NCBI GenBank assembly: GCA_964643545.1
Contig: CAZXTE010000001.1
Span: 19,101-83,100 of the forward strand
Reading direction: 5' to 3'
Source: an uncultured Candidatus Saccharibacteria bacterium
GTDB lineage: Bacteria > Patescibacteriota > Saccharimonadia > Saccharimonadales > AWTP1-31
DNA length: 64,000 nt
Position numbers and translations under genes: made by a program
Notes under the pieces: generated by a model
Databases searched by the model: none
The model's input: only the letters and a program-made list of their open reading frames with translations
What the model was told of the DNA's origin: nothing
Shown: in pieces, positions 1 to 64,000 of the stretch
How positions within the stretch are numbered: position 1 is the first letter of the stretch
Layout: each line of letters starts with the position of its first letter

Positions 1-1
1 G

Positions 2-145
2 GACAACTACGAAAAATACTGTTTTGTAAATTTAGCAGACACCGACATAAACGCTCAATGGCCAATCGCTCTTGATGAAGCCATCGTTAATGATCGAGAC
101 CGTAACCACCCCTTCCTTAAAGATATAAAGCCCTTGGAGATCTAA
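2..145 (+). CDS. rfbC: dTDP-4-dehydrorhamnose 3,5-epimerase, C-terminal fragment truncated by the window edge
   Basis: The frame translates to DNYEKYCFVNLADTDINAQWPIALDEAIVNDRDRNHPFLKDIKPLEI*, which is the conserved RmlC C-terminus. It lies immediately upstream of rfbD and rfbA. Confidence 0.55.
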   Translation, partial: DNYEKYCFVNLADTDINAQWPIALDEAIVNDRDRNHPFLKDIKPLEI

Positions 146-146
146 C

Positions 147-1010
147 ATGATTATTGATGACTCAAAGGTATTCATTGTCGGTGCAAATGGACAACTCGGT
201 CGCGCCTTAAAAGCTCAATATCCAAATGCGCAGTCTGCCGATATAGATGAGCTTGATATTACAGATGCCGATAGCGTAAAAAAATACGACTGGTCAAAGA
301 TAGACATCATCCTCAATGCAGCTGCCTACACAAATGTAGACGGCGCAGAAACAGCAGAGGGTCGAATAGCCGCCTGGAATGTAAACGCAGCTGCCGTTAA
401 GAACCTTGCGTACGCAGTGTGGGAGCATCAGCTAAAGGCGATTGTTCACATTTCTACTGACTACGTCTTCGACGGAAGTAAAGATAACCATAAAGAGACT
501 GAGTTGTTTAGCCCATTGTCTGTATACGGTAGTAGCAAAGCGGCTGGCGACCTGCTCATTTCTCAAGTAGACAAGCACTATATCTTGCGCACTTCGTGGG
601 TCATTGGTGAGGGTAACAATTTTGTTCGTACCATGCTTGGCCTTGGGGAAAAGGGTGTTAACCCAACGGTTGTCGCAGATCAAATTGGTCGACTAACCTT
701 TACCTCCGAGCTCGTTCGAGCGATCGATCACTTACTCACAGCAGGTGCTCCGTTTGGAACATATAACGTCAGTAACGGCGGTGAACCAGCCAGTTGGGCG
801 AACATAACGAGAGAAATATTTAAAGTAGCGGGCTACAGCTTGCAAGTTACAGACACAACTACTGCCGAATACTACGCAGGAAAAGAAGGCATCGCGCCCA
901 GACCACTGAAGAGTACCCTGGACCTTGAAAAAATCCAGGCAACCGGTTTTGTGTCGCTTGATTGGCAGAAGGAACTTACAAAATATATTGCAAAGGAGCA
1001 GCAGCAATGA
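147..1010 (+). CDS. rfbD: dTDP-4-dehydrorhamnose reductase
   Basis: The N-terminal Rossmann motif VGANGQLG and the STDYVFDG motif fit the RmlD family. Its stop overlaps the rfbA start (ATGA). Confidence 0.9.
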   Translation: MIIDDSKVFIVGANGQLGRALKAQYPNAQSADIDELDITDADSVKKYDWSKIDIILNAAAYTNVDGAETAEGRIAAWNVNAAAVKNLAYAVWEHQLKAIVHISTDYVFDGSKDNHKETELFSPLSVYGSSKAAGDLLISQVDKHYILRTSWVIGEGNNFVRTMLGLGEKGVNPTVVADQIGRLTFTSELVRAIDHLLTAGAPFGTYNVSNGGEPASWANITREIFKVAGYSLQVTDTTTAEYYAGKEGIAPRPLKSTLDLEKIQATGFVSLDWQKELTKYIAKEQQQ

Positions 1011-1870
1011 AAGGCATAGTACTAGCCGGCGGGTCGGGCACACGACTCTACCCAATCACCCAGGGAGTCAGCAAGCAGCTCATACCCATCTTCGACAAAC
1101 CAATGATCTACTACCCGCTCACTACCCTCATCAATGCAGGAATCCGAGAGATACTCATTATTTCAACGCCCCAGGACCTGCCAAGATTTGAACAACTGCT
1201 TGGAGACGGCTCACGTATCGGGTGTAGCTTTACATATAAAGTACAGGAGACGCCACGTGGGCTTGCGGATGCATACATCGTCGGTGCTGATTTTATAGGG
1301 ACTGATGACGTAGCCATGGTGCTTGGAGACAACATATTCTTCGGTAGCGATTTCGACAAAAAGGTTAAGTCGGCGACCAAAGACCTAGATGGTGGAGTTA
1401 TTTTTGGCCAACAAGTTGCCGATCCCGAACGTTATGGAATCGTAGAATTCGACAAAGAAAACAAGGTTGTTTCGATAGAAGAGAAGCCAACGGAACCCAA
1501 GTCAAACTATGCCATCCCAGGATTATACTTTTTCGATAATGACGTTGTTGAGATTGCCAAGCACGTACAACCCAGCAATCGGGGTGAAATAGAGATTACA
1601 GAAATTCATAACGCTTACCTAAAACAAGGTAAATTAAAAGTAAACTTGTTGGACCGTGGTACTGCCTGGCTCGATACAGGAACATTCAAAAGCCTGAACC
1701 AGGCATCACAGTTTGTGCAGGTCATAGAAGAACGCCAAGGCATTAAGATCGGTTGCATAGAAGAGGCAGCCTACCAGCAAGGCTTCATAGACCGTACCCA
1801 GCTTGAAGAACTCGGCAATGAGCTCCTCAAGAGTGGATATGGCAAATACTTATTAGCGTGTCTTGTATAG
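1007..1870 (+). CDS. rfbA: glucose-1-phosphate thymidylyltransferase
   Basis: MKGIVLAGGSGTRLYPIT... is the canonical RmlA N-terminus. The ORF track shows an upstream in-frame extension from 962, but the conserved start is the ATG at 1007 overlapping the rfbD stop. Confidence 0.9.
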   Translation: MKGIVLAGGSGTRLYPITQGVSKQLIPIFDKPMIYYPLTTLINAGIREILIISTPQDLPRFEQLLGDGSRIGCSFTYKVQETPRGLADAYIVGADFIGTDDVAMVLGDNIFFGSDFDKKVKSATKDLDGGVIFGQQVADPERYGIVEFDKENKVVSIEEKPTEPKSNYAIPGLYFFDNDVVEIAKHVQPSNRGEIEITEIHNAYLKQGKLKVNLLDRGTAWLDTGTFKSLNQASQFVQVIEERQGIKIGCIEEAAYQQGFIDRTQLEELGNELLKSGYGKYLLACLV

Positions 1871-2300
1871 CATGGTTAAACTTAAAAACCTGATAACCTT
1901 TCTATACAATCATCATCTTATACGTTATTTATTTGTTGGAGGCACAACCTTCTTCATAGACTTCGGGCTTTTAGTTTTGCTACACGGCAAACTCAATATT
2001 GGTTTAGCAATTGCCGCTTCTACTTCTTACTGGGTATCAATTCTGTACAATTTTAATCTCAACCGAAACTGGACTTTTAGTGCGGCCGAAAGCAAAAAAC
2101 TCCACCAACATATTCTTCCCTACTCTATTCTCTTGTGTTTCAATTATCTCTTCACTGTACTTTTTCTGAGTTTGATTACGAGAGTCATTCATTATCAAGT
2201 GGCTAAAGTTATTGCAGTCGTCGTCCAAGTTGCCTGGACATATCCTATCTATAAATATGTCATATTCGGAACTTCGTCCGACAAAACTAACCCAGCTTAA
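1863..2300 (+). CDS. GtrA-family small polytopic membrane protein (polyprenol-P-sugar flippase-like)
   Basis: 145 aa with four hydrophobic segments and the motifs FVGGTTFFIDFGLL and YNFNLNRNWTF, which are typical of the GtrA family. Confidence 0.75.
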   Translation: MYSMVKLKNLITFLYNHHLIRYLFVGGTTFFIDFGLLVLLHGKLNIGLAIAASTSYWVSILYNFNLNRNWTFSAAESKKLHQHILPYSILLCFNYLFTVLFLSLITRVIHYQVAKVIAVVVQVAWTYPIYKYVIFGTSSDKTNPA

Positions 2301-3243
2301 GAGAATTCCGAAAGTACTCTATGGTTTTATCTAAGCCTTCATCTAGCTCAATGGTCGGCTCCCAATGAAGCCTTCTTTTAGCTAATTCTATAACGGGTTT
2401 TCTCTGAAGTGGGTCGTCACCTGGAAGGGGCATATACACCATTTTTGAGTCACTACCCACCTTTTTTAGAACTTTTTCCGCTAGCTCTAACATAGTGAAC
2501 TCGGCTGGATTGCCAAGATTTATTGGTGTCACTTCTTCAGACTCAATCAACTTTACGATCCCAGCAACAAGATCATCAACGTAGCAGAAGCTTCGAGTTT
2601 GAGTGCCATCACCATAGACAGTAATAGGCTCTCCTCTTAGGGACTGCACGATAAAGTTTGATACTACTCTCCCGTCGTTTGCATCCATACGTGGGCCATA
2701 CGTATTAAAGAATCTGGCAATGCACGCTGATACCTCTGGGTGCTTTTTGGTATAAGAGTATATGAGGGCTTCGGCATACCGCTTAGACTCGTCGTACATG
2801 GCACGTGGGCCATAACAGTTAACGCTGCCTTTATAGGTCTCCGGTTGTGGGTGTACCTCAGGATCACCATAAACTTCGCTTGTACTTGCATGGAAGAAAC
2901 GTGCCTTATTTTTTTTCGCCAGATCTAGCAGCCTGAGCGTACCTTCAGACCCAACCCTTAGTGTTTCGATGGCAAGTCTTTGGTAATGTGGTGGGCTTGC
3001 GGGTGAAGCCATATTAAGAATAATGTCGTAAGATCTGTCGGTGACACTGTCTGGCAATTCTGACACAATGTCTGCCTCGATAAACGTAAATTGCTTGTTA
3101 TCTATAAGGTGCGTTACATTTTTCTTAGTACCCGTTGAAAGGTTATCCAAGCAGATTACGGAGTCTCCCTTGCCAATAAAGTAGTCGCAAAGATGTGATC
3201 CAAGAAACCCAGCACCACCCGCGATTAAAACCGACCTAGACAT
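2287..3243 (-). CDS. UDP-glucuronate decarboxylase (UDP-xylose synthase-like short-chain dehydrogenase/reductase)
   Basis: GGAGFLGSHLCD Rossmann motif, a YxxxK catalytic motif (YDESKRYAE) and strong resemblance to the UXS/ArnA-decarboxylase family. The start is taken at MSRSVLIAGG (3243), whereas the track extends to 3288 into ugd. Confidence 0.8.
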   Translation of the reverse strand: MSRSVLIAGGAGFLGSHLCDYFIGKGDSVICLDNLSTGTKKNVTHLIDNKQFTFIEADIVSELPDSVTDRSYDIILNMASPASPPHYQRLAIETLRVGSEGTLRLLDLAKKNKARFFHASTSEVYGDPEVHPQPETYKGSVNCYGPRAMYDESKRYAEALIYSYTKKHPEVSACIARFFNTYGPRMDANDGRVVSNFIVQSLRGEPITVYGDGTQTRSFCYVDDLVAGIVKLIESEEVTPINLGNPAEFTMLELAEKVLKKVGSDSKMVYMPLPGDDPLQRKPVIELAKRRLHWEPTIELDEGLDKTIEYFRNSLKLG

Positions 3244-4561
3244 ATGGGTCCACCAACCGCCTACCAATACTTTGGTAGTAAATTCCATGTTCTTCCATCG
3301 TTACTAAATCATATAGGTTCCTGCCATCAAAAACGACGGGGGCTTTAAGAAGCTCTTTGATCCTATTAAAGTCAGGGCTAAAAAACTCTTTCCAGTTAGT
3401 TGCAATGATCAGTGCATCAGCCCCATCAAGCACTTCGTACTCATCCTCGCCATAGCTAAGCCTTGGGTTGTCTGCCATCGCCTTCTTTACGTTTCCCATT
3501 GCTTGTGGGTCAAAAGCAACGACATTAGCACCCTGGCTCGTCAGTGATTCAATTATGGCAAGTGCTGGTGACTCACGTATATCGTCCGTATTGTCCTTAA
3601 AAGCAAGACCCCACAATGCAAATGTCTTACCCTCAACATTGCCCTCAAAATACTCCATAACTTTTTCTGGAACAACTAGTTTCTGGCGATCATTTGCCCC
3701 CATAACAGCCTCTAGGATACTAAAATCAAAACCACAATCTTCTGCTGTCTTGCTTAATGCCAAGACATCCTTTGGGAAACAGCTGCCACCGTAGCCTGGG
3801 CCTGCGTAAAGAAATTGATCACCTATCCGACTATCGGTACCCATCCCTGCCCGCACCATATCGACATCTGCACCAAGCAATGAACACATACCAGCAATCT
3901 GATTTATAAAACTAATCTTTGTTGCCAAGAAAGCATTCGATGCATACTTAATCATTTCTGCAGATGCTTCATCGGTTACGATAAGACTTTCTGGCTTCCT
4001 TCTGACAAATGGAGCATAAAGTTCTTTCATGACCCTGATCGCTCTGTCAGATTTACTACCTATAACCACTCTTTCAGGTGCAAGAAAGTCTGCAACTGCC
4101 TGCCCTTCTCTCAAGAACTCTGGGTTAGAGACTACATCAAAGTCGACTTTGGCGTTAACGGCAATTGCTTGCCTAACCTTTTCCGCAGTTCCCACAGGCA
4201 CTGTACTCTTGTCTACAATTACCGAGTAGCCCGCAAGCTTCTGCCCGATGTTGTCTGCAACGCCTAGAATATACGACAAGTCTGCGGAGCCATCTTCATC
4301 AGAAGGTGTTGGAAGTGCTAAGAAGATTGCTGCAGCGCCAAGAGCCTCTTCCAGATCGGTTGTAAAAGTTAAACGGCCTTCTTTGACGTTACGCTGAAAT
4401 ATATCGCCCAATCCTGGCTCAAAAATTGGCACTTCTCCAGCCTGCATTCTATGGACTTTTTCTCTATCAATATCTACACAGGTGACTTCGTTGCCCATCT
4501 CAGCGAAACAGGTACCCGTCACCAAACCAACGTATCCGGTTCCTACAACAGCAACTTTCAT
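3236..4561 (-). CDS. ugd: UDP-glucose 6-dehydrogenase
   Basis: MKVAVVGTGYVGLVTG NAD-binding N-terminus, a catalytic GGSCFPKD cysteine motif, and full UDPGDH length (441 aa). Confidence 0.9.
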   Translation of the reverse strand: MKVAVVGTGYVGLVTGTCFAEMGNEVTCVDIDREKVHRMQAGEVPIFEPGLGDIFQRNVKEGRLTFTTDLEEALGAAAIFLALPTPSDEDGSADLSYILGVADNIGQKLAGYSVIVDKSTVPVGTAEKVRQAIAVNAKVDFDVVSNPEFLREGQAVADFLAPERVVIGSKSDRAIRVMKELYAPFVRRKPESLIVTDEASAEMIKYASNAFLATKISFINQIAGMCSLLGADVDMVRAGMGTDSRIGDQFLYAGPGYGGSCFPKDVLALSKTAEDCGFDFSILEAVMGANDRQKLVVPEKVMEYFEGNVEGKTFALWGLAFKDNTDDIRESPALAIIESLTSQGANVVAFDPQAMGNVKKAMADNPRLSYGEDEYEVLDGADALIIATNWKEFFSPDFNRIKELLKAPVVFDGRNLYDLVTMEEHGIYYQSIGRRLVDPYV

Positions 4562-4712
4562 ATGTTACCAACATTTATACCAAAGATAGTGGCGGTTATA
4601 AAGATGTAAACGATGAATGTTTGAATTCTACAACAACGCCATAGCACTAGTTACAATTCTGTTTTGTGGGGCACATTATGTTAGGATAAATGTACAATTA
4701 AACTTATCCGCG

Positions 4713-5441
4713 ATGGCTAAAACAGTAAAACTTTCAATAATTATTCCTTGTTTCAACGAAAAGGAGACAATCTTAACAATACTTCAAGAGATTGAGGACG
4801 TTCATCTAGGCTCTACTAAAAAAGAGATCATCATTATCGATGATGCCTCAACTGATGGTACACGAGAAATATTAACTCGTGTAGCTAGCAAAAACAAAAA
4901 CATAAAACTTCATTTTCAAAGTGTCAACCAAGGAAAAGGGGCTGCTTTGAAAAAAGGACTCCTATCTAGCACTGGGGATGTTGTGATCATCCAAGATGCA
5001 GATCTCGAATATGACCCCCAGGAATATGTACGCTTGCTCTACCCCATAGAGAGAGGCCACGCCGACGTAGTATACGGCTCACGATTTATTGGGGGTGAAC
5101 CACACAGAATTATTTATTTCCGTAATCAAGTTGCCAATAAGTTCTTAACCTGGCTATCGAATATTTTTACGGGTCTAAATCTAACGGACATGGAGACTTG
5201 TTACAAAATGATAGATGGTGAACTTGCGCGTATGCTCGCAAAAGACTTGAAGTCACAAAGATTCGGGTTTGAACCTGAAATTACTGCTCGCATTGCTAAA
5301 AATGGAGCTCGCGTCTATGAGATCGGCATCAGTTACTATGGGCGCAGTAAAGAGGAGGGCAAGAAGATTGGTTTTCGTGATGGCTTTAAAGCTATCTGGG
5401 AGATTGTTTATTTTAACCTGAGCGTACGCAAAAAACGATAA
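4713..5441 (+). CDS. GT2 polyprenol-phosphate sugar transferase (GtrB/ArnC/DPM1-like)
   Basis: [33 protein letters not shown] and a C-terminal membrane-anchor region. The start is placed at the ATG at 4713 ([12 protein letters not shown]). Confidence 0.8.
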
Positions 5442-7675
5442 ATATACTTTTTCCCCAAGGCCTGTGCTTCTCCAAGATTAAGATAGCCGCCAATCGTTAA
5501 CAATAGACCGGCGGCAAAAAGCCCATAACTTATATTCACATACGGTGGGCTGTACGAAAAATAGGTCTTTGACTTTCCCGCTGGCACAGCGACTGCCTGA
5601 AAGATATCTTTCTCTGTTTGGATGGGCCTACTAATATCGTTTACTTTTACTCGCCAACCCGGAAAAGAAAGCTCGCGTCTTATTATGGTCGTCTCTTTTG
5701 GGCAGTCTGCTTCTACAACATCCCTAGATGTATATGTTAATTTGCAATTTGCAATGCTTTCAAAATAGCCTTTCGAGTTTGGTAGTTCAAAAATCTCAAC
5801 AGTTTCGTCGCGGTGAACAAGTTTTAGCCCAAAACTATTACTAAACTTTTCACTAACCTGACCCCGATCTGTGACTAGATATTTAACGCTCAGATTCTCA
5901 AACTCTTTGATATTCCTTCCAAACTCTTCCAAAGCACTTGGCCCCAATGGATCAACACGTGAATAGCCCGTAAAGACTAGCGCGTTAGCGTTTCGATCTA
6001 ATTTATCTGGTATATATTCTGCCCAGTTCTTGGGTACAGGTAAGTTATTCACGTTGATTGACGCTATCTCATAATATGAACCGTAGTTCGGCGCAATTGG
6101 GTGAAGTGTATAGAATCGACTAACCCCTATGTTTTTTTGCAAAAAACTAACGGGCTTCGTGTTTACTTCTGGGATATTTGGCAACGACAGAAATGGGATC
6201 ATAAACAGTACAGCCGAATCAATCAATAATATGAAACCTATCGATTTACTACGCCATTCTTTTTTCAAGAAACAGGCAACAGCAATGCCCACAATCGTCA
6301 TTCCCCACACCACCGACAATACAGCCCAGGAATGATGAGACGAATAATCACCTAGCTGCCGAACTAGATTTCGCGCATAAAGTGCCAAGGAAGCCAAAAA
6401 AAATACAGCAAAGCCAGTTGCTCCGATTATTCTTTTCTTAGTAATCTCTGCTTTTTTGATTGCCTCTAGCCCAAACATGGCTAGAATAATTAAAGCCAGG
6501 CTTAGTGCAGGTATAGAATATCTGTAAAAAGCTATTAACTTCATTCCGGGCAGGACATTAACCATATACTCAACTGGCTTAAATCCGTATATTTTCAAAA
6601 TTATAACCAGCGAGAATGTAGAAAGGTAAAGTTTGTGAGCCAATCGTCTTCTGGAAAATAAACCAAGGAGTGCGGATGTAATAAGAGGCATGGAGATATA
6701 CCCCCCCACATTTGACCAAAATAGAAATATAGCAAGTGCCTTCCCTGTGTCAGAAAAACCAAAAATTGGGCCATAAATATACGGCATAAATAGAGCCGGC
6801 AACGTCTTTATATTGAGTGATACATGGGCATACCCACTGTCCGAGTGGCCACCAGTAGTTGCGTGAGGCAAATACCCCAGGAATGGAACAAGAATAGGAG
6901 CTGACAATAGCAAGCCCAGAATACTAGCAAATAACAGTTTGTAGATAAAAGGCTTCCAGGCACTCCTCTTTATTTGAATCATACGAACAACACCCCAGCC
7001 ATATGCAAATAGTGCGTTAATGTAAGCTGTTTCTGGGAAACCGGAGTACAACGAAAGACTCAGCGCTAACGCAATAACCAGCCATCCACCCCGTCGTTTT
7101 TTCTCAGCTCGGATAAGTGCTACTTCGATGCCCAGTAGCAGCATAGGTAAAAAAGCTATTGGATTAAAAGCAGCATTGGTTAGCCAGGCAAATGCCCCAT
7201 TCAATGCAAAAAGAATTCCACCAATTATAGCTATACTCGAGCTGAGTTTTATTTTTCTCAGTAATAGATAAGTAGTAAACCCAGCAATAAGTTGCAAAAA
7301 AAAGTGCATAATTATGAATCCATTTCCAAAGTACAGCAATAGTACAAGGGGGAAGAACGCTGCTGACTGCATACCCCCAGCCAGTGGTGAACCAATGCCC
7401 TCATAATGGTTCCAGTAGGGTACATCCCCCTGCAGCCAACTCTGGGCCGCCCTGCGGCCAAGCGCTTGAGAAGTAAAACCGTCGTTTGGGTCAATAGTGC
7501 TCTGGCCCCCAACAGGTCCGGGGGTAATACTTGTTGCCAACCCTGAGCGTTGTAGAATGGGGTTCCTGCTTTTGCCCATTATCAGTGGGGTCAAGTTTAT
7601 TAGAAGGATAGCAAGGAATACTACCAAGAATGGCTTTGTGTGTTCTGATTGAAATAATCGCTTAATTCTTGTCAT
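5408..7675 (-). CDS. large polytopic GT-C-like membrane glycosyltransferase (GtrC/YfhO/ArnT-like candidate)
   Basis: 756 aa with at least 12 predicted TM segments in the N-terminal two thirds and a C-terminal soluble domain. It is convergent with the GtrB-like gene and overlaps its 3' end. The start is placed at MTRIKRLF (7675). Confidence 0.55.
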
Positions 7676-7820
7676 ATTTTCCCCAATATTATGCCACAGG
7701 TACGTCAACATACATTCATTATGAGTCACTTTTGTGCAACGGTGTCGGTATTCGGATATGAAGCTAGTTACGCTATAATGGTCTATGTTATAAAAATGGA
7801 ATGGAGAGGTTTTTTATAAG

Positions 7821-8867
7821 ATGAAGGTTTTAATAACCGGTTCTGCTGGTCTGATTGGCTCAGAAGCTGCAAAATTCTTTGCTGAAAAGGGTTTTGAGGT
7901 TGTGGGCATTGACAACAATATGCGTAGTTACTTCTTTGGTGAGGAAGCAAGTACCGAGTGGAATCGAAAGAAAATTGAAACGCAGCTCAATAAAGCCTAC
8001 ACGCACTATAACGTCGATATCCGTGATAACGATGCGGTGGGCAAGATTTTTAAGAAACATAAATTTGATCTAATTATTCATACCGCCGCTCAACCCTCTC
8101 ACGACTGGGCAGCACGCGAGCCGTTTACTGATTTTACGGTTAACGCTAACGGCACACTTGTAATGTTAGAGAACATGCGGCAATTCTGTCCTGAAGCAGT
8201 GTTTATTTTTACCTCTACCAATAAAGTATACGGGGACACACCCAACAACCTTCCTTTGATCGAACTAGATAAGCGCTGGGAACTCCCCGAAGATCACAAG
8301 TTTTACAAGGGCATAGACGAAACAATGAGTATTGACGATTGTAAGCACTCAATTTTTGGTGCATCTAAAGTTGCGGCTGACATCATGGTTCAGGAGTATG
8401 GGAAATACTTTGGCTTCAAGACTGCAGTCTTCCGTGGTGGCTGCCTAACCGGACCATCCCATTCTGGCGCAGAGCTGCATGGCTTTTTAGCTTATCTAAT
8501 TAAGTGTATTGCGAGTGGCAAAAAGTACACGATCTTCGGCTACAAAGGCAAGCAAGTACGTGACAATATTCACTCTCACGATCTCGTAAATGCCTTTTAC
8601 CATGTGTATAAAAAACCTCGTTCTGGCGAAGTCTACAATATGGGCGGTAGTCGTAACTCCAACATATCCATGCTAGAAGCCATCGAAAAAATAGAGAAGT
8701 TATTGGGGAAAAAGGCAAACTACGAACTTTCAGACGAAAATCGTATCGGTGATCATATCTGGTATATATCAGACGTCTCTAAATTCCAAAAACACTACCC
8801 GAACTGGAAGTTCGAATACGATACAGATGCCATCCTAAAAGAGATGTGCGCAGCGGTGCGAGTCTAA
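7821..8867 (+). CDS. NAD-dependent sugar epimerase/dehydratase (CDP-paratose-2-epimerase-like)
   Basis: [10 protein letters not shown] Rossmann motif, STNKVYGD and YxxxK (FGASKVAAD) motifs. Confidence 0.7.
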
Positions 8868-9934
8868 TGCATTATAAAAACATACTCATTACAGGTGGCG
8901 CTGGGTTTGTAGGCTCTAATTTAGCGCTAAAATTAAAAAGCGACTACCCCGAAGTGCATATTATTGTACTCGACAACTTAAAGCGTCGCGGTTCAGAACT
9001 ATCATTGGCGCGCTTAAAAAGCGCTGGCATCGATTTCGTTCATGGCGACATCCGTAACCGAGAAGATTTAGTGGTTGATAGTATTGATCTACTAATCGAA
9101 TGCTCTGCCGAACCGTCTGTTATGGCCGGGATCGATTCTTCGCCAGACTATTTAATGAACACTAACTTGGTTGGAACGCTCAATTGTTTAGAATTAGCAC
9201 GCCACCATAACGCAGCTAGTTTATTCCTATCTACCAGCCGCGTGTACCCCATAAGCCATATTAATAACCTGCAGTTCAAAGAGTCGAGCACACGATTCGA
9301 AATTCTCGATTCTCAAAAAATTCTTGGCGCTTCATCAAAGGGCATTGCTGAAAATTTTCCGCTCGACAGACCACGCTCTCTCTATGGAACAACAAAACTG
9401 GCTTCTGAGATGGTCGTGGCAGAATATATCGATACGTACGGCATGAAAGCAATTGTTAATCGCTGTGGTGTCATTACTGGTCCGTGGCAAATGGGCAAGA
9501 TCGACCAAGGTGTCTTCGTCCTGTGGGTTGCTAAACACTACTTCAAGCAATCGCTGTCCTATATAGGCTATGGTGGTGAAGGAAAACAGGTCCGTGACTT
9601 TATCCATATTGATGATTTGTATACGGCCATAGACCACCAACTCGCGCACTTCGATGATTACAATGCTGGAGTCTTTAATATTGGTGGTGGTGCAGCCAAT
9701 AGCGTGTCTCTCAAGGAGCTGACTACCTTGTGTCAGGAAATTACAGGAAATACGATCAATATTGCTTCCATCAAAGAAGACCGCCCAGCTGATCTGCGGT
9801 TCTTCATTACAGACAGCACGAAATTTCTGGAGAAATCAGGTTTATCGTGGAACAAAGATGCGCGTCAAACGGTTACTGATATTTACAAATGGATTCGCGA
9901 TAATGAAGCGGCCCTAAGACCAATCTTGGCCTAG
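8867..9934 (+). CDS. NAD-dependent sugar epimerase/dehydratase, paralog of the preceding gene
   Basis: ITGGAGFVGSNL Rossmann motif and a YGTTKLASE catalytic motif. The start is the ATG at 8867 (MHYKNIL), overlapping the upstream stop (TAATG). Confidence 0.7.
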   Translation: MHYKNILITGGAGFVGSNLALKLKSDYPEVHIIVLDNLKRRGSELSLARLKSAGIDFVHGDIRNREDLVVDSIDLLIECSAEPSVMAGIDSSPDYLMNTNLVGTLNCLELARHHNAASLFLSTSRVYPISHINNLQFKESSTRFEILDSQKILGASSKGIAENFPLDRPRSLYGTTKLASEMVVAEYIDTYGMKAIVNRCGVITGPWQMGKIDQGVFVLWVAKHYFKQSLSYIGYGGEGKQVRDFIHIDDLYTAIDHQLAHFDDYNAGVFNIGGGAANSVSLKELTTLCQEITGNTINIASIKEDRPADLRFFITDSTKFLEKSGLSWNKDARQTVTDIYKWIRDNEAALRPILA

Positions 9935-9937
9935 CGC

Positions 9938-10681
9938 ATGAAGTTATCGATTGTCATACCGGCACACAACGAAGAGGGCTCTATTGCAACCACCGTCAAC
10001 GCTTTTCATACGGAACTTACCAAGGCAAAAATCCCGCACGAAATACTTGTGGTTAACGACAACAGCAAAGATAAAACTGAAAAAATATTAAAAAACATCT
10101 GCAAAAAAATACCCGAGGTGCGCTACGTAAACAACGTTCCGCCCAATGGTTTTGGGTTTGCTGTGCGAAAAGGGCTGGAATCATACACCGGTGACTGCGT
10201 GGCGCTGGTCATGGCTGACATGTCCGACCGCCCTATGGATCTCGTTGCTTATTATCGAAAAATGATCGAGGGCAACTACGACGCCGTTTTTGGCTCCCGT
10301 TTTATAAAAGGTGGCAAGACTATTAACTACCCACGTACAAAGCTCCTTATGAATCGCTTGACCAACAATATAATAAAGATCCTGTTCGGCATTCGCTTCA
10401 ATGATGTCACCAATGCCTTTAAGCTCTACAAGAGAGAAACCATAGAAGGCGTAAAGCCATTCCTAAGTCATCACTTTAACCTAACGGTAGAACTCCCCCT
10501 CAAAGCGATTGTTCGTGGATACTCGTACGGTGTGGTGCCTAATTATTGGACCAACCGCACAACCGGCGAGGCAAAGCTTAAACTGAAGGAGATGGGAAGT
10601 CGATATTTCTATATAATTCTATATTGCTTGATAGAGAAGTGGTTATCACGTGGTGATTATAAAAAACCTAACTCACCATAG
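9938..10681 (+). CDS. GT2 polyprenol-phosphate glycosyltransferase (DPM1/GtrB-like), second copy
   Basis: LSIVIPAHNEEGSI, LVVNDNSKDKT and DxD-like MADMSD motifs, with a C-terminal hydrophobic tail. Confidence 0.75.
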   Translation: MKLSIVIPAHNEEGSIATTVNAFHTELTKAKIPHEILVVNDNSKDKTEKILKNICKKIPEVRYVNNVPPNGFGFAVRKGLESYTGDCVALVMADMSDRPMDLVAYYRKMIEGNYDAVFGSRFIKGGKTINYPRTKLLMNRLTNNIIKILFGIRFNDVTNAFKLYKRETIEGVKPFLSHHFNLTVELPLKAIVRGYSYGVVPNYWTNRTTGEAKLKLKEMGSRYFYIILYCLIEKWLSRGDYKKPNSP

Positions 10682-10777
10682 TTTCTGAGTTTATCAACAA
10701 TTCGTTGTATTTCCTTCTATATGCCAGAACGCTTTTTTAAGCTACTATACCTATTAAGATAATTATGGAGATGTTGC

Positions 10778-11443
10778 TTGATGAAAGATTACGTACTTTC
10801 CATTTACGCTGATCGCTTTGATAAGGACGAGCAAAAACGTAAGGTAATGTGGCAGGTTCTCTGCAATGACTACTTTCAAAAGTTCATTGGCAAGAAAGAT
10901 GTCGTTCTTGACCTTGCTGCAGGATACTGTGAGTTTATTAATAATATAAAGTGCGGGAAGAAAATTGCTGTCGACCTAAATATGAAAACCAAGCAGAAGG
11001 CTGCAAAAAATGTAACAGTATACCGAGCGCTCAGTACCGCCCTGCCTAAAAAACTAACCGGTTCGGTGGATGTAGTATTTACCAGTAACTTCTTCGAGCA
11101 TTTAGATAGCAAAAATGAACTAATTGATACTCTAAAAGAGATACACCGAGTACTGAAACCAGGTGGTAAACTTATGGTTTTACAGCCCAATATTCGACTC
11201 GTCGGTAATCAGTATTGGGACTACGTTGACCACACATTGCCATTAACTGAAAAGAGTCTTGAAGAAGCTTTTCACTTAACTGATTTTGAACAATGGTTTC
11301 GTAAAGTAAGGTTTTTGCCATTTACAGCAAACTCACGTATGCCGGCGTATCCATTTCTAATTCGTCTGTATCTTCGACTTCCATTGGCTCAGTTTATTAT
11401 GGGTAAACAAACTTTTGTTATAGCTAAAAAAGTTAAGGCTTAG
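10778..11443 (+). CDS. class I SAM-dependent methyltransferase
   Basis: VLDLAAGYCEF (motif I) and VLKPGGKLMV (post-II motif). Confidence 0.7.
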   Translation: MMKDYVLSIYADRFDKDEQKRKVMWQVLCNDYFQKFIGKKDVVLDLAAGYCEFINNIKCGKKIAVDLNMKTKQKAAKNVTVYRALSTALPKKLTGSVDVVFTSNFFEHLDSKNELIDTLKEIHRVLKPGGKLMVLQPNIRLVGNQYWDYVDHTLPLTEKSLEEAFHLTDFEQWFRKVRFLPFTANSRMPAYPFLIRLYLRLPLAQFIMGKQTFVIAKKVKA

Positions 11444-12681
11444 TGCTTATTTAGACAAGTCAACCAATCACTACTCGGATTTACTTCGAGACAAACTCGC
11501 TCGCCAGAGTGAGCATTGTTGAATTTCTGAACTGAATTTGAAAAGTTTGTATACGATTTTTGTGGATAAGAGAAATCACTCGGTATTCCCAATAGAACCA
11601 TGCACAAGAGCAAGCCAACTGCTAATGACCTTGCATACTTATTAGCATACGAAAAGAGGAATAGTATTGCCGAAAAGAGGCCAATCATTGGAAGCCAAAA
11701 ATAACGATTTCCCCCTCCACTAACCATCGACGTCCACTGGGGTACGGTGTTGCTAGCCTGGGGTTTTATGAGCGCTACAAAGAAAATCAGCCAAGTGAAG
11801 ATTATGATCATCTTATACTTATACGGTGCTTTGATGAGAACAAAGATTAATAATGCTAATGTAACCGCACCAAGCACCGCAAACCAACCTTGATTGGCTA
11901 AAGCGTATTTGTTAATAGTCTCCATGCCTACCAGCAGTCCGCCAGTAATTCTACTACCTATTATAGCCAGAAACTTGACTGGGCTCGCGCCCAATCCCTG
12001 CGTAAATCTGGCTTCGGGCTTAGACAGAAGATACACAATTGTCTGCACGACCGACGTAACAGAATATACAGCCAGGTAGGGAAAGCCGACTTTCCCCCTC
12101 TTCCACAACCAGAAAGCGATTGGCAGGACTATGATGGAAAAAGGACCGGTTAGACCAGATATAAAAAGTACGCTGGTGTCAAAGACTTGCCAAAGTTTCG
12201 ACTCAGTTTTGCCAGAGATTAAAATCATGAACACGATCAACGCTAGGTGCCAGTTCATGTTGGTCAGGTTGGCGTTAACCTCAAAACTATTGGGCATCAG
12301 CAGATAGAAGGCTGCAAATAGTGACGAGTTTCGGGTTGAGCCAGTAAGCTTTTTGAATCGGTCGGTAAACAACAAAACAACAGGTAAAATCTGGACTACT
12401 GTTGCCGATAACACAAAAAATAATGGTGCTAGCTTCAACGGCAAGACCATGGATGTCGATGCGACCAGACGCATGCCGACTTGTAGGCTGCTGGCGTAGG
12501 GTTTAAAGATTGACAGAAGAATACCGTCGTTATAGGCCTGGCCGAACCACTTTATACCATCCTCTCCCCAGAATTGGGCATGCCTAAAAACGCTTGGATC
12601 GCGGAGGTAGACAAGCAAAAAACTGCCCAAAAATACTCCCAGAAGGAGCAGTATCTTGTTCTTAGTTAAATAATTCCGCAT
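11440..12681 (-). CDS. polytopic membrane protein, paralog A (uncharacterized family, possible GT-C)
   Basis: 413 aa with about 10-12 TM segments. It shares N-terminal (AQFWGEDG.../AQFWAEDF...) and C-terminal (NPSSDWLTCLNKH / NPDEAWKTCLKKN) signatures with the ORF at 16561..17853. Confidence 0.6.
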   Translation of the reverse strand: MRNYLTKNKILLLLGVFLGSFLLVYLRDPSVFRHAQFWGEDGIKWFGQAYNDGILLSIFKPYASSLQVGMRLVASTSMVLPLKLAPLFFVLSATVVQILPVVLLFTDRFKKLTGSTRNSSLFAAFYLLMPNSFEVNANLTNMNWHLALIVFMILISGKTESKLWQVFDTSVLFISGLTGPFSIIVLPIAFWLWKRGKVGFPYLAVYSVTSVVQTIVYLLSKPEARFTQGLGASPVKFLAIIGSRITGGLLVGMETINKYALANQGWFAVLGAVTLALLIFVLIKAPYKYKMIIIFTWLIFFVALIKPQASNTVPQWTSMVSGGGNRYFWLPMIGLFSAILFLFSYANKYARSLAVGLLLCMVLLGIPSDFSYPQKSYTNFSNSVQKFNNAHSGERVCLEVNPSSDWLTCLNKH

Positions 12682-12706
12682 TTGTGGATAGTATATAATA
12701 GTTCTC

Positions 12707-14329
12707 GTGCTTACAATAGATTGGTGGCCGCTACTAAGTGTAGCGCTTTATATTTCTTCATTTTTTAGTCTAAGTCTTTTTTTTGGCCTCAAAGCCCATC
12801 AGAAAAAACTCATTCCCGATAACTTTTTGTACATGGGTGGCCTAGCCATTTGTCTAGTCATCTGCTATTCTCAGTTTTACATTTTTGCCATTAGCCCAAA
12901 GCTTGGTCACGTCACGACTATTCTATTTATTCTCGCAGGCTTAGCAGTTTTGCCATTCCTGTTACGAACGCTTCTGATTCAAAAAACGATTTGGCAAATA
13001 ACTAAGAAGTACTTCTTTGTACCTTTTTTGATAATAGTTCTCCTCACTTTTCTGTATTCGTATTTCTTATTCGGCTGCACCACCAGCAAATACACTATTG
13101 ACCAATGGGGTGAAGTTCAAAACCCCGCCTTTTGTCACATATCGAAACTACCTATAGATAATGCTCTGCCCTACATCTACAGCGAGAAGGTTAAGAACAA
13201 TGATGCTAAATCATTGGTGATTGATTGGAGCATAGCCGACCGGCCACCGCTGCAAATTGCTACAACTTTGCCAATTTCTGATTTAGCCAAAACCACTGGC
13301 AGACCACAGCGTTACGCTATGTATTACGTCTTTTCCATCACATTACAGCTAAGCTGGATTGCGGTCATTTGGGGCATTTTAACAAAGCTTCTCCAGCGAA
13401 AATTACATGTCTGGGGTTCTATGTTGGCCCTGTCTGCTACGGGGTTCTTATACATTAACTCCGTTTTTGTGTGGCCAAAACTGATCTCAGCCAGTTTATT
13501 CGTATTTGGCGCCTTCATACTTTTTGAAACTAGCACCAAGAGACGAAACTTATTTACTTACAAGTATCTTACCCTAGCGGCAATCTCGTTCGCGCTGGCA
13601 TTACTCTCGCATACGGGCGTGTTGTTTACGTTAATAGTCCTTGCGCCGCTGGTTGCTTTTGACCTTTGGCGTAGTCAAAAAATAGACCAGAAGTTATTGA
13701 AGAGTCTCATAGTACCGACTGCTGCTGCCCTCATCTTGCTAGTACCATGGCAAATCACCAAAAATCATTTAATTTCTCATGATCGACTCATCAAGTGGCA
13801 CTTCGCAGGTGTAATCTCTGCGGAGGACCAGCGGGGAACTCTCAAAACTATAGTTGACGAGTACAAGAAGTTGCCCCTCGCAGCCTGGGCACACAATAAA
13901 CAGAAAAATATTGAAGCACTCTTTACGGGGGGCGTAGGCAACAGTTGCGACTCTGCAATTCGCAGGACCCTTGACGATTGCCACGTAGCCGTATGGAGAG
14001 ATCGAGAGTTCTTCAGCTCGTTCTATTCTTTAGGATTGTTTTCCATTGGATTCCCCGTAATTATCTGGCTTGGCCTTAAGAAGAAGTTGGACAGGCTTGA
14101 TATTATGCTACTTTTACTTACAGTACTGTACTTTATAGTTTGGGTGCTGTTGATGTTTATCCCGGGAGCAACCGTGATACATCAAGGGTCGTATGCTTCT
14201 GCTCTGTTTCTATTTATTTTGCTCATCAAGAATCTATCGCTAATGCCCGACGCAGCGTTTATAGCTTTTGTCGTTCTACAGCTCACCATATTTGGGTTAG
14301 CCTGGCTTCGACCTTTCGGCTTTTTGTAA
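12707..14329 (+). CDS. polytopic membrane protein (GT-C / PMT-like candidate)
   Basis: 540 aa with 12 or more hydrophobic segments. Family assignment is weak. Confidence 0.55.
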   Translation: MLTIDWWPLLSVALYISSFFSLSLFFGLKAHQKKLIPDNFLYMGGLAICLVICYSQFYIFAISPKLGHVTTILFILAGLAVLPFLLRTLLIQKTIWQITKKYFFVPFLIIVLLTFLYSYFLFGCTTSKYTIDQWGEVQNPAFCHISKLPIDNALPYIYSEKVKNNDAKSLVIDWSIADRPPLQIATTLPISDLAKTTGRPQRYAMYYVFSITLQLSWIAVIWGILTKLLQRKLHVWGSMLALSATGFLYINSVFVWPKLISASLFVFGAFILFETSTKRRNLFTYKYLTLAAISFALALLSHTGVLFTLIVLAPLVAFDLWRSQKIDQKLLKSLIVPTAAALILLVPWQITKNHLISHDRLIKWHFAGVISAEDQRGTLKTIVDEYKKLPLAAWAHNKQKNIEALFTGGVGNSCDSAIRRTLDDCHVAVWRDREFFSSFYSLGLFSIGFPVIIWLGLKKKLDRLDIMLLLLTVLYFIVWVLLMFIPGATVIHQGSYASALFLFILLIKNLSLMPDAAFIAFVVLQLTIFGLAWLRPFGFL

Positions 14330-14367
14330 TTTACAATTCTAGTTTAAAATGGTAAACTATAACTGTT

Positions 14368-14892
14368 ATGGTTAAAAATAAAAAGGTTAGAAAGACTAAG
14401 ATAATTGCACTCACCGCCGCTGTGCTGCTTCTAGCTGGCGGCTCTGCCTTTGCCTACGTAAAAACCAGACATCCAGCAGCCCCGGCGCCTCTGCCGGTCG
14501 GTGGAGTCAACCTTGATAAGCCAACTGCAGAAGAAATAAAAGAAACTGAAGAATTCAAGAAGCAGCAAGCAAAAGCGACGACTAACCCGCCCACCCAAAC
14601 GGCTTCTAACAACAATGCCAACGTTGTCATAACGACCATAACCACAACCGAAGCTAGGGGCTATGTATCGGGCACAGTTGAAGAAGGTGGCACCTGCACG
14701 CTAACGCTCACAAGAGGTACGGCAAAAGTAACAGCGAGCTCAACTGGCATACTCGATGTCAATAAAACGACCTGCTCCCAAATCACAATCGGCCCGGGTC
14801 AACTAAGCTCTGGTGAATGGGATGCAGTACTCAGTTACACTTCTCCAAGCATAAGTGGATCTTCTGCGGTCCAGAAACTAAAGGTACCCTGA
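14368..14892 (+). CDS. secreted/anchored Thr/Ser-rich protein
   Basis: N-terminal K-rich segment plus a hydrophobic signal/anchor (IIALTAAVLLLAGGSAFA), then Pro/Thr-rich linkers (TNPPTQTASNNNANVVITTITTTEA). Confidence 0.55.
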   Translation: MVKNKKVRKTKIIALTAAVLLLAGGSAFAYVKTRHPAAPAPLPVGGVNLDKPTAEEIKETEEFKKQQAKATTNPPTQTASNNNANVVITTITTTEARGYVSGTVEEGGTCTLTLTRGTAKVTASSTGILDVNKTTCSQITIGPGQLSSGEWDAVLSYTSPSISGSSAVQKLKVP

Positions 14893-14895
14893 GCT

Positions 14896-16560
14896 ATGTT
14901 GAGACCATTAAAGAGATTTGGTGCATTTATCAGCTTGCTAACCGCAGCGGTACTAATCGTGTTTGGACTTCAGCCAGCCTACGCAGCATCTGGCAACACC
15001 TTCAAAGCTGATCGTATTATTGATGACGCCATATTTTTTAACACAGCCCAGTTGTCCGTTACAGACATACAGAATTTCCTAAATAGTAAGGTCCCAACGT
15101 GCGACACCAATCATACCGGCAGCGGAAGCAACCAACCGCCGTTTACCTGTCTCAAGGACTACTCACAAACCATCAGCGATAGGGCGGCAGACCAGTATTG
15201 TACTGGTGCCGTAAGCGCTGGCACAAAGTCGTCGGCACAGATTATTAAAGATGTCGCAAATGCCTGTGGAATCAATGCTGCTGTACTAATAGTATTGCTC
15301 CAAAAAGAACAGTCCTTAATTACTGATACGTGGCCATGGGCATCACAGTACGAAAAAGCTACCGGTTACTATTGCCCCGATGACCCATCTAGGCCGGGCT
15401 GGTGTGACCCGGAATATGCAGGCTTTTTCAACCAAGTGTGGTATGCTGCCAGACAATTCCAGAGGTACGTGAAACAGCCGGGTTCTTTTAACTTTGCTGT
15501 TGGAAGAGCAAGCAGTGTACTCTTCCAGGCAAACCGCCCTAGTTGTGGTGGCACAACCCTTACTATGCAAACCCGAGCAACCGCAGCACTTTACAACTAT
15601 ACACCGTACCAGCCTAGTCAGGCTGCTCTAGACTATCTCTACGGCGTAGCCCCTGGTGACCCTAACACACCCGGCACGCCAGCTTATTGTGCAGCTTATG
15701 GGAACAGGAATTTCTGGCGACTCTTCAATGATTGGTTTGGGCCAACTACTTCAGATAACAATACGGATGTTATAAGTTTTGTTCGGCTTAACCATGCATC
15801 AGGGAACGTTGAGGTAGTAGGCTATACCTCAATAAGCGAGTACTCTTACCCCGCTCGGCATAACTTCTCTAGCTATCCCTCCGTACCAGCCGATGGCAAT
15901 GTGATACCCCTATTCTGGCCTAACGGTGACCTCGTATTCGTGAGACTTAATCATGCCTCAGGAAATGTCGAAGTGGTGAGCTATAGTGCGAATAGCGGAT
16001 ATAAACAACTTGTTAATATTGCAATAACTGGCTACCCCTCCGTGCCTGGCGATGGCAATGTTATCCCAATGTTTAAACCTAACGGGGATTTAAGTTTCAT
16101 TCGACTAAACCACAGTTCAGGAAATGTCGAAGTGGTGAGCTATGGCCCCGGAAGTAATTATAGAAGTCTCACCAGAATTCAAAATTCTAGCTATCCCTCC
16201 GTACCAGCCGATGGCAATGTGATACCCCTATTCTGGCCTAACGGTGACCTCGTATTCGTGAGACTTAATCATGCCTCAGGAAATGTCGAAGTGGTGAGCT
16301 ATAGTGCGAATAGCGGATATAAACAACTTGTTAATATTGCAATAACTGGCTACCCCTCCGTGCCTGGCGATGGCAATGTTATCCCAATGTTTAAACCTAA
16401 CGGGGATTTAAGTTTCATTCGACTAAACCACAGTTCAGGAAATGTCGAAGTAGCTACCTACAGCGCCTCTAGCAACTACAAGCAACTTATTGATTTACGC
16501 CTGACTGGTTACCCTAATGTAGCTAATGATGGTGCCGTAATTCCGCTATTCACCAGGTAG
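14896..16560 (+). CDS. secreted protein with a Cys-containing N-terminal domain and five or more ~53-aa beta-propeller/lectin-like repeats
   Basis: Signal peptide (LLTAAVLIVFGLQPAYA). The motif F[VI]RLNH[AS]SGNVEV recurs five times together with DGNVIP[LM]F.PNGDL. The domain between the signal peptide and the repeats contains LLQKEQSLITD. Confidence 0.7.
   Translation: MLRPLKRFGAFISLLTAAVLIVFGLQPAYAASGNTFKADRIIDDAIFFNTAQLSVTDIQNFLNSKVPTCDTNHTGSGSNQPPFTCLKDYSQTISDRAADQYCTGAVSAGTKSSAQIIKDVANACGINAAVLIVLLQKEQSLITDTWPWASQYEKATGYYCPDDPSRPGWCDPEYAGFFNQVWYAARQFQRYVKQPGSFNFAVGRASSVLFQANRPSCGGTTLTMQTRATAALYNYTPYQPSQAALDYLYGVAPGDPNTPGTPAYCAAYGNRNFWRLFNDWFGPTTSDNNTDVISFVRLNHASGNVEVVGYTSISEYSYPARHNFSSYPSVPADGNVIPLFWPNGDLVFVRLNHASGNVEVVSYSANSGYKQLVNIAITGYPSVPGDGNVIPMFKPNGDLSFIRLNHSSGNVEVVSYGPGSNYRSLTRIQNSSYPSVPADGNVIPLFWPNGDLVFVRLNHASGNVEVVSYSANSGYKQLVNIAITGYPSVPGDGNVIPMFKPNGDLSFIRLNHSSGNVEVATYSASSNYKQLIDLRLTGYPNVANDGAVIPLFTR
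15871..16451 (+). repeat. perfect direct tandem duplication, 318-bp unit (copy 1 15871-16188; copy 2 16189-16451, 263 bp, 100 % identical)
   Basis: Direct comparison of the two stretches shows identity at every base until 16452. The duplication is in-frame (106 aa) inside the repeat protein gene. Confidence 0.9.
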
Positions 16561-17853
16561 TTAGTTCTTCTTCAGGCACGTTTTCCACGCTTCGTCGGGA
16601 TTTATATCAAAGCAATATTGTTGCCCAGGACGTAAGGTCGAGAACTCGTTAGCTTGGCCTCTGAAGTTAAACTTCTTCAACTCTTTTACTCTAAAGTAGA
16701 ATGGGAAAAATAGCACGTATAAAGCCACCAAAGCTGAGGCAATCTTGCCCATGTTATTCCTGGTAAGTGCCGCAAAGTAGACCAGTATCAGCAGCCAGCA
16801 GAAGATTGGGATGAAAAAGTATCGTGCGCCGAAGGAATTTAGTTGTAACATATCCCAGAACTGCACAATCGGAACAGTTTGAGCTCGTACGAATGTCGAA
16901 GCATAAATAAGAGACCCGAATAATATCACTGCTCGCATATAGATGTTGGCCTTGATGAAGGCGTAGATCGTCATAATAATAGCGAACATACCCAACATAA
17001 ACATCTGGGGCGACCCTGCTATCTCTTTGGTGATTATTTTCTCGCCTGCGACTGGCAAAGCAAAGAACCTCATACCGGTAATCTTAATCGGTTTACTATA
17101 GTTATTTATTAGTTCTCTTTTCTGAGATACCAGACTGGCAGTTCTTTGTTGGGGGGCCTGTACGTAGACAGCTATCTGAATGAGCGCACAAGCAACTATA
17201 GCAGCAGCCTTAATCCAGTGCATTCTATTTTTGCTCTTTTGAGCAGTAATTAAGTATGCAGCCGTTAGTGCTAGGAAGGGAGCAAACGGCCCACTCAACC
17301 CAGACACAATAAGCACAGTAATATCAAATACCAACCATTTCTTCTGCGTTTTTGGGCCCCTAACTAGTACCAAAATTGCGGCAGCGGCCAAGAACCAAAT
17401 AGTATTTGTAAAATTTCCATAAATCTCAGCAATGCCCGGAATAAGTAGGTATAGAAAAGTGAATGTCATCTTTGATCGCACACTGAATTTTTTTATAAGG
17501 GTGCTATCCGACCAGAATATAAACAATGGTAGGACCATGACCAGAATGGCCACTAAATTTGCCGCCGCTGGGGCGAATCTTAGGGGTACCAACAGCAGCG
17601 GTAGAGCTACCAATCGAGGGAAGAAGGGCAAGATTCCAGAATAAGTCTTGAAGATACTGTAGCCGCCACGCATATAGGCATCTCTATAAAATACGGCGAA
17701 GTCTTCTGCCCAAAACTGAGCATTAAAAAGCAGCTCCGGCCTTCGTAATACGATTACGCCAACGCCAATCAAACACACTACTACCGCTTTTTTCATATCT
17801 GAAAGTACGACAAATTTACGCCAAATGTTAGCTGCCAGCGACTTTATTTCCAT
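16561..17853 (-). CDS. polytopic membrane protein, paralog B (same family as 11440..12681)
   Basis: 430 aa. It shares N- and C-terminal signatures with paralog A. Confidence 0.6.
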   Translation of the reverse strand: MEIKSLAANIWRKFVVLSDMKKAVVVCLIGVGVIVLRRPELLFNAQFWAEDFAVFYRDAYMRGGYSIFKTYSGILPFFPRLVALPLLLVPLRFAPAAANLVAILVMVLPLFIFWSDSTLIKKFSVRSKMTFTFLYLLIPGIAEIYGNFTNTIWFLAAAAILVLVRGPKTQKKWLVFDITVLIVSGLSGPFAPFLALTAAYLITAQKSKNRMHWIKAAAIVACALIQIAVYVQAPQQRTASLVSQKRELINNYSKPIKITGMRFFALPVAGEKIITKEIAGSPQMFMLGMFAIIMTIYAFIKANIYMRAVILFGSLIYASTFVRAQTVPIVQFWDMLQLNSFGARYFFIPIFCWLLILVYFAALTRNNMGKIASALVALYVLFFPFYFRVKELKKFNFRGQANEFSTLRPGQQYCFDINPDEAWKTCLKKN

Positions 17854-17857
17854 ATTC

Positions 17858-19756
17858 CTATTTTAATCTAGCATTAGCGATGTCACGACGAAACTCTGGG
17901 TGATAAAACGGGTCATCTTTAATGAGAGTGCCCCACTTATTTAACATAAGCTTTATCTCTTTATCGAACAGTTCTAGGTCGCGTTGCTTAGAACCAGGCT
18001 GGCCAATAGAGACTGACTCGTGGTGAAACAGATTTACGTGCGGCAGGTACACATTCCTATAACCTTTATCGTATAGCTTTAAACAGAAGTCAACATCGTT
18101 AAAGGCAATCTTAAAGATGGGGTCGAATCCATTAACTTTATTGAACTTGGAGACACCAACCATCACACAGGCTGCAGTTACAGCTGTGAAGTTCCGCGTG
18201 CCACCGACATATAAATTTTGAATGGGGCTCTGGGGTGGTTTATCTATATAAGCCGGGAAGAAATGCCCGGCTATGCCTGGGGTGCCATCCTGGCCACCAA
18301 CACCAAGGATAATGCCTGCATGCTGCAGCCTCTTGTCTGGATAATATAGTTTGCAGCCCACTGCACCAACGTCATCTTGTTGGCTGTAGGCAACCATCCC
18401 TTGGATCCAATCCGGAGATATGACCTCAGTGTCATTGTTGAGGAATAGTAGCTGTGAACCACTTGAGTTATCCGCTCCTAGATTGCAGGCTGCGGCAAAG
18501 TTGAACGGCTTTTCCCACTTCACCACCCTCAGGCCTTTTCCGAGCGATTTGTACCTTTTGTACAGATCCCACACTTTGTCGTCTGTACTGCCCGTGTCTA
18601 CTATTACTACTTCGTAATTATTATAGGTTGTTTTTTCTTTAATTGACCTTAAGCAACGCTCAATATAACCAAATTGATCTTTGGTTGGGATAACGATACT
18701 TACTAACGGATTATCACTTTCATACGCAACCCTCCACATAGAGTATGGAATTTGCCAAGAAATCTCGGCTTTCATGTTACGAGCCTTGACATCATCTTGT
18801 AAGGCTTTCTTCTGATTAACATAGGCGTACTCTTTGGAAGCAGGATTTTCAGCAGTCGAATTTTCAGTTTTCCGCCAACTGTAGAGTACCGTGGGTATGT
18901 GCTGAATTTTGTCAGTCTGGCGAGTAACTCGAAGGAATAGGTCCCAGTCTTGAGCACCTTCGTAACCAGGTCGAAAACCGCCAACTTTCTCAACTAACGA
19001 ACGTCTAATGACCGCAAAGTGAGTTATGTAATTGATTGATCGTAAAAATTCAAAACTCCAATCTGGTTTAAAGAAGGCATCTTCATGCACCTTGCTTTGT
19101 GAATCTATCTTGTCTTCGTCGCTATAAACAAGGTCGGCTTTTTTTTCATTAATAACAGTCGCTGCGTGGAATAAAGCATTTGGCCATAGTACATCATCGT
19201 GATCGAGCAGAGCTATAAATTCACCACTTGCTAGCTTTAATGCTGAGTTTGTGGCATGACAGATATGACCGTTTTCTTGGCGTATGGTGTACTTTATTCT
19301 GGGTTCTTTTTGGGCGTAAGCCTGAATCGCTCCAATTACTTTTTTATCGGTCGAGGCATCATCGGCAATGCAAAGCTCCCAGTTATCGTAAGTCTGGGCT
19401 ATAACGGACTCAATGCACTCTTTTAGGTGCTGAATGTTAGGATTGTAGGTTGGCACTAATACACTGATTAGAGGGCGAGATTTGAAATTCTTTTGGTTTT
19501 TCACTTGCTGCTTCAAAATACCACCCGTTGGGTAATTCTTTTTAAACCACTGTCTGTATTCTTTGTCGATTTGAATCTTTGTGTGAGCCGCTAGGGTTAA
19601 TGAATCTATGCGCGAAATGAGTTTTTTTGCACCCGGTAGACGCCGGGTATAACGATTAATAAAGATGTGTTTGCCGAAGATCTTGATGTGCAGAATTCGG
19701 ATTATAATTGGATATATCCCCTGCTTTACTTTCTTTACTATAGACGTCATTTTCAC
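17858..19756 (-). CDS. tandem double GT2 glycosyltransferase (ABC-pathway polymerising GT candidate)
   Basis: Two GT2 cores: ISVLVPTYNP...CIADDASTD and VSIVIPTKDQ...VIVDTGSTDD, with a DxD (DHDD). Confidence 0.8.
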   Translation of the reverse strand: MKMTSIVKKVKQGIYPIIIRILHIKIFGKHIFINRYTRRLPGAKKLISRIDSLTLAAHTKIQIDKEYRQWFKKNYPTGGILKQQVKNQKNFKSRPLISVLVPTYNPNIQHLKECIESVIAQTYDNWELCIADDASTDKKVIGAIQAYAQKEPRIKYTIRQENGHICHATNSALKLASGEFIALLDHDDVLWPNALFHAATVINEKKADLVYSDEDKIDSQSKVHEDAFFKPDWSFEFLRSINYITHFAVIRRSLVEKVGGFRPGYEGAQDWDLFLRVTRQTDKIQHIPTVLYSWRKTENSTAENPASKEYAYVNQKKALQDDVKARNMKAEISWQIPYSMWRVAYESDNPLVSIVIPTKDQFGYIERCLRSIKEKTTYNNYEVVIVDTGSTDDKVWDLYKRYKSLGKGLRVVKWEKPFNFAAACNLGADNSSGSQLLFLNNDTEVISPDWIQGMVAYSQQDDVGAVGCKLYYPDKRLQHAGIILGVGGQDGTPGIAGHFFPAYIDKPPQSPIQNLYVGGTRNFTAVTAACVMVGVSKFNKVNGFDPIFKIAFNDVDFCLKLYDKGYRNVYLPHVNLFHHESVSIGQPGSKQRDLELFDKEIKLMLNKWGTLIKDDPFYHPEFRRDIANARLK

Positions 19757-20742
19757 TTCTTTCTCTTAATTACCCTCTTGGTTGCTCTAAGTAATTTGGT
19801 GACCTTCCAAGATAATGATCGTTGCATTGCCGTATTAGATGCCTCAAGGGTTTGTACTTGTAATGAAAGGAGGTTTATTGAGTGCTGCATACTATTTTTT
19901 TGATTATCAATTGCGTTCTTTACTATCTCTGTTAGGGCTAGCGGTAGTTTGTTAACAACACTGACAGTTTTAGTGGCAACCTTCGGATAATACTCATCCA
20001 TGGCTTTCGCTACTCTCCTAACTTTACTTTGATTCCCAGAAATAAAGTAGATTACTCTATAAGAATTAAACTCGTCAACATCACTATCTAGCAGCTTGGT
20101 GTTTTCATTATAAAATCGATTAATCTCACCTGCTTTCATCGATGTAGTGTCGAGTACGCTAGATAGAAAAAAGATAGTCTGCATGGTAACCCAATTCTCA
20201 ACTTTATTACTATAGAGTTTACTAAAGTATAGTTTTTTAGAATGAATCACTGACTCTATTTTTTGTTGAGTTGGTAAGACATTGTCTATATGTTCTGCTA
20301 GCCACTGATGTCCTTTTCCTTCAAATGATTTGAAAAGCGCATTTAAATTCTTCTCGGCTTCGGTAACCACACTTGAAGAATTTTCGAACGGACAGCACAA
20401 GAAAAATCCTTCTTTAGAGACACGTATGCATTCTAGAATAAAATCTGCTCGTTTTTCTGTAGATATATGCTCTAAAACATCAAAACTAACCACTACATCA
20501 AATTCCTCATTTTTAAAGGACATTTTTGTTCCATCGCCCTTGACGTAGTTATCTTCCTCTACATCAAAAACATCGAGTACCGTTACTTTATCTTGCCTCG
20601 AAAAATCGTGGGTTTTTCCCTTGTATCCTCCAACGTCAAGTACTTTGAGAGTTTTACCCTTTGGCCTAATTACTCCTACTAAGTCTGCGGTTATATTTTG
20701 ACGAGAATACTGATCGAAAGGTAAGTCTAGGCGTGCGTTCAT
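19753..20742 (-). CDS. class I SAM-dependent methyltransferase (possible glycan chain-terminating modifier)
   Basis: LKVLDVGGYKG and VVSFDVLEHI motifs. The gene is immediately upstream of, and overlaps, wzt. Confidence 0.7.
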   Translation of the reverse strand: MNARLDLPFDQYSRQNITADLVGVIRPKGKTLKVLDVGGYKGKTHDFSRQDKVTVLDVFDVEEDNYVKGDGTKMSFKNEEFDVVVSFDVLEHISTEKRADFILECIRVSKEGFFLCCPFENSSSVVTEAEKNLNALFKSFEGKGHQWLAEHIDNVLPTQQKIESVIHSKKLYFSKLYSNKVENWVTMQTIFFLSSVLDTTSMKAGEINRFYNENTKLLDSDVDEFNSYRVIYFISGNQSKVRRVAKAMDEYYPKVATKTVSVVNKLPLALTEIVKNAIDNQKNSMQHSINLLSLQVQTLEASNTAMQRSLSWKVTKLLRATKRVIKRKK

Positions 20743-21944
20743 GATATACCGCTCTTATCCCATGTGCCAAACAGCTCCACCTTGCTTGCCGGATTGGTTG
20801 TAGTATTAGCGGCAACTACCGTGAACTTAAATCCATTGTAAATATGATCGTGTTCTTGGGTCATATCTTTACTAAACACAGCTACGGTAAGTTTGTACTC
20901 TCCTTCCAGGAACGGCACCCTAGGTATGACGTAGGAAGCCGTCTGATCCGTTTGAAGCTCGTAATTTATGCTATTTGGGCCAGATAGATTTACCCCTTCG
21001 GAATCTTCAAACATTAATCCAAGAATTATTTTCTGTTTTTCTTCAGACTTGAATGAAATCTTAACTTCTAATTCTTCGCCACTGGTAACTCGTTTTTTCT
21101 TAAGCGGTTTGCCATTGCTGTAGAATTCTAGTGAATCAACTTTTACCTTGCTGTCACCCCAGCGTCGAACCTTCTTTTCACTCTGTACTGTTTCGTCGCC
21201 ATAACTACTGGCATTAATTTCCTGGTATACGGCAGCAGCTTCACTTGGTGTATAAATGCCTAGAAGCTTACCGTTATCAATAACAGCAACTCTTTCGCAG
21301 TATTTTTTTATAGCCTGCATATCGTGCGAAACAAGCACGACCGTTCTATTCGATTTCTTGTATTCAGCAAAGACGCTGTTGCACTTTTTCTGGAAGGCCT
21401 CATCTCCAACGGCTAGCACTTCGTCCAGTACCAGTATATCGCTTTTAGCTCGAATGGCGATCGAAAAGGCCAGACGAACCTGCATTCCCGATGAGTAATT
21501 CTTAAGCTTCTGGTCCATAAATTTCTCTATTTCAGCAAAGTCAACAATATCCTGGTACATTAAGTTCATTTCTTTGCGCCCGAAACCCAATAGCGCACCG
21601 TTTAAAAAAACATTTTCGCGACCTGTAAGTTCTGGGTTGAAACCAACACCTAATTCTATGAAGGGAGTAAGCTTACCATTGACAGATATAGCCCCTGTAT
21701 CTGGAGCGTAGATCCCTGCTAACAACTTAAGCAATGTGCTCTTCCCACTTCCATTCCTGCCAACTATCCCAAAGAAATTTCCCTTTTTTATCTCAAATGA
21801 CACATTGTCTAGAACTTTTTGTCTTTCAAACGTCCGATTCCCCCTAAACAGACTTACGAACAAGCCCTTAACAGACCCCTGTTTTTCGTGGGGAAGTTTG
21901 AATGTTTTACTGACAGACTCAATCTTAATAGCAAGATCATCCAT
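20739..21944 (-). CDS. wzt: polysaccharide ABC exporter ATP-binding protein with C-terminal carbohydrate-binding extension
   Basis: Walker A GRNGSGKST, ABC signature YSSGMQVRLAF and Walker B ILVLDE. A ~150-aa C-terminal beta-rich extension resembles the Wzt C domain. Confidence 0.85.
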   Translation of the reverse strand: MDDLAIKIESVSKTFKLPHEKQGSVKGLFVSLFRGNRTFERQKVLDNVSFEIKKGNFFGIVGRNGSGKSTLLKLLAGIYAPDTGAISVNGKLTPFIELGVGFNPELTGRENVFLNGALLGFGRKEMNLMYQDIVDFAEIEKFMDQKLKNYSSGMQVRLAFSIAIRAKSDILVLDEVLAVGDEAFQKKCNSVFAEYKKSNRTVVLVSHDMQAIKKYCERVAVIDNGKLLGIYTPSEAAAVYQEINASSYGDETVQSEKKVRRWGDSKVKVDSLEFYSNGKPLKKKRVTSGEELEVKISFKSEEKQKIILGLMFEDSEGVNLSGPNSINYELQTDQTASYVIPRVPFLEGEYKLTVAVFSKDMTQEHDHIYNGFKFTVVAANTTTNPASKVELFGTWDKSGIS

Positions 21945-22744
21945 TACAGATCCTCGGCAAAGTTTTTTGCTTCTCTCTTAAAGTACAGGACGCCGAATAA
22001 TAATACAGTGAGTGTTATAGAATATGGTACCAGTCGCGACCATTGACTACCGTAGACATGACTAATTGTTAACGAACTATGCGAAACTGCAGCGTACCTC
22101 GCGTCCTGAACGGCAGTAGCGATTGGATTCACCATCAAGATTTTCTGATACAAGGGCTTCGTTATGATCGAGAGTGGATATAGTATGGGCGTTAGATAGA
22201 ACAACCCTTGAAGCGAAACCTCCCATAGGTGCGTAACGTCCCGATACTTTACAAAGGCCGTCGCAAGAATAAGAGATACTCCCAAGGCAAACAAGTAGAG
22301 CTGAACCAGCACTAATGGCAACAGCAAGATACTTCGCATAATATCAACGTGATTGAATAGCAAGAAAATAAACACAATAATAAGATTAAGCGCTAAGTTA
22401 ATCAGTGCGGTAACGCTACTCGAAAGAACTATTATCCATCTTGGGATACGGATCTTGCGAATTAAGTCACCTCTGGAAACAATACTACTAAGACTTATAC
22501 TTGTCATTTCTGCAAAAAAGTTCCATAGTACTATTCCTAATAATAGGTATATGGGGTAGTGTTCTATGCCCTTACCTATCTTTAAGAATTTTACAAAGAC
22601 GACATAGAGTATCAGGAACAGCAACAACGGGCGCAGAAGCGACCATGCGTAGCCGAGAACAGAGCCTTGATAGCGAAGCTTGAAGTCGGTTCTAACCAGT
22701 TCACCAAGAAGAGTCCTGTTCTGTTTTGAAAATATATGTTTCAT
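21944..22744 (-). CDS. wzm: ABC-2 type polysaccharide exporter permease
   Basis: 266 aa with six TM segments. It is adjacent to and translationally coupled with wzt. Confidence 0.85.
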   Translation of the reverse strand: MKHIFSKQNRTLLGELVRTDFKLRYQGSVLGYAWSLLRPLLLFLILYVVFVKFLKIGKGIEHYPIYLLLGIVLWNFFAEMTSISLSSIVSRGDLIRKIRIPRWIIVLSSSVTALINLALNLIIVFIFLLFNHVDIMRSILLLPLVLVQLYLFALGVSLILATAFVKYRDVTHLWEVSLQGLFYLTPILYPLSIITKPLYQKILMVNPIATAVQDARYAAVSHSSLTISHVYGSQWSRLVPYSITLTVLLFGVLYFKREAKNFAEDL

Positions 22745-22783
22745 GGGTTACCAGCCTTTTATTATAAGATAGGTACTAGAAAC

Positions 22784-23794
22784 ATGAAAAAGATATTTGT
22801 CGTAGTCCCAAACTGGAATGGTAAAGATGAGCTAAAGGCCTGTCTTGAGTCGCTTCACGCGCAGACTCAAAGCGCACAGATTTTGGTAGTAGAGAACGGC
22901 TCTAACGATGGCTCCCTAGAATATATCCAAGAGAACTTTAACAACGTGCAACTTGTCATAAATAAAACGAACCTGGGCTTTGCGGGTGGGGTAAATAGCG
23001 GCATTAGGGAAGCAATCGCTAGTGGAGCAGAATATATAGCCCTATTCAATAACGATGCAGTTGCAGATAAAGACTGGCTCAAGCATCTTCTTAAGTCCTT
23101 AGAACAAAACTCGGAAGTCGGAATCACCACCTGTAAACTGTTGAGTGCAGATAAGAAACTGATCGACAGCACGGGTGACCAATATACCACATGGGGACTA
23201 CCCTACCCCAGAGGAAGGGGTGAGATTACCTCCAATAGGTATGATTCCGACACGCATATATTTGGGGCTTCTGGTGGGGCAAGCTTGTACAGAACTAAGA
23301 TGTTTGAAGAAATAGGACTATTTGACGAGGATTTCTTTGCCTACTTTGAAGATGTAGACTTGAGTTTCCGCGCCCAACTTGCTGGCTGGAAAGTACTTTA
23401 CGCTCCCAAAGCTATTGTTTATCACAAAATAGGCGCAACAAGCGGCAAAATAAAGGGCTTTACCACGTATCAAACGTTCAAGAACTATCCATTATTATTC
23501 TGGAAGAACGTTCCCTTTCCGCTTATGTTTAAAATGCTCCCACGATTTACACTCGTTTACGTCAGCATATACATAAGTTCTCTCTTAAAAGGACGTGGTT
23601 TGCCTGCAACAAAAGGCCTTGTGCGCTCACTCACTTTATTACCGAAAAAGACTCTGGAGCGGCGACGCATCCAGAAAAGCCGAATGGTTTCTGCCGAGCA
23701 CATTAATGGCTTGCTCTTGCATGACTTGCCCCCCAATGCCGACAAACTAAGGAAGCTACGTTCTCGTTGGTGGAAAATTATCGGCAAACGGTAA
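22784..23794 (+). CDS. GT2 glycosyltransferase (rhamnosyltransferase-like)
   Basis: IFVVVPNWNGKDEL and FNNDAV motifs, plus a DVDLSFR-like DxD region. The start is the ATG at 22784. Confidence 0.75.
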   Translation: MKKIFVVVPNWNGKDELKACLESLHAQTQSAQILVVENGSNDGSLEYIQENFNNVQLVINKTNLGFAGGVNSGIREAIASGAEYIALFNNDAVADKDWLKHLLKSLEQNSEVGITTCKLLSADKKLIDSTGDQYTTWGLPYPRGRGEITSNRYDSDTHIFGASGGASLYRTKMFEEIGLFDEDFFAYFEDVDLSFRAQLAGWKVLYAPKAIVYHKIGATSGKIKGFTTYQTFKNYPLLFWKNVPFPLMFKMLPRFTLVYVSIYISSLLKGRGLPATKGLVRSLTLLPKKTLERRRIQKSRMVSAEHINGLLLHDLPPNADKLRKLRSRWWKIIGKR

Positions 23795-23818
23795 ACTTTT
23801 GGTACAGTTTTAGACCAG

Positions 23819-24232
23819 TTATATATTAAAGGTCTTCTTGGTCTTGTATGGTTCTAGCTCTAACGAGTCCTGAATTTCAGTATATACAAACGGCATCTCT
23901 TCTCGGGCGAGCGCCTGCATTGTTTTATCAATCATTTCGTATAATTTTGACGTTGGCACATCTTTTAGATCTCGTTTTTCAACTTCTTCTAGCAACTTCT
24001 CAAGTCTCTTGCCAAGAACCTTGATTCGATGTTGTTTACCAATCTTGTATTGTTCTTGCAAATTGTCTAAATACAGACCCTGTTGGTTCTGGATCTCATT
24101 TTCATATTGTTTTGCCCAATTAAACAAAGTTGTCTTACTGACGTCGAGTTTCTTTGCAATATTTGCATAGCTTTCATTGCTCGCACGTAACTCAATAAAT
24201 TTCTCATGTTTCTCTGGCTTACTCATCAACAC
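23819..24232 (-). CDS. small helix-turn-helix protein (IS3-OrfA-like or regulator)
   Basis: SYANIAKKLDVSKTTLFNWAKQY is an HTH, followed by a coiled-coil/leucine-zipper-like region. No partner ORF is present. Confidence 0.45.
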   Translation of the reverse strand: MLMSKPEKHEKFIELRASNESYANIAKKLDVSKTTLFNWAKQYENEIQNQQGLYLDNLQEQYKIGKQHRIKVLGKRLEKLLEEVEKRDLKDVPTSKLYEMIDKTMQALAREEMPFVYTEIQDSLELEPYKTKKTFNI

Positions 24233-24295
24233 TCCCCTTGCAATTTTCCTGTTCCGGTATTATACCACCCCTTACCGCCAGGGGTCACTCACGCA

Positions 24296-25618
24296 CTACT
24301 TCTTAGGCGAGAGTCTGGGTAGTATTTGAGCGCTCAATACCATACCCGTAAGCAGCCACCACTGTGTAGTCACCGCCTCGTTACTCCATACATGGTTGAG
24401 GAGTCCAACAATGATGTACCCCCAGAAACTCGCCTGGAGCGCTCTTTGCAAAACGAACATGTCTTGATTCTTTGTAAGCGTTTTCCTGAAAGACAGATTG
24501 TAGATAAGTAGGGCAAGTAGACCAAGAAAGAGCAGCAACCCCACCACTCCGACCTCGTACCCTATTTGTAGAAAGTAGTTTTCGGTCAATTGCCCGCCAT
24601 TAGTATTACGGATCGATACAATGCCAGCGGTCCCTGGACCATGACCCTGAGGCTCATGAATGATCCCATCTATGGCTTGGCGCTGAAAAGAAACACGCAG
24701 CTCGTTAGGATCAGCCTGGTTGGTGCTCTGGTCACTGTGCAAGAGTAGGTTTTGAGTGACGTAACTATCACGCGTCATCACTGCAACACCACAGAACAAC
24801 AGGACCACGGCGATAAGTACATACTTAAACCGGCCAGCCAGTGCTCGCAACACGCTGCCATAGGTGAGAACAACCGCCAGAACTACAGATAGAACAGCAC
24901 CAATCCACGCGCTACGAGAAAAAGTGAGCAGCAACGCCAACCCTTGCAACCCCAGTAAACCCAACAAGATTAGTCGCTTTTTCGCCTTCAGCACCATGAG
25001 CACCAACATAGTCATAGGAATCATGAGGTACGCACCTAGTGAATTTGGGTCACGAAGAGTGGACATAATACGAGGGAAGTCGGGCTTGTCGTCGATGAAA
25101 AACGCGGGTTTGACCCCCCGAGCGACACTATAGCCAAAGTGCGTCATTACATCTTTTGGCAGGAAGTACTGCAATACTCCAAGAACCGCCACTACCGAAC
25201 TAACAATCAATACTAATCGAATCAAAAAACGCTGTTTCTCTTTGTCTAGCCGCGCACCGGCAACTATGCCAATCAGCAATAGGGCCAAGGGCCGCGTGTT
25301 ATAGGCAGTCGCTTCCAGAGCGACTTGAGAGTATCCTTGAGAGCCAAGGAGCATAAGCAACACATGGGTCGTTACATAAAGCCCGGAAAGGACCGTCAGA
25401 ATGCGAAATAATCTATTACTAAACAACCCCCGCCGATATGCAAGACCCAGAAATATCGGGACTGATAGCATCAAAACAACATCTTTGCCTGCCTTCCACG
25501 CCGACAAGCCCCCGGTGTAGGTGCTTAACCAAATCGACAAGAAGATATGAAGGGGCATATACGTAAGATATGCGTACGCAAACCAGCGCGGGAACCAAGA
25601 CAGCTGCTGTTTGTTCAT
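24296..25618 (-). CDS. Wzy_C-domain membrane protein (O-antigen ligase / PglL-like O-oligosaccharyltransferase family)
   Basis: 440 aa with about 10-12 TM segments and an LLTFSRSAWIGAVL motif typical of Wzy_C. Confidence 0.6.
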   Translation of the reverse strand: MNKQQLSWFPRWFAYAYLTYMPLHIFLSIWLSTYTGGLSAWKAGKDVVLMLSVPIFLGLAYRRGLFSNRLFRILTVLSGLYVTTHVLLMLLGSQGYSQVALEATAYNTRPLALLLIGIVAGARLDKEKQRFLIRLVLIVSSVVAVLGVLQYFLPKDVMTHFGYSVARGVKPAFFIDDKPDFPRIMSTLRDPNSLGAYLMIPMTMLVLMVLKAKKRLILLGLLGLQGLALLLTFSRSAWIGAVLSVVLAVVLTYGSVLRALAGRFKYVLIAVVLLFCGVAVMTRDSYVTQNLLLHSDQSTNQADPNELRVSFQRQAIDGIIHEPQGHGPGTAGIVSIRNTNGGQLTENYFLQIGYEVGVVGLLLFLGLLALLIYNLSFRKTLTKNQDMFVLQRALQASFWGYIIVGLLNHVWSNEAVTTQWWLLTGMVLSAQILPRLSPKK

Positions 25619-25644
25619 TGTGTTTTATTGTATAGACTAATAGG

Positions 25645-26757
25645 ATGAAGAACCAGAAAAAACACATTGTTATTGATGCCCGCATTCGGCCCAGCAGCAC
25701 CGGCCGATATATTGACCGAGTACTCGAGCATCTCCAGACAATAGACACACATAATAAATACACAGTGCTCTTAAGCAAAGGGGACGAATGGAAACCCAAA
25801 GCAAAGAACTTTTCTGCGCAGACGTGCCGATTCAGGTCTTTTTCCTTTAACCCAATTGACCAACTCCTTTTCTCGCGTCAACTATATAAACTCAAGGCAG
25901 ATCTTGTACATTTTGCGATGACTGGATACCAACCATTGTTCTACTTTGGCAACCAAGTAACTACAACAAATGATCTGACAATGTTTAAGTTTACTCGACG
26001 TGGCAGACTACCGATGTGGGCGCACCGTCTGAGAATGTGGGGCTACCATCTACTGATCTGGCAGGCGCATAAAAAAGCAAAGTACATCTTAACCTTCAGT
26101 GAGTATACTCGAGATGCAGTGGCAAAATTCCATACTTTCACAAGTAGAAAAATAGTAATCACCCCCCTAGCAACTGAGCCGCCACTAACCGAAAAATCTA
26201 TGCCTGTTGAGGAAGTAGAAGGTCGTTATATTATGTACACCGGTAGCTCTTTCCCGCATAAAAATTTGAAGCGTTTGGTCAAGGCCTTTGCAAGAGTTAG
26301 CGAAGGTGACCCAAGCCTGCACTTAGTATTAGTGGGCAAGAAAGAATATCATTCAAATCAACTACAGAAATGGGTGAAAGAAAAAGGCATAACTAACGTC
26401 ATCTTTACAGGATTTGTAAGCGATGGTGAGTTAAAGTGGCTATACGAAAACACACTGGCTTATGTCTTCCCTTCTCTTAGTGAGGGCTTTGGTCTTCCTA
26501 GTCTTGAAGCAATGGCTCATGGCGCACCTGTCGCTAGTAGCAATGCATCCTGTCTGCCCGAGGTGAATGGTGAAGCTGCACAGTACTTCGACCCACTAGA
26601 TATTGAAAGCATGGCTCAAGTAATAAAAAGGGTTGTGGGCAGTAGCAGTTTACGCCAAAAACTAGTGACGGCTGGTTATCGACAAGTAAAAAAATACTCA
26701 TGGAAACGAACGGCGCAACAAACTTTAGAGGCCTACAAAAAAGTTCTAGAAAAATAG
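25645..26757 (+). CDS. GT4 (GT-B) glycosyltransferase
   Basis: The C-terminal EGFGLPSLEAMAHGAPV motif is the GT1/GT4 signature. Confidence 0.8.
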   Translation: MKNQKKHIVIDARIRPSSTGRYIDRVLEHLQTIDTHNKYTVLLSKGDEWKPKAKNFSAQTCRFRSFSFNPIDQLLFSRQLYKLKADLVHFAMTGYQPLFYFGNQVTTTNDLTMFKFTRRGRLPMWAHRLRMWGYHLLIWQAHKKAKYILTFSEYTRDAVAKFHTFTSRKIVITPLATEPPLTEKSMPVEEVEGRYIMYTGSSFPHKNLKRLVKAFARVSEGDPSLHLVLVGKKEYHSNQLQKWVKEKGITNVIFTGFVSDGELKWLYENTLAYVFPSLSEGFGLPSLEAMAHGAPVASSNASCLPEVNGEAAQYFDPLDIESMAQVIKRVVGSSSLRQKLVTAGYRQVKKYSWKRTAQQTLEAYKKVLEK

Positions 26758-26875
26758 TTGTTGCTTTTATTACTGCTTTTTCTTTGATCTGTTCCGTGGC
26801 AATTTTTAAGCACGACAATTTTTCTTTTTAGGACTCTGCTACTACGCTTTCTTTACTAAATGTAGAGGGTACATT

Positions 26876-28363
26876 TTGAAAAGTTCTTTTTTGAAGGTGC
26901 GCGTATCGAAAAGTCTGTTCATTGTTATTTCTAGCTCAATTATTTTATCAATCCTGGTTCAACCGCTTATAGCTCTAAAAACCTCTGCGCTGGGCACCTA
27001 CCCTAACGCTTCTATTGCAAACCGAGCCCTCGGCTATACGGGCCAATGGGGCGGTAACGCCTGCAAAGATGTTGGTAGGAGTGGATATACTGGTGGTTAC
27101 CCTGGCGGTCAAACCTACGATGGTCAGTGCCGGGCGTTTGTTAACTGTGTGGTTTGGTCCGTTAGTAATCGTACGCAGTGGTTGGGTGGCGGAGACTACT
27201 TTAGCCCACTCGCAGCCAATGGTCATGAAATCAAAGATATTAATGGTTTAGTAAAAGGTGATGTCATCCAGGTCGGGCAAGGCACGCACACATTCATAAT
27301 TGTTGGTCGTACGGGCGGCAATATATTCAGAGTAGTGGACTCGAACAGCAGGCTAGATGAGGTGGTCCGAACATATGACCGTAAAGTCACCCTCGACAAT
27401 ACAAATCGTGCGTTTCGATTAGGTCTGGCTGATGGGCCTCAACCAACTGTGAACGGAGGGGTCGGGACAAGATTGCTCGGTGATGTAAATGGAGATGGGC
27501 TAGACGATGCGATCGTTATGTTTAAAGACACAGGGACAGCAATGGTCGCTCTTTCGCAAGGCAGCAGCTTCTCTAACCCTTCCGCCTGGAGTTATGGCCA
27601 TTCCATGAACGCAAGTAATTACTTTTTGGCCGATGTAAATGGCGATAAAAAGAAGGACTTGGTCGGATTCTTCGCCCAGGACGGGCGCTGGAAAGTTAGC
27701 CTATCTTCTGGGACCGGGTTTTGGTCACCCGTAGAGTGGGCGTATGGGCAGGGTGTTGGTACGAGTAATCAATGGTTAATGGATGCAAATGGTGACGCGA
27801 AGGCCGACATCATAACTCTAGATAAACAAAACGGCGACTGGTATGTAAGCAGCTCATCCGGGAGTGGGTTCTGGCCACCAAAGCGCTGGATTAGTGGCCA
27901 TGGAGTCGGAAGTGACGATCAAGCAGCAGGAGATTTTAACGGGGACGGCAGAGCTGATGTTGCCATTTGGCTTCGGGATGGCTCGTGGTATGTAGCCCTA
28001 TCTACGGGCAGCACGTTCGGCTATCCTGGCCACTGGTCTGCCGGGCAAGGATTAAATAGCAGCCAACGCCTCGTTGGGGATGCAAACGGCGATGGCAGAG
28101 CTGACACAGCATACTTCTACGCCGATACGGGCAGGTGGTACGTATCTACCTCTTCTGGTTCAGGGTTCTGGACACCAACGGAGTGGGCGTATGGGCAGGG
28201 CGTAGGGACCACGGAGCGTTTCTTGGGCACGACCACAAAAGATTCGCTAGCTGACATGGTTACATTTGACAGAAACACGGGAGATTGGTGGGTTAGTGTA
28301 TCGTCTGGATCAGGCTTTTGGCCACCTTCTCGTTGGATCAGTGGTCACGGTAAGGCTTCTTAG
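26876..28363 (+). CDS. secreted CHAP-like amidase/peptidase domain fused to FG-GAP/integrin-alpha-like repeats
   Basis: Signal peptide, then a Cys...His pair (GQCRAFVNCVVW ... GTHTFIIVG), then seven D-x-N-G-D-G/K-x-x-D loops (DVNGDGLDD, DVNGDKKKD, DANGDAKAD, DFNGDGRAD, DANGDGRAD...). Confidence 0.65.
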   Translation: MKSSFLKVRVSKSLFIVISSSIILSILVQPLIALKTSALGTYPNASIANRALGYTGQWGGNACKDVGRSGYTGGYPGGQTYDGQCRAFVNCVVWSVSNRTQWLGGGDYFSPLAANGHEIKDINGLVKGDVIQVGQGTHTFIIVGRTGGNIFRVVDSNSRLDEVVRTYDRKVTLDNTNRAFRLGLADGPQPTVNGGVGTRLLGDVNGDGLDDAIVMFKDTGTAMVALSQGSSFSNPSAWSYGHSMNASNYFLADVNGDKKKDLVGFFAQDGRWKVSLSSGTGFWSPVEWAYGQGVGTSNQWLMDANGDAKADIITLDKQNGDWYVSSSSGSGFWPPKRWISGHGVGSDDQAAGDFNGDGRADVAIWLRDGSWYVALSTGSTFGYPGHWSAGQGLNSSQRLVGDANGDGRADTAYFYADTGRWYVSTSSGSGFWTPTEWAYGQGVGTTERFLGTTTKDSLADMVTFDRNTGDWWVSVSSGSGFWPPSRWISGHGKAS

Positions 28364-28821
28364 TCTTTGGTTACGGCCTTGAGGACAATGTGGCGGTCTC
28401 GGCCTTCGCCTACTGACTCGGTCTCTAGACCGCTCTCGCCCGCTAGTTTATGTATGGTGCGGCGATCAGCGGCATTCATGGGTTCGAGCGGCATGTCTTT
28501 GCCACTTTCTTTTACGGCAGCAACCCATTCTTCTGCCTTTTGCGACAGACGGTCTGCTCGAGCCTTCTTGTAGTCGGCAACGTCGACACTGACGCGAGAT
28601 ATTTCGTAATCGTTGTTCTTGAGTGCGCTACTCACCATGTACTGGATGGCACGGATGGTGTCGCCATGGCTACCGATAAGAAAGCCGTTGAGGTGCGAGC
28701 TAGGAACATGAAGTTCGATAACCTCATCTTCGCTATTGGTGGCATAAATATCGGTGTTTAAACCAAAAAAAGACAGTAGGTCTTCTAGGTACTTCTTGGC
28801 ATATAAAATTGATTCTTCCAC
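28360..28821 (-). CDS. jag: Jag/KhpB-like RNA-binding protein (KH + R3H)
   Basis: Position downstream of yidC and a C-terminal R3H-like motif. Confidence 0.75.
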   Translation of the reverse strand: MEESILYAKKYLEDLLSFFGLNTDIYATNSEDEVIELHVPSSHLNGFLIGSHGDTIRAIQYMVSSALKNNDYEISRVSVDVADYKKARADRLSQKAEEWVAAVKESGKDMPLEPMNAADRRTIHKLAGESGLETESVGEGRDRHIVLKAVTKD

Positions 28822-29741
28822 TACCGTTTCCTCCGTTTACTTTTTGATTTGGCGGTTTGCTTCTTTTTGTTTTTAGGAGGAAGAACTTCTGCTTCGATTA
28901 CCACTTTCGATTTCTTGTCGGTCGCTGTCGTCAGTTCGGTCTTGTCCCGGCCAAGCACCCTGTCCTGCTGCCAATACGCAACCAGGCCACTGGCAAGCCA
29001 GTACAACGACAGTGCTGATGCTATGTTGACGGTAACGATAAAGATAAAACCAGGCAATAAGAAGCGTGTGCTGCGCCCAACGGCTGCATTGACTTCGGTT
29101 TGGTCAGCCTGCTTGCCACCACCGGCGTCTTTGAGGATGCTACGCAGACTACGCTTGTCTTTGGTGTCTGGTGCAAGCTGTTTGGCTTGGAAGTACTGGA
29201 CCACTGCGCTACCGGCAACAATGGCCATGGCAGGCCAATAGATAGCACCGGCTTTATCAAGGGCGGCCCTGGAAAGGTCAACAACCCCAAAGAGCGTACT
29301 GTCGAAGCGCCCAATATCCGCTGCCAGCGTCTTAACCCAGCTTAGATCCCGTATAAACGGATAGGAAAAGTTAACGATTGCGTGCGGGTCGTCCACAATG
29401 CGCCGCAACCCGCTATACAGACCAATGAAGATTGGGATCTGTACAATGAGCAGACCAATACTGGCGAAGGGATTAATCTCGCGCTCTTTGTAGAGCTCCA
29501 TCATCATGACAGATTCTTTTTGACGATCACCCTTTGCTGCGGCCTTGATCTTCTTAAGCTCTGGCTGCAGTTCTCGCATAGCTTTCGCTTGGTGTAGCTG
29601 CTTCTTGACGAGTGGCCACATAAGCAAGCGAACAAGTATGGTGAAGAGAATGATGCTCAGACCAAAATTATGACCTGGCAACAGAGCATAGATAAGGACT
29701 AGTAAGTTAAATATCGGCTTAACAATGAGCGCTGTAAACAT
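28821..29741 (-). CDS. yidC: membrane protein insertase YidC (short monoderm type)
   Basis: 306 aa with the conserved first TM and the LLMWPL, KMRELQPE and ELYKEREINP motifs. It sits in the rnpA-yidC-jag context. Confidence 0.9.
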   Translation of the reverse strand: MFTALIVKPIFNLLVLIYALLPGHNFGLSIILFTILVRLLMWPLVKKQLHQAKAMRELQPELKKIKAAAKGDRQKESVMMMELYKEREINPFASIGLLIVQIPIFIGLYSGLRRIVDDPHAIVNFSYPFIRDLSWVKTLAADIGRFDSTLFGVVDLSRAALDKAGAIYWPAMAIVAGSAVVQYFQAKQLAPDTKDKRSLRSILKDAGGGKQADQTEVNAAVGRSTRFLLPGFIFIVTVNIASALSLYWLASGLVAYWQQDRVLGRDKTELTTATDKKSKVVIEAEVLPPKNKKKQTAKSKSKRRKR

Positions 29742-29755
29742 CGTTTCTCCTTTGG

Positions 29756-30130
29756 TTATATAGTATCACGGGTCTTGTCTTCAACCTTGACCGCGATGTT
29801 GGTTTTCTTAAGTAGCGCGCGCAGCTGTTCTTGCAGTTGGTCTATCGGAATAGTGGCGGTGCTTTCGTGAAAGACCGTCAGCACGATATCCATAGGCTGA
29901 TCGGGCAGAATTATAGTACGGATAAGTTCGTATAGCCGGCGACGCATCCGATTGCGCTTTACGGCTGACTTGCTGACTTTCTTGCTGACGACCACGGCAC
30001 AGCGCATGTCCGTACGCCGTTGGTTTTGGCCATACTTTAATCCAAATAGGTCACTCCGTACCGTTTGGCCAGTCTTATAGACATAGCGAAGGCTATTGTG
30101 ACCATGGAAGCGATTTGCTCGCCGAAGCAT
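29756..30130 (-). CDS. rnpA: ribonuclease P protein component
   Basis: 124 aa, basic, with an RNR-like (RRANRF) N-terminus. It lies between rpmH and yidC. Confidence 0.85.
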   Translation of the reverse strand: MLRRANRFHGHNSLRYVYKTGQTVRSDLFGLKYGQNQRRTDMRCAVVVSKKVSKSAVKRNRMRRRLYELIRTIILPDQPMDIVLTVFHESTATIPIDQLQEQLRALLKKTNIAVKVEDKTRDTI

Positions 30131-30149
30131 ACGGCTTAAGACCTTCTAT

Positions 30150-30287
30150 CTAGTGCGTTAGACGCACGCGACCTTTGATACGTCGGCTTTTTAGAACTCG
30201 ACGACCGGCTTTACTGGCCATTCGTTTTAGGAATCCGTGCTCGCGTGCGCGGTGGCGTTTTTTTGGTTGGTAGGTTCGTTTTGGCAT
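30150..30287 (-). CDS. rpmH: 50S ribosomal protein L34
   Basis: [45 protein letters not shown] is 45 aa. The track ORF is a spurious 5' extension. Confidence 0.9.
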
Positions 30288-30470
30288 GTGTGCTCCTGTT
30301 GTCGTTTTTAGTAACGTGAAATTAACAATGTTTACCCCACAAATTCTAGCAAGTTTTCCACTGGTCGCCAACTACTTTCCACAGATTTCAAGATGGAGCA
30401 TTGCCCTGTGTACAAATATTCATCTGTTAGGCGCAATTCATTTAGAAATCACCTTTCGCAATTGTTTTCT

Positions 30471-30479
30471 TGTGGAAAA
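30471..30479 (-). promoter_or_regulatory. DnaA box (TTTTCCACA, 8/9 to TTATCCACA) upstream of dnaA
   Basis: TGTGGAAAA on the plus strand. A weaker box, CTTTCCACA, lies at 30375-30383. Confidence 0.45.
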
Positions 30480-30527
30480 CTTTTCTTCAATCCTCTAGAA
30501 TACGACTACGAAACCAAAGGAGAGGGC

Positions 30528-31904
30528 GTGAACGACGGGTTGTGGCAAGCCGTACTTGGTGAGATCGAACTTTCTGTGTCGAGAGCTAGTTTTATTACTT
30601 GGTTCAAAAACACACACCTTGTTCGGTACAAAAAAGGGGTCTTGGTTGTTGGCGTGCCTAATGTTTTTATAAAGAATCAGCTGGAACGCAAGTTTAACCA
30701 ACTGATCGTTGATGCCCTCAAAAACAATGGGGTAACCCCCGACACTATCCAATACAAGGTTTACTCGTCAGGCTTGCAAAGAAAGATTGTGGACGACCCG
30801 ATGGTTATCCAGGCATCACCGCGGGACGACGAGCAAGCAAACCAAACCGGCGGGACGCCACGATCTAGTTCGCTTCGGCATAGTTACCGCCAAGGCCTAA
30901 ACGAACGCTATACGTTCGAAAACTTTATTGTTGGTTCGGGCAACGAACTCGCCTATGCTGCCTGCCAAGCCATAGCCACGAGCCCCGGCACAAAGTACAA
31001 CCCCTTGTTCTTGTATGGTGGTGTTGGTATTGGCAAAACCCACCTTATCCAGGCGGTCGGTAACGCCGTACTAGCCAACAATCCAAAAGCTCACGTTGTC
31101 TATATATCTACCGAGCAGTTTGTCCAAGAATTCTTGGACGCCATCCGCTACAAGAAAAATACCGACTTTGCGGGTTTTTATAGAAGCGCTGATGTGTTGA
31201 TTGTTGATGACATGCAGTTTATTGCCAACAAAGAAAAGACCCAGGAAGAGTTTTTTCACACCTTTAACGCACTCCACCAGGCCAACAAGCAGATCATTAT
31301 TAGCAGCGACAAGCCGCCAAAGGAGATACCCACCTTGGAGGACCGCCTACGATCTCGTTTTGCTTGGGGTATGAGCATTGACATGCAAACTCCGGACTTT
31401 GAGACGCGCTGCGCCATTATCCAAACCAAGGCGATCGTACACAACATCACGTTGCCGCCAGATGTAGTGGAATACCTAGCGACACATATCCAAACAAACA
31501 TCCGCGAACTCGAAGGCGCGCTGAACCAATTGTTGGCCTTTTGCGAGATGCGCGGGCTAGCACCGGACTTACATTTGGCAACCGGCCTTCTTGGAGCAAG
31601 CAAAAACCGTCCGAAACATTTGAATGCTAAGCAAATTGTCGAACGTACCGCTAAGCACTTCCAGGTTTCTTTGGATGATATCTTAGGACCAAAGCGAGAC
31701 AAAGACATTGTGGTGCCCAGGCAAATCGCTATGTATATGCTACGAAGCGAACTCCATTTGAGCTTCCCGAAAATCGCGAAAGAACTTGGTCGAAAAGATC
31801 ACACGACTGCCATCCATTCTGTTGAAAAAATCGAAAAAGAGTCGTCGCTCGATGCGAATATTCGTGCGGCAATTTCCGAAATTAAAGAGCGTTTGTATGC
31901 GTAA
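30528..31904 (+). CDS. dnaA: chromosomal replication initiator DnaA
   Basis: Walker A GGVGIGKTHL, a sensor/box VII region and a C-terminal DNA-binding domain (VPRQIAMYM...HTT). The start is the GTG at 30528, preceded by AAAGGAGAG. An upstream ATG at 30393 is possible but adds a non-conserved Cys-rich leader. Confidence 0.85.
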   Translation: MNDGLWQAVLGEIELSVSRASFITWFKNTHLVRYKKGVLVVGVPNVFIKNQLERKFNQLIVDALKNNGVTPDTIQYKVYSSGLQRKIVDDPMVIQASPRDDEQANQTGGTPRSSSLRHSYRQGLNERYTFENFIVGSGNELAYAACQAIATSPGTKYNPLFLYGGVGIGKTHLIQAVGNAVLANNPKAHVVYISTEQFVQEFLDAIRYKKNTDFAGFYRSADVLIVDDMQFIANKEKTQEEFFHTFNALHQANKQIIISSDKPPKEIPTLEDRLRSRFAWGMSIDMQTPDFETRCAIIQTKAIVHNITLPPDVVEYLATHIQTNIRELEGALNQLLAFCEMRGLAPDLHLATGLLGASKNRPKHLNAKQIVERTAKHFQVSLDDILGPKRDKDIVVPRQIAMYMLRSELHLSFPKIAKELGRKDHTTAIHSVEKIEKESSLDANIRAAISEIKERLYA

Positions 31905-32159
31905 TACATGTGCACAAGTTGTTCATAGTATAGGCACAACTTTGTATAACTTTGGGGGTTACCCACAGCACAAAATTGGTCAGTTTTTTCACACCTCTTT
32001 GTACACTTTTTGTACTCGATTTGTACGTTGTTTATACACGCAATTTTTTGAAGTTCTAAACAGGCATTTTTATCTGTTAGTTACCGCCTTATACCCACAA
32101 TACACAGGGCTTACTATAACTACTACTACCTATTAATTAATAACAATATAAGGAACCAT
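31905..32159. other. putative oriC (dnaA-dnaN intergenic region with DnaA-box-like 9-mers and an AT-rich unwinding element)
   Basis: TTACCCACA (31959-31967, 8/9), TTGTGCACA-like, TTTTTCACA, TTATACACG and ATACCCACA (7/9 each). An AT-rich tract lies at 32110-32150 (tactataactactactacctattaattaataacaatata). Confidence 0.5.
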
Positions 32160-33251
32160 ATGAAGCTCCAAGTAACACAAGAAAACTTATCAAAAGCAGT
32201 CAGCACAGTAGGTCGTGTTGCAAATACAAGAAACACTCTCCCTATACTCTCTAACATTATGTTGAAGACGGTTGGTACACGACTTGCAATCTCTGCAACA
32301 AATTTAGAAATTGGTATAACCCATTACATCGGTTCGAAGGTTGGGGAAAAAGGAAGTATCACCGTACCTGCCCGCCTCATGCAGGATTTTGTAAGTAGCC
32401 TACCAAGTGGTGTTATTGATTTAACACTAGACGAATATAAACTTCACATCACGACTGATAAGTACAACTCAGTGATTAATGGTGTTTCAGCAGAAGAATT
32501 CCCGGTCATGCCAACTATAGAAGGTGGAGAAAAATGGTCACTCCCCTCACATGTTCTAAAACGAGGACTACAACAAATTTTAATAGCCGCGAGTAACGAC
32601 GAAGCAAGACCGGTTTTGACAGGTGTGTACATGCAAACCAACAATGGCAAGTTATTCGCTGCAGCAACAGATAGTTATCGTCTTGCTGAAAAAAACCTGG
32701 GCAAAACAACCGAAAAAGTAAACCTACTTATACCGGCATCTTCCCTGCAAGACCTACTACGAATCCTACCCGATGGTGAAGAATTGGTTGAAATAACAAA
32801 CGATGACCAGCAAATTTTGTTTAAAGTCGGTGAAGTTGAGTTGGTAACCAGGCTTATAGAGGGTGTATACCCGGACTACCAAAAACTTATCCCAAAGACA
32901 TTTGCGAACACTGCAAAAATAAGTAAGACTGACCTCGTAAACATCACAAAAGTTTCTAGTCTGTTTGCTCGAGAAAGTGCCGGCAGTGTAACTGTGCAAC
33001 TAGACGATACACAGAAGCAGATTAGTATACGAGCGGTCGCTTCACAATTGGGCGAGAACACTGCTACCGCTGATGCTGACGTAGTTGGTGACGGTGGTAT
33101 AACGCTGAACAGTAAGTATATATTGGACGCACTTGCTGTTATGAGTAGTGACACAGTCGAACTGTGTTTTAACGGCAAACTAGAACCTTGTGTGCTGCGA
33201 GAATCCGACAAGAACGACTACACGCACGTCATTATGCCATTAAAGAGCTGA
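32160..33251 (+). CDS. dnaN: DNA polymerase III beta sliding clamp
   Basis: 363 aa with three-domain architecture, the MKLQVTQENL start and position after dnaA. Confidence 0.9.
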   Translation: MKLQVTQENLSKAVSTVGRVANTRNTLPILSNIMLKTVGTRLAISATNLEIGITHYIGSKVGEKGSITVPARLMQDFVSSLPSGVIDLTLDEYKLHITTDKYNSVINGVSAEEFPVMPTIEGGEKWSLPSHVLKRGLQQILIAASNDEARPVLTGVYMQTNNGKLFAAATDSYRLAEKNLGKTTEKVNLLIPASSLQDLLRILPDGEELVEITNDDQQILFKVGEVELVTRLIEGVYPDYQKLIPKTFANTAKISKTDLVNITKVSSLFARESAGSVTVQLDDTQKQISIRAVASQLGENTATADADVVGDGGITLNSKYILDALAVMSSDTVELCFNGKLEPCVLRESDKNDYTHVIMPLKS

Positions 33252-33281
33252 GGGAGGCCCTACGATGGCCTACAATACTAG

Positions 33282-34355
33282 GTGATGGCAATCGTTAGTC
33301 TGCAACTAGAAAACTTTCGTACATACTACCGGGATAGTTTCGAATTCTCGGAAGGGGTTAGTATTATTGTTGGTCCAAATGCCAGCGGTAAAACCAATCT
33401 TCTGGAAGCTATACTACTGCTCTGTGAAGGCCAATCGTTTCGCGCCAAAGATCACGAACTTATTAGCCACGAAAAAGACTATGCCCGAATTGAAGGTTTG
33501 GTGGGTATAGATAAGCGCATTGTTTTGATAGAGCACGATGGGATAGAGCGAAGCACAAAAACACACCAGATAAACACCCAAAACCTAAAACGTTTACCAC
33601 CAGCAAAACGAGTGCCGGTGGTGCTGTTCGAGCCGGAAATTTTACAGCTTTTCCAGGGTGGACCCGAAAAACGAAGAGAGTATATAGATAGTCTGATTAG
33701 CCGGACTACCCCAGGATTCAACACAATACTGCGTCAGTACAGGCGGGTCTTAAGCCAACGAAACGCGTTGCTAAAAAGGCAGCAAGCACCAAAGCAGGAA
33801 GAGTTCTTTGCCTGGGATGTCCGACTAAGTGAATTGGGTGGTCAGATTGCCACTGCGCGCAATCAGCTCATCGACAATCTCAACAGCTCAATAAATGAGG
33901 AGTATCAGAAGATAGCTAGCAAGAACAATAATGTGAGCCTTGAGTATCTCTCTAAAATATCGTCATTGTCGTATAACACCAAAATGCTCCACATGCTCGA
34001 GCAGGTATTCCAAACCGATCGGGAACGGGGGTATACAAGTGTCGGGCCTCACAGAGACGACTTGCAAGTGCTTTTTGATGGTAAAGATGCGAAACAGGTA
34101 GCCTCCCGCGGCGAGATGAGATCATTGGTGTTAACACTAAAGATACTTGAGCTAAAGATCGTAGAAGAGGCAGCCCAAAAGCAACCAATACTACTACTCG
34201 ACGATGTGTTTAGCGAACTTGATGGTGCTCGCCGCAAGGCCCTGACAGAATCAATACAACAATACCAAACCTTTATTACGACCACAGACGCAGACCTAAT
34301 CGTGAAGTATTTTATTGGAGCCTGCGAAATAATCCCCACTAACAGAGCAGTCTAA
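33282..34355 (+). CDS. recF: DNA replication/repair protein RecF
   Basis: Walker A GPNASGKTNLLEAI, an ABC-signature-like region and LLLDDV Walker B. Confidence 0.9.
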   Translation: MMAIVSLQLENFRTYYRDSFEFSEGVSIIVGPNASGKTNLLEAILLLCEGQSFRAKDHELISHEKDYARIEGLVGIDKRIVLIEHDGIERSTKTHQINTQNLKRLPPAKRVPVVLFEPEILQLFQGGPEKRREYIDSLISRTTPGFNTILRQYRRVLSQRNALLKRQQAPKQEEFFAWDVRLSELGGQIATARNQLIDNLNSSINEEYQKIASKNNNVSLEYLSKISSLSYNTKMLHMLEQVFQTDRERGYTSVGPHRDDLQVLFDGKDAKQVASRGEMRSLVLTLKILELKIVEEAAQKQPILLLDDVFSELDGARRKALTESIQQYQTFITTTDADLIVKYFIGACEIIPTNRAV

Positions 34356-34987
34356 CGGTTGTTTATATTCCGTATGACTGACTCGGGAACTTTTGGAAAC
34401 TCTTTGATGTACAGAATGATCGTTGGACCTGCGGCAATTGACCAGGTGTTACCACTCTTCTTTAGAACAACCAACAAGATATCATCTTGTTCTGGGTCTA
34501 GCGGGAGGAGCTTCCCGGCATACCAGTCACCTCGCAGATAAAGCTTCCCATCGGAAATAGTGTATTTTGAGATATCATCGAAGTCGCTACGTATAACAGA
34601 CTCCACTGCAGACTTTTGAGGAACGAGCATTTCTTGCAAACGACTGTCGCTATACGAAAGTTCGGGGGTTTGAACGGTAGTTTTAGAGCTAATATTCAGT
34701 TGCTTGGATTCTGTTTTATACACACCACCACTAAAGACTGCGTTGTAATATCCTTTGGAGACTCTGACCGTTGTTTTCTCCTGAGTACGTACGATCTCTT
34801 TGGTGCTGGCTGGGTAGTTGGTGCCAGACTGGGTTAGTGTAATGGTTGTCCCTTGCTCTGGGATCAGAGTGACGCGCTTAAGGCCAAAGAAATATCGAAA
34901 ACCAAACCAGGCAACAAGCCCAAAAACCAACACAATAGCACCGAACGTTACCAGGCGCTTAATTTGAATTCGGGGTGGCTCTTCCAT
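34352..34987 (-). CDS. bitopic membrane protein, last gene of the T4SS-like minus operon (VirB8/PrgL-like candidate)
   Basis: Single N-terminal TM (LVTFGAIVLVFGLVAWFGF) and a ~170-aa extracytoplasmic domain. Confidence 0.5.
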   Translation of the reverse strand: MEEPPRIQIKRLVTFGAIVLVFGLVAWFGFRYFFGLKRVTLIPEQGTTITLTQSGTNYPASTKEIVRTQEKTTVRVSKGYYNAVFSGGVYKTESKQLNISSKTTVQTPELSYSDSRLQEMLVPQKSAVESVIRSDFDDISKYTISDGKLYLRGDWYAGKLLPLDPEQDDILLVVLKKSGNTWSIAAGPTIILYIKEFPKVPESVIRNINNR

Positions 34988-34988
34988 G

Positions 34989-35387
34989 TTAGTCTCCTGA
35001 CTGAAGGTCTCTAAATATTATTTCCAAATCACTAGGGTCATAACCTTGGGAGCGTATCCAGGTTAGTGCTTCTTGCCTGGCCTGTGGATCGGGGGCTTTA
35101 ATGAGAAGCGCTACCGAATCGTTACTGTCGGGTGAGACCAATGACTTCCCGTAATCTATACGGAAGTAGAGGCCGAGTGCAGGGAGTTTATCTACGATGC
35201 TGCTTTTTGCACGGACTGCCGCATCTTTTTCTTGGTAAGACGTACCACCTGCTCTTTCTTTTTCTTGGGTGCTTTTTGTATTGTTTGTTTGGGTCCTTGT
35301 CGTCACCCCAAGAATAAGTAGCCCGAACATGACGATGCCAATAAGTACGGCTATGACAATGATTTTGCTGCGTGGGTTTTCCTGCAT
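34989..35387 (-). CDS. small bitopic membrane protein
   Basis: N-terminal TM (IIVIAVLIGIVMFGLLILGV). It is co-oriented and tightly spaced with its neighbours. Confidence 0.5.
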   Translation of the reverse strand: MQENPRSKIIVIAVLIGIVMFGLLILGVTTRTQTNNTKSTQEKERAGGTSYQEKDAAVRAKSSIVDKLPALGLYFRIDYGKSLVSPDSNDSVALLIKAPDPQARQEALTWIRSQGYDPSDLEIIFRDLQSGD

Positions 35388-35400
35388 TACTTCGTCTCCC

Positions 35401-37821
35401 TTATTTAATTCTCGCTACCGAGAAGTGATGGCCACGATCTTCCAGGTAGGCGTTACCAGCTTGTGGCGCCTGGGAGCCGAGTGAAGCCTGGCGCATGTTA
35501 TACGTGCCTCCCTGTGTCCCGACGTAGATGAATGTGTGTCCCTGGTCACCCGCTGCATAGATCAGTATGTCACCCGGCAACAGCTTGCTTGTGTCGTTTA
35601 TATCGTCAAAAACGGTGTACTTTTCGGGATGACTTCGGAGATACTCAAGTTGTGTTCCGGTGTCGACTTTCGGGTAACTCGTGTCCACCCCGCTACTGAG
35701 CATAACCGTAGCCACAAACCCACCACAGTCAGTTACGTCGGGTGTCGGATTGAATTGTTTCTTGGTATCGAGGAATTTTTGTGTTGCCGTTGCCCCATGG
35801 CCTTTGTCCGGCCACGCGAGGCTTATTGCGGTAGCCACAACATCACCCGCAACAGCAGCATTCCCCCCGGCATCAGGAGACCCTGTGCAGGTACCTGCAC
35901 TAGACCCACCACCACCCCCAACATAGTCTGCACCAATTGCAACCTTGTCGTAGTCACCCTCAGTGTCGCCAGGCCAAGCGATTTGTGGGGCGCCCGGTTT
36001 CTCATCGAGGCCGCCTAAATAGGCAAAGATAGCTCCCGCCCCCATGCGTCCGCTGTTGTCCAAGCCGTAATTACCGTATCCATAGGCGGCAGAGCCCAGA
36101 TATGCACTCCAGGTATTGAGCCATTCGTTGGCCCCAAAAGTTCCATCCTGAATGGCTGCAATAACCTCGGCACCAGTCTTCTGTGGGTTTCTTCTTGTTG
36201 CATGAAGGATAAGAACCCAGGTCGAGTAGTCGATATCTTGCACATTAGACCCATAACCACGTCTAGCTGGGGCACGTCCAGGGACTTGCTCGGGAGTATC
36301 AAAGAATCCGGGCACGCCCACATCGGCGGAATGCCACTTGTACTGCTTGCCGCCCAACTCAGCAGCAGTCGGAAGCTTCCGGCCATTAATCATAGATTGT
36401 TCTGGGTTCGAACTGCCTTCACGCCAGTGCGTTGCTGCTAGTGCCTGCCACGGCACGCCCCAACGCGCCCCAATAGACTTGTAGACAGGGATCTCCCTCA
36501 CGATATCACTTTTTATAAGTGCATCGAGTTTTGACTCTAACCCCTTGCCTTTAATCATTACATTATCGGGGTAGGTCTTGTAGCTGGCGTCAGCGGGTGT
36601 CCCTGGGTTACCGCCACCCCCGCCAGGAGCTGGCGCCCCGGGTTGGCGGATTGCATTAATACGATCCAAAGACTGCTGGATGCGCTGATTCGTTATTTTT
36701 CCTGCCTTATAGTCGGATTCAAGCCGGTCAAGCACCTTCCCAACCGATGATTCATTCACAAAAACAGCCATGTCTGCGCCTGCCGCGATCGCCATAGACG
36801 TTGCCTCCTCTACGCCGTATTTAGACTTAATGGCTTCCATGGTGCCTATGTCGTCTGTCATTGCGACACCGTTAAAGCCGTATTTATCGCGCAATAGTTT
36901 ATAGGTCTCGGGGCTCAAACTCGTTGGTATGCCACCAGTTGTTAGTCCGGGCACATTAAGGTGGCCCAGCATAACAGCAGACCTCGGGTTCTTTAGTAGT
37001 TTTTCGTAAGGCTTTAAATCCCTACCCTCCAGAGTTGCTAAGTCACTGGTTGTCACAACCTGTTTGTGCGAATCGCCATTGGCATAACCATGACCTGGGA
37101 AGTGCTTAAACACGGGCGTAAGGTTGCCTTGGCGGAGTCCTTCGGCAAACGCGCCAGACTTTTTTTCTACAACCGCAGGATCTTTCGAGAATGCCCTGTC
37201 CAAGGGGCTAATAACGGCAGAGCCACCATCGAGGTCTGCCACAGGCGCAAAATCCATGGTTAGTCCAACGGCTGCAAGCTTGTCCGCTTGGCCCTTCGCA
37301 ATGCTCTGAACTTCTGTGTCTGTTTTCGTACCCATTTCCCGAGCACTGGGCACAACGCCGAGCGGACGAAAGCGCTGTACTTTACCGCCTTCTTCGTCGG
37401 CAGCCACCAACATGGGTACAGGACCGGCTTTGAACTTATCGATCCACGTTTTATCTTTCTGCTCAAATTGTCGTCCCATCAAGAAGACTCCCCCCACATG
37501 GCTATCAATCAAGGCTTGAGCTTCTGACTCATTTGTCACAGAGACCATCAACAGTTGGGCGAGCTTCCCGCGGATGCCCCACTCAGCTGGAATTTCATAG
37601 CTGGCGCCAGTTGTTGGGCCTGTTGTTTCGCACTTCTCTTTGGCGTAGTTTGTCTTGTGGTGTTCCGTGTTTAGGAGGATGTGGTACAGATCGTCCTCGG
37701 GTATTTTTGCAGCCATTCCAAGTGGGATGATTGCTTGGAAATACAGCATGGTGAGAATGAACGACGCGCAAAAGAGGCGGAACAGGTGCTTTTTCTTCAC
37801 TATAGACATAGACATAGGCAT
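35401..37821 (-). CDS. multidomain secreted cell-wall hydrolase: GH3 (NagZ-like beta-N-acetylhexosaminidase) + central unknown domain + C-terminal CHAP/NlpC-P60-like domain
   Basis: GH3 N-domain motifs (VGGVFLMGRQ, AADEEGG, KHFPGHG). C-terminal Cys...His pair (CGGFVATVML ... GHTFIYVG). The start is chosen at MPMSMSIVKKK (37821) to avoid overlapping the upstream stop. Confidence 0.7.
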   Translation of the reverse strand: MPMSMSIVKKKHLFRLFCASFILTMLYFQAIIPLGMAAKIPEDDLYHILLNTEHHKTNYAKEKCETTGPTTGASYEIPAEWGIRGKLAQLLMVSVTNESEAQALIDSHVGGVFLMGRQFEQKDKTWIDKFKAGPVPMLVAADEEGGKVQRFRPLGVVPSAREMGTKTDTEVQSIAKGQADKLAAVGLTMDFAPVADLDGGSAVISPLDRAFSKDPAVVEKKSGAFAEGLRQGNLTPVFKHFPGHGYANGDSHKQVVTTSDLATLEGRDLKPYEKLLKNPRSAVMLGHLNVPGLTTGGIPTSLSPETYKLLRDKYGFNGVAMTDDIGTMEAIKSKYGVEEATSMAIAAGADMAVFVNESSVGKVLDRLESDYKAGKITNQRIQQSLDRINAIRQPGAPAPGGGGGNPGTPADASYKTYPDNVMIKGKGLESKLDALIKSDIVREIPVYKSIGARWGVPWQALAATHWREGSSNPEQSMINGRKLPTAAELGGKQYKWHSADVGVPGFFDTPEQVPGRAPARRGYGSNVQDIDYSTWVLILHATRRNPQKTGAEVIAAIQDGTFGANEWLNTWSAYLGSAAYGYGNYGLDNSGRMGAGAIFAYLGGLDEKPGAPQIAWPGDTEGDYDKVAIGADYVGGGGGSSAGTCTGSPDAGGNAAVAGDVVATAISLAWPDKGHGATATQKFLDTKKQFNPTPDVTDCGGFVATVMLSSGVDTSYPKVDTGTQLEYLRSHPEKYTVFDDINDTSKLLPGDILIYAAGDQGHTFIYVGTQGGTYNMRQASLGSQAPQAGNAYLEDRGHHFSVARIK

Positions 37822-37828
37822 GGTGTTA

Positions 37829-40800
37829 TTAGCTCCCAGTATGAGACCAATGCCATGGCTCATTCCAGTACTGCTTTAGATTATACTTTCCGGCGTTATC
37901 TATGAGCCAGTCCCACATCGGCATGCCGGGGGCAACACGAGGGTTGCTGGGGCTAGCTTTCCCACCATTTTTTGTGCCAAACTCCTCAGGGTGACCAACT
38001 CGAGTAAGCGCAAAATCTACGGCATCACCAGACTGATGTCTAGATGTTCCAGGCTTTGCGACATCGGAGTAGACGCCGTTAGGGCACTTATCATCTTTTG
38101 CGCACAGCTCTTGTTGGTGCTTCATGGTGCGAAAACTACTGGAGGCTTTGGGTGAGACGCCATCGCTCTTCATGGCGTTAAACATGTTCACCCAATCATT
38201 TGATTTGTCTGCTGCCACGAGTACGTTACCATCTGCCCCATTTACGTAATATTGACTACGCGGATTACTCTCCTCGCTTGAACTTGGGAAGCCAAGGATC
38301 GCACACAGGGTTATCTTCTTTAGAACGCCACCTTCATACCCATCGGCAAGCCCCACGTTCTTGGTGCCACTTGCACAGGTTCCGTCGCCCGTACCTCCCG
38401 TAGAGGCGGGGGGTGGTCCAAGACTCGCCACAAGAAAGTCGCTCTTTGCCAGGTATCCTGCAGCAGTATGGTGAATTTTATCTGGCGCAAACGGATACTT
38501 AGCTGGATTTTTAGCCACCTCGGCACGCCAGTCAATGGGTGTATATTTCAGGGCAGCCGCCTGGCTCGAAACTGCCGCCGCGACAGCATCGTAATTGGAA
38601 ATTTGGGTTTTTGCATTCATCCAGAATATCTTCGCCGAGGGGTTGTATTCGTGGATTTTGTCGACCATGAGTTTTATTTTGCTCGCGAACTGGGGGCTGT
38701 CTGGTCCTGGGTTTGTGCCCAGCATGACCGCTATTGTCCCGGCACGGCTAACTTCGTTTCTATCGAGGTCGATCTTTTCTAGAGATCGGTCAACGTCTAT
38801 ACCGTCGGTTGCCTGGACCTTGGTAACTTCCCACCCAGCAGTTTGCAGCTTGTTCGTTAATGAGCCTAAGTCTTTCATGCCGTTTGTCAACGAGTCGCCA
38901 ACGACGTAGACTGCATTATTGCCACCCCCACTATTTGAACCTCCGCCCCCGCTGGTGGTTTCAGATTCATAATCTTCCGGGTCGAGCACATCAGTTGTAT
39001 ATCGGCCACCAGCTGCCGCCACAGCCTTCTTATTTAGCAAGCAAGGGTTTTCCTTGGTGTGCACGTCGGTGCCCGTCTCCTTGTCCTCTATAAGCGTACC
39101 TGCAAATTCACCGCGCCCATTCGCCCAGTCTTTATCCATCTTTTCACAGACGGCGTCGGTAAGCGTGTCTGGGTCAACATCAAGTGCTGACGAATTCTTT
39201 GGAAAGCCATATTGGACGACACCAAATGGGTCAGGCTTTGCATCTGCTGCAAAGGTCTTTTTGGTGGCAAGTAAACTGCCAAAACTTTTTGACAGGCTTG
39301 TGAATGGATTTGCGAGAAGACCGGTGACGCCTGTATTGGCGGTTCTAGTCACACTGCTGGGTGTAGCCATCGCCATTTGGCTGACAAGTGATTTTGGACT
39401 CTCTGTGCTGAACATACGAGCAAAGAATGGTTGACGTTGGAATTCCTCGTTGCGCTGATTCTCTTGGTCGGCGCGAATCTCGGCTACCTGGGCGTCGGTG
39501 AGGCGTATGCCCCCCAGGCCATAGTGTGCATCATTATTCCCTGCTACATCGGCACCGCCTGCGAGCATATCGAATGTGCGGGCCCCGCTCATGTCTGCAG
39601 ACACTGGTGACGGGATTAGCCACTTCGCAATTGTTTCGAATATCTTGCCGATTTGTTCCTCAATCATCTTCTTTAGGTCAGCGTATTGAGGAAAGATCTT
39701 GCTAATTGCTGCCTCGACAGCACCTACGCCCAGATCAATGAGCTTATTGATCAAGTTAAGGATTTGTCCGATTGTGGCGTTCCATGCATCTGCCGTCTGC
39801 CCGAGCAGACTAAGTGGGGGTTGATTAAAGATGTCAGATATTTTCTGGATGACCCCATTGGTAAGCAGACTTTCCTCTGGGCAAATAAGCTTACCGGTGT
39901 CTGGCTTATTCTTATCGTCACATGTGTATTTTGGCTCTGACGCAGTGCTGCCCGTTTCTGCTGCGTATGCTTTTTGCGGCGACAGGACATCCAAAAAGGA
40001 GCTTTTTTGTATTGGTTCGCCTAGGATGTCCCCGTAGAGTGGTGCTAATTCAGCGGGTTGATTTTTGTGGTCTTTATCACCGGCGCTGTCACCCACACCA
40101 TTCGTCATGCTACCGAGCAACTCGACGTTACAATGCATGCCTTTGCACTCGTCTGCAGTTGTTCTATACAGCATGTAGGTTGCCACCATTTGCGTGCCAA
40201 TAATTTCGTATTTCCAGCGTTTCAATGCCGGCCCAGCTGACTTAGCTTTCGCGGTAATTCTGGCTGCTAGGTCAATCCAGCCAATAACAGGCAAGCCTTT
40301 CGAGGCGGCTGACCCTGCAGCCTCTCCGGCAATCTTCGCAACAACCTCTTCAACAATAAAAGCAGTTAAGCTCTTGTCTGCGAGTTTAATTGTCTTCTCA
40401 ACAATTTTTTCTACGGTCTCCTCGGTGAATTCTTTGCCAGACTTCTCAAGTGCCTCACGAATTTGTTTCTCTATTTTGTCTCTCCTCACTCCGTCATTGT
40501 CAGCTTCACCCTTCGATGCTTTGTCCGAATCACAGGCAGGATCGATGATACACTCTAATACAAAACCCAGATGTTGAGTGTAGGGTATGATGACCCGGCG
40601 ATTAATGACGAGCCTGAAGGCTCCCTTCTTTTTGTCTTTCCAGTCGTCTATGCGATCTTTTGATTTGCACGCAAAAACACACCTCCGGATGCCGTATTTT
40701 TCTTCCAGAAGTCGCCCCACCTTGAATCGGTACATAACACGCTTCCACAATGTCTCTTCTTTGAAAGACTCACGTACTTTTATGCGAACATCATTTCTGC

Positions 40801-41575
40801 CACCTGCTGCCTTCCACATACCCTGGTTTGGGTCTTTTCGCCAGCCTTCTACGTCAAGGTTACTCACTTTGTCATTGACCTTAATCTTGTAGTCGCTTGC
40901 CCCGCCACTAAAACCATCCCGGGTTATTTCTATGCCGTATTTCTCGGATAGTTTATTCTCGAGGCGTGCATCGCGCCAACCCCTAAACAAGCGGGCAGCC
41001 GGCGAATCGCCTTCTAGATTGGCAATACAATTTTTGTCTATTGTCCCAGACGAACGACTACAGGTTCCCTTGCCTAGGTTTGGGATCACCTTATCTCGGA
41101 GGTACTTGTCTAGTAGCCTTTCTGCTCTCGTTTGCACAGCACTCTCCGAGCTGGCAAAAAAGCGACTCTGCAAATTTTCCATGATGTGGTTAATCTTCAA
41201 GGGCAAAAACGCCATGAATGCGGCCAGAATCAAACCGCCAATGCCACCCCCAATAAGCCCAGCACCAATCAATTTCTTTTTTTTGCCGCCCGTGGCACCT
41301 GCTAAAAATTTCTTAAGGCTTTGAAGGTCTTTTACATCCTCAGTATTGTAGCCGCTCCCAACCCTATCGCCGAGCGCATCTGCTTCTCTTGATGCGGCTC
41401 CGCCAACACCATCCGCTGCCTCTCCCTGAGCCTCTTGCTCTGAGATATTTGGTGTTTCTGTCGAAGCGTCACCACTGGCCTCGTTTGTTAGTTTGGGGTC
41501 CTCATCTCCGCCCCCCACACTTCCTGATGCTCTTCGAGGCGAGTCATCGTCATATATTTTTGATGGTTCACCCAT
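37829..41575 (-). CDS. giant (1248 aa) T4SS-associated membrane-anchored protein with SGNH/GDSL hydrolase-like and peptidase M15 (VanY-like) C-terminal domains
   Basis: N-terminal TM after a K-rich segment (LIGAGLIGGGIGGLILAAFMAF). GDSL-like VYVVGDSLTNG block. M15 motifs SRHQSGDAVDF (S-x-H-x-x-G-x-A-x-D) and terminal EPWHW. Confidence 0.7.
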   Translation of the reverse strand: MGEPSKIYDDDSPRRASGSVGGGDEDPKLTNEASGDASTETPNISEQEAQGEAADGVGGAASREADALGDRVGSGYNTEDVKDLQSLKKFLAGATGGKKKKLIGAGLIGGGIGGLILAAFMAFLPLKINHIMENLQSRFFASSESAVQTRAERLLDKYLRDKVIPNLGKGTCSRSSGTIDKNCIANLEGDSPAARLFRGWRDARLENKLSEKYGIEITRDGFSGGASDYKIKVNDKVSNLDVEGWRKDPNQGMWKAAGGRNDVRIKVRESFKEETLWKRVMYRFKVGRLLEEKYGIRRCVFACKSKDRIDDWKDKKKGAFRLVINRRVIIPYTQHLGFVLECIIDPACDSDKASKGEADNDGVRRDKIEKQIREALEKSGKEFTEETVEKIVEKTIKLADKSLTAFIVEEVVAKIAGEAAGSAASKGLPVIGWIDLAARITAKAKSAGPALKRWKYEIIGTQMVATYMLYRTTADECKGMHCNVELLGSMTNGVGDSAGDKDHKNQPAELAPLYGDILGEPIQKSSFLDVLSPQKAYAAETGSTASEPKYTCDDKNKPDTGKLICPEESLLTNGVIQKISDIFNQPPLSLLGQTADAWNATIGQILNLINKLIDLGVGAVEAAISKIFPQYADLKKMIEEQIGKIFETIAKWLIPSPVSADMSGARTFDMLAGGADVAGNNDAHYGLGGIRLTDAQVAEIRADQENQRNEEFQRQPFFARMFSTESPKSLVSQMAMATPSSVTRTANTGVTGLLANPFTSLSKSFGSLLATKKTFAADAKPDPFGVVQYGFPKNSSALDVDPDTLTDAVCEKMDKDWANGRGEFAGTLIEDKETGTDVHTKENPCLLNKKAVAAAGGRYTTDVLDPEDYESETTSGGGGSNSGGGNNAVYVVGDSLTNGMKDLGSLTNKLQTAGWEVTKVQATDGIDVDRSLEKIDLDRNEVSRAGTIAVMLGTNPGPDSPQFASKIKLMVDKIHEYNPSAKIFWMNAKTQISNYDAVAAAVSSQAAALKYTPIDWRAEVAKNPAKYPFAPDKIHHTAAGYLAKSDFLVASLGPPPASTGGTGDGTCASGTKNVGLADGYEGGVLKKITLCAILGFPSSSEESNPRSQYYVNGADGNVLVAADKSNDWVNMFNAMKSDGVSPKASSSFRTMKHQQELCAKDDKCPNGVYSDVAKPGTSRHQSGDAVDFALTRVGHPEEFGTKNGGKASPSNPRVAPGMPMWDWLIDNAGKYNLKQYWNEPWHWSHTGS

Positions 41576-41601
41576 GGTTGTTTATACGGCTCCGACCATA
41601 G

Positions 41602-43515
41602 TTAAACTCCAGGCGTCAATCTATTGTTAAGGTCAATGGTGCCTTGTGGCTGATTGATTTCGCCCTGTCTCATTTGTTGAACCTGCTGCGGATTCGTTGT
41701 GATAAGCCCGGTTTCTGTAGGGCTGGCTGTAATCTGGATATGAACGTGGCTTTGCCCAGCGAAGAACAGGCCCTGGCCAACAGGAAATTGACTGAGGCGC
41801 TTCTTCTCCTCGCTGGTAAGCTTGAATATATCAGCCAATACATCAACGGCAGACGTCGACTGCTTCAGCAGTATCTGCATGCTTGCGTTGGCAACGATCG
41901 CGCGACCCATGCGTGATCCCATAAAGTCCTCCACATCCTGGCTAATGGTGGTAATGCCGAGGTTGTACTTTCGAGCACGTTTTGCAAGCGAAAACAAGAA
42001 GTTAGCAGAGTCTTCGTACTTCATAAGCTGCCAAGCTTCATCGACAATCAGAATGCGACGTTTTACGTCACTCTTCGTTTTGTTCCAGATGTAGTTCAGT
42101 ACAATGTACATAGCAACGGGGCGTAATTCGTCCTCGAGGTCACGTATGTTAAACACAACCAGGGGATTATTGACGTTAGTATTCGATTGCTGACTAAAAA
42201 TGCCCGCAAATGTACCGGTGGTATATTTTCTTAGACGCTGTGCGAGCTGTGGTCCTGTGCCGCCCATATGTAGCAGCGTGTCGTACAGATCGGCAATTGT
42301 TGGCGGAACCCCATTGTGCGTGAGTGGATCGTTGGTTATGCCGGCCTTGGCATATGTTTCGATGAGTGCTGCGTCGAGGTCGGATTCTTCTACGGGGGAT
42401 AAAGCAGGAACAGCGGCTACACCGCCACTTGCTGCCATTTGTGCTTGTGCGCCACCCATCATCAGTCGGAAGAGCCCGTGCAAAGTAATAATATTACTAC
42501 GCAAGGCGTTGTCGGCTTCTTCGGCATCTACAACCTTCGGAAGGTCAAAGGGGTTAATGCGTGTTGCTGAGCTCAAACTTAGTCGTACATATGCACCACC
42601 GACTGCATCACACATTCGCTGGTATTCGTTTTCTGGGTCAATAATAAAGATTTCGGTGCCGAACATAAGACTACGCAACGCTTCTAGCTTAACGGTAAAC
42701 GACTTACCAGCACCCGACTTGGCAAAGACAACTGAGTTGCCATTTTCTAGGCTAAACCGATCAAATATAACAAGACCAGAGTTGTGCATGTTGATGCCGT
42801 ACAATATGCCATTCTCTTGGCTCAGGTCGGCCGAAGTAAACGGGAAGCTCGTGCTAATCGCGCCCGTGTTCATATTGCGACGAATCTGAAGCTGGTCCAT
42901 AAATTGCGGTATGCAACTATTAAAGCCCTGCTCTTGCTGTGAGGTAGCTGCTTTGGAGTAGGTTAGCTGTTGGCCCAGCATAGACTCGATCTTGTGGGTT
43001 ACAAACTCCAGTTCGTCCATGTCGCCTGCGTAGACAGTAAAATATAATCCAAAACGGAAGAAACGTTCCTCGCCAACCTGTAACTTATCGCGCATTTCCT
43101 CAGCATCTGTAATGGCGGCCTGCTTGCCTGGGTCTCGCACGCGTCCCTTCTCTGCGTCAATCTGTAGACCGGCCTCTAACTGCGTTACTTTTTTGCGCAA
43201 GTTCTCCAAAACCACTTGGCTTTCCACGGGGTATATATACATAGAAAGATCCATAACCTCGTCGATGTTTACCAGGCTACTTGCCCAGCCTGTAAAAACC
43301 TGGCGGGGGTATCCGTAGACATAAAATGTTCTGGCTATCCTGGTCCCAATATGGAACAGACTATTCTCGAACACAAGTGAACTGGGGGCGATAAAGTCAC
43401 GAAGTGCAGTGATGCCCTTTTGGAACGCTGCGCTTACCTCTTGCTCTTCTCGTGCTCGTTGCGCTTGTGCGATTGCAACCGGGTCAACGGGTTGGTTCTT
43501 TCTGCCAAAAGCCAT
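41602..43515 (-). CDS. virB4: type IV secretion ATPase VirB4/TrbE family (Gram-positive PrgJ/TraE-like)
   Basis: Walker A FAKSGAGKSF, Walker B RILIVDEAWQ, and an N-terminal APSS..F...ARTFYV..YP signature typical of monoderm VirB4. Confidence 0.85.
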   Translation of the reverse strand: MAFGRKNQPVDPVAIAQAQRAREEQEVSAAFQKGITALRDFIAPSSLVFENSLFHIGTRIARTFYVYGYPRQVFTGWASSLVNIDEVMDLSMYIYPVESQVVLENLRKKVTQLEAGLQIDAEKGRVRDPGKQAAITDAEEMRDKLQVGEERFFRFGLYFTVYAGDMDELEFVTHKIESMLGQQLTYSKAATSQQEQGFNSCIPQFMDQLQIRRNMNTGAISTSFPFTSADLSQENGILYGINMHNSGLVIFDRFSLENGNSVVFAKSGAGKSFTVKLEALRSLMFGTEIFIIDPENEYQRMCDAVGGAYVRLSLSSATRINPFDLPKVVDAEEADNALRSNIITLHGLFRLMMGGAQAQMAASGGVAAVPALSPVEESDLDAALIETYAKAGITNDPLTHNGVPPTIADLYDTLLHMGGTGPQLAQRLRKYTTGTFAGIFSQQSNTNVNNPLVVFNIRDLEDELRPVAMYIVLNYIWNKTKSDVKRRILIVDEAWQLMKYEDSANFLFSLAKRARKYNLGITTISQDVEDFMGSRMGRAIVANASMQILLKQSTSAVDVLADIFKLTSEEKKRLSQFPVGQGLFFAGQSHVHIQITASPTETGLITTNPQQVQQMRQGEINQPQGTIDLNNRLTPGV

Positions 43516-44387
43516 TACAGTAGCTCCCTGTCTAAGTTTGGTTGTGGAGCCTGTCCTTGCCCTCTTGTGACAACAGGTGTTGAAAGATCACCGAAGTTAC
43601 GAAGTTGCTGCCTTGTTGCAGTATCTGGGTTGTAGGCATCGTAGTAGAGCTCGATAAGTTCCTGGGTATCGAGTGGTAACCCTTGGATGCCGCACTGCAT
43701 CAATCCAGAGAGTACAGCTTGTACGCGGTTTCTCAGCTCGTCTTTTGCCTTGGCGAGATCAGTCTCATTGATAACCACTTGCTTCTCAGGCTTCTTGCTG
43801 AACAGTGCCCCAATGCCACCAACAAGTTTCTTGCTTTCATCCAGTGTTTTCTGCAGGTCTGCTACGGGGAAATAGGGTATGACCACGTAAAAACGTTTAT
43901 CCATAATGTTGGTTTGTTGGCTCAACTGATCCATGAAATTTATGTAATCGTCCATGAGTAGCGCCAACAGCATGTTGTCGTGCTCGCTACGAATTTTGAC
44001 AAGCTTATCCAAGTAAGGTCCAAGGTCTACCTTCTCGGAACGGATCATAATTTGTATAGGGAAATAGAGAGAATTTAGAAAACCCTGGTAGCTAAACTCA
44101 ACAGCCTCTCGTTCTTGCGGGCTCATTAGGTCAAAGTTAATAGATTTTGTCATGATGACGGAACGGAAAGAGCCATCGTTCATGATCACAATACCATCTC
44201 GGATTTCCGCTATTTGCAGGGCATTTTGTGTGCTGTTTGGGTTTGATGGTGGTGCAAGAGGTTGTGGTTTGGCCCCAGCGGTACGAGGTGCATTAAAGCT
44301 AGCAGGTGGCGGTCCAGCGGGGGTTGGGTATGCCATCCCGGGCTGGTTTTGTACGGGGTTCATCTGAGGATTTGATGCCGGATTCAT
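43515..44387 (-). CDS. T4SS-associated protein with Pro/Gln/Asn-rich N-terminus, translationally coupled to virB4
   Basis: 290 aa. The N-terminal ~65 aa are low-complexity and Pro-rich. Its stop overlaps the virB4 ATG (TAATG). There is no TM segment. Confidence 0.55.
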   Translation of the reverse strand: MNPASNPQMNPVQNQPGMAYPTPAGPPPASFNAPRTAGAKPQPLAPPSNPNSTQNALQIAEIRDGIVIMNDGSFRSVIMTKSINFDLMSPQEREAVEFSYQGFLNSLYFPIQIMIRSEKVDLGPYLDKLVKIRSEHDNMLLALLMDDYINFMDQLSQQTNIMDKRFYVVIPYFPVADLQKTLDESKKLVGGIGALFSKKPEKQVVINETDLAKAKDELRNRVQAVLSGLMQCGIQGLPLDTQELIELYYDAYNPDTATRQQLRNFGDLSTPVVTRGQGQAPQPNLDRELL

Positions 44388-44427
44388 GCTACCTGTCTAC
44401 CCACTCCCTTGGTGCTCAATTGATAAT

Positions 44428-45471
44428 TTAACGCAGCGATATTATTACTTCACCATCGTCAGTCTTTGATTGACTGGGGTGGTTCTTCTCTGCCTCTCGT
44501 GCCAAACTATCAATCGGGCGATTATTCTCGATTGCTAGGTTCAGTATATCAGGCGCAGGTGCTGCTGTCACCCCTGGTGATTTTGGTTGTGCTTGCGGGG
44601 GCTGACTCGAAAGCGGCTGGAGCTTTCTGTGGTTACGAAACGACTCATCTGGGTGGCTTTTTTGCTCGTGTATCTTGTTTAGTAGCGCCTGCTCATTTGC
44701 GTCTGGTATTGCTGGCTTGGCAAAAGTCGGAGCAGGTGTTGACCCTCCCTGTGATTGCACGAACCAGCCTCCTGGGGGTGCGATATTGGTGCTCGGTGCT
44801 TGTTGCTCCCGAGCAACTTCACGCATGTGAGAGACTGCCTCTTGTTGGTGCACTTCCTTCGACTGGGCAATTTGGGCATCGAGCCGAGCGGCCGTTTGAT
44901 TATCAAAAATATCATCCTCTGCTCGAACATCTATGGTCGAGACCTGCTTTGGCAATTCCTCGACCGCTACAAGCCTGTCCGAGCTTGGCGCCATAGCTAA
45001 CGAACCGTAAGAGGGCTGTGCAAATAAGTTCACGTCCACGTTCTTAATAACCCAACCACGGCTGTCTATGGTTGTTGCCAGCGCCTTAAGGCGGCTTTTG
45101 ACTTCGTTCTGGCTAAGGTTATCAGAGAAGTTCTGTTCAATATGTTTTGGAACAGTTATCTTGACCAGTTCCTTCATGCCCGACTGGTCCCAAATGCGTT
45201 TACGTGGCTTAAAGTAAAAACGGAGCTTAGCGAGGAGCCATACCTCAGTGGGCTGATCTCGACCCCACGGGAACGCCAAAAACCCAAAGACAATCTCTAT
45301 AGGCAACAAAATAACCGCCACAAACCATACATTGTGTGTAAGGCCCAAGAAACTTATGTAAAGACTGGTTACAACAATCGCCCCAAAGATAAATTGTTTC
45401 AGCGTTAAGGGGCCAAGGAACTTATCCTCTGCCTCAATATCCTGGAGAACTTTATACGTAGCCACTAGCAT
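44428..45471 (-). CDS. VirB3/PrgI-like membrane protein with a long Pro-rich C-terminal tail
   Basis: Two N-terminal TM helices (FIFGAIVVTSLYISFLGL; WFVAVILLPIEIVFGFLAF) within the first 70 aa, as in VirB3/TrbD. The tail is Q/P-rich. Confidence 0.5.
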   Translation of the reverse strand: MLVATYKVLQDIEAEDKFLGPLTLKQFIFGAIVVTSLYISFLGLTHNVWFVAVILLPIEIVFGFLAFPWGRDQPTEVWLLAKLRFYFKPRKRIWDQSGMKELVKITVPKHIEQNFSDNLSQNEVKSRLKALATTIDSRGWVIKNVDVNLFAQPSYGSLAMAPSSDRLVAVEELPKQVSTIDVRAEDDIFDNQTAARLDAQIAQSKEVHQQEAVSHMREVAREQQAPSTNIAPPGGWFVQSQGGSTPAPTFAKPAIPDANEQALLNKIHEQKSHPDESFRNHRKLQPLSSQPPQAQPKSPGVTAAPAPDILNLAIENNRPIDSLAREAEKNHPSQSKTDDGEVIISLR

Positions 45472-45523
45472 TTAGTATCTGATATTCATCAGAAGCATGC
45501 AAGTTTTATAGAGGAAACTTGTA

Positions 45524-46495
45524 CTAAAGAGCTGGAGGTCCGGCAGGTGGTGCTGGAGGTGCAGCGGGCGGAGGCGGCAGTGCAGCTATGCGGGCAGCCT
45601 CTGCCGTAGCAGCTGCCTGGGCATCCAGATTGGCAGTTGCAAGTGCGGCAGTAGTTTGTATCTCGTTTAAGACCGCCCGCTCTGCATCGTATCTACCGAC
45701 GGCTGCATCAAGCAGGTTCACTCTCGTTTCTTTGGGGGTAGAAGCGCGTTTGTATTGAGGGCTAAATTCACCCAGAATTTTAAAAGCATCAAATCCACCA
45801 CCCTCCTTGTCGGGTCGCCTAGGGCGTTCCCGGGCAATGGGCATGTTGCTCTCGAATGGACCAAGGTCAGGCGTTGGGGAATAGGAGGTATCCTCTCCTA
45901 GGAGTGCTGGCCCCCGTGATGGAACGTGGCCTTCAAAGAATTCAAGCCCTGTCCCCACAATCCTACCAAGCGCTCCTGGATCGTCAGAGACGTGTTTTCT
46001 GCGACCCGTTGGGATGACTTCACGCCTAATGCTAAACACGGCAAATATTGGAGAGCCGCCGTCTCGGGCAACTTCCACCGGTGTGCTATAGGTTGTTTCA
46101 ACGCGTCCTATCGGCTGCTCTTCTCGCGAAATTCTGCCAGGTATGCGACTTCGCCGGTCTATACCAGGCCCTCTTGTTCGCAGGGCGTTTTGTCGCATGC
46201 GATCGGGCTCGCTTCTTTGGGTACGCTCTGCATCAACACCAATTCGCTGGATTAAGTCATCAACGTCTGCGGCTACTCGCTCTTGTTCTCCGTAGAATTC
46301 AAGCACAGCTTCCGCACCCCTGTGAATGTCCTGTGTTGCCTCAACGTGCGCTTCCCTTGTAGCCTCTTCATCATCACGTCGATCGTGTCTGGCCGTCTGT
46401 AATCTACGACGGAGGTCTTCTTGGTAGGCTGCTTGTTCTGGGCTAGGGATATCGCTCATAGTGTATTTTTGTTTTAATAGTGAGTAACAAATCAA
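45524..46495 (-). CDS. hypothetical charged protein with a C-terminal poly-Pro/Ala tail (VirB10-like linker candidate)
   Basis: The track start is a TTG. An ATG is possible at 46459 (MSDIPSP). The protein is Arg/Asp/Glu-rich and ends PPPPAAPPAPPAGPPAL. GC is higher than its surroundings. Confidence 0.5.
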   Translation of the reverse strand: MICYSLLKQKYTMSDIPSPEQAAYQEDLRRRLQTARHDRRDDEEATREAHVEATQDIHRGAEAVLEFYGEQERVAADVDDLIQRIGVDAERTQRSEPDRMRQNALRTRGPGIDRRSRIPGRISREEQPIGRVETTYSTPVEVARDGGSPIFAVFSIRREVIPTGRRKHVSDDPGALGRIVGTGLEFFEGHVPSRGPALLGEDTSYSPTPDLGPFESNMPIARERPRRPDKEGGGFDAFKILGEFSPQYKRASTPKETRVNLLDAAVGRYDAERAVLNEIQTTAALATANLDAQAAATAEAARIAALPPPPAAPPAPPAGPPAL

Positions 46496-46547
46496 CAGTA
46501 CACTATTTTGGTTAATAAGTCAACAAGGTTGTGTAAAGTCATCTATA

Positions 46548-49500
46548 CTATTGGCGCTTGGTGGGGTCGTTGCCAACATCTATTGGGATATCCTCTCCAG
46601 GAAGTGGGGTACCGGACCGTCCCGCTGGACCACCCGGTACAGTTGAGCGTGTTGGAGTACCGGCTATGGGGTCTGCTCTGCCTGTGGTGCCTACCTCGCG
46701 GCTCCACTCGACGGGGTCAGTTGCGGCGTGCCCTGTAGCTGGGTCGATCCTAGAACTAGTTTCAAATAATGCGTAAAAGTTCTCCATTTCTTCTTTGGTG
46801 CGTCCGCTAGCACCACCACCAACTTGGGTGATCATTCTTCCAGTTGGGGTACCGCTTGCCGTCATTTCCGGTACTGTCTGGCCGATGCTGCGTGCAATTC
46901 GAGCACCACGTTGGATAACTTCATTTGCGGCTGCCTGTTCATCGGCTGTTGCAGCTGGGTTAGCGAGTGTGGTACGAGCACGAACGACTTCTTCTGACAT
47001 TGTAGTCCAGGTGTCCGGATGCTGTTGTGTCATCTGGTATGTGCCTTGGCGTTCATCGATCTCTTGCATAAGGGCTGTGGCATTCATGGTTAGTCCATTC
47101 TCGCCGTATTGGTAATGCTTCCACTCGCGGTCGGTATTCTGGTTGGCGAAGGCCGCACCCGTCCATATGCCACCCATTTGGCCTGTAGTAGCATTTTCGG
47201 CAGCACCACCACGTGTTGCTAGGCGACCAACGTTCTGGTACAGGTAATCATGTTGTTCTTGGGTGGTGGCTTTGCGCATTTCGTAACTAAGAGCGTACTG
47301 TGCAGCATCTTGGTCCCCACGCCAGCGATTGTGTGCCGCATCCACGGCACTTTCGTCGACCCATTTCCCACCAAGTGTTTTATATTGACGTGTATTATTG
47401 TGGATTCGAACATGACCATTCCCGTCCGGGTCGTAGAGGTTGCCGGCTATAGCATCGGCCTCCGCCTTGTTTACAGTCAGTGCTCGTACCTCAGTATCAT
47501 CCCCGGTAGAGGTCAGCTGCTCCATTCGTTTTTGTGTTTCGCCACGCATTGCTGTAATACCCTCCTCGAGGTTATAGCCACCAACACGCCCCTGCAAGAA
47601 TCGCGCGCTTCTGCCAAACCGACCGCCCCTGCTGGCGTAGGTGCCAAGGGCACGGTATTGACGATCTCGTGCTGTTAGCATGCGGCGCTGCACATCTTGT
47701 TTGGCCTGTTCTTTGCGACTTTTGGTGAGCCCTCCAACCTTTGCGGTGCCCCCAGCAACGGCTGCATAGAGTTTGCCCATGGCTCCCCCGGCAAACTTGA
47801 AAGCAAAAGGAATCAGGAATAATGGGATAATTTGCAGCGAGAATGCGATGAGACCCGCAAGTCCCGCGGAAACAGGGTTGGGACTTCCGGAAGTCCCTAC
47901 GGCGTCATTTGCTACGAGTATTGTTGCGCTCAATATGCTGGCAGTCGAGAATATAACAACAACAATTGGGAACACTAGTAATGTCTCGAATAATAAGTTC
48001 CACCACTTTTTAAAATATTGTTCGGTATTTGGGAGGCAGTACAAAGCAAATGCAACGGGGCTGACCATAATGAGGGCTAATATAATGCCGCGCCGAATAA
48101 CGAGCGTTGCAAAGACCGCAAGGATGGCTAACATTGCCGGAACGACAATGCCGATAAGAATAAAAACTGCCGCCTTCCCCAGGAACCCTGCCGTTAAAAA
48201 CCCACCCAGGAACCCTGCAATACCTGCAGCCCCAAGAAACAATGCGAGAACAGTAGTTAGTACTGCGCCAAGTTGCGCCCCTGGGCTGGGAGCTGCATGA
48301 AGCAAATCGGCCACTGGGGCCATCATGAGCTGGGCAATTCCCTTGCCAAGAACGTTGGTGATGTCCACGAGCAAAGCCACAATGTAGACAGATAAGTTTA
48401 TGAGTATGGCCGCTATTAATATGCGTGGCATCACTTTCTTGGCTGTATACGCATCGATAATGCCTCCACCGATAGTTTGCCCAAAAACAATGACCAGCAT
48501 GGCTATGATGAGGAATATATTGCCATAAACGCGAAATGCCGACCACGCCTTGAAGCTCGGGTCTGATGGGTCGGTAGAAACAGGGCTGGTATATAAAAGA
48601 GGGGATACAAGATTCTTAAAAAGCCAGTCAGTTGTTTCGGCAAACATATTAAAGACAGGGCAAAGTATCCAGTTTAGGCTAAAACCAGATGCTTCGCAGG
48701 TGGCGTTTGTGTCGTCCGATGTGCCGTCCGTGTTCCCACCCCCAGACGGGTTACTGCCCCCACTATTATCTCCCTGATTTCCTTTAGAATCTTCAATTTG
48801 TTTCTGGTAATCGCCATCAAGATCCTTCATGAGCTTAGATAGGTCTGGGGTAAAGCCGTCATCTTCCAAAATATGGAAACATTTTTTATTCTTGTCGCCG
48901 CCACACTGCTGAGAGTTACTGTTCGTATCTAGATTATAGACGAGACTACTCCCGACCATCTGCACTGCGTAATTATCTGCCGTGATTGCGGCACTGGACC
49001 ATGTTACGTCATCTTGGTCTACTTCAAAGTCTTGATTGATGGTGAGTGCAATTGTTATCTCTTTGCCATCCTTGTCCTTTATGACGGATGCTGCACCACT
49101 ATTGTTGTTGCCAGGCAGCTTAATGAGACGAAAGCGAAAATTACCCGACTTTTTTAGAAAGGCGAGCTTGTCTGCCTGGGCACTAGCTTGTATGTAGTCT
49201 TTATCGCCAGCTTTAATTTTAAAGTGGACGCTTACTTTTCTTTGATTAAGTGGGCTGATATCGATACGTGACGTACATGTCTTGTCTCGATACGATTTGT
49301 CGGCAAACTTTTGGTGTTCCTCCCAGACCCCTGAGCTCTTAAGCTTTGAGTAGAGCTTTTCGGCTTGATCTGCATAAAACCTCTTGGTGCTCGCGTCGCC
49401 GCCATTACGAATGTCCCACAAGTGGTCCTGATCTTTGGGGTTGCCTTTCTGGTAGGTAAATGTGCCAGGAAAGCACAGGTCCATGGTAAGCCGTGCATCT

Positions 49501-49844
49501 CCATTAACAAATGTGGCAATACGGGGCGCAGCTACTGTAGAAAACTCAGCCGAGGCAGTCTTATAGGTATAGTCACCATTATCCGGGATAGATTCTGCTT
49601 TGTTATCGGCGCGAATGTAAGGCAAGTCTCGATCCGTGCGGGTTGTAAAGACATCCTTTCCCGGAACACGATTATAATTTGAGTTCACATCGTCATCATA
49701 AGGACTGGTAGCGTATGCTATTTGTGGCGTGAAAATAATAACGCCAGCAAGAAGCTGCAGGATGATAAATGATATAAAAGCAAATGGAATAAGCTTGCGG
49801 TTAGATCTCACAACTGAAGTATAGATTAACGGAATTAAATACAC
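46548..49844 (-). CDS. VirB6/TrbL/PrgH-like polytopic T4SS channel protein with large N-terminal extracytoplasmic and C-terminal soluble domains
   Basis: 1098 aa with a signal/TM at the N-terminus and a central block of about 7 TM helices (residues ~420-650). Both termini are hydrophilic. Confidence 0.6.
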   Translation of the reverse strand: MYLIPLIYTSVVRSNRKLIPFAFISFIILQLLAGVIIFTPQIAYATSPYDDDVNSNYNRVPGKDVFTTRTDRDLPYIRADNKAESIPDNGDYTYKTASAEFSTVAAPRIATFVNGDARLTMDLCFPGTFTYQKGNPKDQDHLWDIRNGGDASTKRFYADQAEKLYSKLKSSGVWEEHQKFADKSYRDKTCTSRIDISPLNQRKVSVHFKIKAGDKDYIQASAQADKLAFLKKSGNFRFRLIKLPGNNNSGAASVIKDKDGKEITIALTINQDFEVDQDDVTWSSAAITADNYAVQMVGSSLVYNLDTNSNSQQCGGDKNKKCFHILEDDGFTPDLSKLMKDLDGDYQKQIEDSKGNQGDNSGGSNPSGGGNTDGTSDDTNATCEASGFSLNWILCPVFNMFAETTDWLFKNLVSPLLYTSPVSTDPSDPSFKAWSAFRVYGNIFLIIAMLVIVFGQTIGGGIIDAYTAKKVMPRILIAAILINLSVYIVALLVDITNVLGKGIAQLMMAPVADLLHAAPSPGAQLGAVLTTVLALFLGAAGIAGFLGGFLTAGFLGKAAVFILIGIVVPAMLAILAVFATLVIRRGIILALIMVSPVAFALYCLPNTEQYFKKWWNLLFETLLVFPIVVVIFSTASILSATILVANDAVGTSGSPNPVSAGLAGLIAFSLQIIPLFLIPFAFKFAGGAMGKLYAAVAGGTAKVGGLTKSRKEQAKQDVQRRMLTARDRQYRALGTYASRGGRFGRSARFLQGRVGGYNLEEGITAMRGETQKRMEQLTSTGDDTEVRALTVNKAEADAIAGNLYDPDGNGHVRIHNNTRQYKTLGGKWVDESAVDAAHNRWRGDQDAAQYALSYEMRKATTQEQHDYLYQNVGRLATRGGAAENATTGQMGGIWTGAAFANQNTDREWKHYQYGENGLTMNATALMQEIDERQGTYQMTQQHPDTWTTMSEEVVRARTTLANPAATADEQAAANEVIQRGARIARSIGQTVPEMTASGTPTGRMITQVGGGASGRTKEEMENFYALFETSSRIDPATGHAATDPVEWSREVGTTGRADPIAGTPTRSTVPGGPAGRSGTPLPGEDIPIDVGNDPTKRQ

Positions 49845-49931
49845 AAAACTAACTACAGTCGTTAAGGTGATTGCGCAAAATAATGACTTTTATGGTTAAA
49901 TAAAGAGTACTAACGCAACACGTAATAAAAA

Positions 49932-50450
49932 ATGAACGAAAACAATAATCAAACACCAGCAGAAACCGTAGACTACAGTTTCATAACGGATCAACCCACG
50001 GCATCTCCAAAAAAGAAACCTAATAAAATGATCGCCATATTTCTCGGGTTGACGTTGCTCGTTATTTTGGCGGCGGGCTTACTGTTGTTAGTACAGTCCA
50101 AAAAAAGCACAACCAAAAGTAACATCGACGCAGAACAGGTCGTCCGACAACTTTTTGTAGATATGGGGAACGGGGATAATATCGCCGCCCTAAACGCATT
50201 TACGGGGCCAAATAAGCCGGATGCTGCGTACCTTGAGGGCTACTTAATAGCTCCGCTGAAGAATGATTACTTGGTAGATTCATGCACATTTACCTCTTCA
50301 GAAACAAAAGTAGCTAGCTATTACCAGGTCAAGGCATCTTGCCCACAAAAGCAAGCAAGTAACATCAGAATTCGTGTAGACTTTACAGTTATGAGACAAG
50401 AGCTATCATCGAAAATTGTTGCATACTCTCTTGGCGGGGTAGATACGTGA
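49932..50450 (+). CDS. bitopic membrane protein with NTF2/SnoaL-like ectodomain (VirB8-like candidate)
   Basis: TM (IAIFLGLTLLVILAAGLLLLV), then QLFVDMGNGDNIAALNAFTG, typical of the NTF2-like fold that VirB8 adopts. Confidence 0.5.
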   Translation: MNENNNQTPAETVDYSFITDQPTASPKKKPNKMIAIFLGLTLLVILAAGLLLLVQSKKSTTKSNIDAEQVVRQLFVDMGNGDNIAALNAFTGPNKPDAAYLEGYLIAPLKNDYLVDSCTFTSSETKVASYYQVKASCPQKQASNIRIRVDFTVMRQELSSKIVAYSLGGVDT

Positions 50451-51433
50451 AATTGGTAAAGCGGGTTCACACCGCCGGATTAGTTATCCTATCTGTCGCT
50501 GGTCTACTTAGTGCAACATTATTCGTACATCCAAAATCGGTCCAAGCAGCCGCGCCAATATGCTATGAGCTACTCGGCAGCTCTGGTAATGATGTCCGAG
50601 TGGCTGACTGTAATAATCCCACAGTAGTTACTTTAAGAGACCAAAAGTACCCTGCTGACAAAAAATTTCTTGACGATCACTGTTACCTATATGGTGGATT
50701 TGGATTTTTCATAAAACGAGGTTTAACAGAAGTGCCGCCTGCGAGCGATGCAAATAAGAAATACACCTGTGAGTGGGCAAGAAAAGCGGCGGCTGCAGGT
50801 CAGGCAGCCGCTCCAAAATGTTACTTATTCTCTCGTGCGACGTTGGACGATTACTTTTCATTTAAATTTGCCGCTACAGATATCAAGGAAACTGCGTGCA
50901 CGCAAGAATTAAAGAATTACTACAGGTTTGTTCACAATCCTAAAGAAATAGAAAGCGGGTGGTGCTACCTATTCAGCCAAGATCATAACAACATCCAGAC
51001 ATCATGTGCAGACCTTCTTTCCAATATTGCAACTGCAGATAGTAGCGGAGGCGGGGGCGGCGGCACCTCCAGTTGCGCAAGCGATCCAACGCTTTCTTTC
51101 TGTGTGGACCTGCCGGTTAAGACCAATGATACGTGCGGCGAAGCTGGTAGCGGTACGGAAGTCCAGATATCGATCAATGTGGGATGTGTGGGCAAAGGTA
51201 ATGGCATTCTTGATCTGACCTTTGCGCTCATTCGATTTCTCTCTTATGGTGTGGGCATTGCCATGGTGGCCTCTTTAGTTGTTGCTGGCATACAGTACAG
51301 CTCCTCTAGAGGTGATCCACAGGCTACCAGCAAGGCAATAGGTCGTGCGCAGAGCACTGTTGGGGCGTTACTTCTGTTCTTGTTTATATATGCTATATTG
51401 AACTGGATAATACCCGCAGGACTCTTGAAATGA
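50447..51433 (+). CDS. secreted Cys-rich protein with C-terminal VirB2/TrbC-like pilin domain (tip/adhesin pilin candidate)
   Basis: Signal peptide. About 16 Cys with internal CY[EL]L/CYLFS repeats and a Gly6 linker. The C-terminus has two hydrophobic helices separated by SSSRGDPQ, as in the downstream pilins. Confidence 0.6.
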   Translation: MKLVKRVHTAGLVILSVAGLLSATLFVHPKSVQAAAPICYELLGSSGNDVRVADCNNPTVVTLRDQKYPADKKFLDDHCYLYGGFGFFIKRGLTEVPPASDANKKYTCEWARKAAAAGQAAAPKCYLFSRATLDDYFSFKFAATDIKETACTQELKNYYRFVHNPKEIESGWCYLFSQDHNNIQTSCADLLSNIATADSSGGGGGGTSSCASDPTLSFCVDLPVKTNDTCGEAGSGTEVQISINVGCVGKGNGILDLTFALIRFLSYGVGIAMVASLVVAGIQYSSSRGDPQATSKAIGRAQSTVGALLLFLFIYAILNWIIPAGLLK

Positions 51434-51819
51434 CACTCCCCCTAACCTATTTTGCAGCAGCTTGTGAAGCTGGGAAAGACACCGCCGGGCAGGTGTTAAA
51501 CTTCTTTGCATTTCCTACGTGGTACAAATATCTTGAAGGGCAGACTATCACAAGTAACGGTGCCGCAGAATGTGCCCCTAAAATCACTAAGATTGGTGAT
51601 GCCTGGTTGGTGTTGGCGGCTGTTATAGAAATAATGCTACGAGTCGGTGCACTCATTGCGATAGCATTTGTTATCTATGGGGGCATATCGTTTATTACCA
51701 GCGAAGGACAGCCAGATAAAGCATCAAAAGCCAGGAGCACAGTAATAAATGCAGTTATTGGGCTGGCACTTTCGATTTCGGCATCGGCGGTAATCTCTTT
51801 CATAGCAAGGAGCTTTTAA
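51430..51819 (+). CDS. VirB2/TrbC-like pilin paralog 2
   Basis: 129 aa with two hydrophobic helices flanking TSEGQPDK and a Cys pair near the N-terminus. It overlaps the upstream gene (ATGA). Confidence 0.6.
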   Translation: MTLPLTYFAAACEAGKDTAGQVLNFFAFPTWYKYLEGQTITSNGAAECAPKITKIGDAWLVLAAVIEIMLRVGALIAIAFVIYGGISFITSEGQPDKASKARSTVINAVIGLALSISASAVISFIARSF

Positions 51820-52140
51820 GTGACATTCAACGTATTTGCACAAACACAGCCCCCACCTACTTCACAGGTTGGTGTTTGTACTACAGATTTGTGCAACACA
51901 AATCTGCCCGCAGTGAGTGCAGGAAGCACGCAAGTGACTACGGTTTTGCAGATCTTGTTTGGAGTGGTAGCAGTGCTGGCGCTTATTTATGTCATTTTGG
52001 CAGGTTTGAAGCTCATCACTTCCAGCGGTGATCCTCAGTCAGTAGCAAAAGGACGACAACAGATACTCTTTGCAGTTATTGGCCTGACAGTTGCACTCAG
52101 CGCCGAACTAATCATTTCATTTGTAATCAACAGGCTATAA
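51820..52140 (+). CDS. VirB2/TrbC-like pilin paralog 3
   Basis: 106 aa with a CTTDLC pair and two hydrophobic helices flanking TSSGDPQS. Confidence 0.6.
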   Translation: MTFNVFAQTQPPPTSQVGVCTTDLCNTNLPAVSAGSTQVTTVLQILFGVVAVLALIYVILAGLKLITSSGDPQSVAKGRQQILFAVIGLTVALSAELIISFVINRL

Positions 52141-52142
52141 TC

Positions 52143-52550
52143 ATGAGAAAATTAACACTAGTTATGGCAACCGTACTAGGCAGCATGCTTTTTGCGCTGC
52201 CGAATACAGTATTTGCGGTAGATGTTTTTGGGGGGTCGGACGGTGCTTGTACACAAGCAAATACCACGGGCGAAGTTCCGGAAATATGTAAGGACACCGT
52301 GAACGCAACGGGCGAGAACCCTATAGTAGGGCCGAGTGGTATTGTCACCAAGGGTTTACAAGTACTCGTCATTGTAATCGGCATCATTGCGGTTGTGATG
52401 TTAGTAATCTCTGGGCTACGACTTATTATGTCGGGCGGTGATCCAAAAAATGCGGCCAGCGCACGAGATGGCATACTGTACGCCGGTATTGGTATAGTAG
52501 TAGTAGTGACTGCACAACTGCTGATCAACTTTGTATTAACAAAACTGTAA
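52143..52550 (+). CDS. VirB2/TrbC-like pilin paralog 4
   Basis: 135 aa with a signal peptide, a C..C pair, and helices flanking MSGGDPKN. Confidence 0.65.
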   Translation: MRKLTLVMATVLGSMLFALPNTVFAVDVFGGSDGACTQANTTGEVPEICKDTVNATGENPIVGPSGIVTKGLQVLVIVIGIIAVVMLVISGLRLIMSGGDPKNAASARDGILYAGIGIVVVVTAQLLINFVLTKL

Positions 52551-52558
52551 AGGAAAAA

Positions 52559-52969
52559 ATGAAAAAAATTGCCCGTTTCAGGAAAAACTTGGTAGTAGCA
52601 CTGGCGTCTGTGTTCTTCTTAGTACCGCTCTCGCCTGTTCTGGTGCATGCAGGACCATTCGACAGCGCCAAAGACGCAGCATGTAAGGGTTTAAATTTTG
52701 ACGACCCTACGGCCACGTGTGCTGCAGGCTCTAAGGACGCAGAAACAAATGCCAAGCTAAAGACGGCCGTGAATCTTTTGTCGGCTATTGTGGGTGTAAT
52801 TGCAGTAGTTATGATTATCATTGCAGGCATGAATTTTATAACTGCAGGAGGAGATTCGGGCAAAGTTTCAACTGCCAGGAATATGATTCTGTACGCTGCA
52901 ATTGGTATTGTAGTTGTAGCCCTCGCACAACTGATCGTCCGCTTTGTCTTGCAACGATTCGGGAAGTAG
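52559..52969 (+). CDS. VirB2/TrbC-like pilin paralog 5
   Basis: 136 aa with a signal peptide, a C..C pair, and helices flanking TAGGDSGK. The C-terminus is ALAQLIVRFVLQRFG. Confidence 0.65.
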   Translation: MKKIARFRKNLVVALASVFFLVPLSPVLVHAGPFDSAKDAACKGLNFDDPTATCAAGSKDAETNAKLKTAVNLLSAIVGVIAVVMIIIAGMNFITAGGDSGKVSTARNMILYAAIGIVVVALAQLIVRFVLQRFGK

Positions 52970-53031
52970 CTGTTGTAACTTCCCTCAAAGTTGTGATATA
53001 AACATAAGTAGCAATATAGAAAGGTAAAAGA

Positions 53032-53460
53032 ATGATTAAAAAATTAAAACGTTTAGTAGTTGGCTTCACCGCTTCGGCTGCACTGTTAATGCCTTTGGCT
53101 ATACCTGTGGCTGTTCACGCGCAAACGACTGAAGACATTGGAAAGAACTTTTGTCAGGGGGCAGACATAACACTCGGTACTGGTACGGGTAGCTCTGCAA
53201 CCTGTGATACCAAAGATGCAGAAAGCAAAGTGAATACTACCGTAAAGAACTCGCTCAATCTTTTTTCGGCAATAGTTGGTATTTTGTCTGTAGTCATGAT
53301 CATTATTGGTGGTGTTAAGTACATCACCTCTGGTGGTGAATCTGGCAAGGTTACCTCAGCCAAAGACAGCATTTTGTTTGCGGTCGTCGGATTGATTGTC
53401 GTGGCTCTTGCACAACTGATCGTCCGCTTCGTCTTGCAACGATTCGGTAACCCCACCTAA
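53032..53460 (+). CDS. VirB2/TrbC-like pilin paralog 6
   Basis: 142 aa with a signal peptide, a C..C pair, and helices flanking TSGGESGK. Its 3' 38 nt are near-identical to those of paralog 5 (52925-52962 versus 53410-53447, one mismatch). Confidence 0.65.
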   Translation: MIKKLKRLVVGFTASAALLMPLAIPVAVHAQTTEDIGKNFCQGADITLGTGTGSSATCDTKDAESKVNTTVKNSLNLFSAIVGILSVVMIIIGGVKYITSGGESGKVTSAKDSILFAVVGLIVVALAQLIVRFVLQRFGNPT

Positions 53461-53481
53461 GAAAGTTAGACGTATTAAAAA

Positions 53482-53506
53482 AGCTCCGGGTAACCGGAGC
53501 TTTTTA
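53482..53506. terminator. bidirectional rho-independent terminator between the pilin array and convergent hsp20
   Basis: AAAAA-AGCTCCGG-gtaa-CCGGAGCT-TTTTT: an 8-bp perfect stem with a GTAA loop, an A-run upstream and a T-run downstream. Confidence 0.7.
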
Positions 53507-53521
53507 TTTGGTCGAGGTATT

Positions 53522-54004
53522 CTAAAGAACCTGGATCTTCTTGACGGTGTCTTGCTTGAGCTTAGTAAAGCTAATGGTTAGAACGCCATCTTTCAAGACT
53601 GCTTCGATCTCTTCTTCTTTAACGGGAACAGGTAATGTGATGCTGCGAGAGAATTCTCCCCAGTAGCATTCTTGAACAAAATAGTTCTCTACGTCATCTT
53701 CGTTGCCGGCAGATAGCGTGCCACGAATGCTAAGCGTGTTGTCGGCAATGCTCACATCGAGTTCTTGCTTGTTGACTCCCGCGGTACGTGCCTTTACGAC
53801 TAGTTTTTCCTTGGTCTCGTATACATCAACTGCTAATTGGCCAGGAACTGCTTCTTCCTCGTCCCATTCTTCTGCGGCCACAACTGCTGTGTTTGCGGCG
53901 ACAGGCGCAGTAGTCGCTGTTTCTGGAGCATCGTCTTCACCCAAAAAGGCAGCCGTCAGCTCATCTTCCATCAATAAATCTTCATCACGATTACGTCGTG
54001 CCAT
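53522..54004 (-). CDS. Hsp20/alpha-crystallin family small heat-shock protein
   Basis: Alpha-crystallin domain (VDVYETKEKLVVKARTAGVNKQELDVSIADNTLSIRG). Confidence 0.8.
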   Translation of the reverse strand: MARRNRDEDLLMEDELTAAFLGEDDAPETATTAPVAANTAVVAAEEWDEEEAVPGQLAVDVYETKEKLVVKARTAGVNKQELDVSIADNTLSIRGTLSAGNEDDVENYFVQECYWGEFSRSITLPVPVKEEEIEAVLKDGVLTISFTKLKQDTVKKIQVL

Positions 54005-54123
54005 GTATGTTACCCTCCACTTGCAATAGTTTTTTGTGGTATTTTTATCTTACTTAGCAGTATAACCTAGGTAAAACCACCCAGCAACCTAAGACGGTAT
54101 ATTTACAACACAATAATAACAAC

Positions 54124-54792
54124 ATGCCAGTACTAGAGATAATTTTATCGGTCGTTGCTCCGCACACCTGTGTGGGTTGCGGTGTCGAGGGCTCACTTCT
54201 CTGCTGCGGGTGTAGCGTCGAGATTACTCCTGTGCCCTCGCGTTGCTACCACTGTAGAAAGCGAACAGAGTCTTTTAGAACGTGCCAAAGTTGCAGAGGC
54301 TCGAGCAAGCTGCGTCGAGTCTTCGTGCGGGCACAATACTGCGACGTTCCTAAGGAGCTGGTGCATAAGCTGAAGTTTGAACGTGCTCGAGCTGCTGCTG
54401 CAACGCTAGCAAGTTTGATGAGCGAGAAGTGGGGTGATGTTTCGACAGATACGCTGATCGTTCATGTGCCGACGGCAACATCGAGAAGGCGCCAGCGGGG
54501 TTATGACCAAGCTGAACTCCTTGCAAAGGAGCTGAAGAGATTAACTGGTGCTAAGCGAGCATCGTTGCTTTGTCGTCTTGGGCAGCAACGCCAAGTTGGT
54601 CATACTAGAAAACAACGCCTTGAACAGCTGAGTAATGCTTTCTATATATTAAACCCAAAAGAAGTAATAGGGAGAGATGTTCTTCTTGTTGACGATGTGT
54701 TGACGACAGGCGCTACCCTGGAGGCAGCCGCAAATGTGCTTCGCAGAGCGGGTGCACGACACGTTGATGCAATAGTTTTTGCACAGGCATAA
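54124..54792 (+). CDS. comFC: ComF family phosphoribosyltransferase-domain protein
   Basis: N-terminal double zinc-ribbon Cys pairs (CVGCG...CCGC; CYHC...CQSC) and a C-terminal PRTase motif VLLVDDVLTTGATL. Confidence 0.75.
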   Translation: MPVLEIILSVVAPHTCVGCGVEGSLLCCGCSVEITPVPSRCYHCRKRTESFRTCQSCRGSSKLRRVFVRAQYCDVPKELVHKLKFERARAAAATLASLMSEKWGDVSTDTLIVHVPTATSRRRQRGYDQAELLAKELKRLTGAKRASLLCRLGQQRQVGHTRKQRLEQLSNAFYILNPKEVIGRDVLLVDDVLTTGATLEAAANVLRRAGARHVDAIVFAQA

Positions 54793-54829
54793 AAAAAGAG
54801 CCTACAATTTTGGCTCAGTACTCTTCTCA

Positions 54830-54919
<90 letters not shown>

Positions 54920-54940
54920 AGACTAGCTTTTCGTGTTACG

Positions 54941-55033
54941 TGGCGGAGGAGGAGGGATTCGAACCCTCGCGGGAGATTGCTCCCCCCTAACGATTTAGCA
55001 AACCGTCCCCTTCAGCCTCTTGGGTACTCCTCC
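54941..55033 (-). tRNA. tRNA-Ser (anticodon GCU), type II
   Basis: Minus-strand read: GGAGGAG acceptor, anticodon arm ACGGT-TTGCTAA-ATCGT, long variable arm, GAGGGTTCGAATCCCTC T-arm, and CCA. Confidence 0.85.
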
Positions 55034-55118
55034 GTAACAGGTTGCAATTATAGCAACTTCCCTGTTATTCATAAAGAACAGTTTTAGTAATTTGTTGTAA
55101 ATACGGTACAATACGCTT

Positions 55119-55691
55119 ATGCAAGAGGGTCAACAAAGTCAGACGGTGGCGCCTGTGCCGCAACAAACTGCACCGCAGTCGAGCTGGCAATTCACGAATA
55201 ACGAGCCGGCCCTACCTCAAACTTCAAAAGACATAAACCCCATACAATGGTCTGCCTCTGAGTTTATACGTCACGATAAAGGGATTGGCTGGTATCTTGC
55301 ACTTATGGGTGCTTCTTTGCTCGTAGCAGCGGGCATCTACTTAATAACACGCGACAAAATAACTGCCGCAACCATTATTGTTGCTACGATTCTACTAGGT
55401 GTTGTCGCTGCGCGAAAACCCCGAGAATTACAGTATGGAGTGGATGAGCACGGCGTACAGATTGGCAAGAAGCTTTACCCGTACACGAGCTTTAAGTCGT
55501 TTTCTATTATGCAAGAGGGTGGGATTGAATCTATTTGGTTTATGCCCATGCAACGATTTATGCCCGGGCTTAGTATCTACTTTGCGCCCGAAGATGGGCC
55601 GAAGATTGTTGATGCACTTTCACAGTTCTTGCCTGCCGAGACTCGCTCGCTTGATCCTGTTGACAAATTCATGCATCGCATCCGCTTCTAG
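55119..55691 (+). CDS. hypothetical membrane protein (2 TM)
   Basis: Gln/Pro-rich N-terminus, then two adjacent TM helices (WYLALMGASLLVAAGIYLI; AATIIVATILLGVVAA). Confidence 0.5.
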   Translation: MQEGQQSQTVAPVPQQTAPQSSWQFTNNEPALPQTSKDINPIQWSASEFIRHDKGIGWYLALMGASLLVAAGIYLITRDKITAATIIVATILLGVVAARKPRELQYGVDEHGVQIGKKLYPYTSFKSFSIMQEGGIESIWFMPMQRFMPGLSIYFAPEDGPKIVDALSQFLPAETRSLDPVDKFMHRIRF

Positions 55692-55740
55692 CTAGCAATA
55701 ACAGATACGCTGTGCTAGAATTACCCCTGTTCATCATTGA

Positions 55741-55817
55741 GCACCCGTAGCTCAGCTGGATAGAGCGTTGGCTTGCGGAGCCAAAGGTCGTAGGTTCGAA
55801 TCCTGTCGGGTGTACCA
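55741..55817 (+). tRNA. tRNA-Arg (anticodon read as GCG), 77 nt with encoded CCA
   Basis: GCACCCG acceptor, GCTCAGCTGGATAGAGC D-arm (Arg-like, A20), anticodon arm TTGGC-TTGCGGA-GCCAA, GTAGGTTCGAATCCTGT T-arm, and CGGGTGT-A-CCA. It is closely similar to E. coli tRNA-Arg(ACG) outside the anticodon. Confidence 0.8.
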
Positions 55818-55824
55818 ATGAAAG

Positions 55825-55849
55825 GGCCGGTCGAAAGACCGGTTTTTTC
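55825..55849 (+). terminator. rho-independent terminator after tRNA-Arg
   Basis: GGCCGGTC-gaaa-GACCGG followed by TTTTTT. Confidence 0.6.
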
Positions 55850-55894
55850 ATTTGTTATGTCTGTGAGCTCGGACCTACGACCCGAGCTTTGCTC

Positions 55895-55921
55895 GGCAGT
55901 CTTCGAATCCTGTCGGGTATA
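55895..55921 (+). repeat. duplicated tRNA-Arg 3'-end fragment (17/17 nt identical to 55795-55811; att-site-like scar)
   Basis: TTCGAATCCTGTCGGGT occurs both in the tRNA T-arm/acceptor region and again about 85 bp downstream. It is preceded there by a GAGCTCGG...CCGAGC hairpin. Confidence 0.7.
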
Positions 55922-56276
55922 CTGCTTGGCGTTCAGCTTGAATGCACAAGGCGCAGCATCTGTCTGCTTGTGGCAAGAACGGGGTTTGGCGGCCGCAGTT
56001 GGTAGACTGGAGCAAAGTACTCATCGTGTAACCGAGCAGCTTTGGCTGGTGGTGCATCTGGGTGTGGCACGCGCGGCTCAAAATCTCCCGCCAAACCATC
56101 ATCACCAAATAGCTCTTCTACGGTTGATATGCCCCCAAGGAACTCTGCAAACTGTTGTATGCGATGTTCGTTTGGTTTTGGTGCTTCTGGGTTATCTATT
56201 TGTTCCATGGCTGTAGTCTAGATTCGTTTGTGTGTACAATCTAGTTAGTACATTTTGTGTCAAAAAAATTAGACCT

Positions 56277-56945
56277 ATGCTTACACATAATATCCAGAGA
56301 AAAATTATTCGCGGGCTTGCACTCCATAAATCCTTGTCTTTTGCTGAGCTTCGTCCCGCCGGCACAGAGAGTAATGTATTTACGTATCATTTGAATACGC
56401 TTATAAAAGAGGGCTATGTAGATAAGGTTGGCAAAGGAAATTACGAACTCACTGCTCTTGGCAAGATGCTTGGTATAAATTCTCATCTGACACCGAAAGA
56501 ATGGTTATCGCAGGCGCATGCAGTAGTGTTCGTGACGGTGTTTGACCCCAAAAAAGGATGGTTGGTGCGACGGCGTAAAGCGCAGCCAATGTACGACTAT
56601 GTGGGCTTTTTGCACTTTGAACCAGTTGCAGCAGTGCCTATGTTGGAGACCGCTCAAAACATAGTGAATGATAAAGTCGGCATTCACGCGGTTTTTGAAC
56701 CAAGAGGTTTTGGCTATGCGCGCTTTTTTAAAGATGGTGATCTACAGAGCTTTACGACCTACACCATTGTTGGTGCTACATCGTTCGAGGGAGACATAAC
56801 GAAGCAGACCGAAACTGGCGAGAGTTATTGGGCCAGCTATGATGAGATAAAGAAAGAGAAATTATTGCTCCCAACGATGCTTCCTATTATGGATAACCTT
56901 CTCAAGGAAAAGCTGTTCTTTTTAGATATGAATTTTGAAGTTTAG
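56277..56945 (+). CDS. winged-helix DNA-binding protein with C-terminal uncharacterized (Nudix-like?) domain
   Basis: N-terminal wHTH (IQRKIIRGLALHKSLSFAELRP...NVFTYHLNTLIKEGYVDK). The start is placed at the ATG at 56277. Confidence 0.5.
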   Translation: MLTHNIQRKIIRGLALHKSLSFAELRPAGTESNVFTYHLNTLIKEGYVDKVGKGNYELTALGKMLGINSHLTPKEWLSQAHAVVFVTVFDPKKGWLVRRRKAQPMYDYVGFLHFEPVAAVPMLETAQNIVNDKVGIHAVFEPRGFGYARFFKDGDLQSFTTYTIVGATSFEGDITKQTETGESYWASYDEIKKEKLLLPTMLPIMDNLLKEKLFFLDMNFEV

Positions 56946-57020
56946 AAGCGCACGAGGTAGCATATCTTGGGTTGGGCGTACTTTCTATTGATCTCGACGT
57001 TTGCTATATTGAACCGACTG

Positions 57021-57755
57021 ATGAAAGTATGCTATTGGAATGTCTGCAATGAGACTTCGCCAGAAGATATTGCTGCACACTGTAGTGATATGCCCGGTGT
57101 TGACGTATTCTGCCTACAAGAAGTGCCATATGCACAACATGGGTATACAAGGTTGCCTGCAACAAGGCTTTTGGCTCGTGAGCTGGGCATGGACGGGGTA
57201 TTCCAGCATACCCGCACGTTAAGAAGATCACCGGGCAAATATAAGGCGTATGGTACCGCTATCCTTAGTAAGTCCACAATTATCGGCTCAAGAACCGCTG
57301 TGCTCAGAGATGACATCTTTGCATATATGACTCCCGGCGCACAAAATCAACGCATTGCACTGTCTGCAGCAACTGAAGCTGAACCTGGTGTAACTGTTGC
57401 TGTGGCTCACCTTTCCTATCGCCTACCGCTTGGTCTGGGCAGCGTTGGGCTTTTAGAAGAACGTCGCGTACTTCAAAGACAACTTTCCACAATGCGCGAC
57501 ACTTCAGAAGTGATCTTTGGTGGCGATATGAATGCTGAACCGGGTGGGGGCTTAGATGCTATGATTGGCGAGCTTGGTCTGTCGAGAGTGCCTACCGATG
57601 GTGCTACATTTCGTTCTCGGCATTGGTTTGCTGGCCATGCGACGCGGGAACTAGACAGGGCATTTGTTACACAGGGCTTGGTTGCAACTGCTGAACTGGG
57701 TGCGTTTGGCGCATCTGACCACCGTCCTGTGATTGTGGATGTTCACACCAGATGA
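57021..57755 (+). CDS. endonuclease/exonuclease/phosphatase (EEP) family protein
   Basis: MKVCYWNV start typical of EEP, with CLQEV, GGDMNAEP and SDHRPV motifs. The track ORF begins at a TTG at 56967. Confidence 0.7.
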   Translation: MKVCYWNVCNETSPEDIAAHCSDMPGVDVFCLQEVPYAQHGYTRLPATRLLARELGMDGVFQHTRTLRRSPGKYKAYGTAILSKSTIIGSRTAVLRDDIFAYMTPGAQNQRIALSAATEAEPGVTVAVAHLSYRLPLGLGSVGLLEERRVLQRQLSTMRDTSEVIFGGDMNAEPGGGLDAMIGELGLSRVPTDGATFRSRHWFAGHATRELDRAFVTQGLVATAELGAFGASDHRPVIVDVHTR

Positions 57756-57823
57756 ATCTATAGACAAAACGAATGAACAGGAATATCCTAAAAGCATTAA
57801 CAGTTTTAAGGAGGGTTCAAACA

Positions 57824-58039
57824 ATGAAAATGAACGCAGTAGATAAAGTTGCATACCTGCTCCTCGTAGTGGGTGGCCTCAACTGGGGCCTCGTGGGAGT
57901 TTTTGAATGGAATCTAGTAACAAAACTTTTTGGGGTTGATTCTGGTTTGACCAGAGTTGTATATGCGCTTGTTGGTGTCGCAGCGGTGTACGGTTTGTAT
58001 ACTATCGTCAGCATGCTTGCAAAGGGCGAAGACGCGTAG
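57824..58039 (+). CDS. DUF378-like small membrane protein
   Basis: 71 aa with a strong RBS AAGGAGGG 7 nt upstream. Two TM helices (LLLVVGGLNWGLVGVF; VVYALVGVAAVYGLY). Confidence 0.6.
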   Translation: MKMNAVDKVAYLLLVVGGLNWGLVGVFEWNLVTKLFGVDSGLTRVVYALVGVAAVYGLYTIVSMLAKGEDA

Positions 58040-58124
58040 AGCGTCAACCGGGCAGTCACAGAAAATCGGGGCAACGCCCCGATTTTTATTTGGTTGGCAT
58101 GATGAGCGAGGGTATATACTGTAT

Positions 58125-58700
58125 ATGATGAGTAAAAGCCAAAAGAAGTTATATGGCGTGATCCTATTCGGGGCACTTGTTGGTTTTATTGCTTCTTTTT
58201 GGCAACTACTCGAAAAACTAACATTGCTAAAAAACAGTGCTGCTCCCTTAAGTTGTAATCTGAACACCGTCTTTAGTTGCACGAATGTATTGAATGCTCC
58301 TCAGAGCTCAGTGTTTGGCTTCCCGAACTCGCTACTGTGCATTATTTTATTCACCATTGCCATTGTTGCAGCTATAGTTGGATTAACGGGTACAAAAATA
58401 GCTCGTGGGGTGCGTTTTTCGTTTCAATTCCTAGCTCTCTTTACCGTATTCTTTGGCCTTTGGTACCTATGGCAGAGCATATTTAATCTAGGGGCAATGT
58501 GTATTTTCTGTGTTTTTTGTTTCGGGGGCGTGCTAACGATAAATGCCGCTTGGTTCAGGCTGAATTATTCGGATTACCCGATTTCAAAGTCACTTAAGCG
58601 AAAGATCGATGTAGCGGTCGCTAACGGCGCCGATATTTTCTTCTGGTGCCTCATCGGCTTGATTGTTGTAGCAGAAGCAGTTATCAAATTCACTCGCTAG
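58125..58700 (+). CDS. vitamin K epoxide reductase (VKOR) family thiol-disulfide oxidoreductase
   Basis: Four or five TM helices with the active-site CxxC arrangement (C...CNLNTVFSC). The start is placed at MMSKSQKK. Confidence 0.65.
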   Translation: MMSKSQKKLYGVILFGALVGFIASFWQLLEKLTLLKNSAAPLSCNLNTVFSCTNVLNAPQSSVFGFPNSLLCIILFTIAIVAAIVGLTGTKIARGVRFSFQFLALFTVFFGLWYLWQSIFNLGAMCIFCVFCFGGVLTINAAWFRLNYSDYPISKSLKRKIDVAVANGADIFFWCLIGLIVVAEAVIKFTR

Positions 58701-58969
58701 ATACGGCGTTGCGAGCGGTTCACTTTGGGGGAGATGGAGACCTTCTCTATTTGTTCTTGCCTATGCTTGCAAAAACGCACGCAACCGATAATAGTATCTG
58801 CAGATGAAGTTATTTTTCTTGGGGGTATTATTTTTGGCTATACCGTACGTACTGCTGAACTCATTCGTAATGCCGCAGCTTCGGGGTCTTGAGAAAATGT
58901 ACAGCAATGCTGACGTAATTGCCGAGAATGTGGCCAAAGGAAAGCCGGTAAGCCCAGAGACAAACGGGG

Positions 58970-60439
58970 TTAGGTGTGTACTACAACCGGCGTGCCAATA
59001 GTGGCCCATGAGTAGATCCAGGCTGCGTCATCATTGGTAATGCCAACGCAACCATGTGAGCTATTGACGTTGCCAAAATAGGAAGACGGCCGCCAGTAGT
59101 TGCCATGAACGGCATAATCTCTATAGAAATAGTTTACATACTGTACGTTAGGCTGAAAATATTCGCTACCATCTGCATTGAACCCGCGCATATCTTGCTG
59201 ACGAACTTTTGAATAGATAGCAAATTGTCCGGTTACCGTTGGCGTTGCCGCGGCACCTGCGGTTATGAGGAACGTGCGAATAAGTACATTGTTCTGGTAC
59301 GCGTACATACGTTTACTGCCCGTGTCTACCTCGAGTAGTTTTGGCCCATTGGCGACGTTGACCGTCTTGAATGGCGTATAGCCAACTGTCATCGTGGCTT
59401 GCACCGAATTCTCCGTTGCGAGCCCGGCAACTATTTGTGATGTAACCTCATCCTTGTTCGTTACATCGGTTCCATTACTGCCGGTCACCAGGATTGTTTT
59501 GGCGCCATTAGCTTGTGTAATCTCTACCTGATCTCGGGGCCGGTGGACAATAGATGCTGTTAGCTTTTGCAAATACTCCCCTACTTTGCCGTTATCTACG
59601 GCTATGTCGTAGCTGCTTGCCTTTTCGTTTGGTGTTAATACTAACCATGAGCCAATCGTGTGCGCATCCGCAGTGGTTTGATCCTGATTAAGCGTTATCT
59701 GAACACTTCTTTTTAGCATACTCTCGAGCTTGGCTTTGCTTTTCGCAATACTCCCGGTTGTTATTGCTGGTCGAACTGTTTGCAACGTTAGCGACAAAGC
59801 TGGTTGTTGCAGAGCACGCACAGCACTCAAAACCGTGTTGCGACCACCGACGATGGCGTACTCTTGCCCGTCCGACTCATCCGTTGTCTGGATGGATCCA
59901 TCGGAATTGACCGCCAGAAGCGCATTTTTAACGGGCCGTACTTCTACCCTGGCATGCTGCGCAAGAAATGTAGAAAATTGTTGTTCGTTTATATTCAAAG
60001 CGACACTTGCTGGTTTTTCTTGCCACCAAAGCAGCGTAGACGAAACGCTGTTTGCCTGACTCTTGGTCGCCTGAATACTTTTGTCGACATCCAGCGCTAA
60101 CCCCATCTGCAAGAGAGAGTAGCTGTTTAACTTGCCGGCATCATCCTTAATGGTCAGTCTATAATCTGTTTGCTGTTTATTGAGTGCACTTCTGAGTTCG
60201 GTTTTTAGATTCTGTCTGGGGATGGTTTGTGCACCGACACTAAAGTGCGCAAAGAATGTTGCACCAACAATCCAGCTAGACAACAGCACTCCCAGTACAA
60301 GGGCGCTGACCAAGTAGGCGTGCTTGTGAAGTTTAGGAAAGCGTACATGACTAGGGTGCTCTTTCGTACCCTTCTCGTCTGAATCATCACGAAGTCGCTT
60401 TGTCGCTACACGCCCCACATTGCTCTGTTTCTTATGCAT
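58970..60439 (-). CDS. L,D-transpeptidase (YkuD family) with N-terminal TM and large linker domains
   Basis: C-terminal catalytic motif SSHGCVGITNDDAAW (His...Cys). The N-terminus is membrane-anchored. Confidence 0.75.
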   Translation of the reverse strand: MHKKQSNVGRVATKRLRDDSDEKGTKEHPSHVRFPKLHKHAYLVSALVLGVLLSSWIVGATFFAHFSVGAQTIPRQNLKTELRSALNKQQTDYRLTIKDDAGKLNSYSLLQMGLALDVDKSIQATKSQANSVSSTLLWWQEKPASVALNINEQQFSTFLAQHARVEVRPVKNALLAVNSDGSIQTTDESDGQEYAIVGGRNTVLSAVRALQQPALSLTLQTVRPAITTGSIAKSKAKLESMLKRSVQITLNQDQTTADAHTIGSWLVLTPNEKASSYDIAVDNGKVGEYLQKLTASIVHRPRDQVEITQANGAKTILVTGSNGTDVTNKDEVTSQIVAGLATENSVQATMTVGYTPFKTVNVANGPKLLEVDTGSKRMYAYQNNVLIRTFLITAGAAATPTVTGQFAIYSKVRQQDMRGFNADGSEYFQPNVQYVNYFYRDYAVHGNYWRPSSYFGNVNSSHGCVGITNDDAAWIYSWATIGTPVVVHT

Positions 60440-60569
60440 TTCTTTTTAACTCTTTTGATCAGTATAACACTGAAAGCACAAGCGAATACCTACGTGTTTC
60501 GTAAGCAAAACGTAGTAATTTAGTACCGTTTTTTGCTTTTTACGCAAATGCTTATCTATACTGTAGTTA

Positions 60570-62180
60570 ATGGGGGAAATAGTTGGGGAGTTAGCTGTTG
60601 AGATAGATCAACCCGCACAAGAGGCCTGCGGGTTGTTTATGGTCCACTTGCGCCCAGATGCCGTTGTTGGTCCAGCTGCAACAGAGCTTGCAGCCATGGG
60701 CATCGGTCAGCTTGGGCATCGTGGCAATGAAGGAACCGGAGTAGCCGTGCAAGACCAGGCCCGTGTTCTGGTTATTCACGGCAAGGGTGATGCGAAAGAG
60801 GCTTTTGGCGGCAACCAGTTACTCGGGCAAGATGCACAAAGTGCGATGGCACATGGGAGGTATGCAACTTCGAACATGGATGCGTCGGCCGAGGACGAGA
60901 GTGGAGAAATAAAGAAAAGTATCTACGATACGATACAACCAATGATCGAACAGGCCGAGGTACGCGAAGGCAGGCTAGTGTCGATTGTACAAGGACACAA
61001 TGGCGACATAGCAAATGCCAAGGAACTGACCGAGTTGTTTGGCTATAAACATGAAGAAATAAAGAGCGACAGTCACCTTGCCTTGCTAATGCTAAAAGAT
61101 GCGCTAGAGGCAGGCCTCAGCGAAGTAGAAGCCATACGGCATATCAGTCATCTGATGGTTGGTGCGTACTCGATGACAACCATGATCGGCGACAAACGGT
61201 TTGCATGGAGGGACCCGTGGGGGTTTCGGCCACTATTTTTAGGCGAAATCAAGAACGACGAAGGTGGTGTAGAGGGCTGGGCTGTTGCCTCTGAGCAACC
61301 TGCTTTTGAGGCAATTGGCGCCCGAGAGCTTGGGCCTGTTGGGCGGGGGGAGCTGGTTGAAATAGGGGACGACGGACCGATAGTACATCAATTATTTACC
61401 GAAGAAGAGTTGGCTCAGATCCCCGAGAGCTTGTGCATATTTGAATTCGTGTACTTTGCTCGCCCAGATACAGTTTTAAACGGCGTTAATGTGGGTGCGG
61501 CTCGCGTGAAAGCTGGTGAAATTCTAAGAAAAGAAGAGAATGCAGCGCTACCCTTTCCAAGGCGTCTTGGTAGGTATGCATTAGATCGGTTACGTCTCCA
61601 CAAAAATTCAATTGTAGTCGGTTCGCCAAATTCGGGTATGTTGGGAGCGGAGGGCTATGCACATGAATCTGGTATGCGAATGGTGCCTGGACTCGTCAAA
61701 AACCCGTCCGATGGGCGCCGTTCATTTATGCAGCCCGGCCAGAATGGTAGGATTGCCACGGCCTTGAACAAAATGAATGTGGTCCGATCAATCGTTGTTG
61801 GCAATAAGGTTTACAATGGCGACGACTCAAGGGTGCGCGGCCACACCAGCAGGAGGGTTAATGATCAAATGAGGGCGGCAGGCGCTGCGGAGTTGCACGG
61901 CAGAATTTTTTCGCCGCCCTATAAACACCCTTGTCACTTTGGGATGGACACAAAAGACCCTAGTCAGCTAAAGGCAAACCGAATGAGTGTCGAAGAAATG
62001 CGCAAAGACGCGGGTGATGATTCGCTGGTTTTCTTGTCGCTGGCGGGGCTCTTGAAGTCTGTTGGGAGCAAAGACGGTAGAGGGTTCTGTACTCACTGCA
62101 TGACCGGCGTAGATCCTACCCAAACTCCCGTTCAGATTCGGACAAGACGTGAGTATCTAGAAAGAACACTAGCAGCCTAG
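60570..62180 (+). CDS. purF: amidophosphoribosyltransferase (glutamine PRPP amidotransferase) with a 19-aa propeptide
   Basis: Collinear with B. subtilis PurF: nucleophile CGLF after the propeptide, then HRGNEGTGV, RYATSN, GHNGDIAN, RDPWGFRPL and a PRTase motif NGDDSRVRGHTSRR. Fe-S ligand cysteines are present (HPCHFGMDT ... CTHC). Confidence 0.8.
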   Translation: MGEIVGELAVEIDQPAQEACGLFMVHLRPDAVVGPAATELAAMGIGQLGHRGNEGTGVAVQDQARVLVIHGKGDAKEAFGGNQLLGQDAQSAMAHGRYATSNMDASAEDESGEIKKSIYDTIQPMIEQAEVREGRLVSIVQGHNGDIANAKELTELFGYKHEEIKSDSHLALLMLKDALEAGLSEVEAIRHISHLMVGAYSMTTMIGDKRFAWRDPWGFRPLFLGEIKNDEGGVEGWAVASEQPAFEAIGARELGPVGRGELVEIGDDGPIVHQLFTEEELAQIPESLCIFEFVYFARPDTVLNGVNVGAARVKAGEILRKEENAALPFPRRLGRYALDRLRLHKNSIVVGSPNSGMLGAEGYAHESGMRMVPGLVKNPSDGRRSFMQPGQNGRIATALNKMNVVRSIVVGNKVYNGDDSRVRGHTSRRVNDQMRAAGAAELHGRIFSPPYKHPCHFGMDTKDPSQLKANRMSVEEMRKDAGDDSLVFLSLAGLLKSVGSKDGRGFCTHCMTGVDPTQTPVQIRTRREYLERTLAA

Positions 62181-62218
62181 ACTTCTGTAGGCATGCGCTT
62201 GTAGAATACATTGGTTAC

Positions 62219-62308
62219 GGAGAGGTGTCCGAGTGGTTGAAGGAGCTGCTCTCGAAAAGCAGTATGCCGGCAACGGTATCGAGGGTTCGAATCCCTCTCT
62301 CTCCGCCA
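62219..62308 (+). tRNA. tRNA-Ser (anticodon CGA), type II
   Basis: GGAGAGG acceptor, TCCGAGTGGTTGAAGGA D-arm, anticodon arm CTGCT-CTCGAAA-AGCAG, long variable arm, GAGGGTTCGAATCCCTC, and CCA. Confidence 0.85.
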
Positions 62309-62325
62309 CGATTCATATGGAGTGT

Positions 62326-63366
62326 CTAGCTTTGGCTCTGAGGCGTCTCTGGCGCAGAAGCTCTAACTACCGGTCTTCTACTAATTACTTGCAGCGACAA
62401 TAGTACCAGTGCCCCACACAGAGTAATTAAGCCAGAGGCAATAAATCCTTGTTTTGTGAGGTCGTGAATAAATGCATCGATCCCCTTCTCTAGTGCTGTT
62501 CTTATGGTTGTATCCAGATTACCCTTTGCTACGTTGGTTTTAATGAATGGGGCTATGAAGCGTTCGAGTGCCGCGCCAACACCAAGCAGCAGACCGCTCA
62601 TCACCAGCGTAACGCCAATTTTTTTTGCAGCGCGACGGTGATCATGGAGCCCAAGCATAATAATTGTGATCAGTAGTATGGACATGAAGCCAAGCGCAAC
62701 GGGCACTAAGCGAACATATGAGTACACTCTTTTGACTTGCTGAAAGCGCTGATACACTGGTTCTTTTGTGCCATCATTTGCCTGCGCCTGAAACGTGTCG
62801 GCGCTTAATGTTACTTGGGGCAAGAAGTTATCGCTTGATACGATTGTACTGGTGAGTTTTGCGATCTCGGCGTCTACGTCAAACCCAAATGCTGGCCGAC
62901 AGGTAATCTTTAGCAGTTCCGTGCTGGTTGGTATGGATCTTGGTGGGCATGCCGGTAGACTTAGGTACCGCGTTTTTAAGTACGAAGACAAACCCGAGGC
63001 GAACGCCACCTTTTGCGGCTGCAAATCTATAGAAAAACTTGGCTTTTCGGTTTTACCATCTAGCCACTGAAAAGACCCATCGATTATTTGCCCGCCTGTC
63101 TGCTCCAAAAAAACGGGCGTTACGGCTTGTTTTGCCGCTGCTTGAACCCCCGGATCCCCAAAAAAGGCACTGTCAGCACCAGACGATGCCTTGCTGGCCT
63201 GGCCGACAAGATAGTCGGGCAGTGTGGCATAAATGCCACTGCTGCGGAGCCAGCTCTTTATGTGTGGCGGCCGAAACTGCAGAACCAAGATGCTTGTTAT
63301 TGCGAGAAGTATTACACAAACTGCCAGCATGCTGCTGGATAACCCAGAAAAGAATTTTTTAACCAT
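62326..63366 (-). CDS. hypothetical membrane protein (N-terminal TM, large ectodomain, C-terminal TMs)
   Basis: 346 aa. No recognizable catalytic motif. Confidence 0.45.
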   Translation of the reverse strand: MVKKFFSGLSSSMLAVCVILLAITSILVLQFRPPHIKSWLRSSGIYATLPDYLVGQASKASSGADSAFFGDPGVQAAAKQAVTPVFLEQTGGQIIDGSFQWLDGKTEKPSFSIDLQPQKVAFASGLSSYLKTRYLSLPACPPRSIPTSTELLKITCRPAFGFDVDAEIAKLTSTIVSSDNFLPQVTLSADTFQAQANDGTKEPVYQRFQQVKRVYSYVRLVPVALGFMSILLITIIMLGLHDHRRAAKKIGVTLVMSGLLLGVGAALERFIAPFIKTNVAKGNLDTTIRTALEKGIDAFIHDLTKQGFIASGLITLCGALVLLSLQVISRRPVVRASAPETPQSQS

Positions 63367-63425
63367 AAACCTATTCTAGAGACGCACACCAAATTAACCA
63401 AGAAAAATACGATACAATAGAGAAT

Positions 63426-63824
63426 ATGAACGAAGAATCAATTTTTACGAAGATCATAAAGGGCGAAATACCATGCCACAAGGTGTACGAGGACGAACGC
63501 ACCCTTGCCTTTATGGACATCCACCCCATTCAGCCGGGGCACGTTCTGGTGGTTTCTAAGACACAGGTACCTACATTTGTAGATTTGAACGAAGAGGATG
63601 CAGGTGCATTCTGGGCTACGCTTCGAAAAGTGGGGAGGCGTCTGCAAGAAGTCTATCCTAATAAGAAGCGGATAGGCCTTATGATAGAAGGTTTAGATGT
63701 TCCCCATGTGCATGCCAAGTTGTTCCCTATTGATAGTGGCACGCAATTCCGCAGCGAGCCAGATCTTGCTGCCGAACCTGATCACGCTGCTTTGGCAGAA
63801 TTGGCTAAGCGGATTGCCTTTTAA
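63426..63824 (+). CDS. HIT-family (HINT-like) nucleotide-binding protein
   Basis: IFTKIIKGEIPCHKVYEDERTLAFMDIHPIQPGHVLVVSK is a classic HINT N-terminus. The histidine-triad region reads PHVHAK, so the third His is replaced. Confidence 0.7.
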   Translation: MNEESIFTKIIKGEIPCHKVYEDERTLAFMDIHPIQPGHVLVVSKTQVPTFVDLNEEDAGAFWATLRKVGRRLQEVYPNKKRIGLMIEGLDVPHVHAKLFPIDSGTQFRSEPDLAAEPDHAALAELAKRIAF

Positions 63825-63841
63825 GGTGCTACAATACGAAT

Positions 63842-64000
63842 ATGAGTGAAGGTGCAGTAGCATTCGTTTTTAGTATCGGTGTCGGGGCGTGGGTGTATAG
63901 TAAATTTCAACGACGAACTGGCAATCAGACACAGAAATCATTAACGGCAGCCGCCGTTGTTGGTGTGTTTGCTTTCATCGTCTTCTTTTCCCTGGCCAAA
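63842..64000 (+). CDS. N-terminal fragment of a membrane protein, truncated by the window end
   Basis: ATG at 63842 gives MSEGAVAFVFSIGVGAWVYSKF...AAAVVGVFAFIVFFSLAK, an open frame running to the end of the window. Confidence 0.35.
   Translation, partial: MSEGAVAFVFSIGVGAWVYSKFQRRTGNQTQKSLTAAAVVGVFAFIVFFSLAK

Follow-up and report, generated by a model that had tools for sequence, protein, structure and literature searches.

The gene under study is, judged from its sequence and neighbourhood, the position-1 paralogue of a conserved six-gene PF18895 array in the dnaA-proximal chromosomal T4SS of a Saccharibacterium, and comparisons of its product support the fusion of a cysteine-rich N-terminal domain (the head) to a true pilin hairpin of the VirB2-like type (PF18895). 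The variable slot of this pilin array is position 1, which may be headed or headless; by sequence comparison the heads are mostly unrelated between species. The best overall explanation, which is held tentatively, is that the hairpin would dock the protein onto the T4SS and the head would face outwards to bind the host, the whole serving as a low-copy cap or initiator subunit with the product of the upstream gene, g0, as its assembly partner. A headed, hypervariable position-1 slot with a g0 partner appears to be undescribed in the literature searched. The features of the window, the whole stretch of 64,000 nucleotides that was analysed, are collected in Table 1.

Table 1. Location of the T4SS genes in the window and of the parts of the position-1 pilin
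Feature	Position in window	Strand	Residues and description	Basis
dnaA, dnaN, recF	30.4-34.4 kb			
VirB4 ATPase	41602-43515	-		Pfam P-loop_TraG 1.5e-26
TraC-like protein (by synteny)	43515-44387	-	290 aa	PF26593 TraC-like genes in L003, L005-L007
PrgI/VirB3-like protein	44428-45471	-		Pfam PrgI 3.4e-11
Protein of 323 aa	45524-46495	-		
VirB6/TrbL-like polytopic membrane protein	46548-49844	-	1098 aa, divergent from pilin operon	Weak CD3337/EF1877 match
g0, bitopic membrane protein	49932-50450	+	172 aa; stop overlaps pilin start (GTGA), translationally coupled	
Head-bearing position-1 pilin	50447-51433	+	328 aa, GTG start, stop included	ORF listing and translation
Sec-type signal peptide	50447-50548	+	1-34 (MKLVKR..., hydrophobic 7-30, VQA/AAP)	Hydropathy
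Head domain	50549-51046	+	35-200	AF2, conserved Cys, head-only search
Head units			35-75, 76-121, 122-169, 170-200; each a beta-hairpin from C-Y, then a helix (predicted)	AF2
Head cysteines (n=8)			39/55, 79/108, 125/151, 173/187	
Gly6 linker	51047-51064	+	201-206	Sequence; pLDDT ~30
Neck	51065-51202	+	207-252; C210, C219, C230, C247; motif TCGxG...I.xGCxGxGNxILD	
VirB2-like pilin hairpin	51203-51430	+	253-328, C-terminal IPAGLLK	
Hairpin parts			Helix 253-286, loop SSSRGDPQATSK, helix 291-321/326	Predicted in both AF2 runs
Pilin, position 2	51430-51819	+		Above PF18895 gathering threshold
Pilin, position 3	51820-52140	+		Above PF18895 gathering threshold
Pilin, position 4	52143-52550	+		Above PF18895 gathering threshold
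Pilin, position 5	52559-52969	+		Above PF18895 gathering threshold
Pilin, position 6	53032-53460	+		Above PF18895 gathering threshold
hsp20	53522-54004		Convergent, closes the pilin array	

The reading frame agrees to the nucleotide with that given in an earlier note on this DNA, and its translation is identical to a 328-aa position-1 pilin in public data (P0001). Another relative (locus L008) is 90% identical and carries merely the public annotation 'hypothetical protein', 'Candidatus Saccharibacteria bacterium'. The earlier note had matched the C-terminal segment to the two-helix module of the neighbouring pilins, and profile comparison bears this out. As a single protein the position-1 pilin aligns to PF18895 (T4SS_pilin) over residues 268-321 with an E value of 0.006 and 17 bits, the gathering cutoff being 26.6; the family is matched by 8/8 head-bearing relatives at E<=0.1 (best E 5e-11), and precomputed PF18895 matches are present on several position-1 orthologues. 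An hhalign comparison between the profile of 18 orthologues and that of the five neighbouring pilins gives a probability of 96.9% and an E value of 1.3e-10 over 71 columns (residues 249-322), and the match spans both helices as well as the G-D-P loop. By BLASTP the position-1 pilin is 22-30% identical to its neighbours. The possibility that the C-terminal helices are simple membrane anchors unlike the neighbouring pilins, which the earlier note had set against its own proposal, is ruled out by this hhalign homology. The protein also has the layout of a VirB2-type pilin, with a presumably cleaved leader, two hydrophobic helices and a short positively charged loop; its hydrophobic segments lie at residues 7-30, 254-283 and 300-328, and the loop SSRGDPQATSKAIGR is net positive. 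The best Foldseek overlay of the hairpin is with the archaeal conjugative pilin 8dfu, with a TM score of 0.64 on the target and a non-significant E value of 5. A type IV pilin of the T4P/T2SS kind was also considered and rejected, as the leader is an ordinary Sec leader with neither a prepilin-peptidase site nor the G-F-T-L-x-E motif, and the module for polymerisation lies at the C-terminus.

The N-terminal part is smaller and less cysteine-rich than the earlier note had described, namely a head of about 240 aa with some 16 cysteines. It comprises a predicted folded domain of 166 aa, the Gly6 linker, which had been recognised correctly, and a neck of 46 aa with two predicted disulfides; of the 12 cysteines, the folded head has eight and the neck four (Table 1). 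Their enrichment is strong all the same: they make up 5.5% of the ectodomain, against 0.87% for a set of 21 other ORFs in the window (binomial P = 6.5e-7). In the 90% identical relative the linker is Gly8. The A/V-x-A site is kept 2-4 residues N-terminal of the first cysteine in 8/8 head-bearing homologues, and the window protein would be cleaved after VQA34. Within the neck, C230, G231, G246, C247 and G249 are nearly invariant across the 18 orthologues, headless ones of 131-164 aa included, and the motifs around C230 and C247 (about residues 229-252; TCGxG...GCxGxGN) are common to headed and headless proteins. Since the protein has a signal peptide and a positively charged loop between its helices, the head is expected to be extracytoplasmic; its display at the surface, as the earlier note proposed, is well supported.

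The internal CY...C repeats reported earlier stand in so far as there are four C-Y motifs (C39-YEL, C79-YLY, C125-YLF and C173-YLF), the chance of finding tyrosine after at least four of 12 cysteines being about 9e-4. Sequence similarity from unit to unit is weak, with hhalign giving a probability of 26% or less among the four, and what the units repeat is the pattern of their cysteines and the predicted secondary structure, not a demonstrably homologous sequence. The head could not be used in an AF2 model built from the mixed alignment of 18 orthologues, whose heads are non-homologous (pLDDT 45); with an alignment of eight sequences of the head family, pLDDT is 70-90 over residues 34-200. In the latter model the partner cysteines are placed at the end of a hairpin or the start of a helix, which suggests four stapling disulfides, and the four cysteine pairs of Table 1 are accordingly predicted rather than observed bonds. 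Searches of Pfam, PDB sequences, PDB by Foldseek and BFVD returned no match to the head: the PDB sequence search gave 0 hits with the head profile and 0 with the family profile, Foldseek gave nothing in the PDB at E below 0.8, and no known adhesin, lectin or receptor-binding fold was matched in the PDB sequence, Foldseek and BFVD searches. The modelled head is a candidate new disulfide-stapled fold, unmatched in searchable libraries. An exhaustive search with the head only (residues 35-229) among 1.84 billion cluster representatives recovered 6 clusters, all encoding proteins of 298-329 aa with the identical layout of signal peptide, head and pilin; the head is thus found on no other carrier, the kind of fusion for which the earlier note had suggested a search.

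The pilin had been called the first gene of its array; it is indeed the first pilin, but not the first gene of the operon, since it is preceded by g0, whose end overlaps the pilin start. From g0 the operon continues through six pilins, divergently from a minus-strand block that contains VirB4, PrgI and VirB6. Syntenic orthologues of the 1098-aa VirB6-like protein carry PF19590 (TrbL_3), and that of Southlakia epibionticum, SEML1_0013, is annotated TrbL/VirB6. The window also encodes two very large wall hydrolases. A promoter scan gave counts at chance level, and no VirB5 homologue was detected in the T4SS locus. The order of six pilins next to VirB6 and ending at Hsp20 is conserved in all the related contigs that were inspected (L003, L005, L006, L007, L091 and L092), and exactly six pilins are present in 56 of the 80 loci fetched. 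The array of the window matches the order of SEML1_0013 to SEML1_0020 in S. epibionticum, with which it shares the succession of VirB4, TraC-like protein, PrgI, VirB6, six divergent pilins and Hsp20. The products of SEML1_0014 to SEML1_0019 (PF18895) have the same two-helix hairpin with a G-D-P loop. SEML1_0014, the positional counterpart of the pilin studied here, encodes a headless protein of 132 aa and is not preceded by g0; compared with it, the window pilin has a 166-aa predicted four-disulfide domain and Gly6 inserted between signal peptide and neck.

The six-gene pilin array of the Saccharibacteria T4SS has been reported before (Wang 2023; Quinonero-Coronel 2025), and so have its place on the chromosome near the origin and the lack of a recognised adhesin (PMC12102498; PMC12857230). 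Among 3,035 Patescibacteria genomes surveyed, no T4SS adhesin came to light (PMC12102498), and a T4SS pilus of Patescibacteria has been described as a possibility only (PMC12857230). A headed VirB2-type pilin is mentioned in neither of these two array surveys, which agrees with the opinion of the earlier note that the fusion is unusual. In S. epibionticum each of the six pilins individually scored essential (PMC10633639), which implies that the paralogues have non-redundant roles.

The variability of position 1 was assessed in a scan with one genome per GTDB species, which yielded 148 relatives and 80 fetched loci, nearly all from Saccharibacteria/Saccharimonadales. Across 75 complete species-level orthologues the length of the position-1 protein is continuous from 129 to 337 aa, and its cysteine count climbs with length from 2 to 12. 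Among the 56 loci with exactly six pilins the standard deviation in length is 53 aa at position 1 versus 6.5-19 at positions 2-6. A head of at least 40 aa is present in 42/78 position-1 proteins scored and absent from the other 36; the 42 heads fall into 32 BLAST-distinct clusters, and of 33 pairs with cores 70-90% identical, just 3 have heads of detectable similarity. In most loci no pilin module is as well conserved as the position-1 hairpin, whose identity to the window is typically 50-77%, compared with about 30-57% for the modules at positions 2-6. Two highly conserved motifs, GIQYSSSRGDPQ and ILNWxIPAG, are distinctive of position 1. As many position-1 orthologues are headless, the essential one of Southlakia included, the core job of the pilin needs no head, and binding by the head cannot be the core function of the slot.

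The combination of a helical core that is conserved and an outer domain that varies widely or is lacking would also be expected if the position-1 protein were a stoichiometric (major or co-major) subunit, with the head forming an outer layer of the filament for shielding, stability or the evasion of phages and predators and not for recognition of a particular host. Such a pattern is known from flagellin, and by our estimate of the geometry Gly6 and the 46-aa neck could seat a domain of about 19 kDa at a roomier radius. This explanation is considered unlikely. The canonical TrbC/VirB2 resemblance is strongest not at position 1 but at positions 5 and 6, which have PF04956 matches, the distinctive motifs of position 1 suggest a specialised contact, and it is special subunits that more typically have a dedicated partner such as g0. 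Flagellin itself belongs to another family with another export route; it too has a conserved helical core from which the filament is built, and an outer domain that may be large or missing altogether and that differs in kind from one lineage to another, but its variable part is inserted between the helices of a single major subunit, whereas that of the position-1 pilin is N-terminal and found on one of six paralogues.

The g0 protein has a conserved PDYSFI motif in its N-terminal part, a single TM helix and some 110 aa of outer domain, in which 2 cysteines are invariant. It has no Pfam family, and a metagenome scan with the pattern DYSFIT[NDE]Q found no relative. Homologues of g0 lie directly upstream of a headed pilin in every locus with the head type of the window (L008, L058, L088, L089/L090, L092 and L091, the last with two copies), as well as before more distant C-Y-containing heads in L031, L011 and, twice, L072. 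In L072 there are two tandem cassettes of g0 plus headed pilin, of which the second carries a different head. No plus-strand homologue of g0 upstream of a pilin was found in any other fetched locus; weak minus-strand matches occur in L025, L029 and L062 (E 3e-4 to 9e-3), and g0 is absent from L001, whose head is of a short, degenerate C-Y type. On this pattern of gene occurrence, g0 is a co-inherited partner gene of headed pilins. The loci that share the window head and g0 have a VirB6 merely 29-33% identical to that of the window, whereas loci with a VirB6 47-52% identical to it have other heads and lack g0. From this distribution it follows that the head-g0 cassette is old and patchy, and this suggests that it has been replaced repeatedly; recent transfer is not required, as divergence is of similar extent in the head, the core and VirB6.

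The co-inheritance of a bitopic membrane protein with the head may also be read in favour of a role outside any filament, in which the hairpin would be a membrane anchor or channel part of the T4SS, and the head and g0 would span or organise the cell's own wall. The large wall hydrolases in the locus would suit this role, and a pilus of these systems figures in reviews as a speculation only, none having been observed. We nevertheless think it improbable: the hairpin is homologous to VirB2-type pilins over the helices and the loop, to which the non-significant overlay on 8dfu (E 5) may be added, and the extreme turnover of heads between species fits an external partner better than a conserved one in the cell's own envelope.

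Selection was analysed in a single close pair, the window gene and its 90% identical relative. Over the whole position-1 gene dN/dS is 0.066. The head has a dN of 0.075 and a dS of about 1.5, which is saturated, and hence a dN/dS of about 0.05; the linker and core have a dN of 0.003 and are nearly frozen, so that amino-acid change in the head is about 25 times faster than in the core. The head is, by this sequence comparison, clearly constrained and under purifying selection; positive selection on the head was not seen in this one pair, in which dS is saturated. These values bear on a further reading, according to which an otherwise ordinary pilin has, as its head, either an N-terminal extension that has no function and decays fast or an artefact of annotation, as might be supposed from heads that are mostly unrelated between species and from the many headless orthologues. 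It has very little to commend it, given the low dN/dS of the head, the invariance of 7/8 head cysteines among head-bearing homologues at 25-42% identity (with C151, the remaining one, retained by 7/8 sequences), the confident fold predicted by AF2 from the eight-sequence alignment, and an architecture kept in lineages whose VirB6 is as distant as that of the g0-bearing loci described above.

The explanation that we tentatively prefer, with a docking hairpin and an outward host-binding head, can be set out as a sequence of proposed steps. After export by Sec and cleavage at VQA34, the hairpin would be lodged in the membrane, the basic loop (R, K, R) on the inner side and the head on the outer side. 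The pilins would then be extracted and polymerised on the VirB6 platform, with the N-terminus and the head of the position-1 subunit pointing off the filament axis. Known structures of VirB2-family pili (F, T and archaeal Ced/Ted) have a lumen lined by the loop and termini directed outwards, which would put the head on the outside of any filament. The conserved hairpin would dock this subunit onto conserved machinery, and the head would serve each lineage as its own module for binding some structure on the surface of the host bacterium. The position-1 protein would be a specialised subunit of low copy number, either cap or initiator, that does the job of VirB5 in Gram-negative systems or of GspK/CofB in type IV filaments, and the g0 protein may be its membrane-bound assembly or holding partner. 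Three features speak for a specialised subunit, probably of low copy number, that would display a binding module particular to the lineage: a highly conserved docking module joined to an ectodomain that can be replaced, a partner gene of its own, and the non-redundancy of the six paralogues. A tip position and an adhesin function are plausible hypotheses, and a place as cap or initiator is proposed by analogy with VirB5 on VirB6 and with GspK/CofB in type IV filaments.

The earlier note had likened the protein to VirB5, and this likeness holds as an analogy of proposed role only. VirB5, or TraC of pKM101, is a low-copy protein that is first onto the VirB6 platform, locates to the pilus tip and contacts the target; it does not have the VirB2 fold and shares no sequence similarity with the position-1 pilin. 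Membership of VirB5 or TrbJ was rejected, since Pfam gives PF18895 alone at E<=1 and NCBIfam gives no match. The VirB5 fold, an elongated three-helix bundle with a globular appendage, was rejected as well, the head being predicted by AF2 as four units of beta-hairpin plus helix. It may be speculated that position 1 is an exchangeable host-specificity cassette, in which a VirB2-fold cap together with g0 replaces the missing VirB5 and the new-fold head sets the host, and we regard this fuller proposal as doubtful.

The Patescibacteria, Saccharibacteria among them, live on host bacteria to which they attach, and for this life the six-pilin T4SS is essential in the single species tested. A fixed slot that joins the most conserved assembly module to an ectodomain replaced between species, in some cases along with its dedicated partner gene, would be a swappable candidate recognition element, and domain swaps are feasible now that genetics exists for Saccharibacteria. 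If the proposal is true, the head determines the host bacterium to which the epibiont attaches and on which it feeds, and the position-1 pilin would be the first known VirB2-family pilin to carry a large folded domain. The capping minor pilins GspK (T2SS) and CofB/TcpB (type IVb) are alike in that a conserved polymerisation module is combined with a bulky domain stabilised by disulfides or ions, and their operons, like this array, contain several non-redundant pilin paralogues. They differ in belonging to an unrelated filament superfamily and in having a class III signal peptide, which is absent from the window pilin; the extra domain is N-terminal to the hairpin in the window pilin and C-terminal to the alpha-1 helix in GspK and CofB.

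Synonymous divergence across the segment 46548-54004, which runs from the VirB6-like gene to hsp20, is strongly uneven when the window is compared with L008, the related locus carrying a 90% identical relative of the headed pilin (the first, Cys-rich member of the six-gene VirB2-like array). The pilin genes g2, g4 and g5 together with hsp20 show dS values of 0.24-0.34, VirB6, g0 (the gene paired with the headed pilin), g3 and g6 lie at 0.65-0.77, and within the headed-pilin gene itself dS is 0.40 in the core versus about 1.5 in the Cys-rich head. This pattern looks like a recombination mosaic.

The g0 product has no family in Pfam or NCBIfam. Near its N-terminus it carries a PDYSFI motif that is conserved, and its outer part has two cysteines that are invariant; its gene is translationally coupled to that of the headed pilin, and the two are co-inherited, g0 accompanying headed position-1 pilins in 10 loci besides the window. 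The related locus L072 carries two such cassettes, encoding g0-like proteins of 197 and 193 aa and headed pilins of 337 and 373 aa, respectively, whose heads differ from one another; in each cassette the g0-like gene precedes the pilin gene. The cassette can be duplicated and diversified.

Features of the pilin locus and its surroundings
Feature	Position	Strand	Description
dnaA, dnaN, recF	30393-34355	+	less than 20 kb from the T4SS locus
Two wall hydrolases	35401-41575	-	very large, multi-domain; adjoin VirB4
g0	49932-50450	+	172-aa bitopic membrane protein
R-G-D tripeptide of headed pilin	51308-51316 (residues 288-290)		interhelix loop
Pilins 2 and 3	51430-52140	+	without N-terminal signal peptide
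Perfect hairpin	53477-53509		AAAAAAGCTCCGG-GTAA-CCGGAGCTTTTT, between pilin 6 and convergent hsp20
hsp20	53522-54004	-	end of pilin array
Two tandem g0-like and headed-pilin cassettes	L072 7722-11091		ahead of the usual array

Pilins 1, 4, 5 and 6 each possess an N-terminal signal peptide, and a FPTWYKYL-type motif N-terminal to the hairpin is conserved in the position-2 pilins of all loci inspected. A related protein of 231 aa, P0019, comprises two complete pilin hairpins on a single polypeptide and is a tandem pilin fusion. The R-G-D tripeptide of the headed pilin is kept in close orthologues and forms part of a general G-D-P loop motif common to all six pilins; it is unlikely to be a motif of the integrin type, and its loop should face the cytoplasm or the lumen.

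In every case the pilin array ends with the Hsp20 gene, whose conservation far exceeds that of any other gene nearby: 70-98% identity across species whose VirB6 proteins are 30-50% identical. The gene of Southlakia epibionticum, SEML1_0020, is scored as essential, and a functional link between Hsp20 and the pilins is possible. The hairpin between pilin 6 and hsp20, flanked by A and T runs and not among the elements listed by the consensus scan, looks like a bidirectional terminator.

One wall hydrolase (1248 aa) combines GDSL lipase/acylhydrolase and VanY domains and the other (820 aa) a GH3 domain with a weak NlpC/P60 match; both are candidates for a VirB1-like function or for attack on the host wall. 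The proximity of dnaA, dnaN and recF agrees with published reports that T4SS genes lie close to the origin in Patescibacteria (PMC12102498, PMC12857230).

Follow-up and report, generated by a model that had tools for sequence, protein, structure and literature searches.

A folded tRNA-end module behind tRNA-Arg in a Saccharibacteria genome, a candidate pseudo-attachment site without an integrase

The tRNA-Arg(GCG) gene of the window, by which we mean the whole 64-kb stretch of DNA analysed here, is followed by a module of ~105 nt, in which a terminator precedes a decayed copy of the tRNA end in inverted orientation, a small hairpin and then a copy of this end in direct orientation. Modules of this kind form a family whose members track the neighbouring tRNA, and the site is polymorphic among closely related strains and has received insertions of gene cargo in some of them. 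With its inverted arm and a conserved structured family behind different tRNA genes, the feature is more than the scar of an integration event. Our preferred reading, which we hold tentatively as possible and somewhat short of probable, is that the window contains a cargo-less copy of an integrase-less module that is acted on in trans and serves as a pseudo-attachment site.

The repeated 3' end of tRNA-Arg

The tRNA-Arg gene (anticodon GCG, CCA encoded) lies at 55741-55817 on the plus strand and was called by ARAGORN and by the Rfam tRNA model (67.1 bits). An earlier note on this DNA had reported that the last part of the gene recurs behind it, and an exact search of the 64 kb confirmed that the repeated tail is real. 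The 17-mer TTCGAATCCTGTCGGGT occurs exactly twice, at 55795-55811 and at 55902-55918, where 0.11 matches are expected by chance. The repeat lengthens to 21 nt with identity at 20 of 21 positions: copy 1 (D1, 55795-55815, plus strand) runs inside the tRNA from the T-loop to the discriminator and the first C of CCA, and copy 2 (D2, TTCGAATCCTGTCGGGTATAC, 55902-55922, plus strand) is without the CCA and carries one substitution relative to the tRNA. An intact tRNA gene with a direct repeat of its 3' fragment, one mark of a tRNA island, is thereby present.

The two copies are separated by 86 gene-free nucleotides, which contain the terminator (55817-55852) and the second hairpin that had been described earlier. 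A third copy of the 17-mer, which had been proposed as a downstream check, is absent from the 64-kb window even when up to three mismatches are allowed. In all sister strains the 17-mer of D2 is unchanged. Neither ARAGORN nor the Rfam tRNA model detects a cloverleaf across 55853-55924, and the four tRNAs called in the window all lie elsewhere.

The tRNA for CGN arginine codons has the anticodon GCG both in the window (CTTGCGGAG loop) and in most of the sampled Saccharibacteria-type loci (L129-L248). In most bacteria, the corresponding tRNA-Arg has the anticodon ACG, which is deaminated to ICG.

Anatomy of the module

The module starts with an intrinsic terminator (55817-55852, plus strand), a 16-pair stem that includes the last A of the tRNA (55817) and is followed by a T-run. 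A terminator of the same type is found behind tRNA-Arg in related loci with or without modules. Next comes a reverse-complement arm (I, 55853-55882, plus strand), which repeats the last ~32 nt of the tRNA in inverted and decayed form and which the earlier note had overlooked. In an alignment with the reverse-complemented 3'-terminal 32 nt of the tRNA, arm I scores 27 (best of 200 shuffles, 26), and it faces the tRNA end with 21 Watson-Crick, five G.U, one A.C and three other positions, so that its mismatches are mostly G.U-compatible. The segment 55869-55882 is complementary to 55786-55799 of the tRNA at 13 of 14 positions. The 3' third of the tRNA, the terminator and arm I could together form a giant hairpin (55786-55882, plus strand), and the predicted fold of 55780-55924 reaches -67.6 kcal/mol (z = -7.0), a stability that none of 200 shuffles equalled.

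Arm I is followed by a small apical hairpin (CCGAGC-TTT-GCTCGG, 55882-55896, plus strand), which is retained in sister strains; CTGGCGC-GAT-GCGCCAG stands in its place in L239. With regard to a transposon or MITE, the ends of the module are inverted copies of each other, but both are copies of the tRNA, and no target-site duplication is definable. This arrangement, referred to as the short form, is present in the window behind tRNA-Arg only; the other tRNAs of the window, three tRNA-Ser genes, have no module.

A family of modules behind several tRNA genes

The occurrence of the module was followed in 125 tRNA-Arg loci, namely 120 from a metagenome scan for the 3' part of tRNA-Arg and five added loci (the window, L001 and L006-L008) that already carried the pattern. 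A second copy of the 3' end lies 81-204 nt downstream of the gene in 14 of these 125 loci, and none of them has a more distant copy in a flank of up to 10 kb. With decayed examples included, modules are present in roughly 15% of the sampled loci. The downstream copy always bears the variants of the resident tRNA (TGTC or TGCC; GTAC, ACAC or GCAC), and the order D1, terminator, I, hairpin, D2 is common to all modules. Mispairs in the antisense arms are biased, with 55 G.U against 11 A.C.

The majority of the modules are of a long form, in which D2 is interrupted at T-loop position 57/58 by a conserved insert of ~65 nt that comprises two hairpins (H3 and H4), and a second terminator then follows. 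The structure of the H3/H4 core was defined by hand and then tested separately. In this test, 77% of cells are paired, compared to 58% after shuffling and 30-38% with partners slid, changes on both sides are seen in 17 of 19 pairs, and the covariation score of 0.487 (vs 0.18) was reached by none of 500 shuffles. RNAalifold applied to the raw MAFFT alignment recovers the apical helix only. The loops of the core are of the GNRA or G[CUUG]C type on the tRNA strand. The G.U excess, the loop types and the covariation together argue that the plus strand is under folding constraint.

A profile of the H3/H4 core gave 28 matches in the collected loci, and modules are found 75-110 nt behind tRNA-Ser(cga), tRNA-Ser(tga), tRNA-Lys(ctt) and tRNA-Arg(gcg). 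Such modules terminate in the 3' end of the neighbouring tRNA, species-specific variants included, with exceptions in L222 and L132. A module behind tRNA-Arg in L222 has a tRNA-Ser tail, and in L132 the module that matches the tRNA in front of it is succeeded, behind each tRNA, by a second module of the other type. Tandem and truncated modules occur also in L136 and L006. Within one genome, the cores of Arg and Ser modules have an identity of 0.68-0.90, compared to a between-genome mean of 0.52. This higher identity within genomes points to intragenomic copying of the modules, or to their homogenisation inside genomes, rather than to separate inheritance with each tRNA.

No description of this module was found in the literature. 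Four scans of IMG/VR returned only other tRNAs or a chance match inside a terminase gene, and a viral origin is rejected on that ground. Similarly, phage and plasmid collections gave no blastn match to a long-form module.

Polymorphism and cargo in related strains

Among species representatives, the one closest to the window is a Candidatus Saccharibacteria MAG, and the species-representative contig L005 terminates within the T-loop. Another contig, L001, is identical to the window (100%) over the 692 nt up to 55797 and is divergent from the T-loop on; its allele has a long-form module in place of the short form of the window. The sequence upstream of the 190-aa gene in L001 (1-127) is also unlike the window, and it holds another GGTCGTAGGT fragment, which corresponds to the 5' strand of the tRNA-Arg T-arm.

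The arrangement of the window recurs in L253 and L261, and their D2 17-mer is constant despite a synonymous divergence of 0.17-0.19. The centre of the antisense arm is altered at 13-23% of positions in these two loci and, in the short forms of sister strains, changes at about the neutral rate; the copy in the window may thus be decaying.

In L257, by contrast with the gene-free spacer of the window, ~3 kb of cargo with three genes (327, 261 and 247 aa) is found. To its left lie the tRNA, the terminator, a module A and a perfect D2 (...GGGTGTACCA), and to its right GTGTACCA, a terminator, an internally deleted module B, CTTGG and ORF91, an open reading frame described below. The cargo is bounded by 9-nt GGTGTACCA repeats and by ~54-nt repeats that comprise the tRNA end, the terminator and the start of the module. 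This layout rests on a single metagenome contig across the ~54-nt repeat, and three more contigs of the L257 type break within that repeat. L003 contains a different cargo with a DUF2000 gene and a right-hand junction as in L257, that is, TGTACCA followed by the terminator. In both loci, the cargo is inserted at the ACCA end of a tRNA-like copy. One cargo protein is methyltransferase-like and has a mad2-like PADLOC match. The motif GTAC|TGCTTGG, which lies 3' of copy 2 in the window (55919-55945), recurs at 560-580 of L003, ~150 nt upstream of the TGTACCA-terminator junction, which suggests another remnant unit there.

As to variable cargo between the repeats, a further mark of tRNA islands, the picture is mixed: 86 nt without a gene in the window and a like state in L253 and L261, ~3 kb in L257 and the DUF2000 gene in L003, the last two being the only cargo-bearing examples found. 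The earlier note had advised a check of whether 55.8-58.7 kb is variably present in related genomes. L001, L257 and L003 differ at this point, and the downstream block is syntenic in the sister strains apart from single-gene indels. These sequence comparisons support the view that close relatives have a recombination hot spot here.

Genes around the module

The stretch behind copy 2 is, as had been stated, somewhat GC-richer than its flanks (0.52 vs 0.42-0.47 on either side). It contains ORF91 (55933-56208, minus strand), a 91-aa orphan gene that lies outside the module and is divergent from the wHTH gene (56277-56945). This ORF had been considered doubtful. Five strains, which differ by a synonymous divergence of 0.06-0.19, were compared, and each of the ten comparisons gives it a pN/pS within 0.10-0.23, similar to the 0.03-0.07 of the wHTH gene. 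These values rule out a spurious ORF, and on this measure ORF91 is a real gene under purifying selection. It forms one cluster among 5.8 billion proteins, has no Pfam and no PADLOC match, and is conserved in position in sister strains.

Downstream, the order ORF91, wHTH, DUF378, VKOR, L,D-transpeptidase, PurF and tRNA-Ser(cga) is found in every sister strain, and the differences within this block among sister strains are single-gene indels only. The wHTH, EEP, DUF378 and VKOR genes, in which the real cargo had been suspected, are therefore ruled out as such: they are conserved neighbours in a block that is syntenic in all sister strains, and no third repeat is present.

The endonuclease/exonuclease/phosphatase gene at 57021-57755 is present in the window and in L257-L260, whereas in L253-L256 and L261 it is cleanly missing from its place between wHTH and DUF378. 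A 100-aa NTP_transf_9 (PF04248) gene lies between VKOR and a 65-aa ORF in every sister contig that covers the interval. At this place the window has ~100 nt (58700-58804), and it appears from this comparison to have lost the gene.

Genera differ in how tRNA-Ser(tga), tRNA-Ser(gct), the 190-aa gene and tRNA-Arg are ordered and oriented (window 54830-55817 vs L006-L008), and the breakpoints of the tRNA order fall at tRNA genes and modules. In L006, tRNA-Arg and tRNA-Ser(cga) are ~1.2 kb from each other and enclose tRNA-Ser(gct) and the 190-aa gene; in the window, ~6.3 kb of other genes (ORF91 to PurF) separate the two tRNAs. Four tandem small paralogous genes at 51820-53460 correspond to T4SS_pilin (PF18895) genes of sister loci. 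They mark the margin of a large type IV secretion cluster that directly adjoins the tRNA cluster, and L006, L239, L253 and L257 show this adjacency too.

Search for a recombinase

No catalytic domain of an integrase, resolvase or transposase was found in the 35 Pfam-scanned ORFs of the window, and Pfam detected no integrase or transposase domain in the four cargo proteins of L257 and L003. Around the modules of nine loci, ORF translations within 4.5 kb on either side were judged by inspection, and no integrase was seen. The genes there look chromosomal (aminoacyl-tRNA synthetase, HIT, ComF, Hsp20, T4SS pilins and YihY-like), the names ComF, Hsp20 and pilin being in agreement with precomputed Pfam matches on sister loci. 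The third mark of a tRNA island, an integrase next to the tRNA, is thus lacking in the window ORFs, in the L257 and L003 cargo and, by inspection, at the nine module loci, and the nearby tyrosine integrase for which the earlier note had advised a search did not emerge. A DEDD recombinase of the IS110 type is absent among the Pfam-scanned window ORFs, and none is evident around the modules by inspection. PADLOC, run on the four cargo proteins and on the wHTH, EEP and ORF91 proteins of the window, gave the mad2-like methyltransferase match only.

The sole transposase-like signal lies 32 kb from the module. It is a 137-aa protein with an IS3-type transposase HTH (HTH_Tnp_1, E = 1.7e-5), encoded at 23819-24232 on the minus strand among cell-envelope polysaccharide genes, and no catalytic transposase domain was found in the scanned ORFs that neighbour it.

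How the module may act

The module joins the terminator of the tRNA to an antisense arm from its last ~30 nt, a small hairpin and a sense arm from its 3' end. In our preferred reading, the sense copy would be a spare tRNA end that acts as a pseudo-attachment site. Gene cassettes without an integrase would enter at the ACCA end of the tRNA-like copy, the insert in L257 being bounded by GGTGTACCA, and cassettes and whole modules would be gained or lost when the repeated units, each made up of tRNA end, terminator and module, recombine. The window would then represent the collapsed, empty state. The recombinase would be encoded elsewhere and act in trans. Either as RNA or as single-stranded DNA, the plus strand would adopt a fold in which the antisense arm pairs with a tRNA-like arm, and this folded form would probably be what is recognised.

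This reading is supported by the direct repeat and the inverted arm, which are non-random, by the match of the copies to the resident tRNA and the core shared by Arg, Ser and Lys modules, by the polymorphism of L001, L257 and L003 together with the contigs that end inside the repeat, and by the excess of G.U over A.C (55 vs 11) and the predicted giant hairpin (z = -7.0). It is weakened because no recombinase was found in the scanned window ORFs and cargo or, by inspection, around the modules, and because there are two cargo cases, of which L257 depends on one contig across a ~54-nt repeat. It is also weakened because the compensatory changes and the GNRA and CUUG-type loops fit a functional RNA at least equally well, because the centre of the antisense arm changes near-neutrally in short forms, and because no similar sequence was found in IMG/VR, phage and plasmid collections.

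Comparison with known systems

tRNA 3' ends are classic docking sites for mobile DNA. Passages of the Islander catalogue paper describe tyrosine-integrase islands in tRNA genes as a regenerated tRNA with a displaced 3' fragment (PMC4383910). The module resembles such islands in its intact tRNA, in a direct repeat of the 3' part that starts in the T-loop and in a content that varies among close strains. Unlike them, it is without an integrase, has 86 nt between the repeats and includes an inverted copy of the tRNA end, and the borders of the L257 cargo are formed by 9-nt repeats at the very ACCA end and not by a T-loop block.

The CIMEs of Streptococcus are cis-mobilisable, integrase-less units between att repeats that accrete in tandem at one att site. 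By analogy, the modules would share with them the integrase-less repeat-bounded units, the tandem arrangement at a tRNA-type site and the gain and loss by recombination between repeats. However, the module units are 100-190 nt of structured non-coding DNA and not kilobase remnants, and they stand behind several tRNA species with arms that match. Of the known systems, the closest in operation would be att sites of tRNA genes at which integrase-less units accrete in tandem, an analogy that fails in the point of the integrase.

Folded single-stranded recombination sites are known from integron attC and CTX-phi attP, and arrays of such sites may lack a recombinase gene. Integron cassette arrays are marked by attC core sites (R/L boxes, GTTRRRY) and an IntI integrase, and no integrase was found in the scanned window ORFs and cargo. 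The imperfect inverted repeat of the module could similarly fold on one strand into a duplex that mimics a recombination target; unlike in attC and CTX-phi, this duplex would mimic the 3' third of a tRNA gene, and a single strand would be the substrate only by inference. The bridge RNA of the IS110 family is a structured RNA of ~150-180 nt with segments that match the target halves over 4-9 nt, and a DEDD recombinase is encoded adjacent to it. The module has, in analogy, one antisense and one sense segment to adjacent target halves. Unlike the IS110 system, it has no DEDD recombinase nearby, its matching segments are 11-30 nt long and its tRNA target is uninterrupted.

A further likeness is to Rfam LOOT RNA (RF03000), which also has a helix over the tRNA 3' part, a long terminator-like hairpin and two GNRA-capped hairpins. 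The best LOOT score was 28.9 bits, in L186 only, below the gathering threshold of 46.4, and no match was obtained in the window or in nine other module loci; unlike the modules, LOOT lacks the H3/H4 core. At gathering and relaxed thresholds, Rfam gave tRNAs only, plus this one sub-threshold LOOT match.

Alternative explanations

The main alternative, which we consider somewhat unlikely, takes the module for a structured non-coding RNA that arises when transcription reads through the tRNA terminator, and the polymorphism among strains for a side effect of its repeats. Its antisense arm would pair alternatively with the 3' third of the tRNA or with the downstream copy, and its role would be in quality control or processing of tRNA 3' ends, or as a mimic of a tRNA end. 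An RNA would account for the covarying H3/H4 core (77% vs 58% paired, 17 of 19 pairs, none of 500 shuffles), for the GNRA and G[CUUG]C loops on the tRNA strand and for the 55 G.U against 11 A.C in the antisense arms. It would also fit the terminator in which long forms end behind the copy, the better predicted fold of the window module on the plus strand (z = -2.4, vs -0.7 on the minus strand) and the sub-threshold likeness of L186 to LOOT RNA over the tRNA end, the terminator and two hairpins. However, a strong terminator precedes the module and no promoter-like site lies between the two in the window, L136 or L006, and the short form of the window has no terminator behind copy 2. The antisense arm drifts at about the neutral rate, the short forms of two sister strains fold no better than shuffles, and no Rfam family was matched at threshold. 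An RNA alone also leaves the cargo at the ACCA end and the alleles that switch at the T-loop unexplained.

A bolder reading, which we regard as decidedly unlikely, is that the modules are retargetable miniature elements of a previously undescribed class, with a conserved two-hairpin core and with antisense and sense arms taken from the local tRNA, in which the folded mimic would guide the site-specific insertion of cassettes without an integrase at tRNA ends. The fold may then be an RNA or single-stranded DNA mimic of the 3' third of the tRNA gene.

The scar proposed in the earlier note would be the result of one tyrosine-integrase event, with an element that has decayed to 85 nt and with copy 2 as the displaced original 3' end; we give it a very low probability. 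Where a tRNA target has been regenerated and its own fragment displaced, a direct repeat that starts in the T-loop is the classical sign (PMC4383910), copy 2 is without the CCA and has one substitution, and the content of sister strains is variable. Yet no integrase is found in the scanned window ORFs or the cargo, the inverted arm is left unexplained, and many genomes show the same architecture, with a conserved covarying core, behind tRNAs for Arg, Ser and Lys. Moreover, the 17-mer of copy 2 is invariant at a synonymous divergence of 0.06-0.19, where a neutral scar would vary. Three points argue strongly against a simple scar, namely that no integrase was found in the sequences searched, that an inverted arm is present, and that a conserved structured family has been adapted to several tRNAs. 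What survives of that proposal is a tRNA-end repeat starting in the T-loop and a site of recombination, and what falls is the integrase, the third copy and the downstream cargo.

It is also most improbable that the module is a functionless by-product, formed when quasipalindrome template switching in replication extended the terminator hairpin into an inverted and then a direct copy, with gene conversion by the tRNA holding copy 2 identical: the terminator hairpin already pairs with ACCA and the antisense arm begins right behind it and prolongs its stem, the arms always match the local tRNA type (Ser and Lys included) as in-situ copying predicts, and the antisense arm of the short form drifts, but the covarying, homologous ~65-nt core that different genomes and tRNA types share, the 5:1 surplus of G.U relative to A.C and the cargo at ACCA are unexplained. 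The scar and the by-product each account for part of the data.

Implications

The docking-site repeats described here belong to a folded module that is conserved, that holds the tRNA end in both sense and antisense orientation, and around which no integrase was found. The module has been re-fitted to at least three tRNA species and marks differences in gene content between sister strains, and under either reading, recombination site or RNA, it accounts for the assembly breaks at this tRNA cluster. If the module is an RNA, it would represent a new tRNA-linked RNA class. If it directs recombination, it would show how ultra-small host-dependent bacteria swap gene cassettes without carrying integrases, and if the modules are indeed retargetable elements, a bacterial lineage with tiny genomes would possess a landing-pad system that is specified by nucleic acid.
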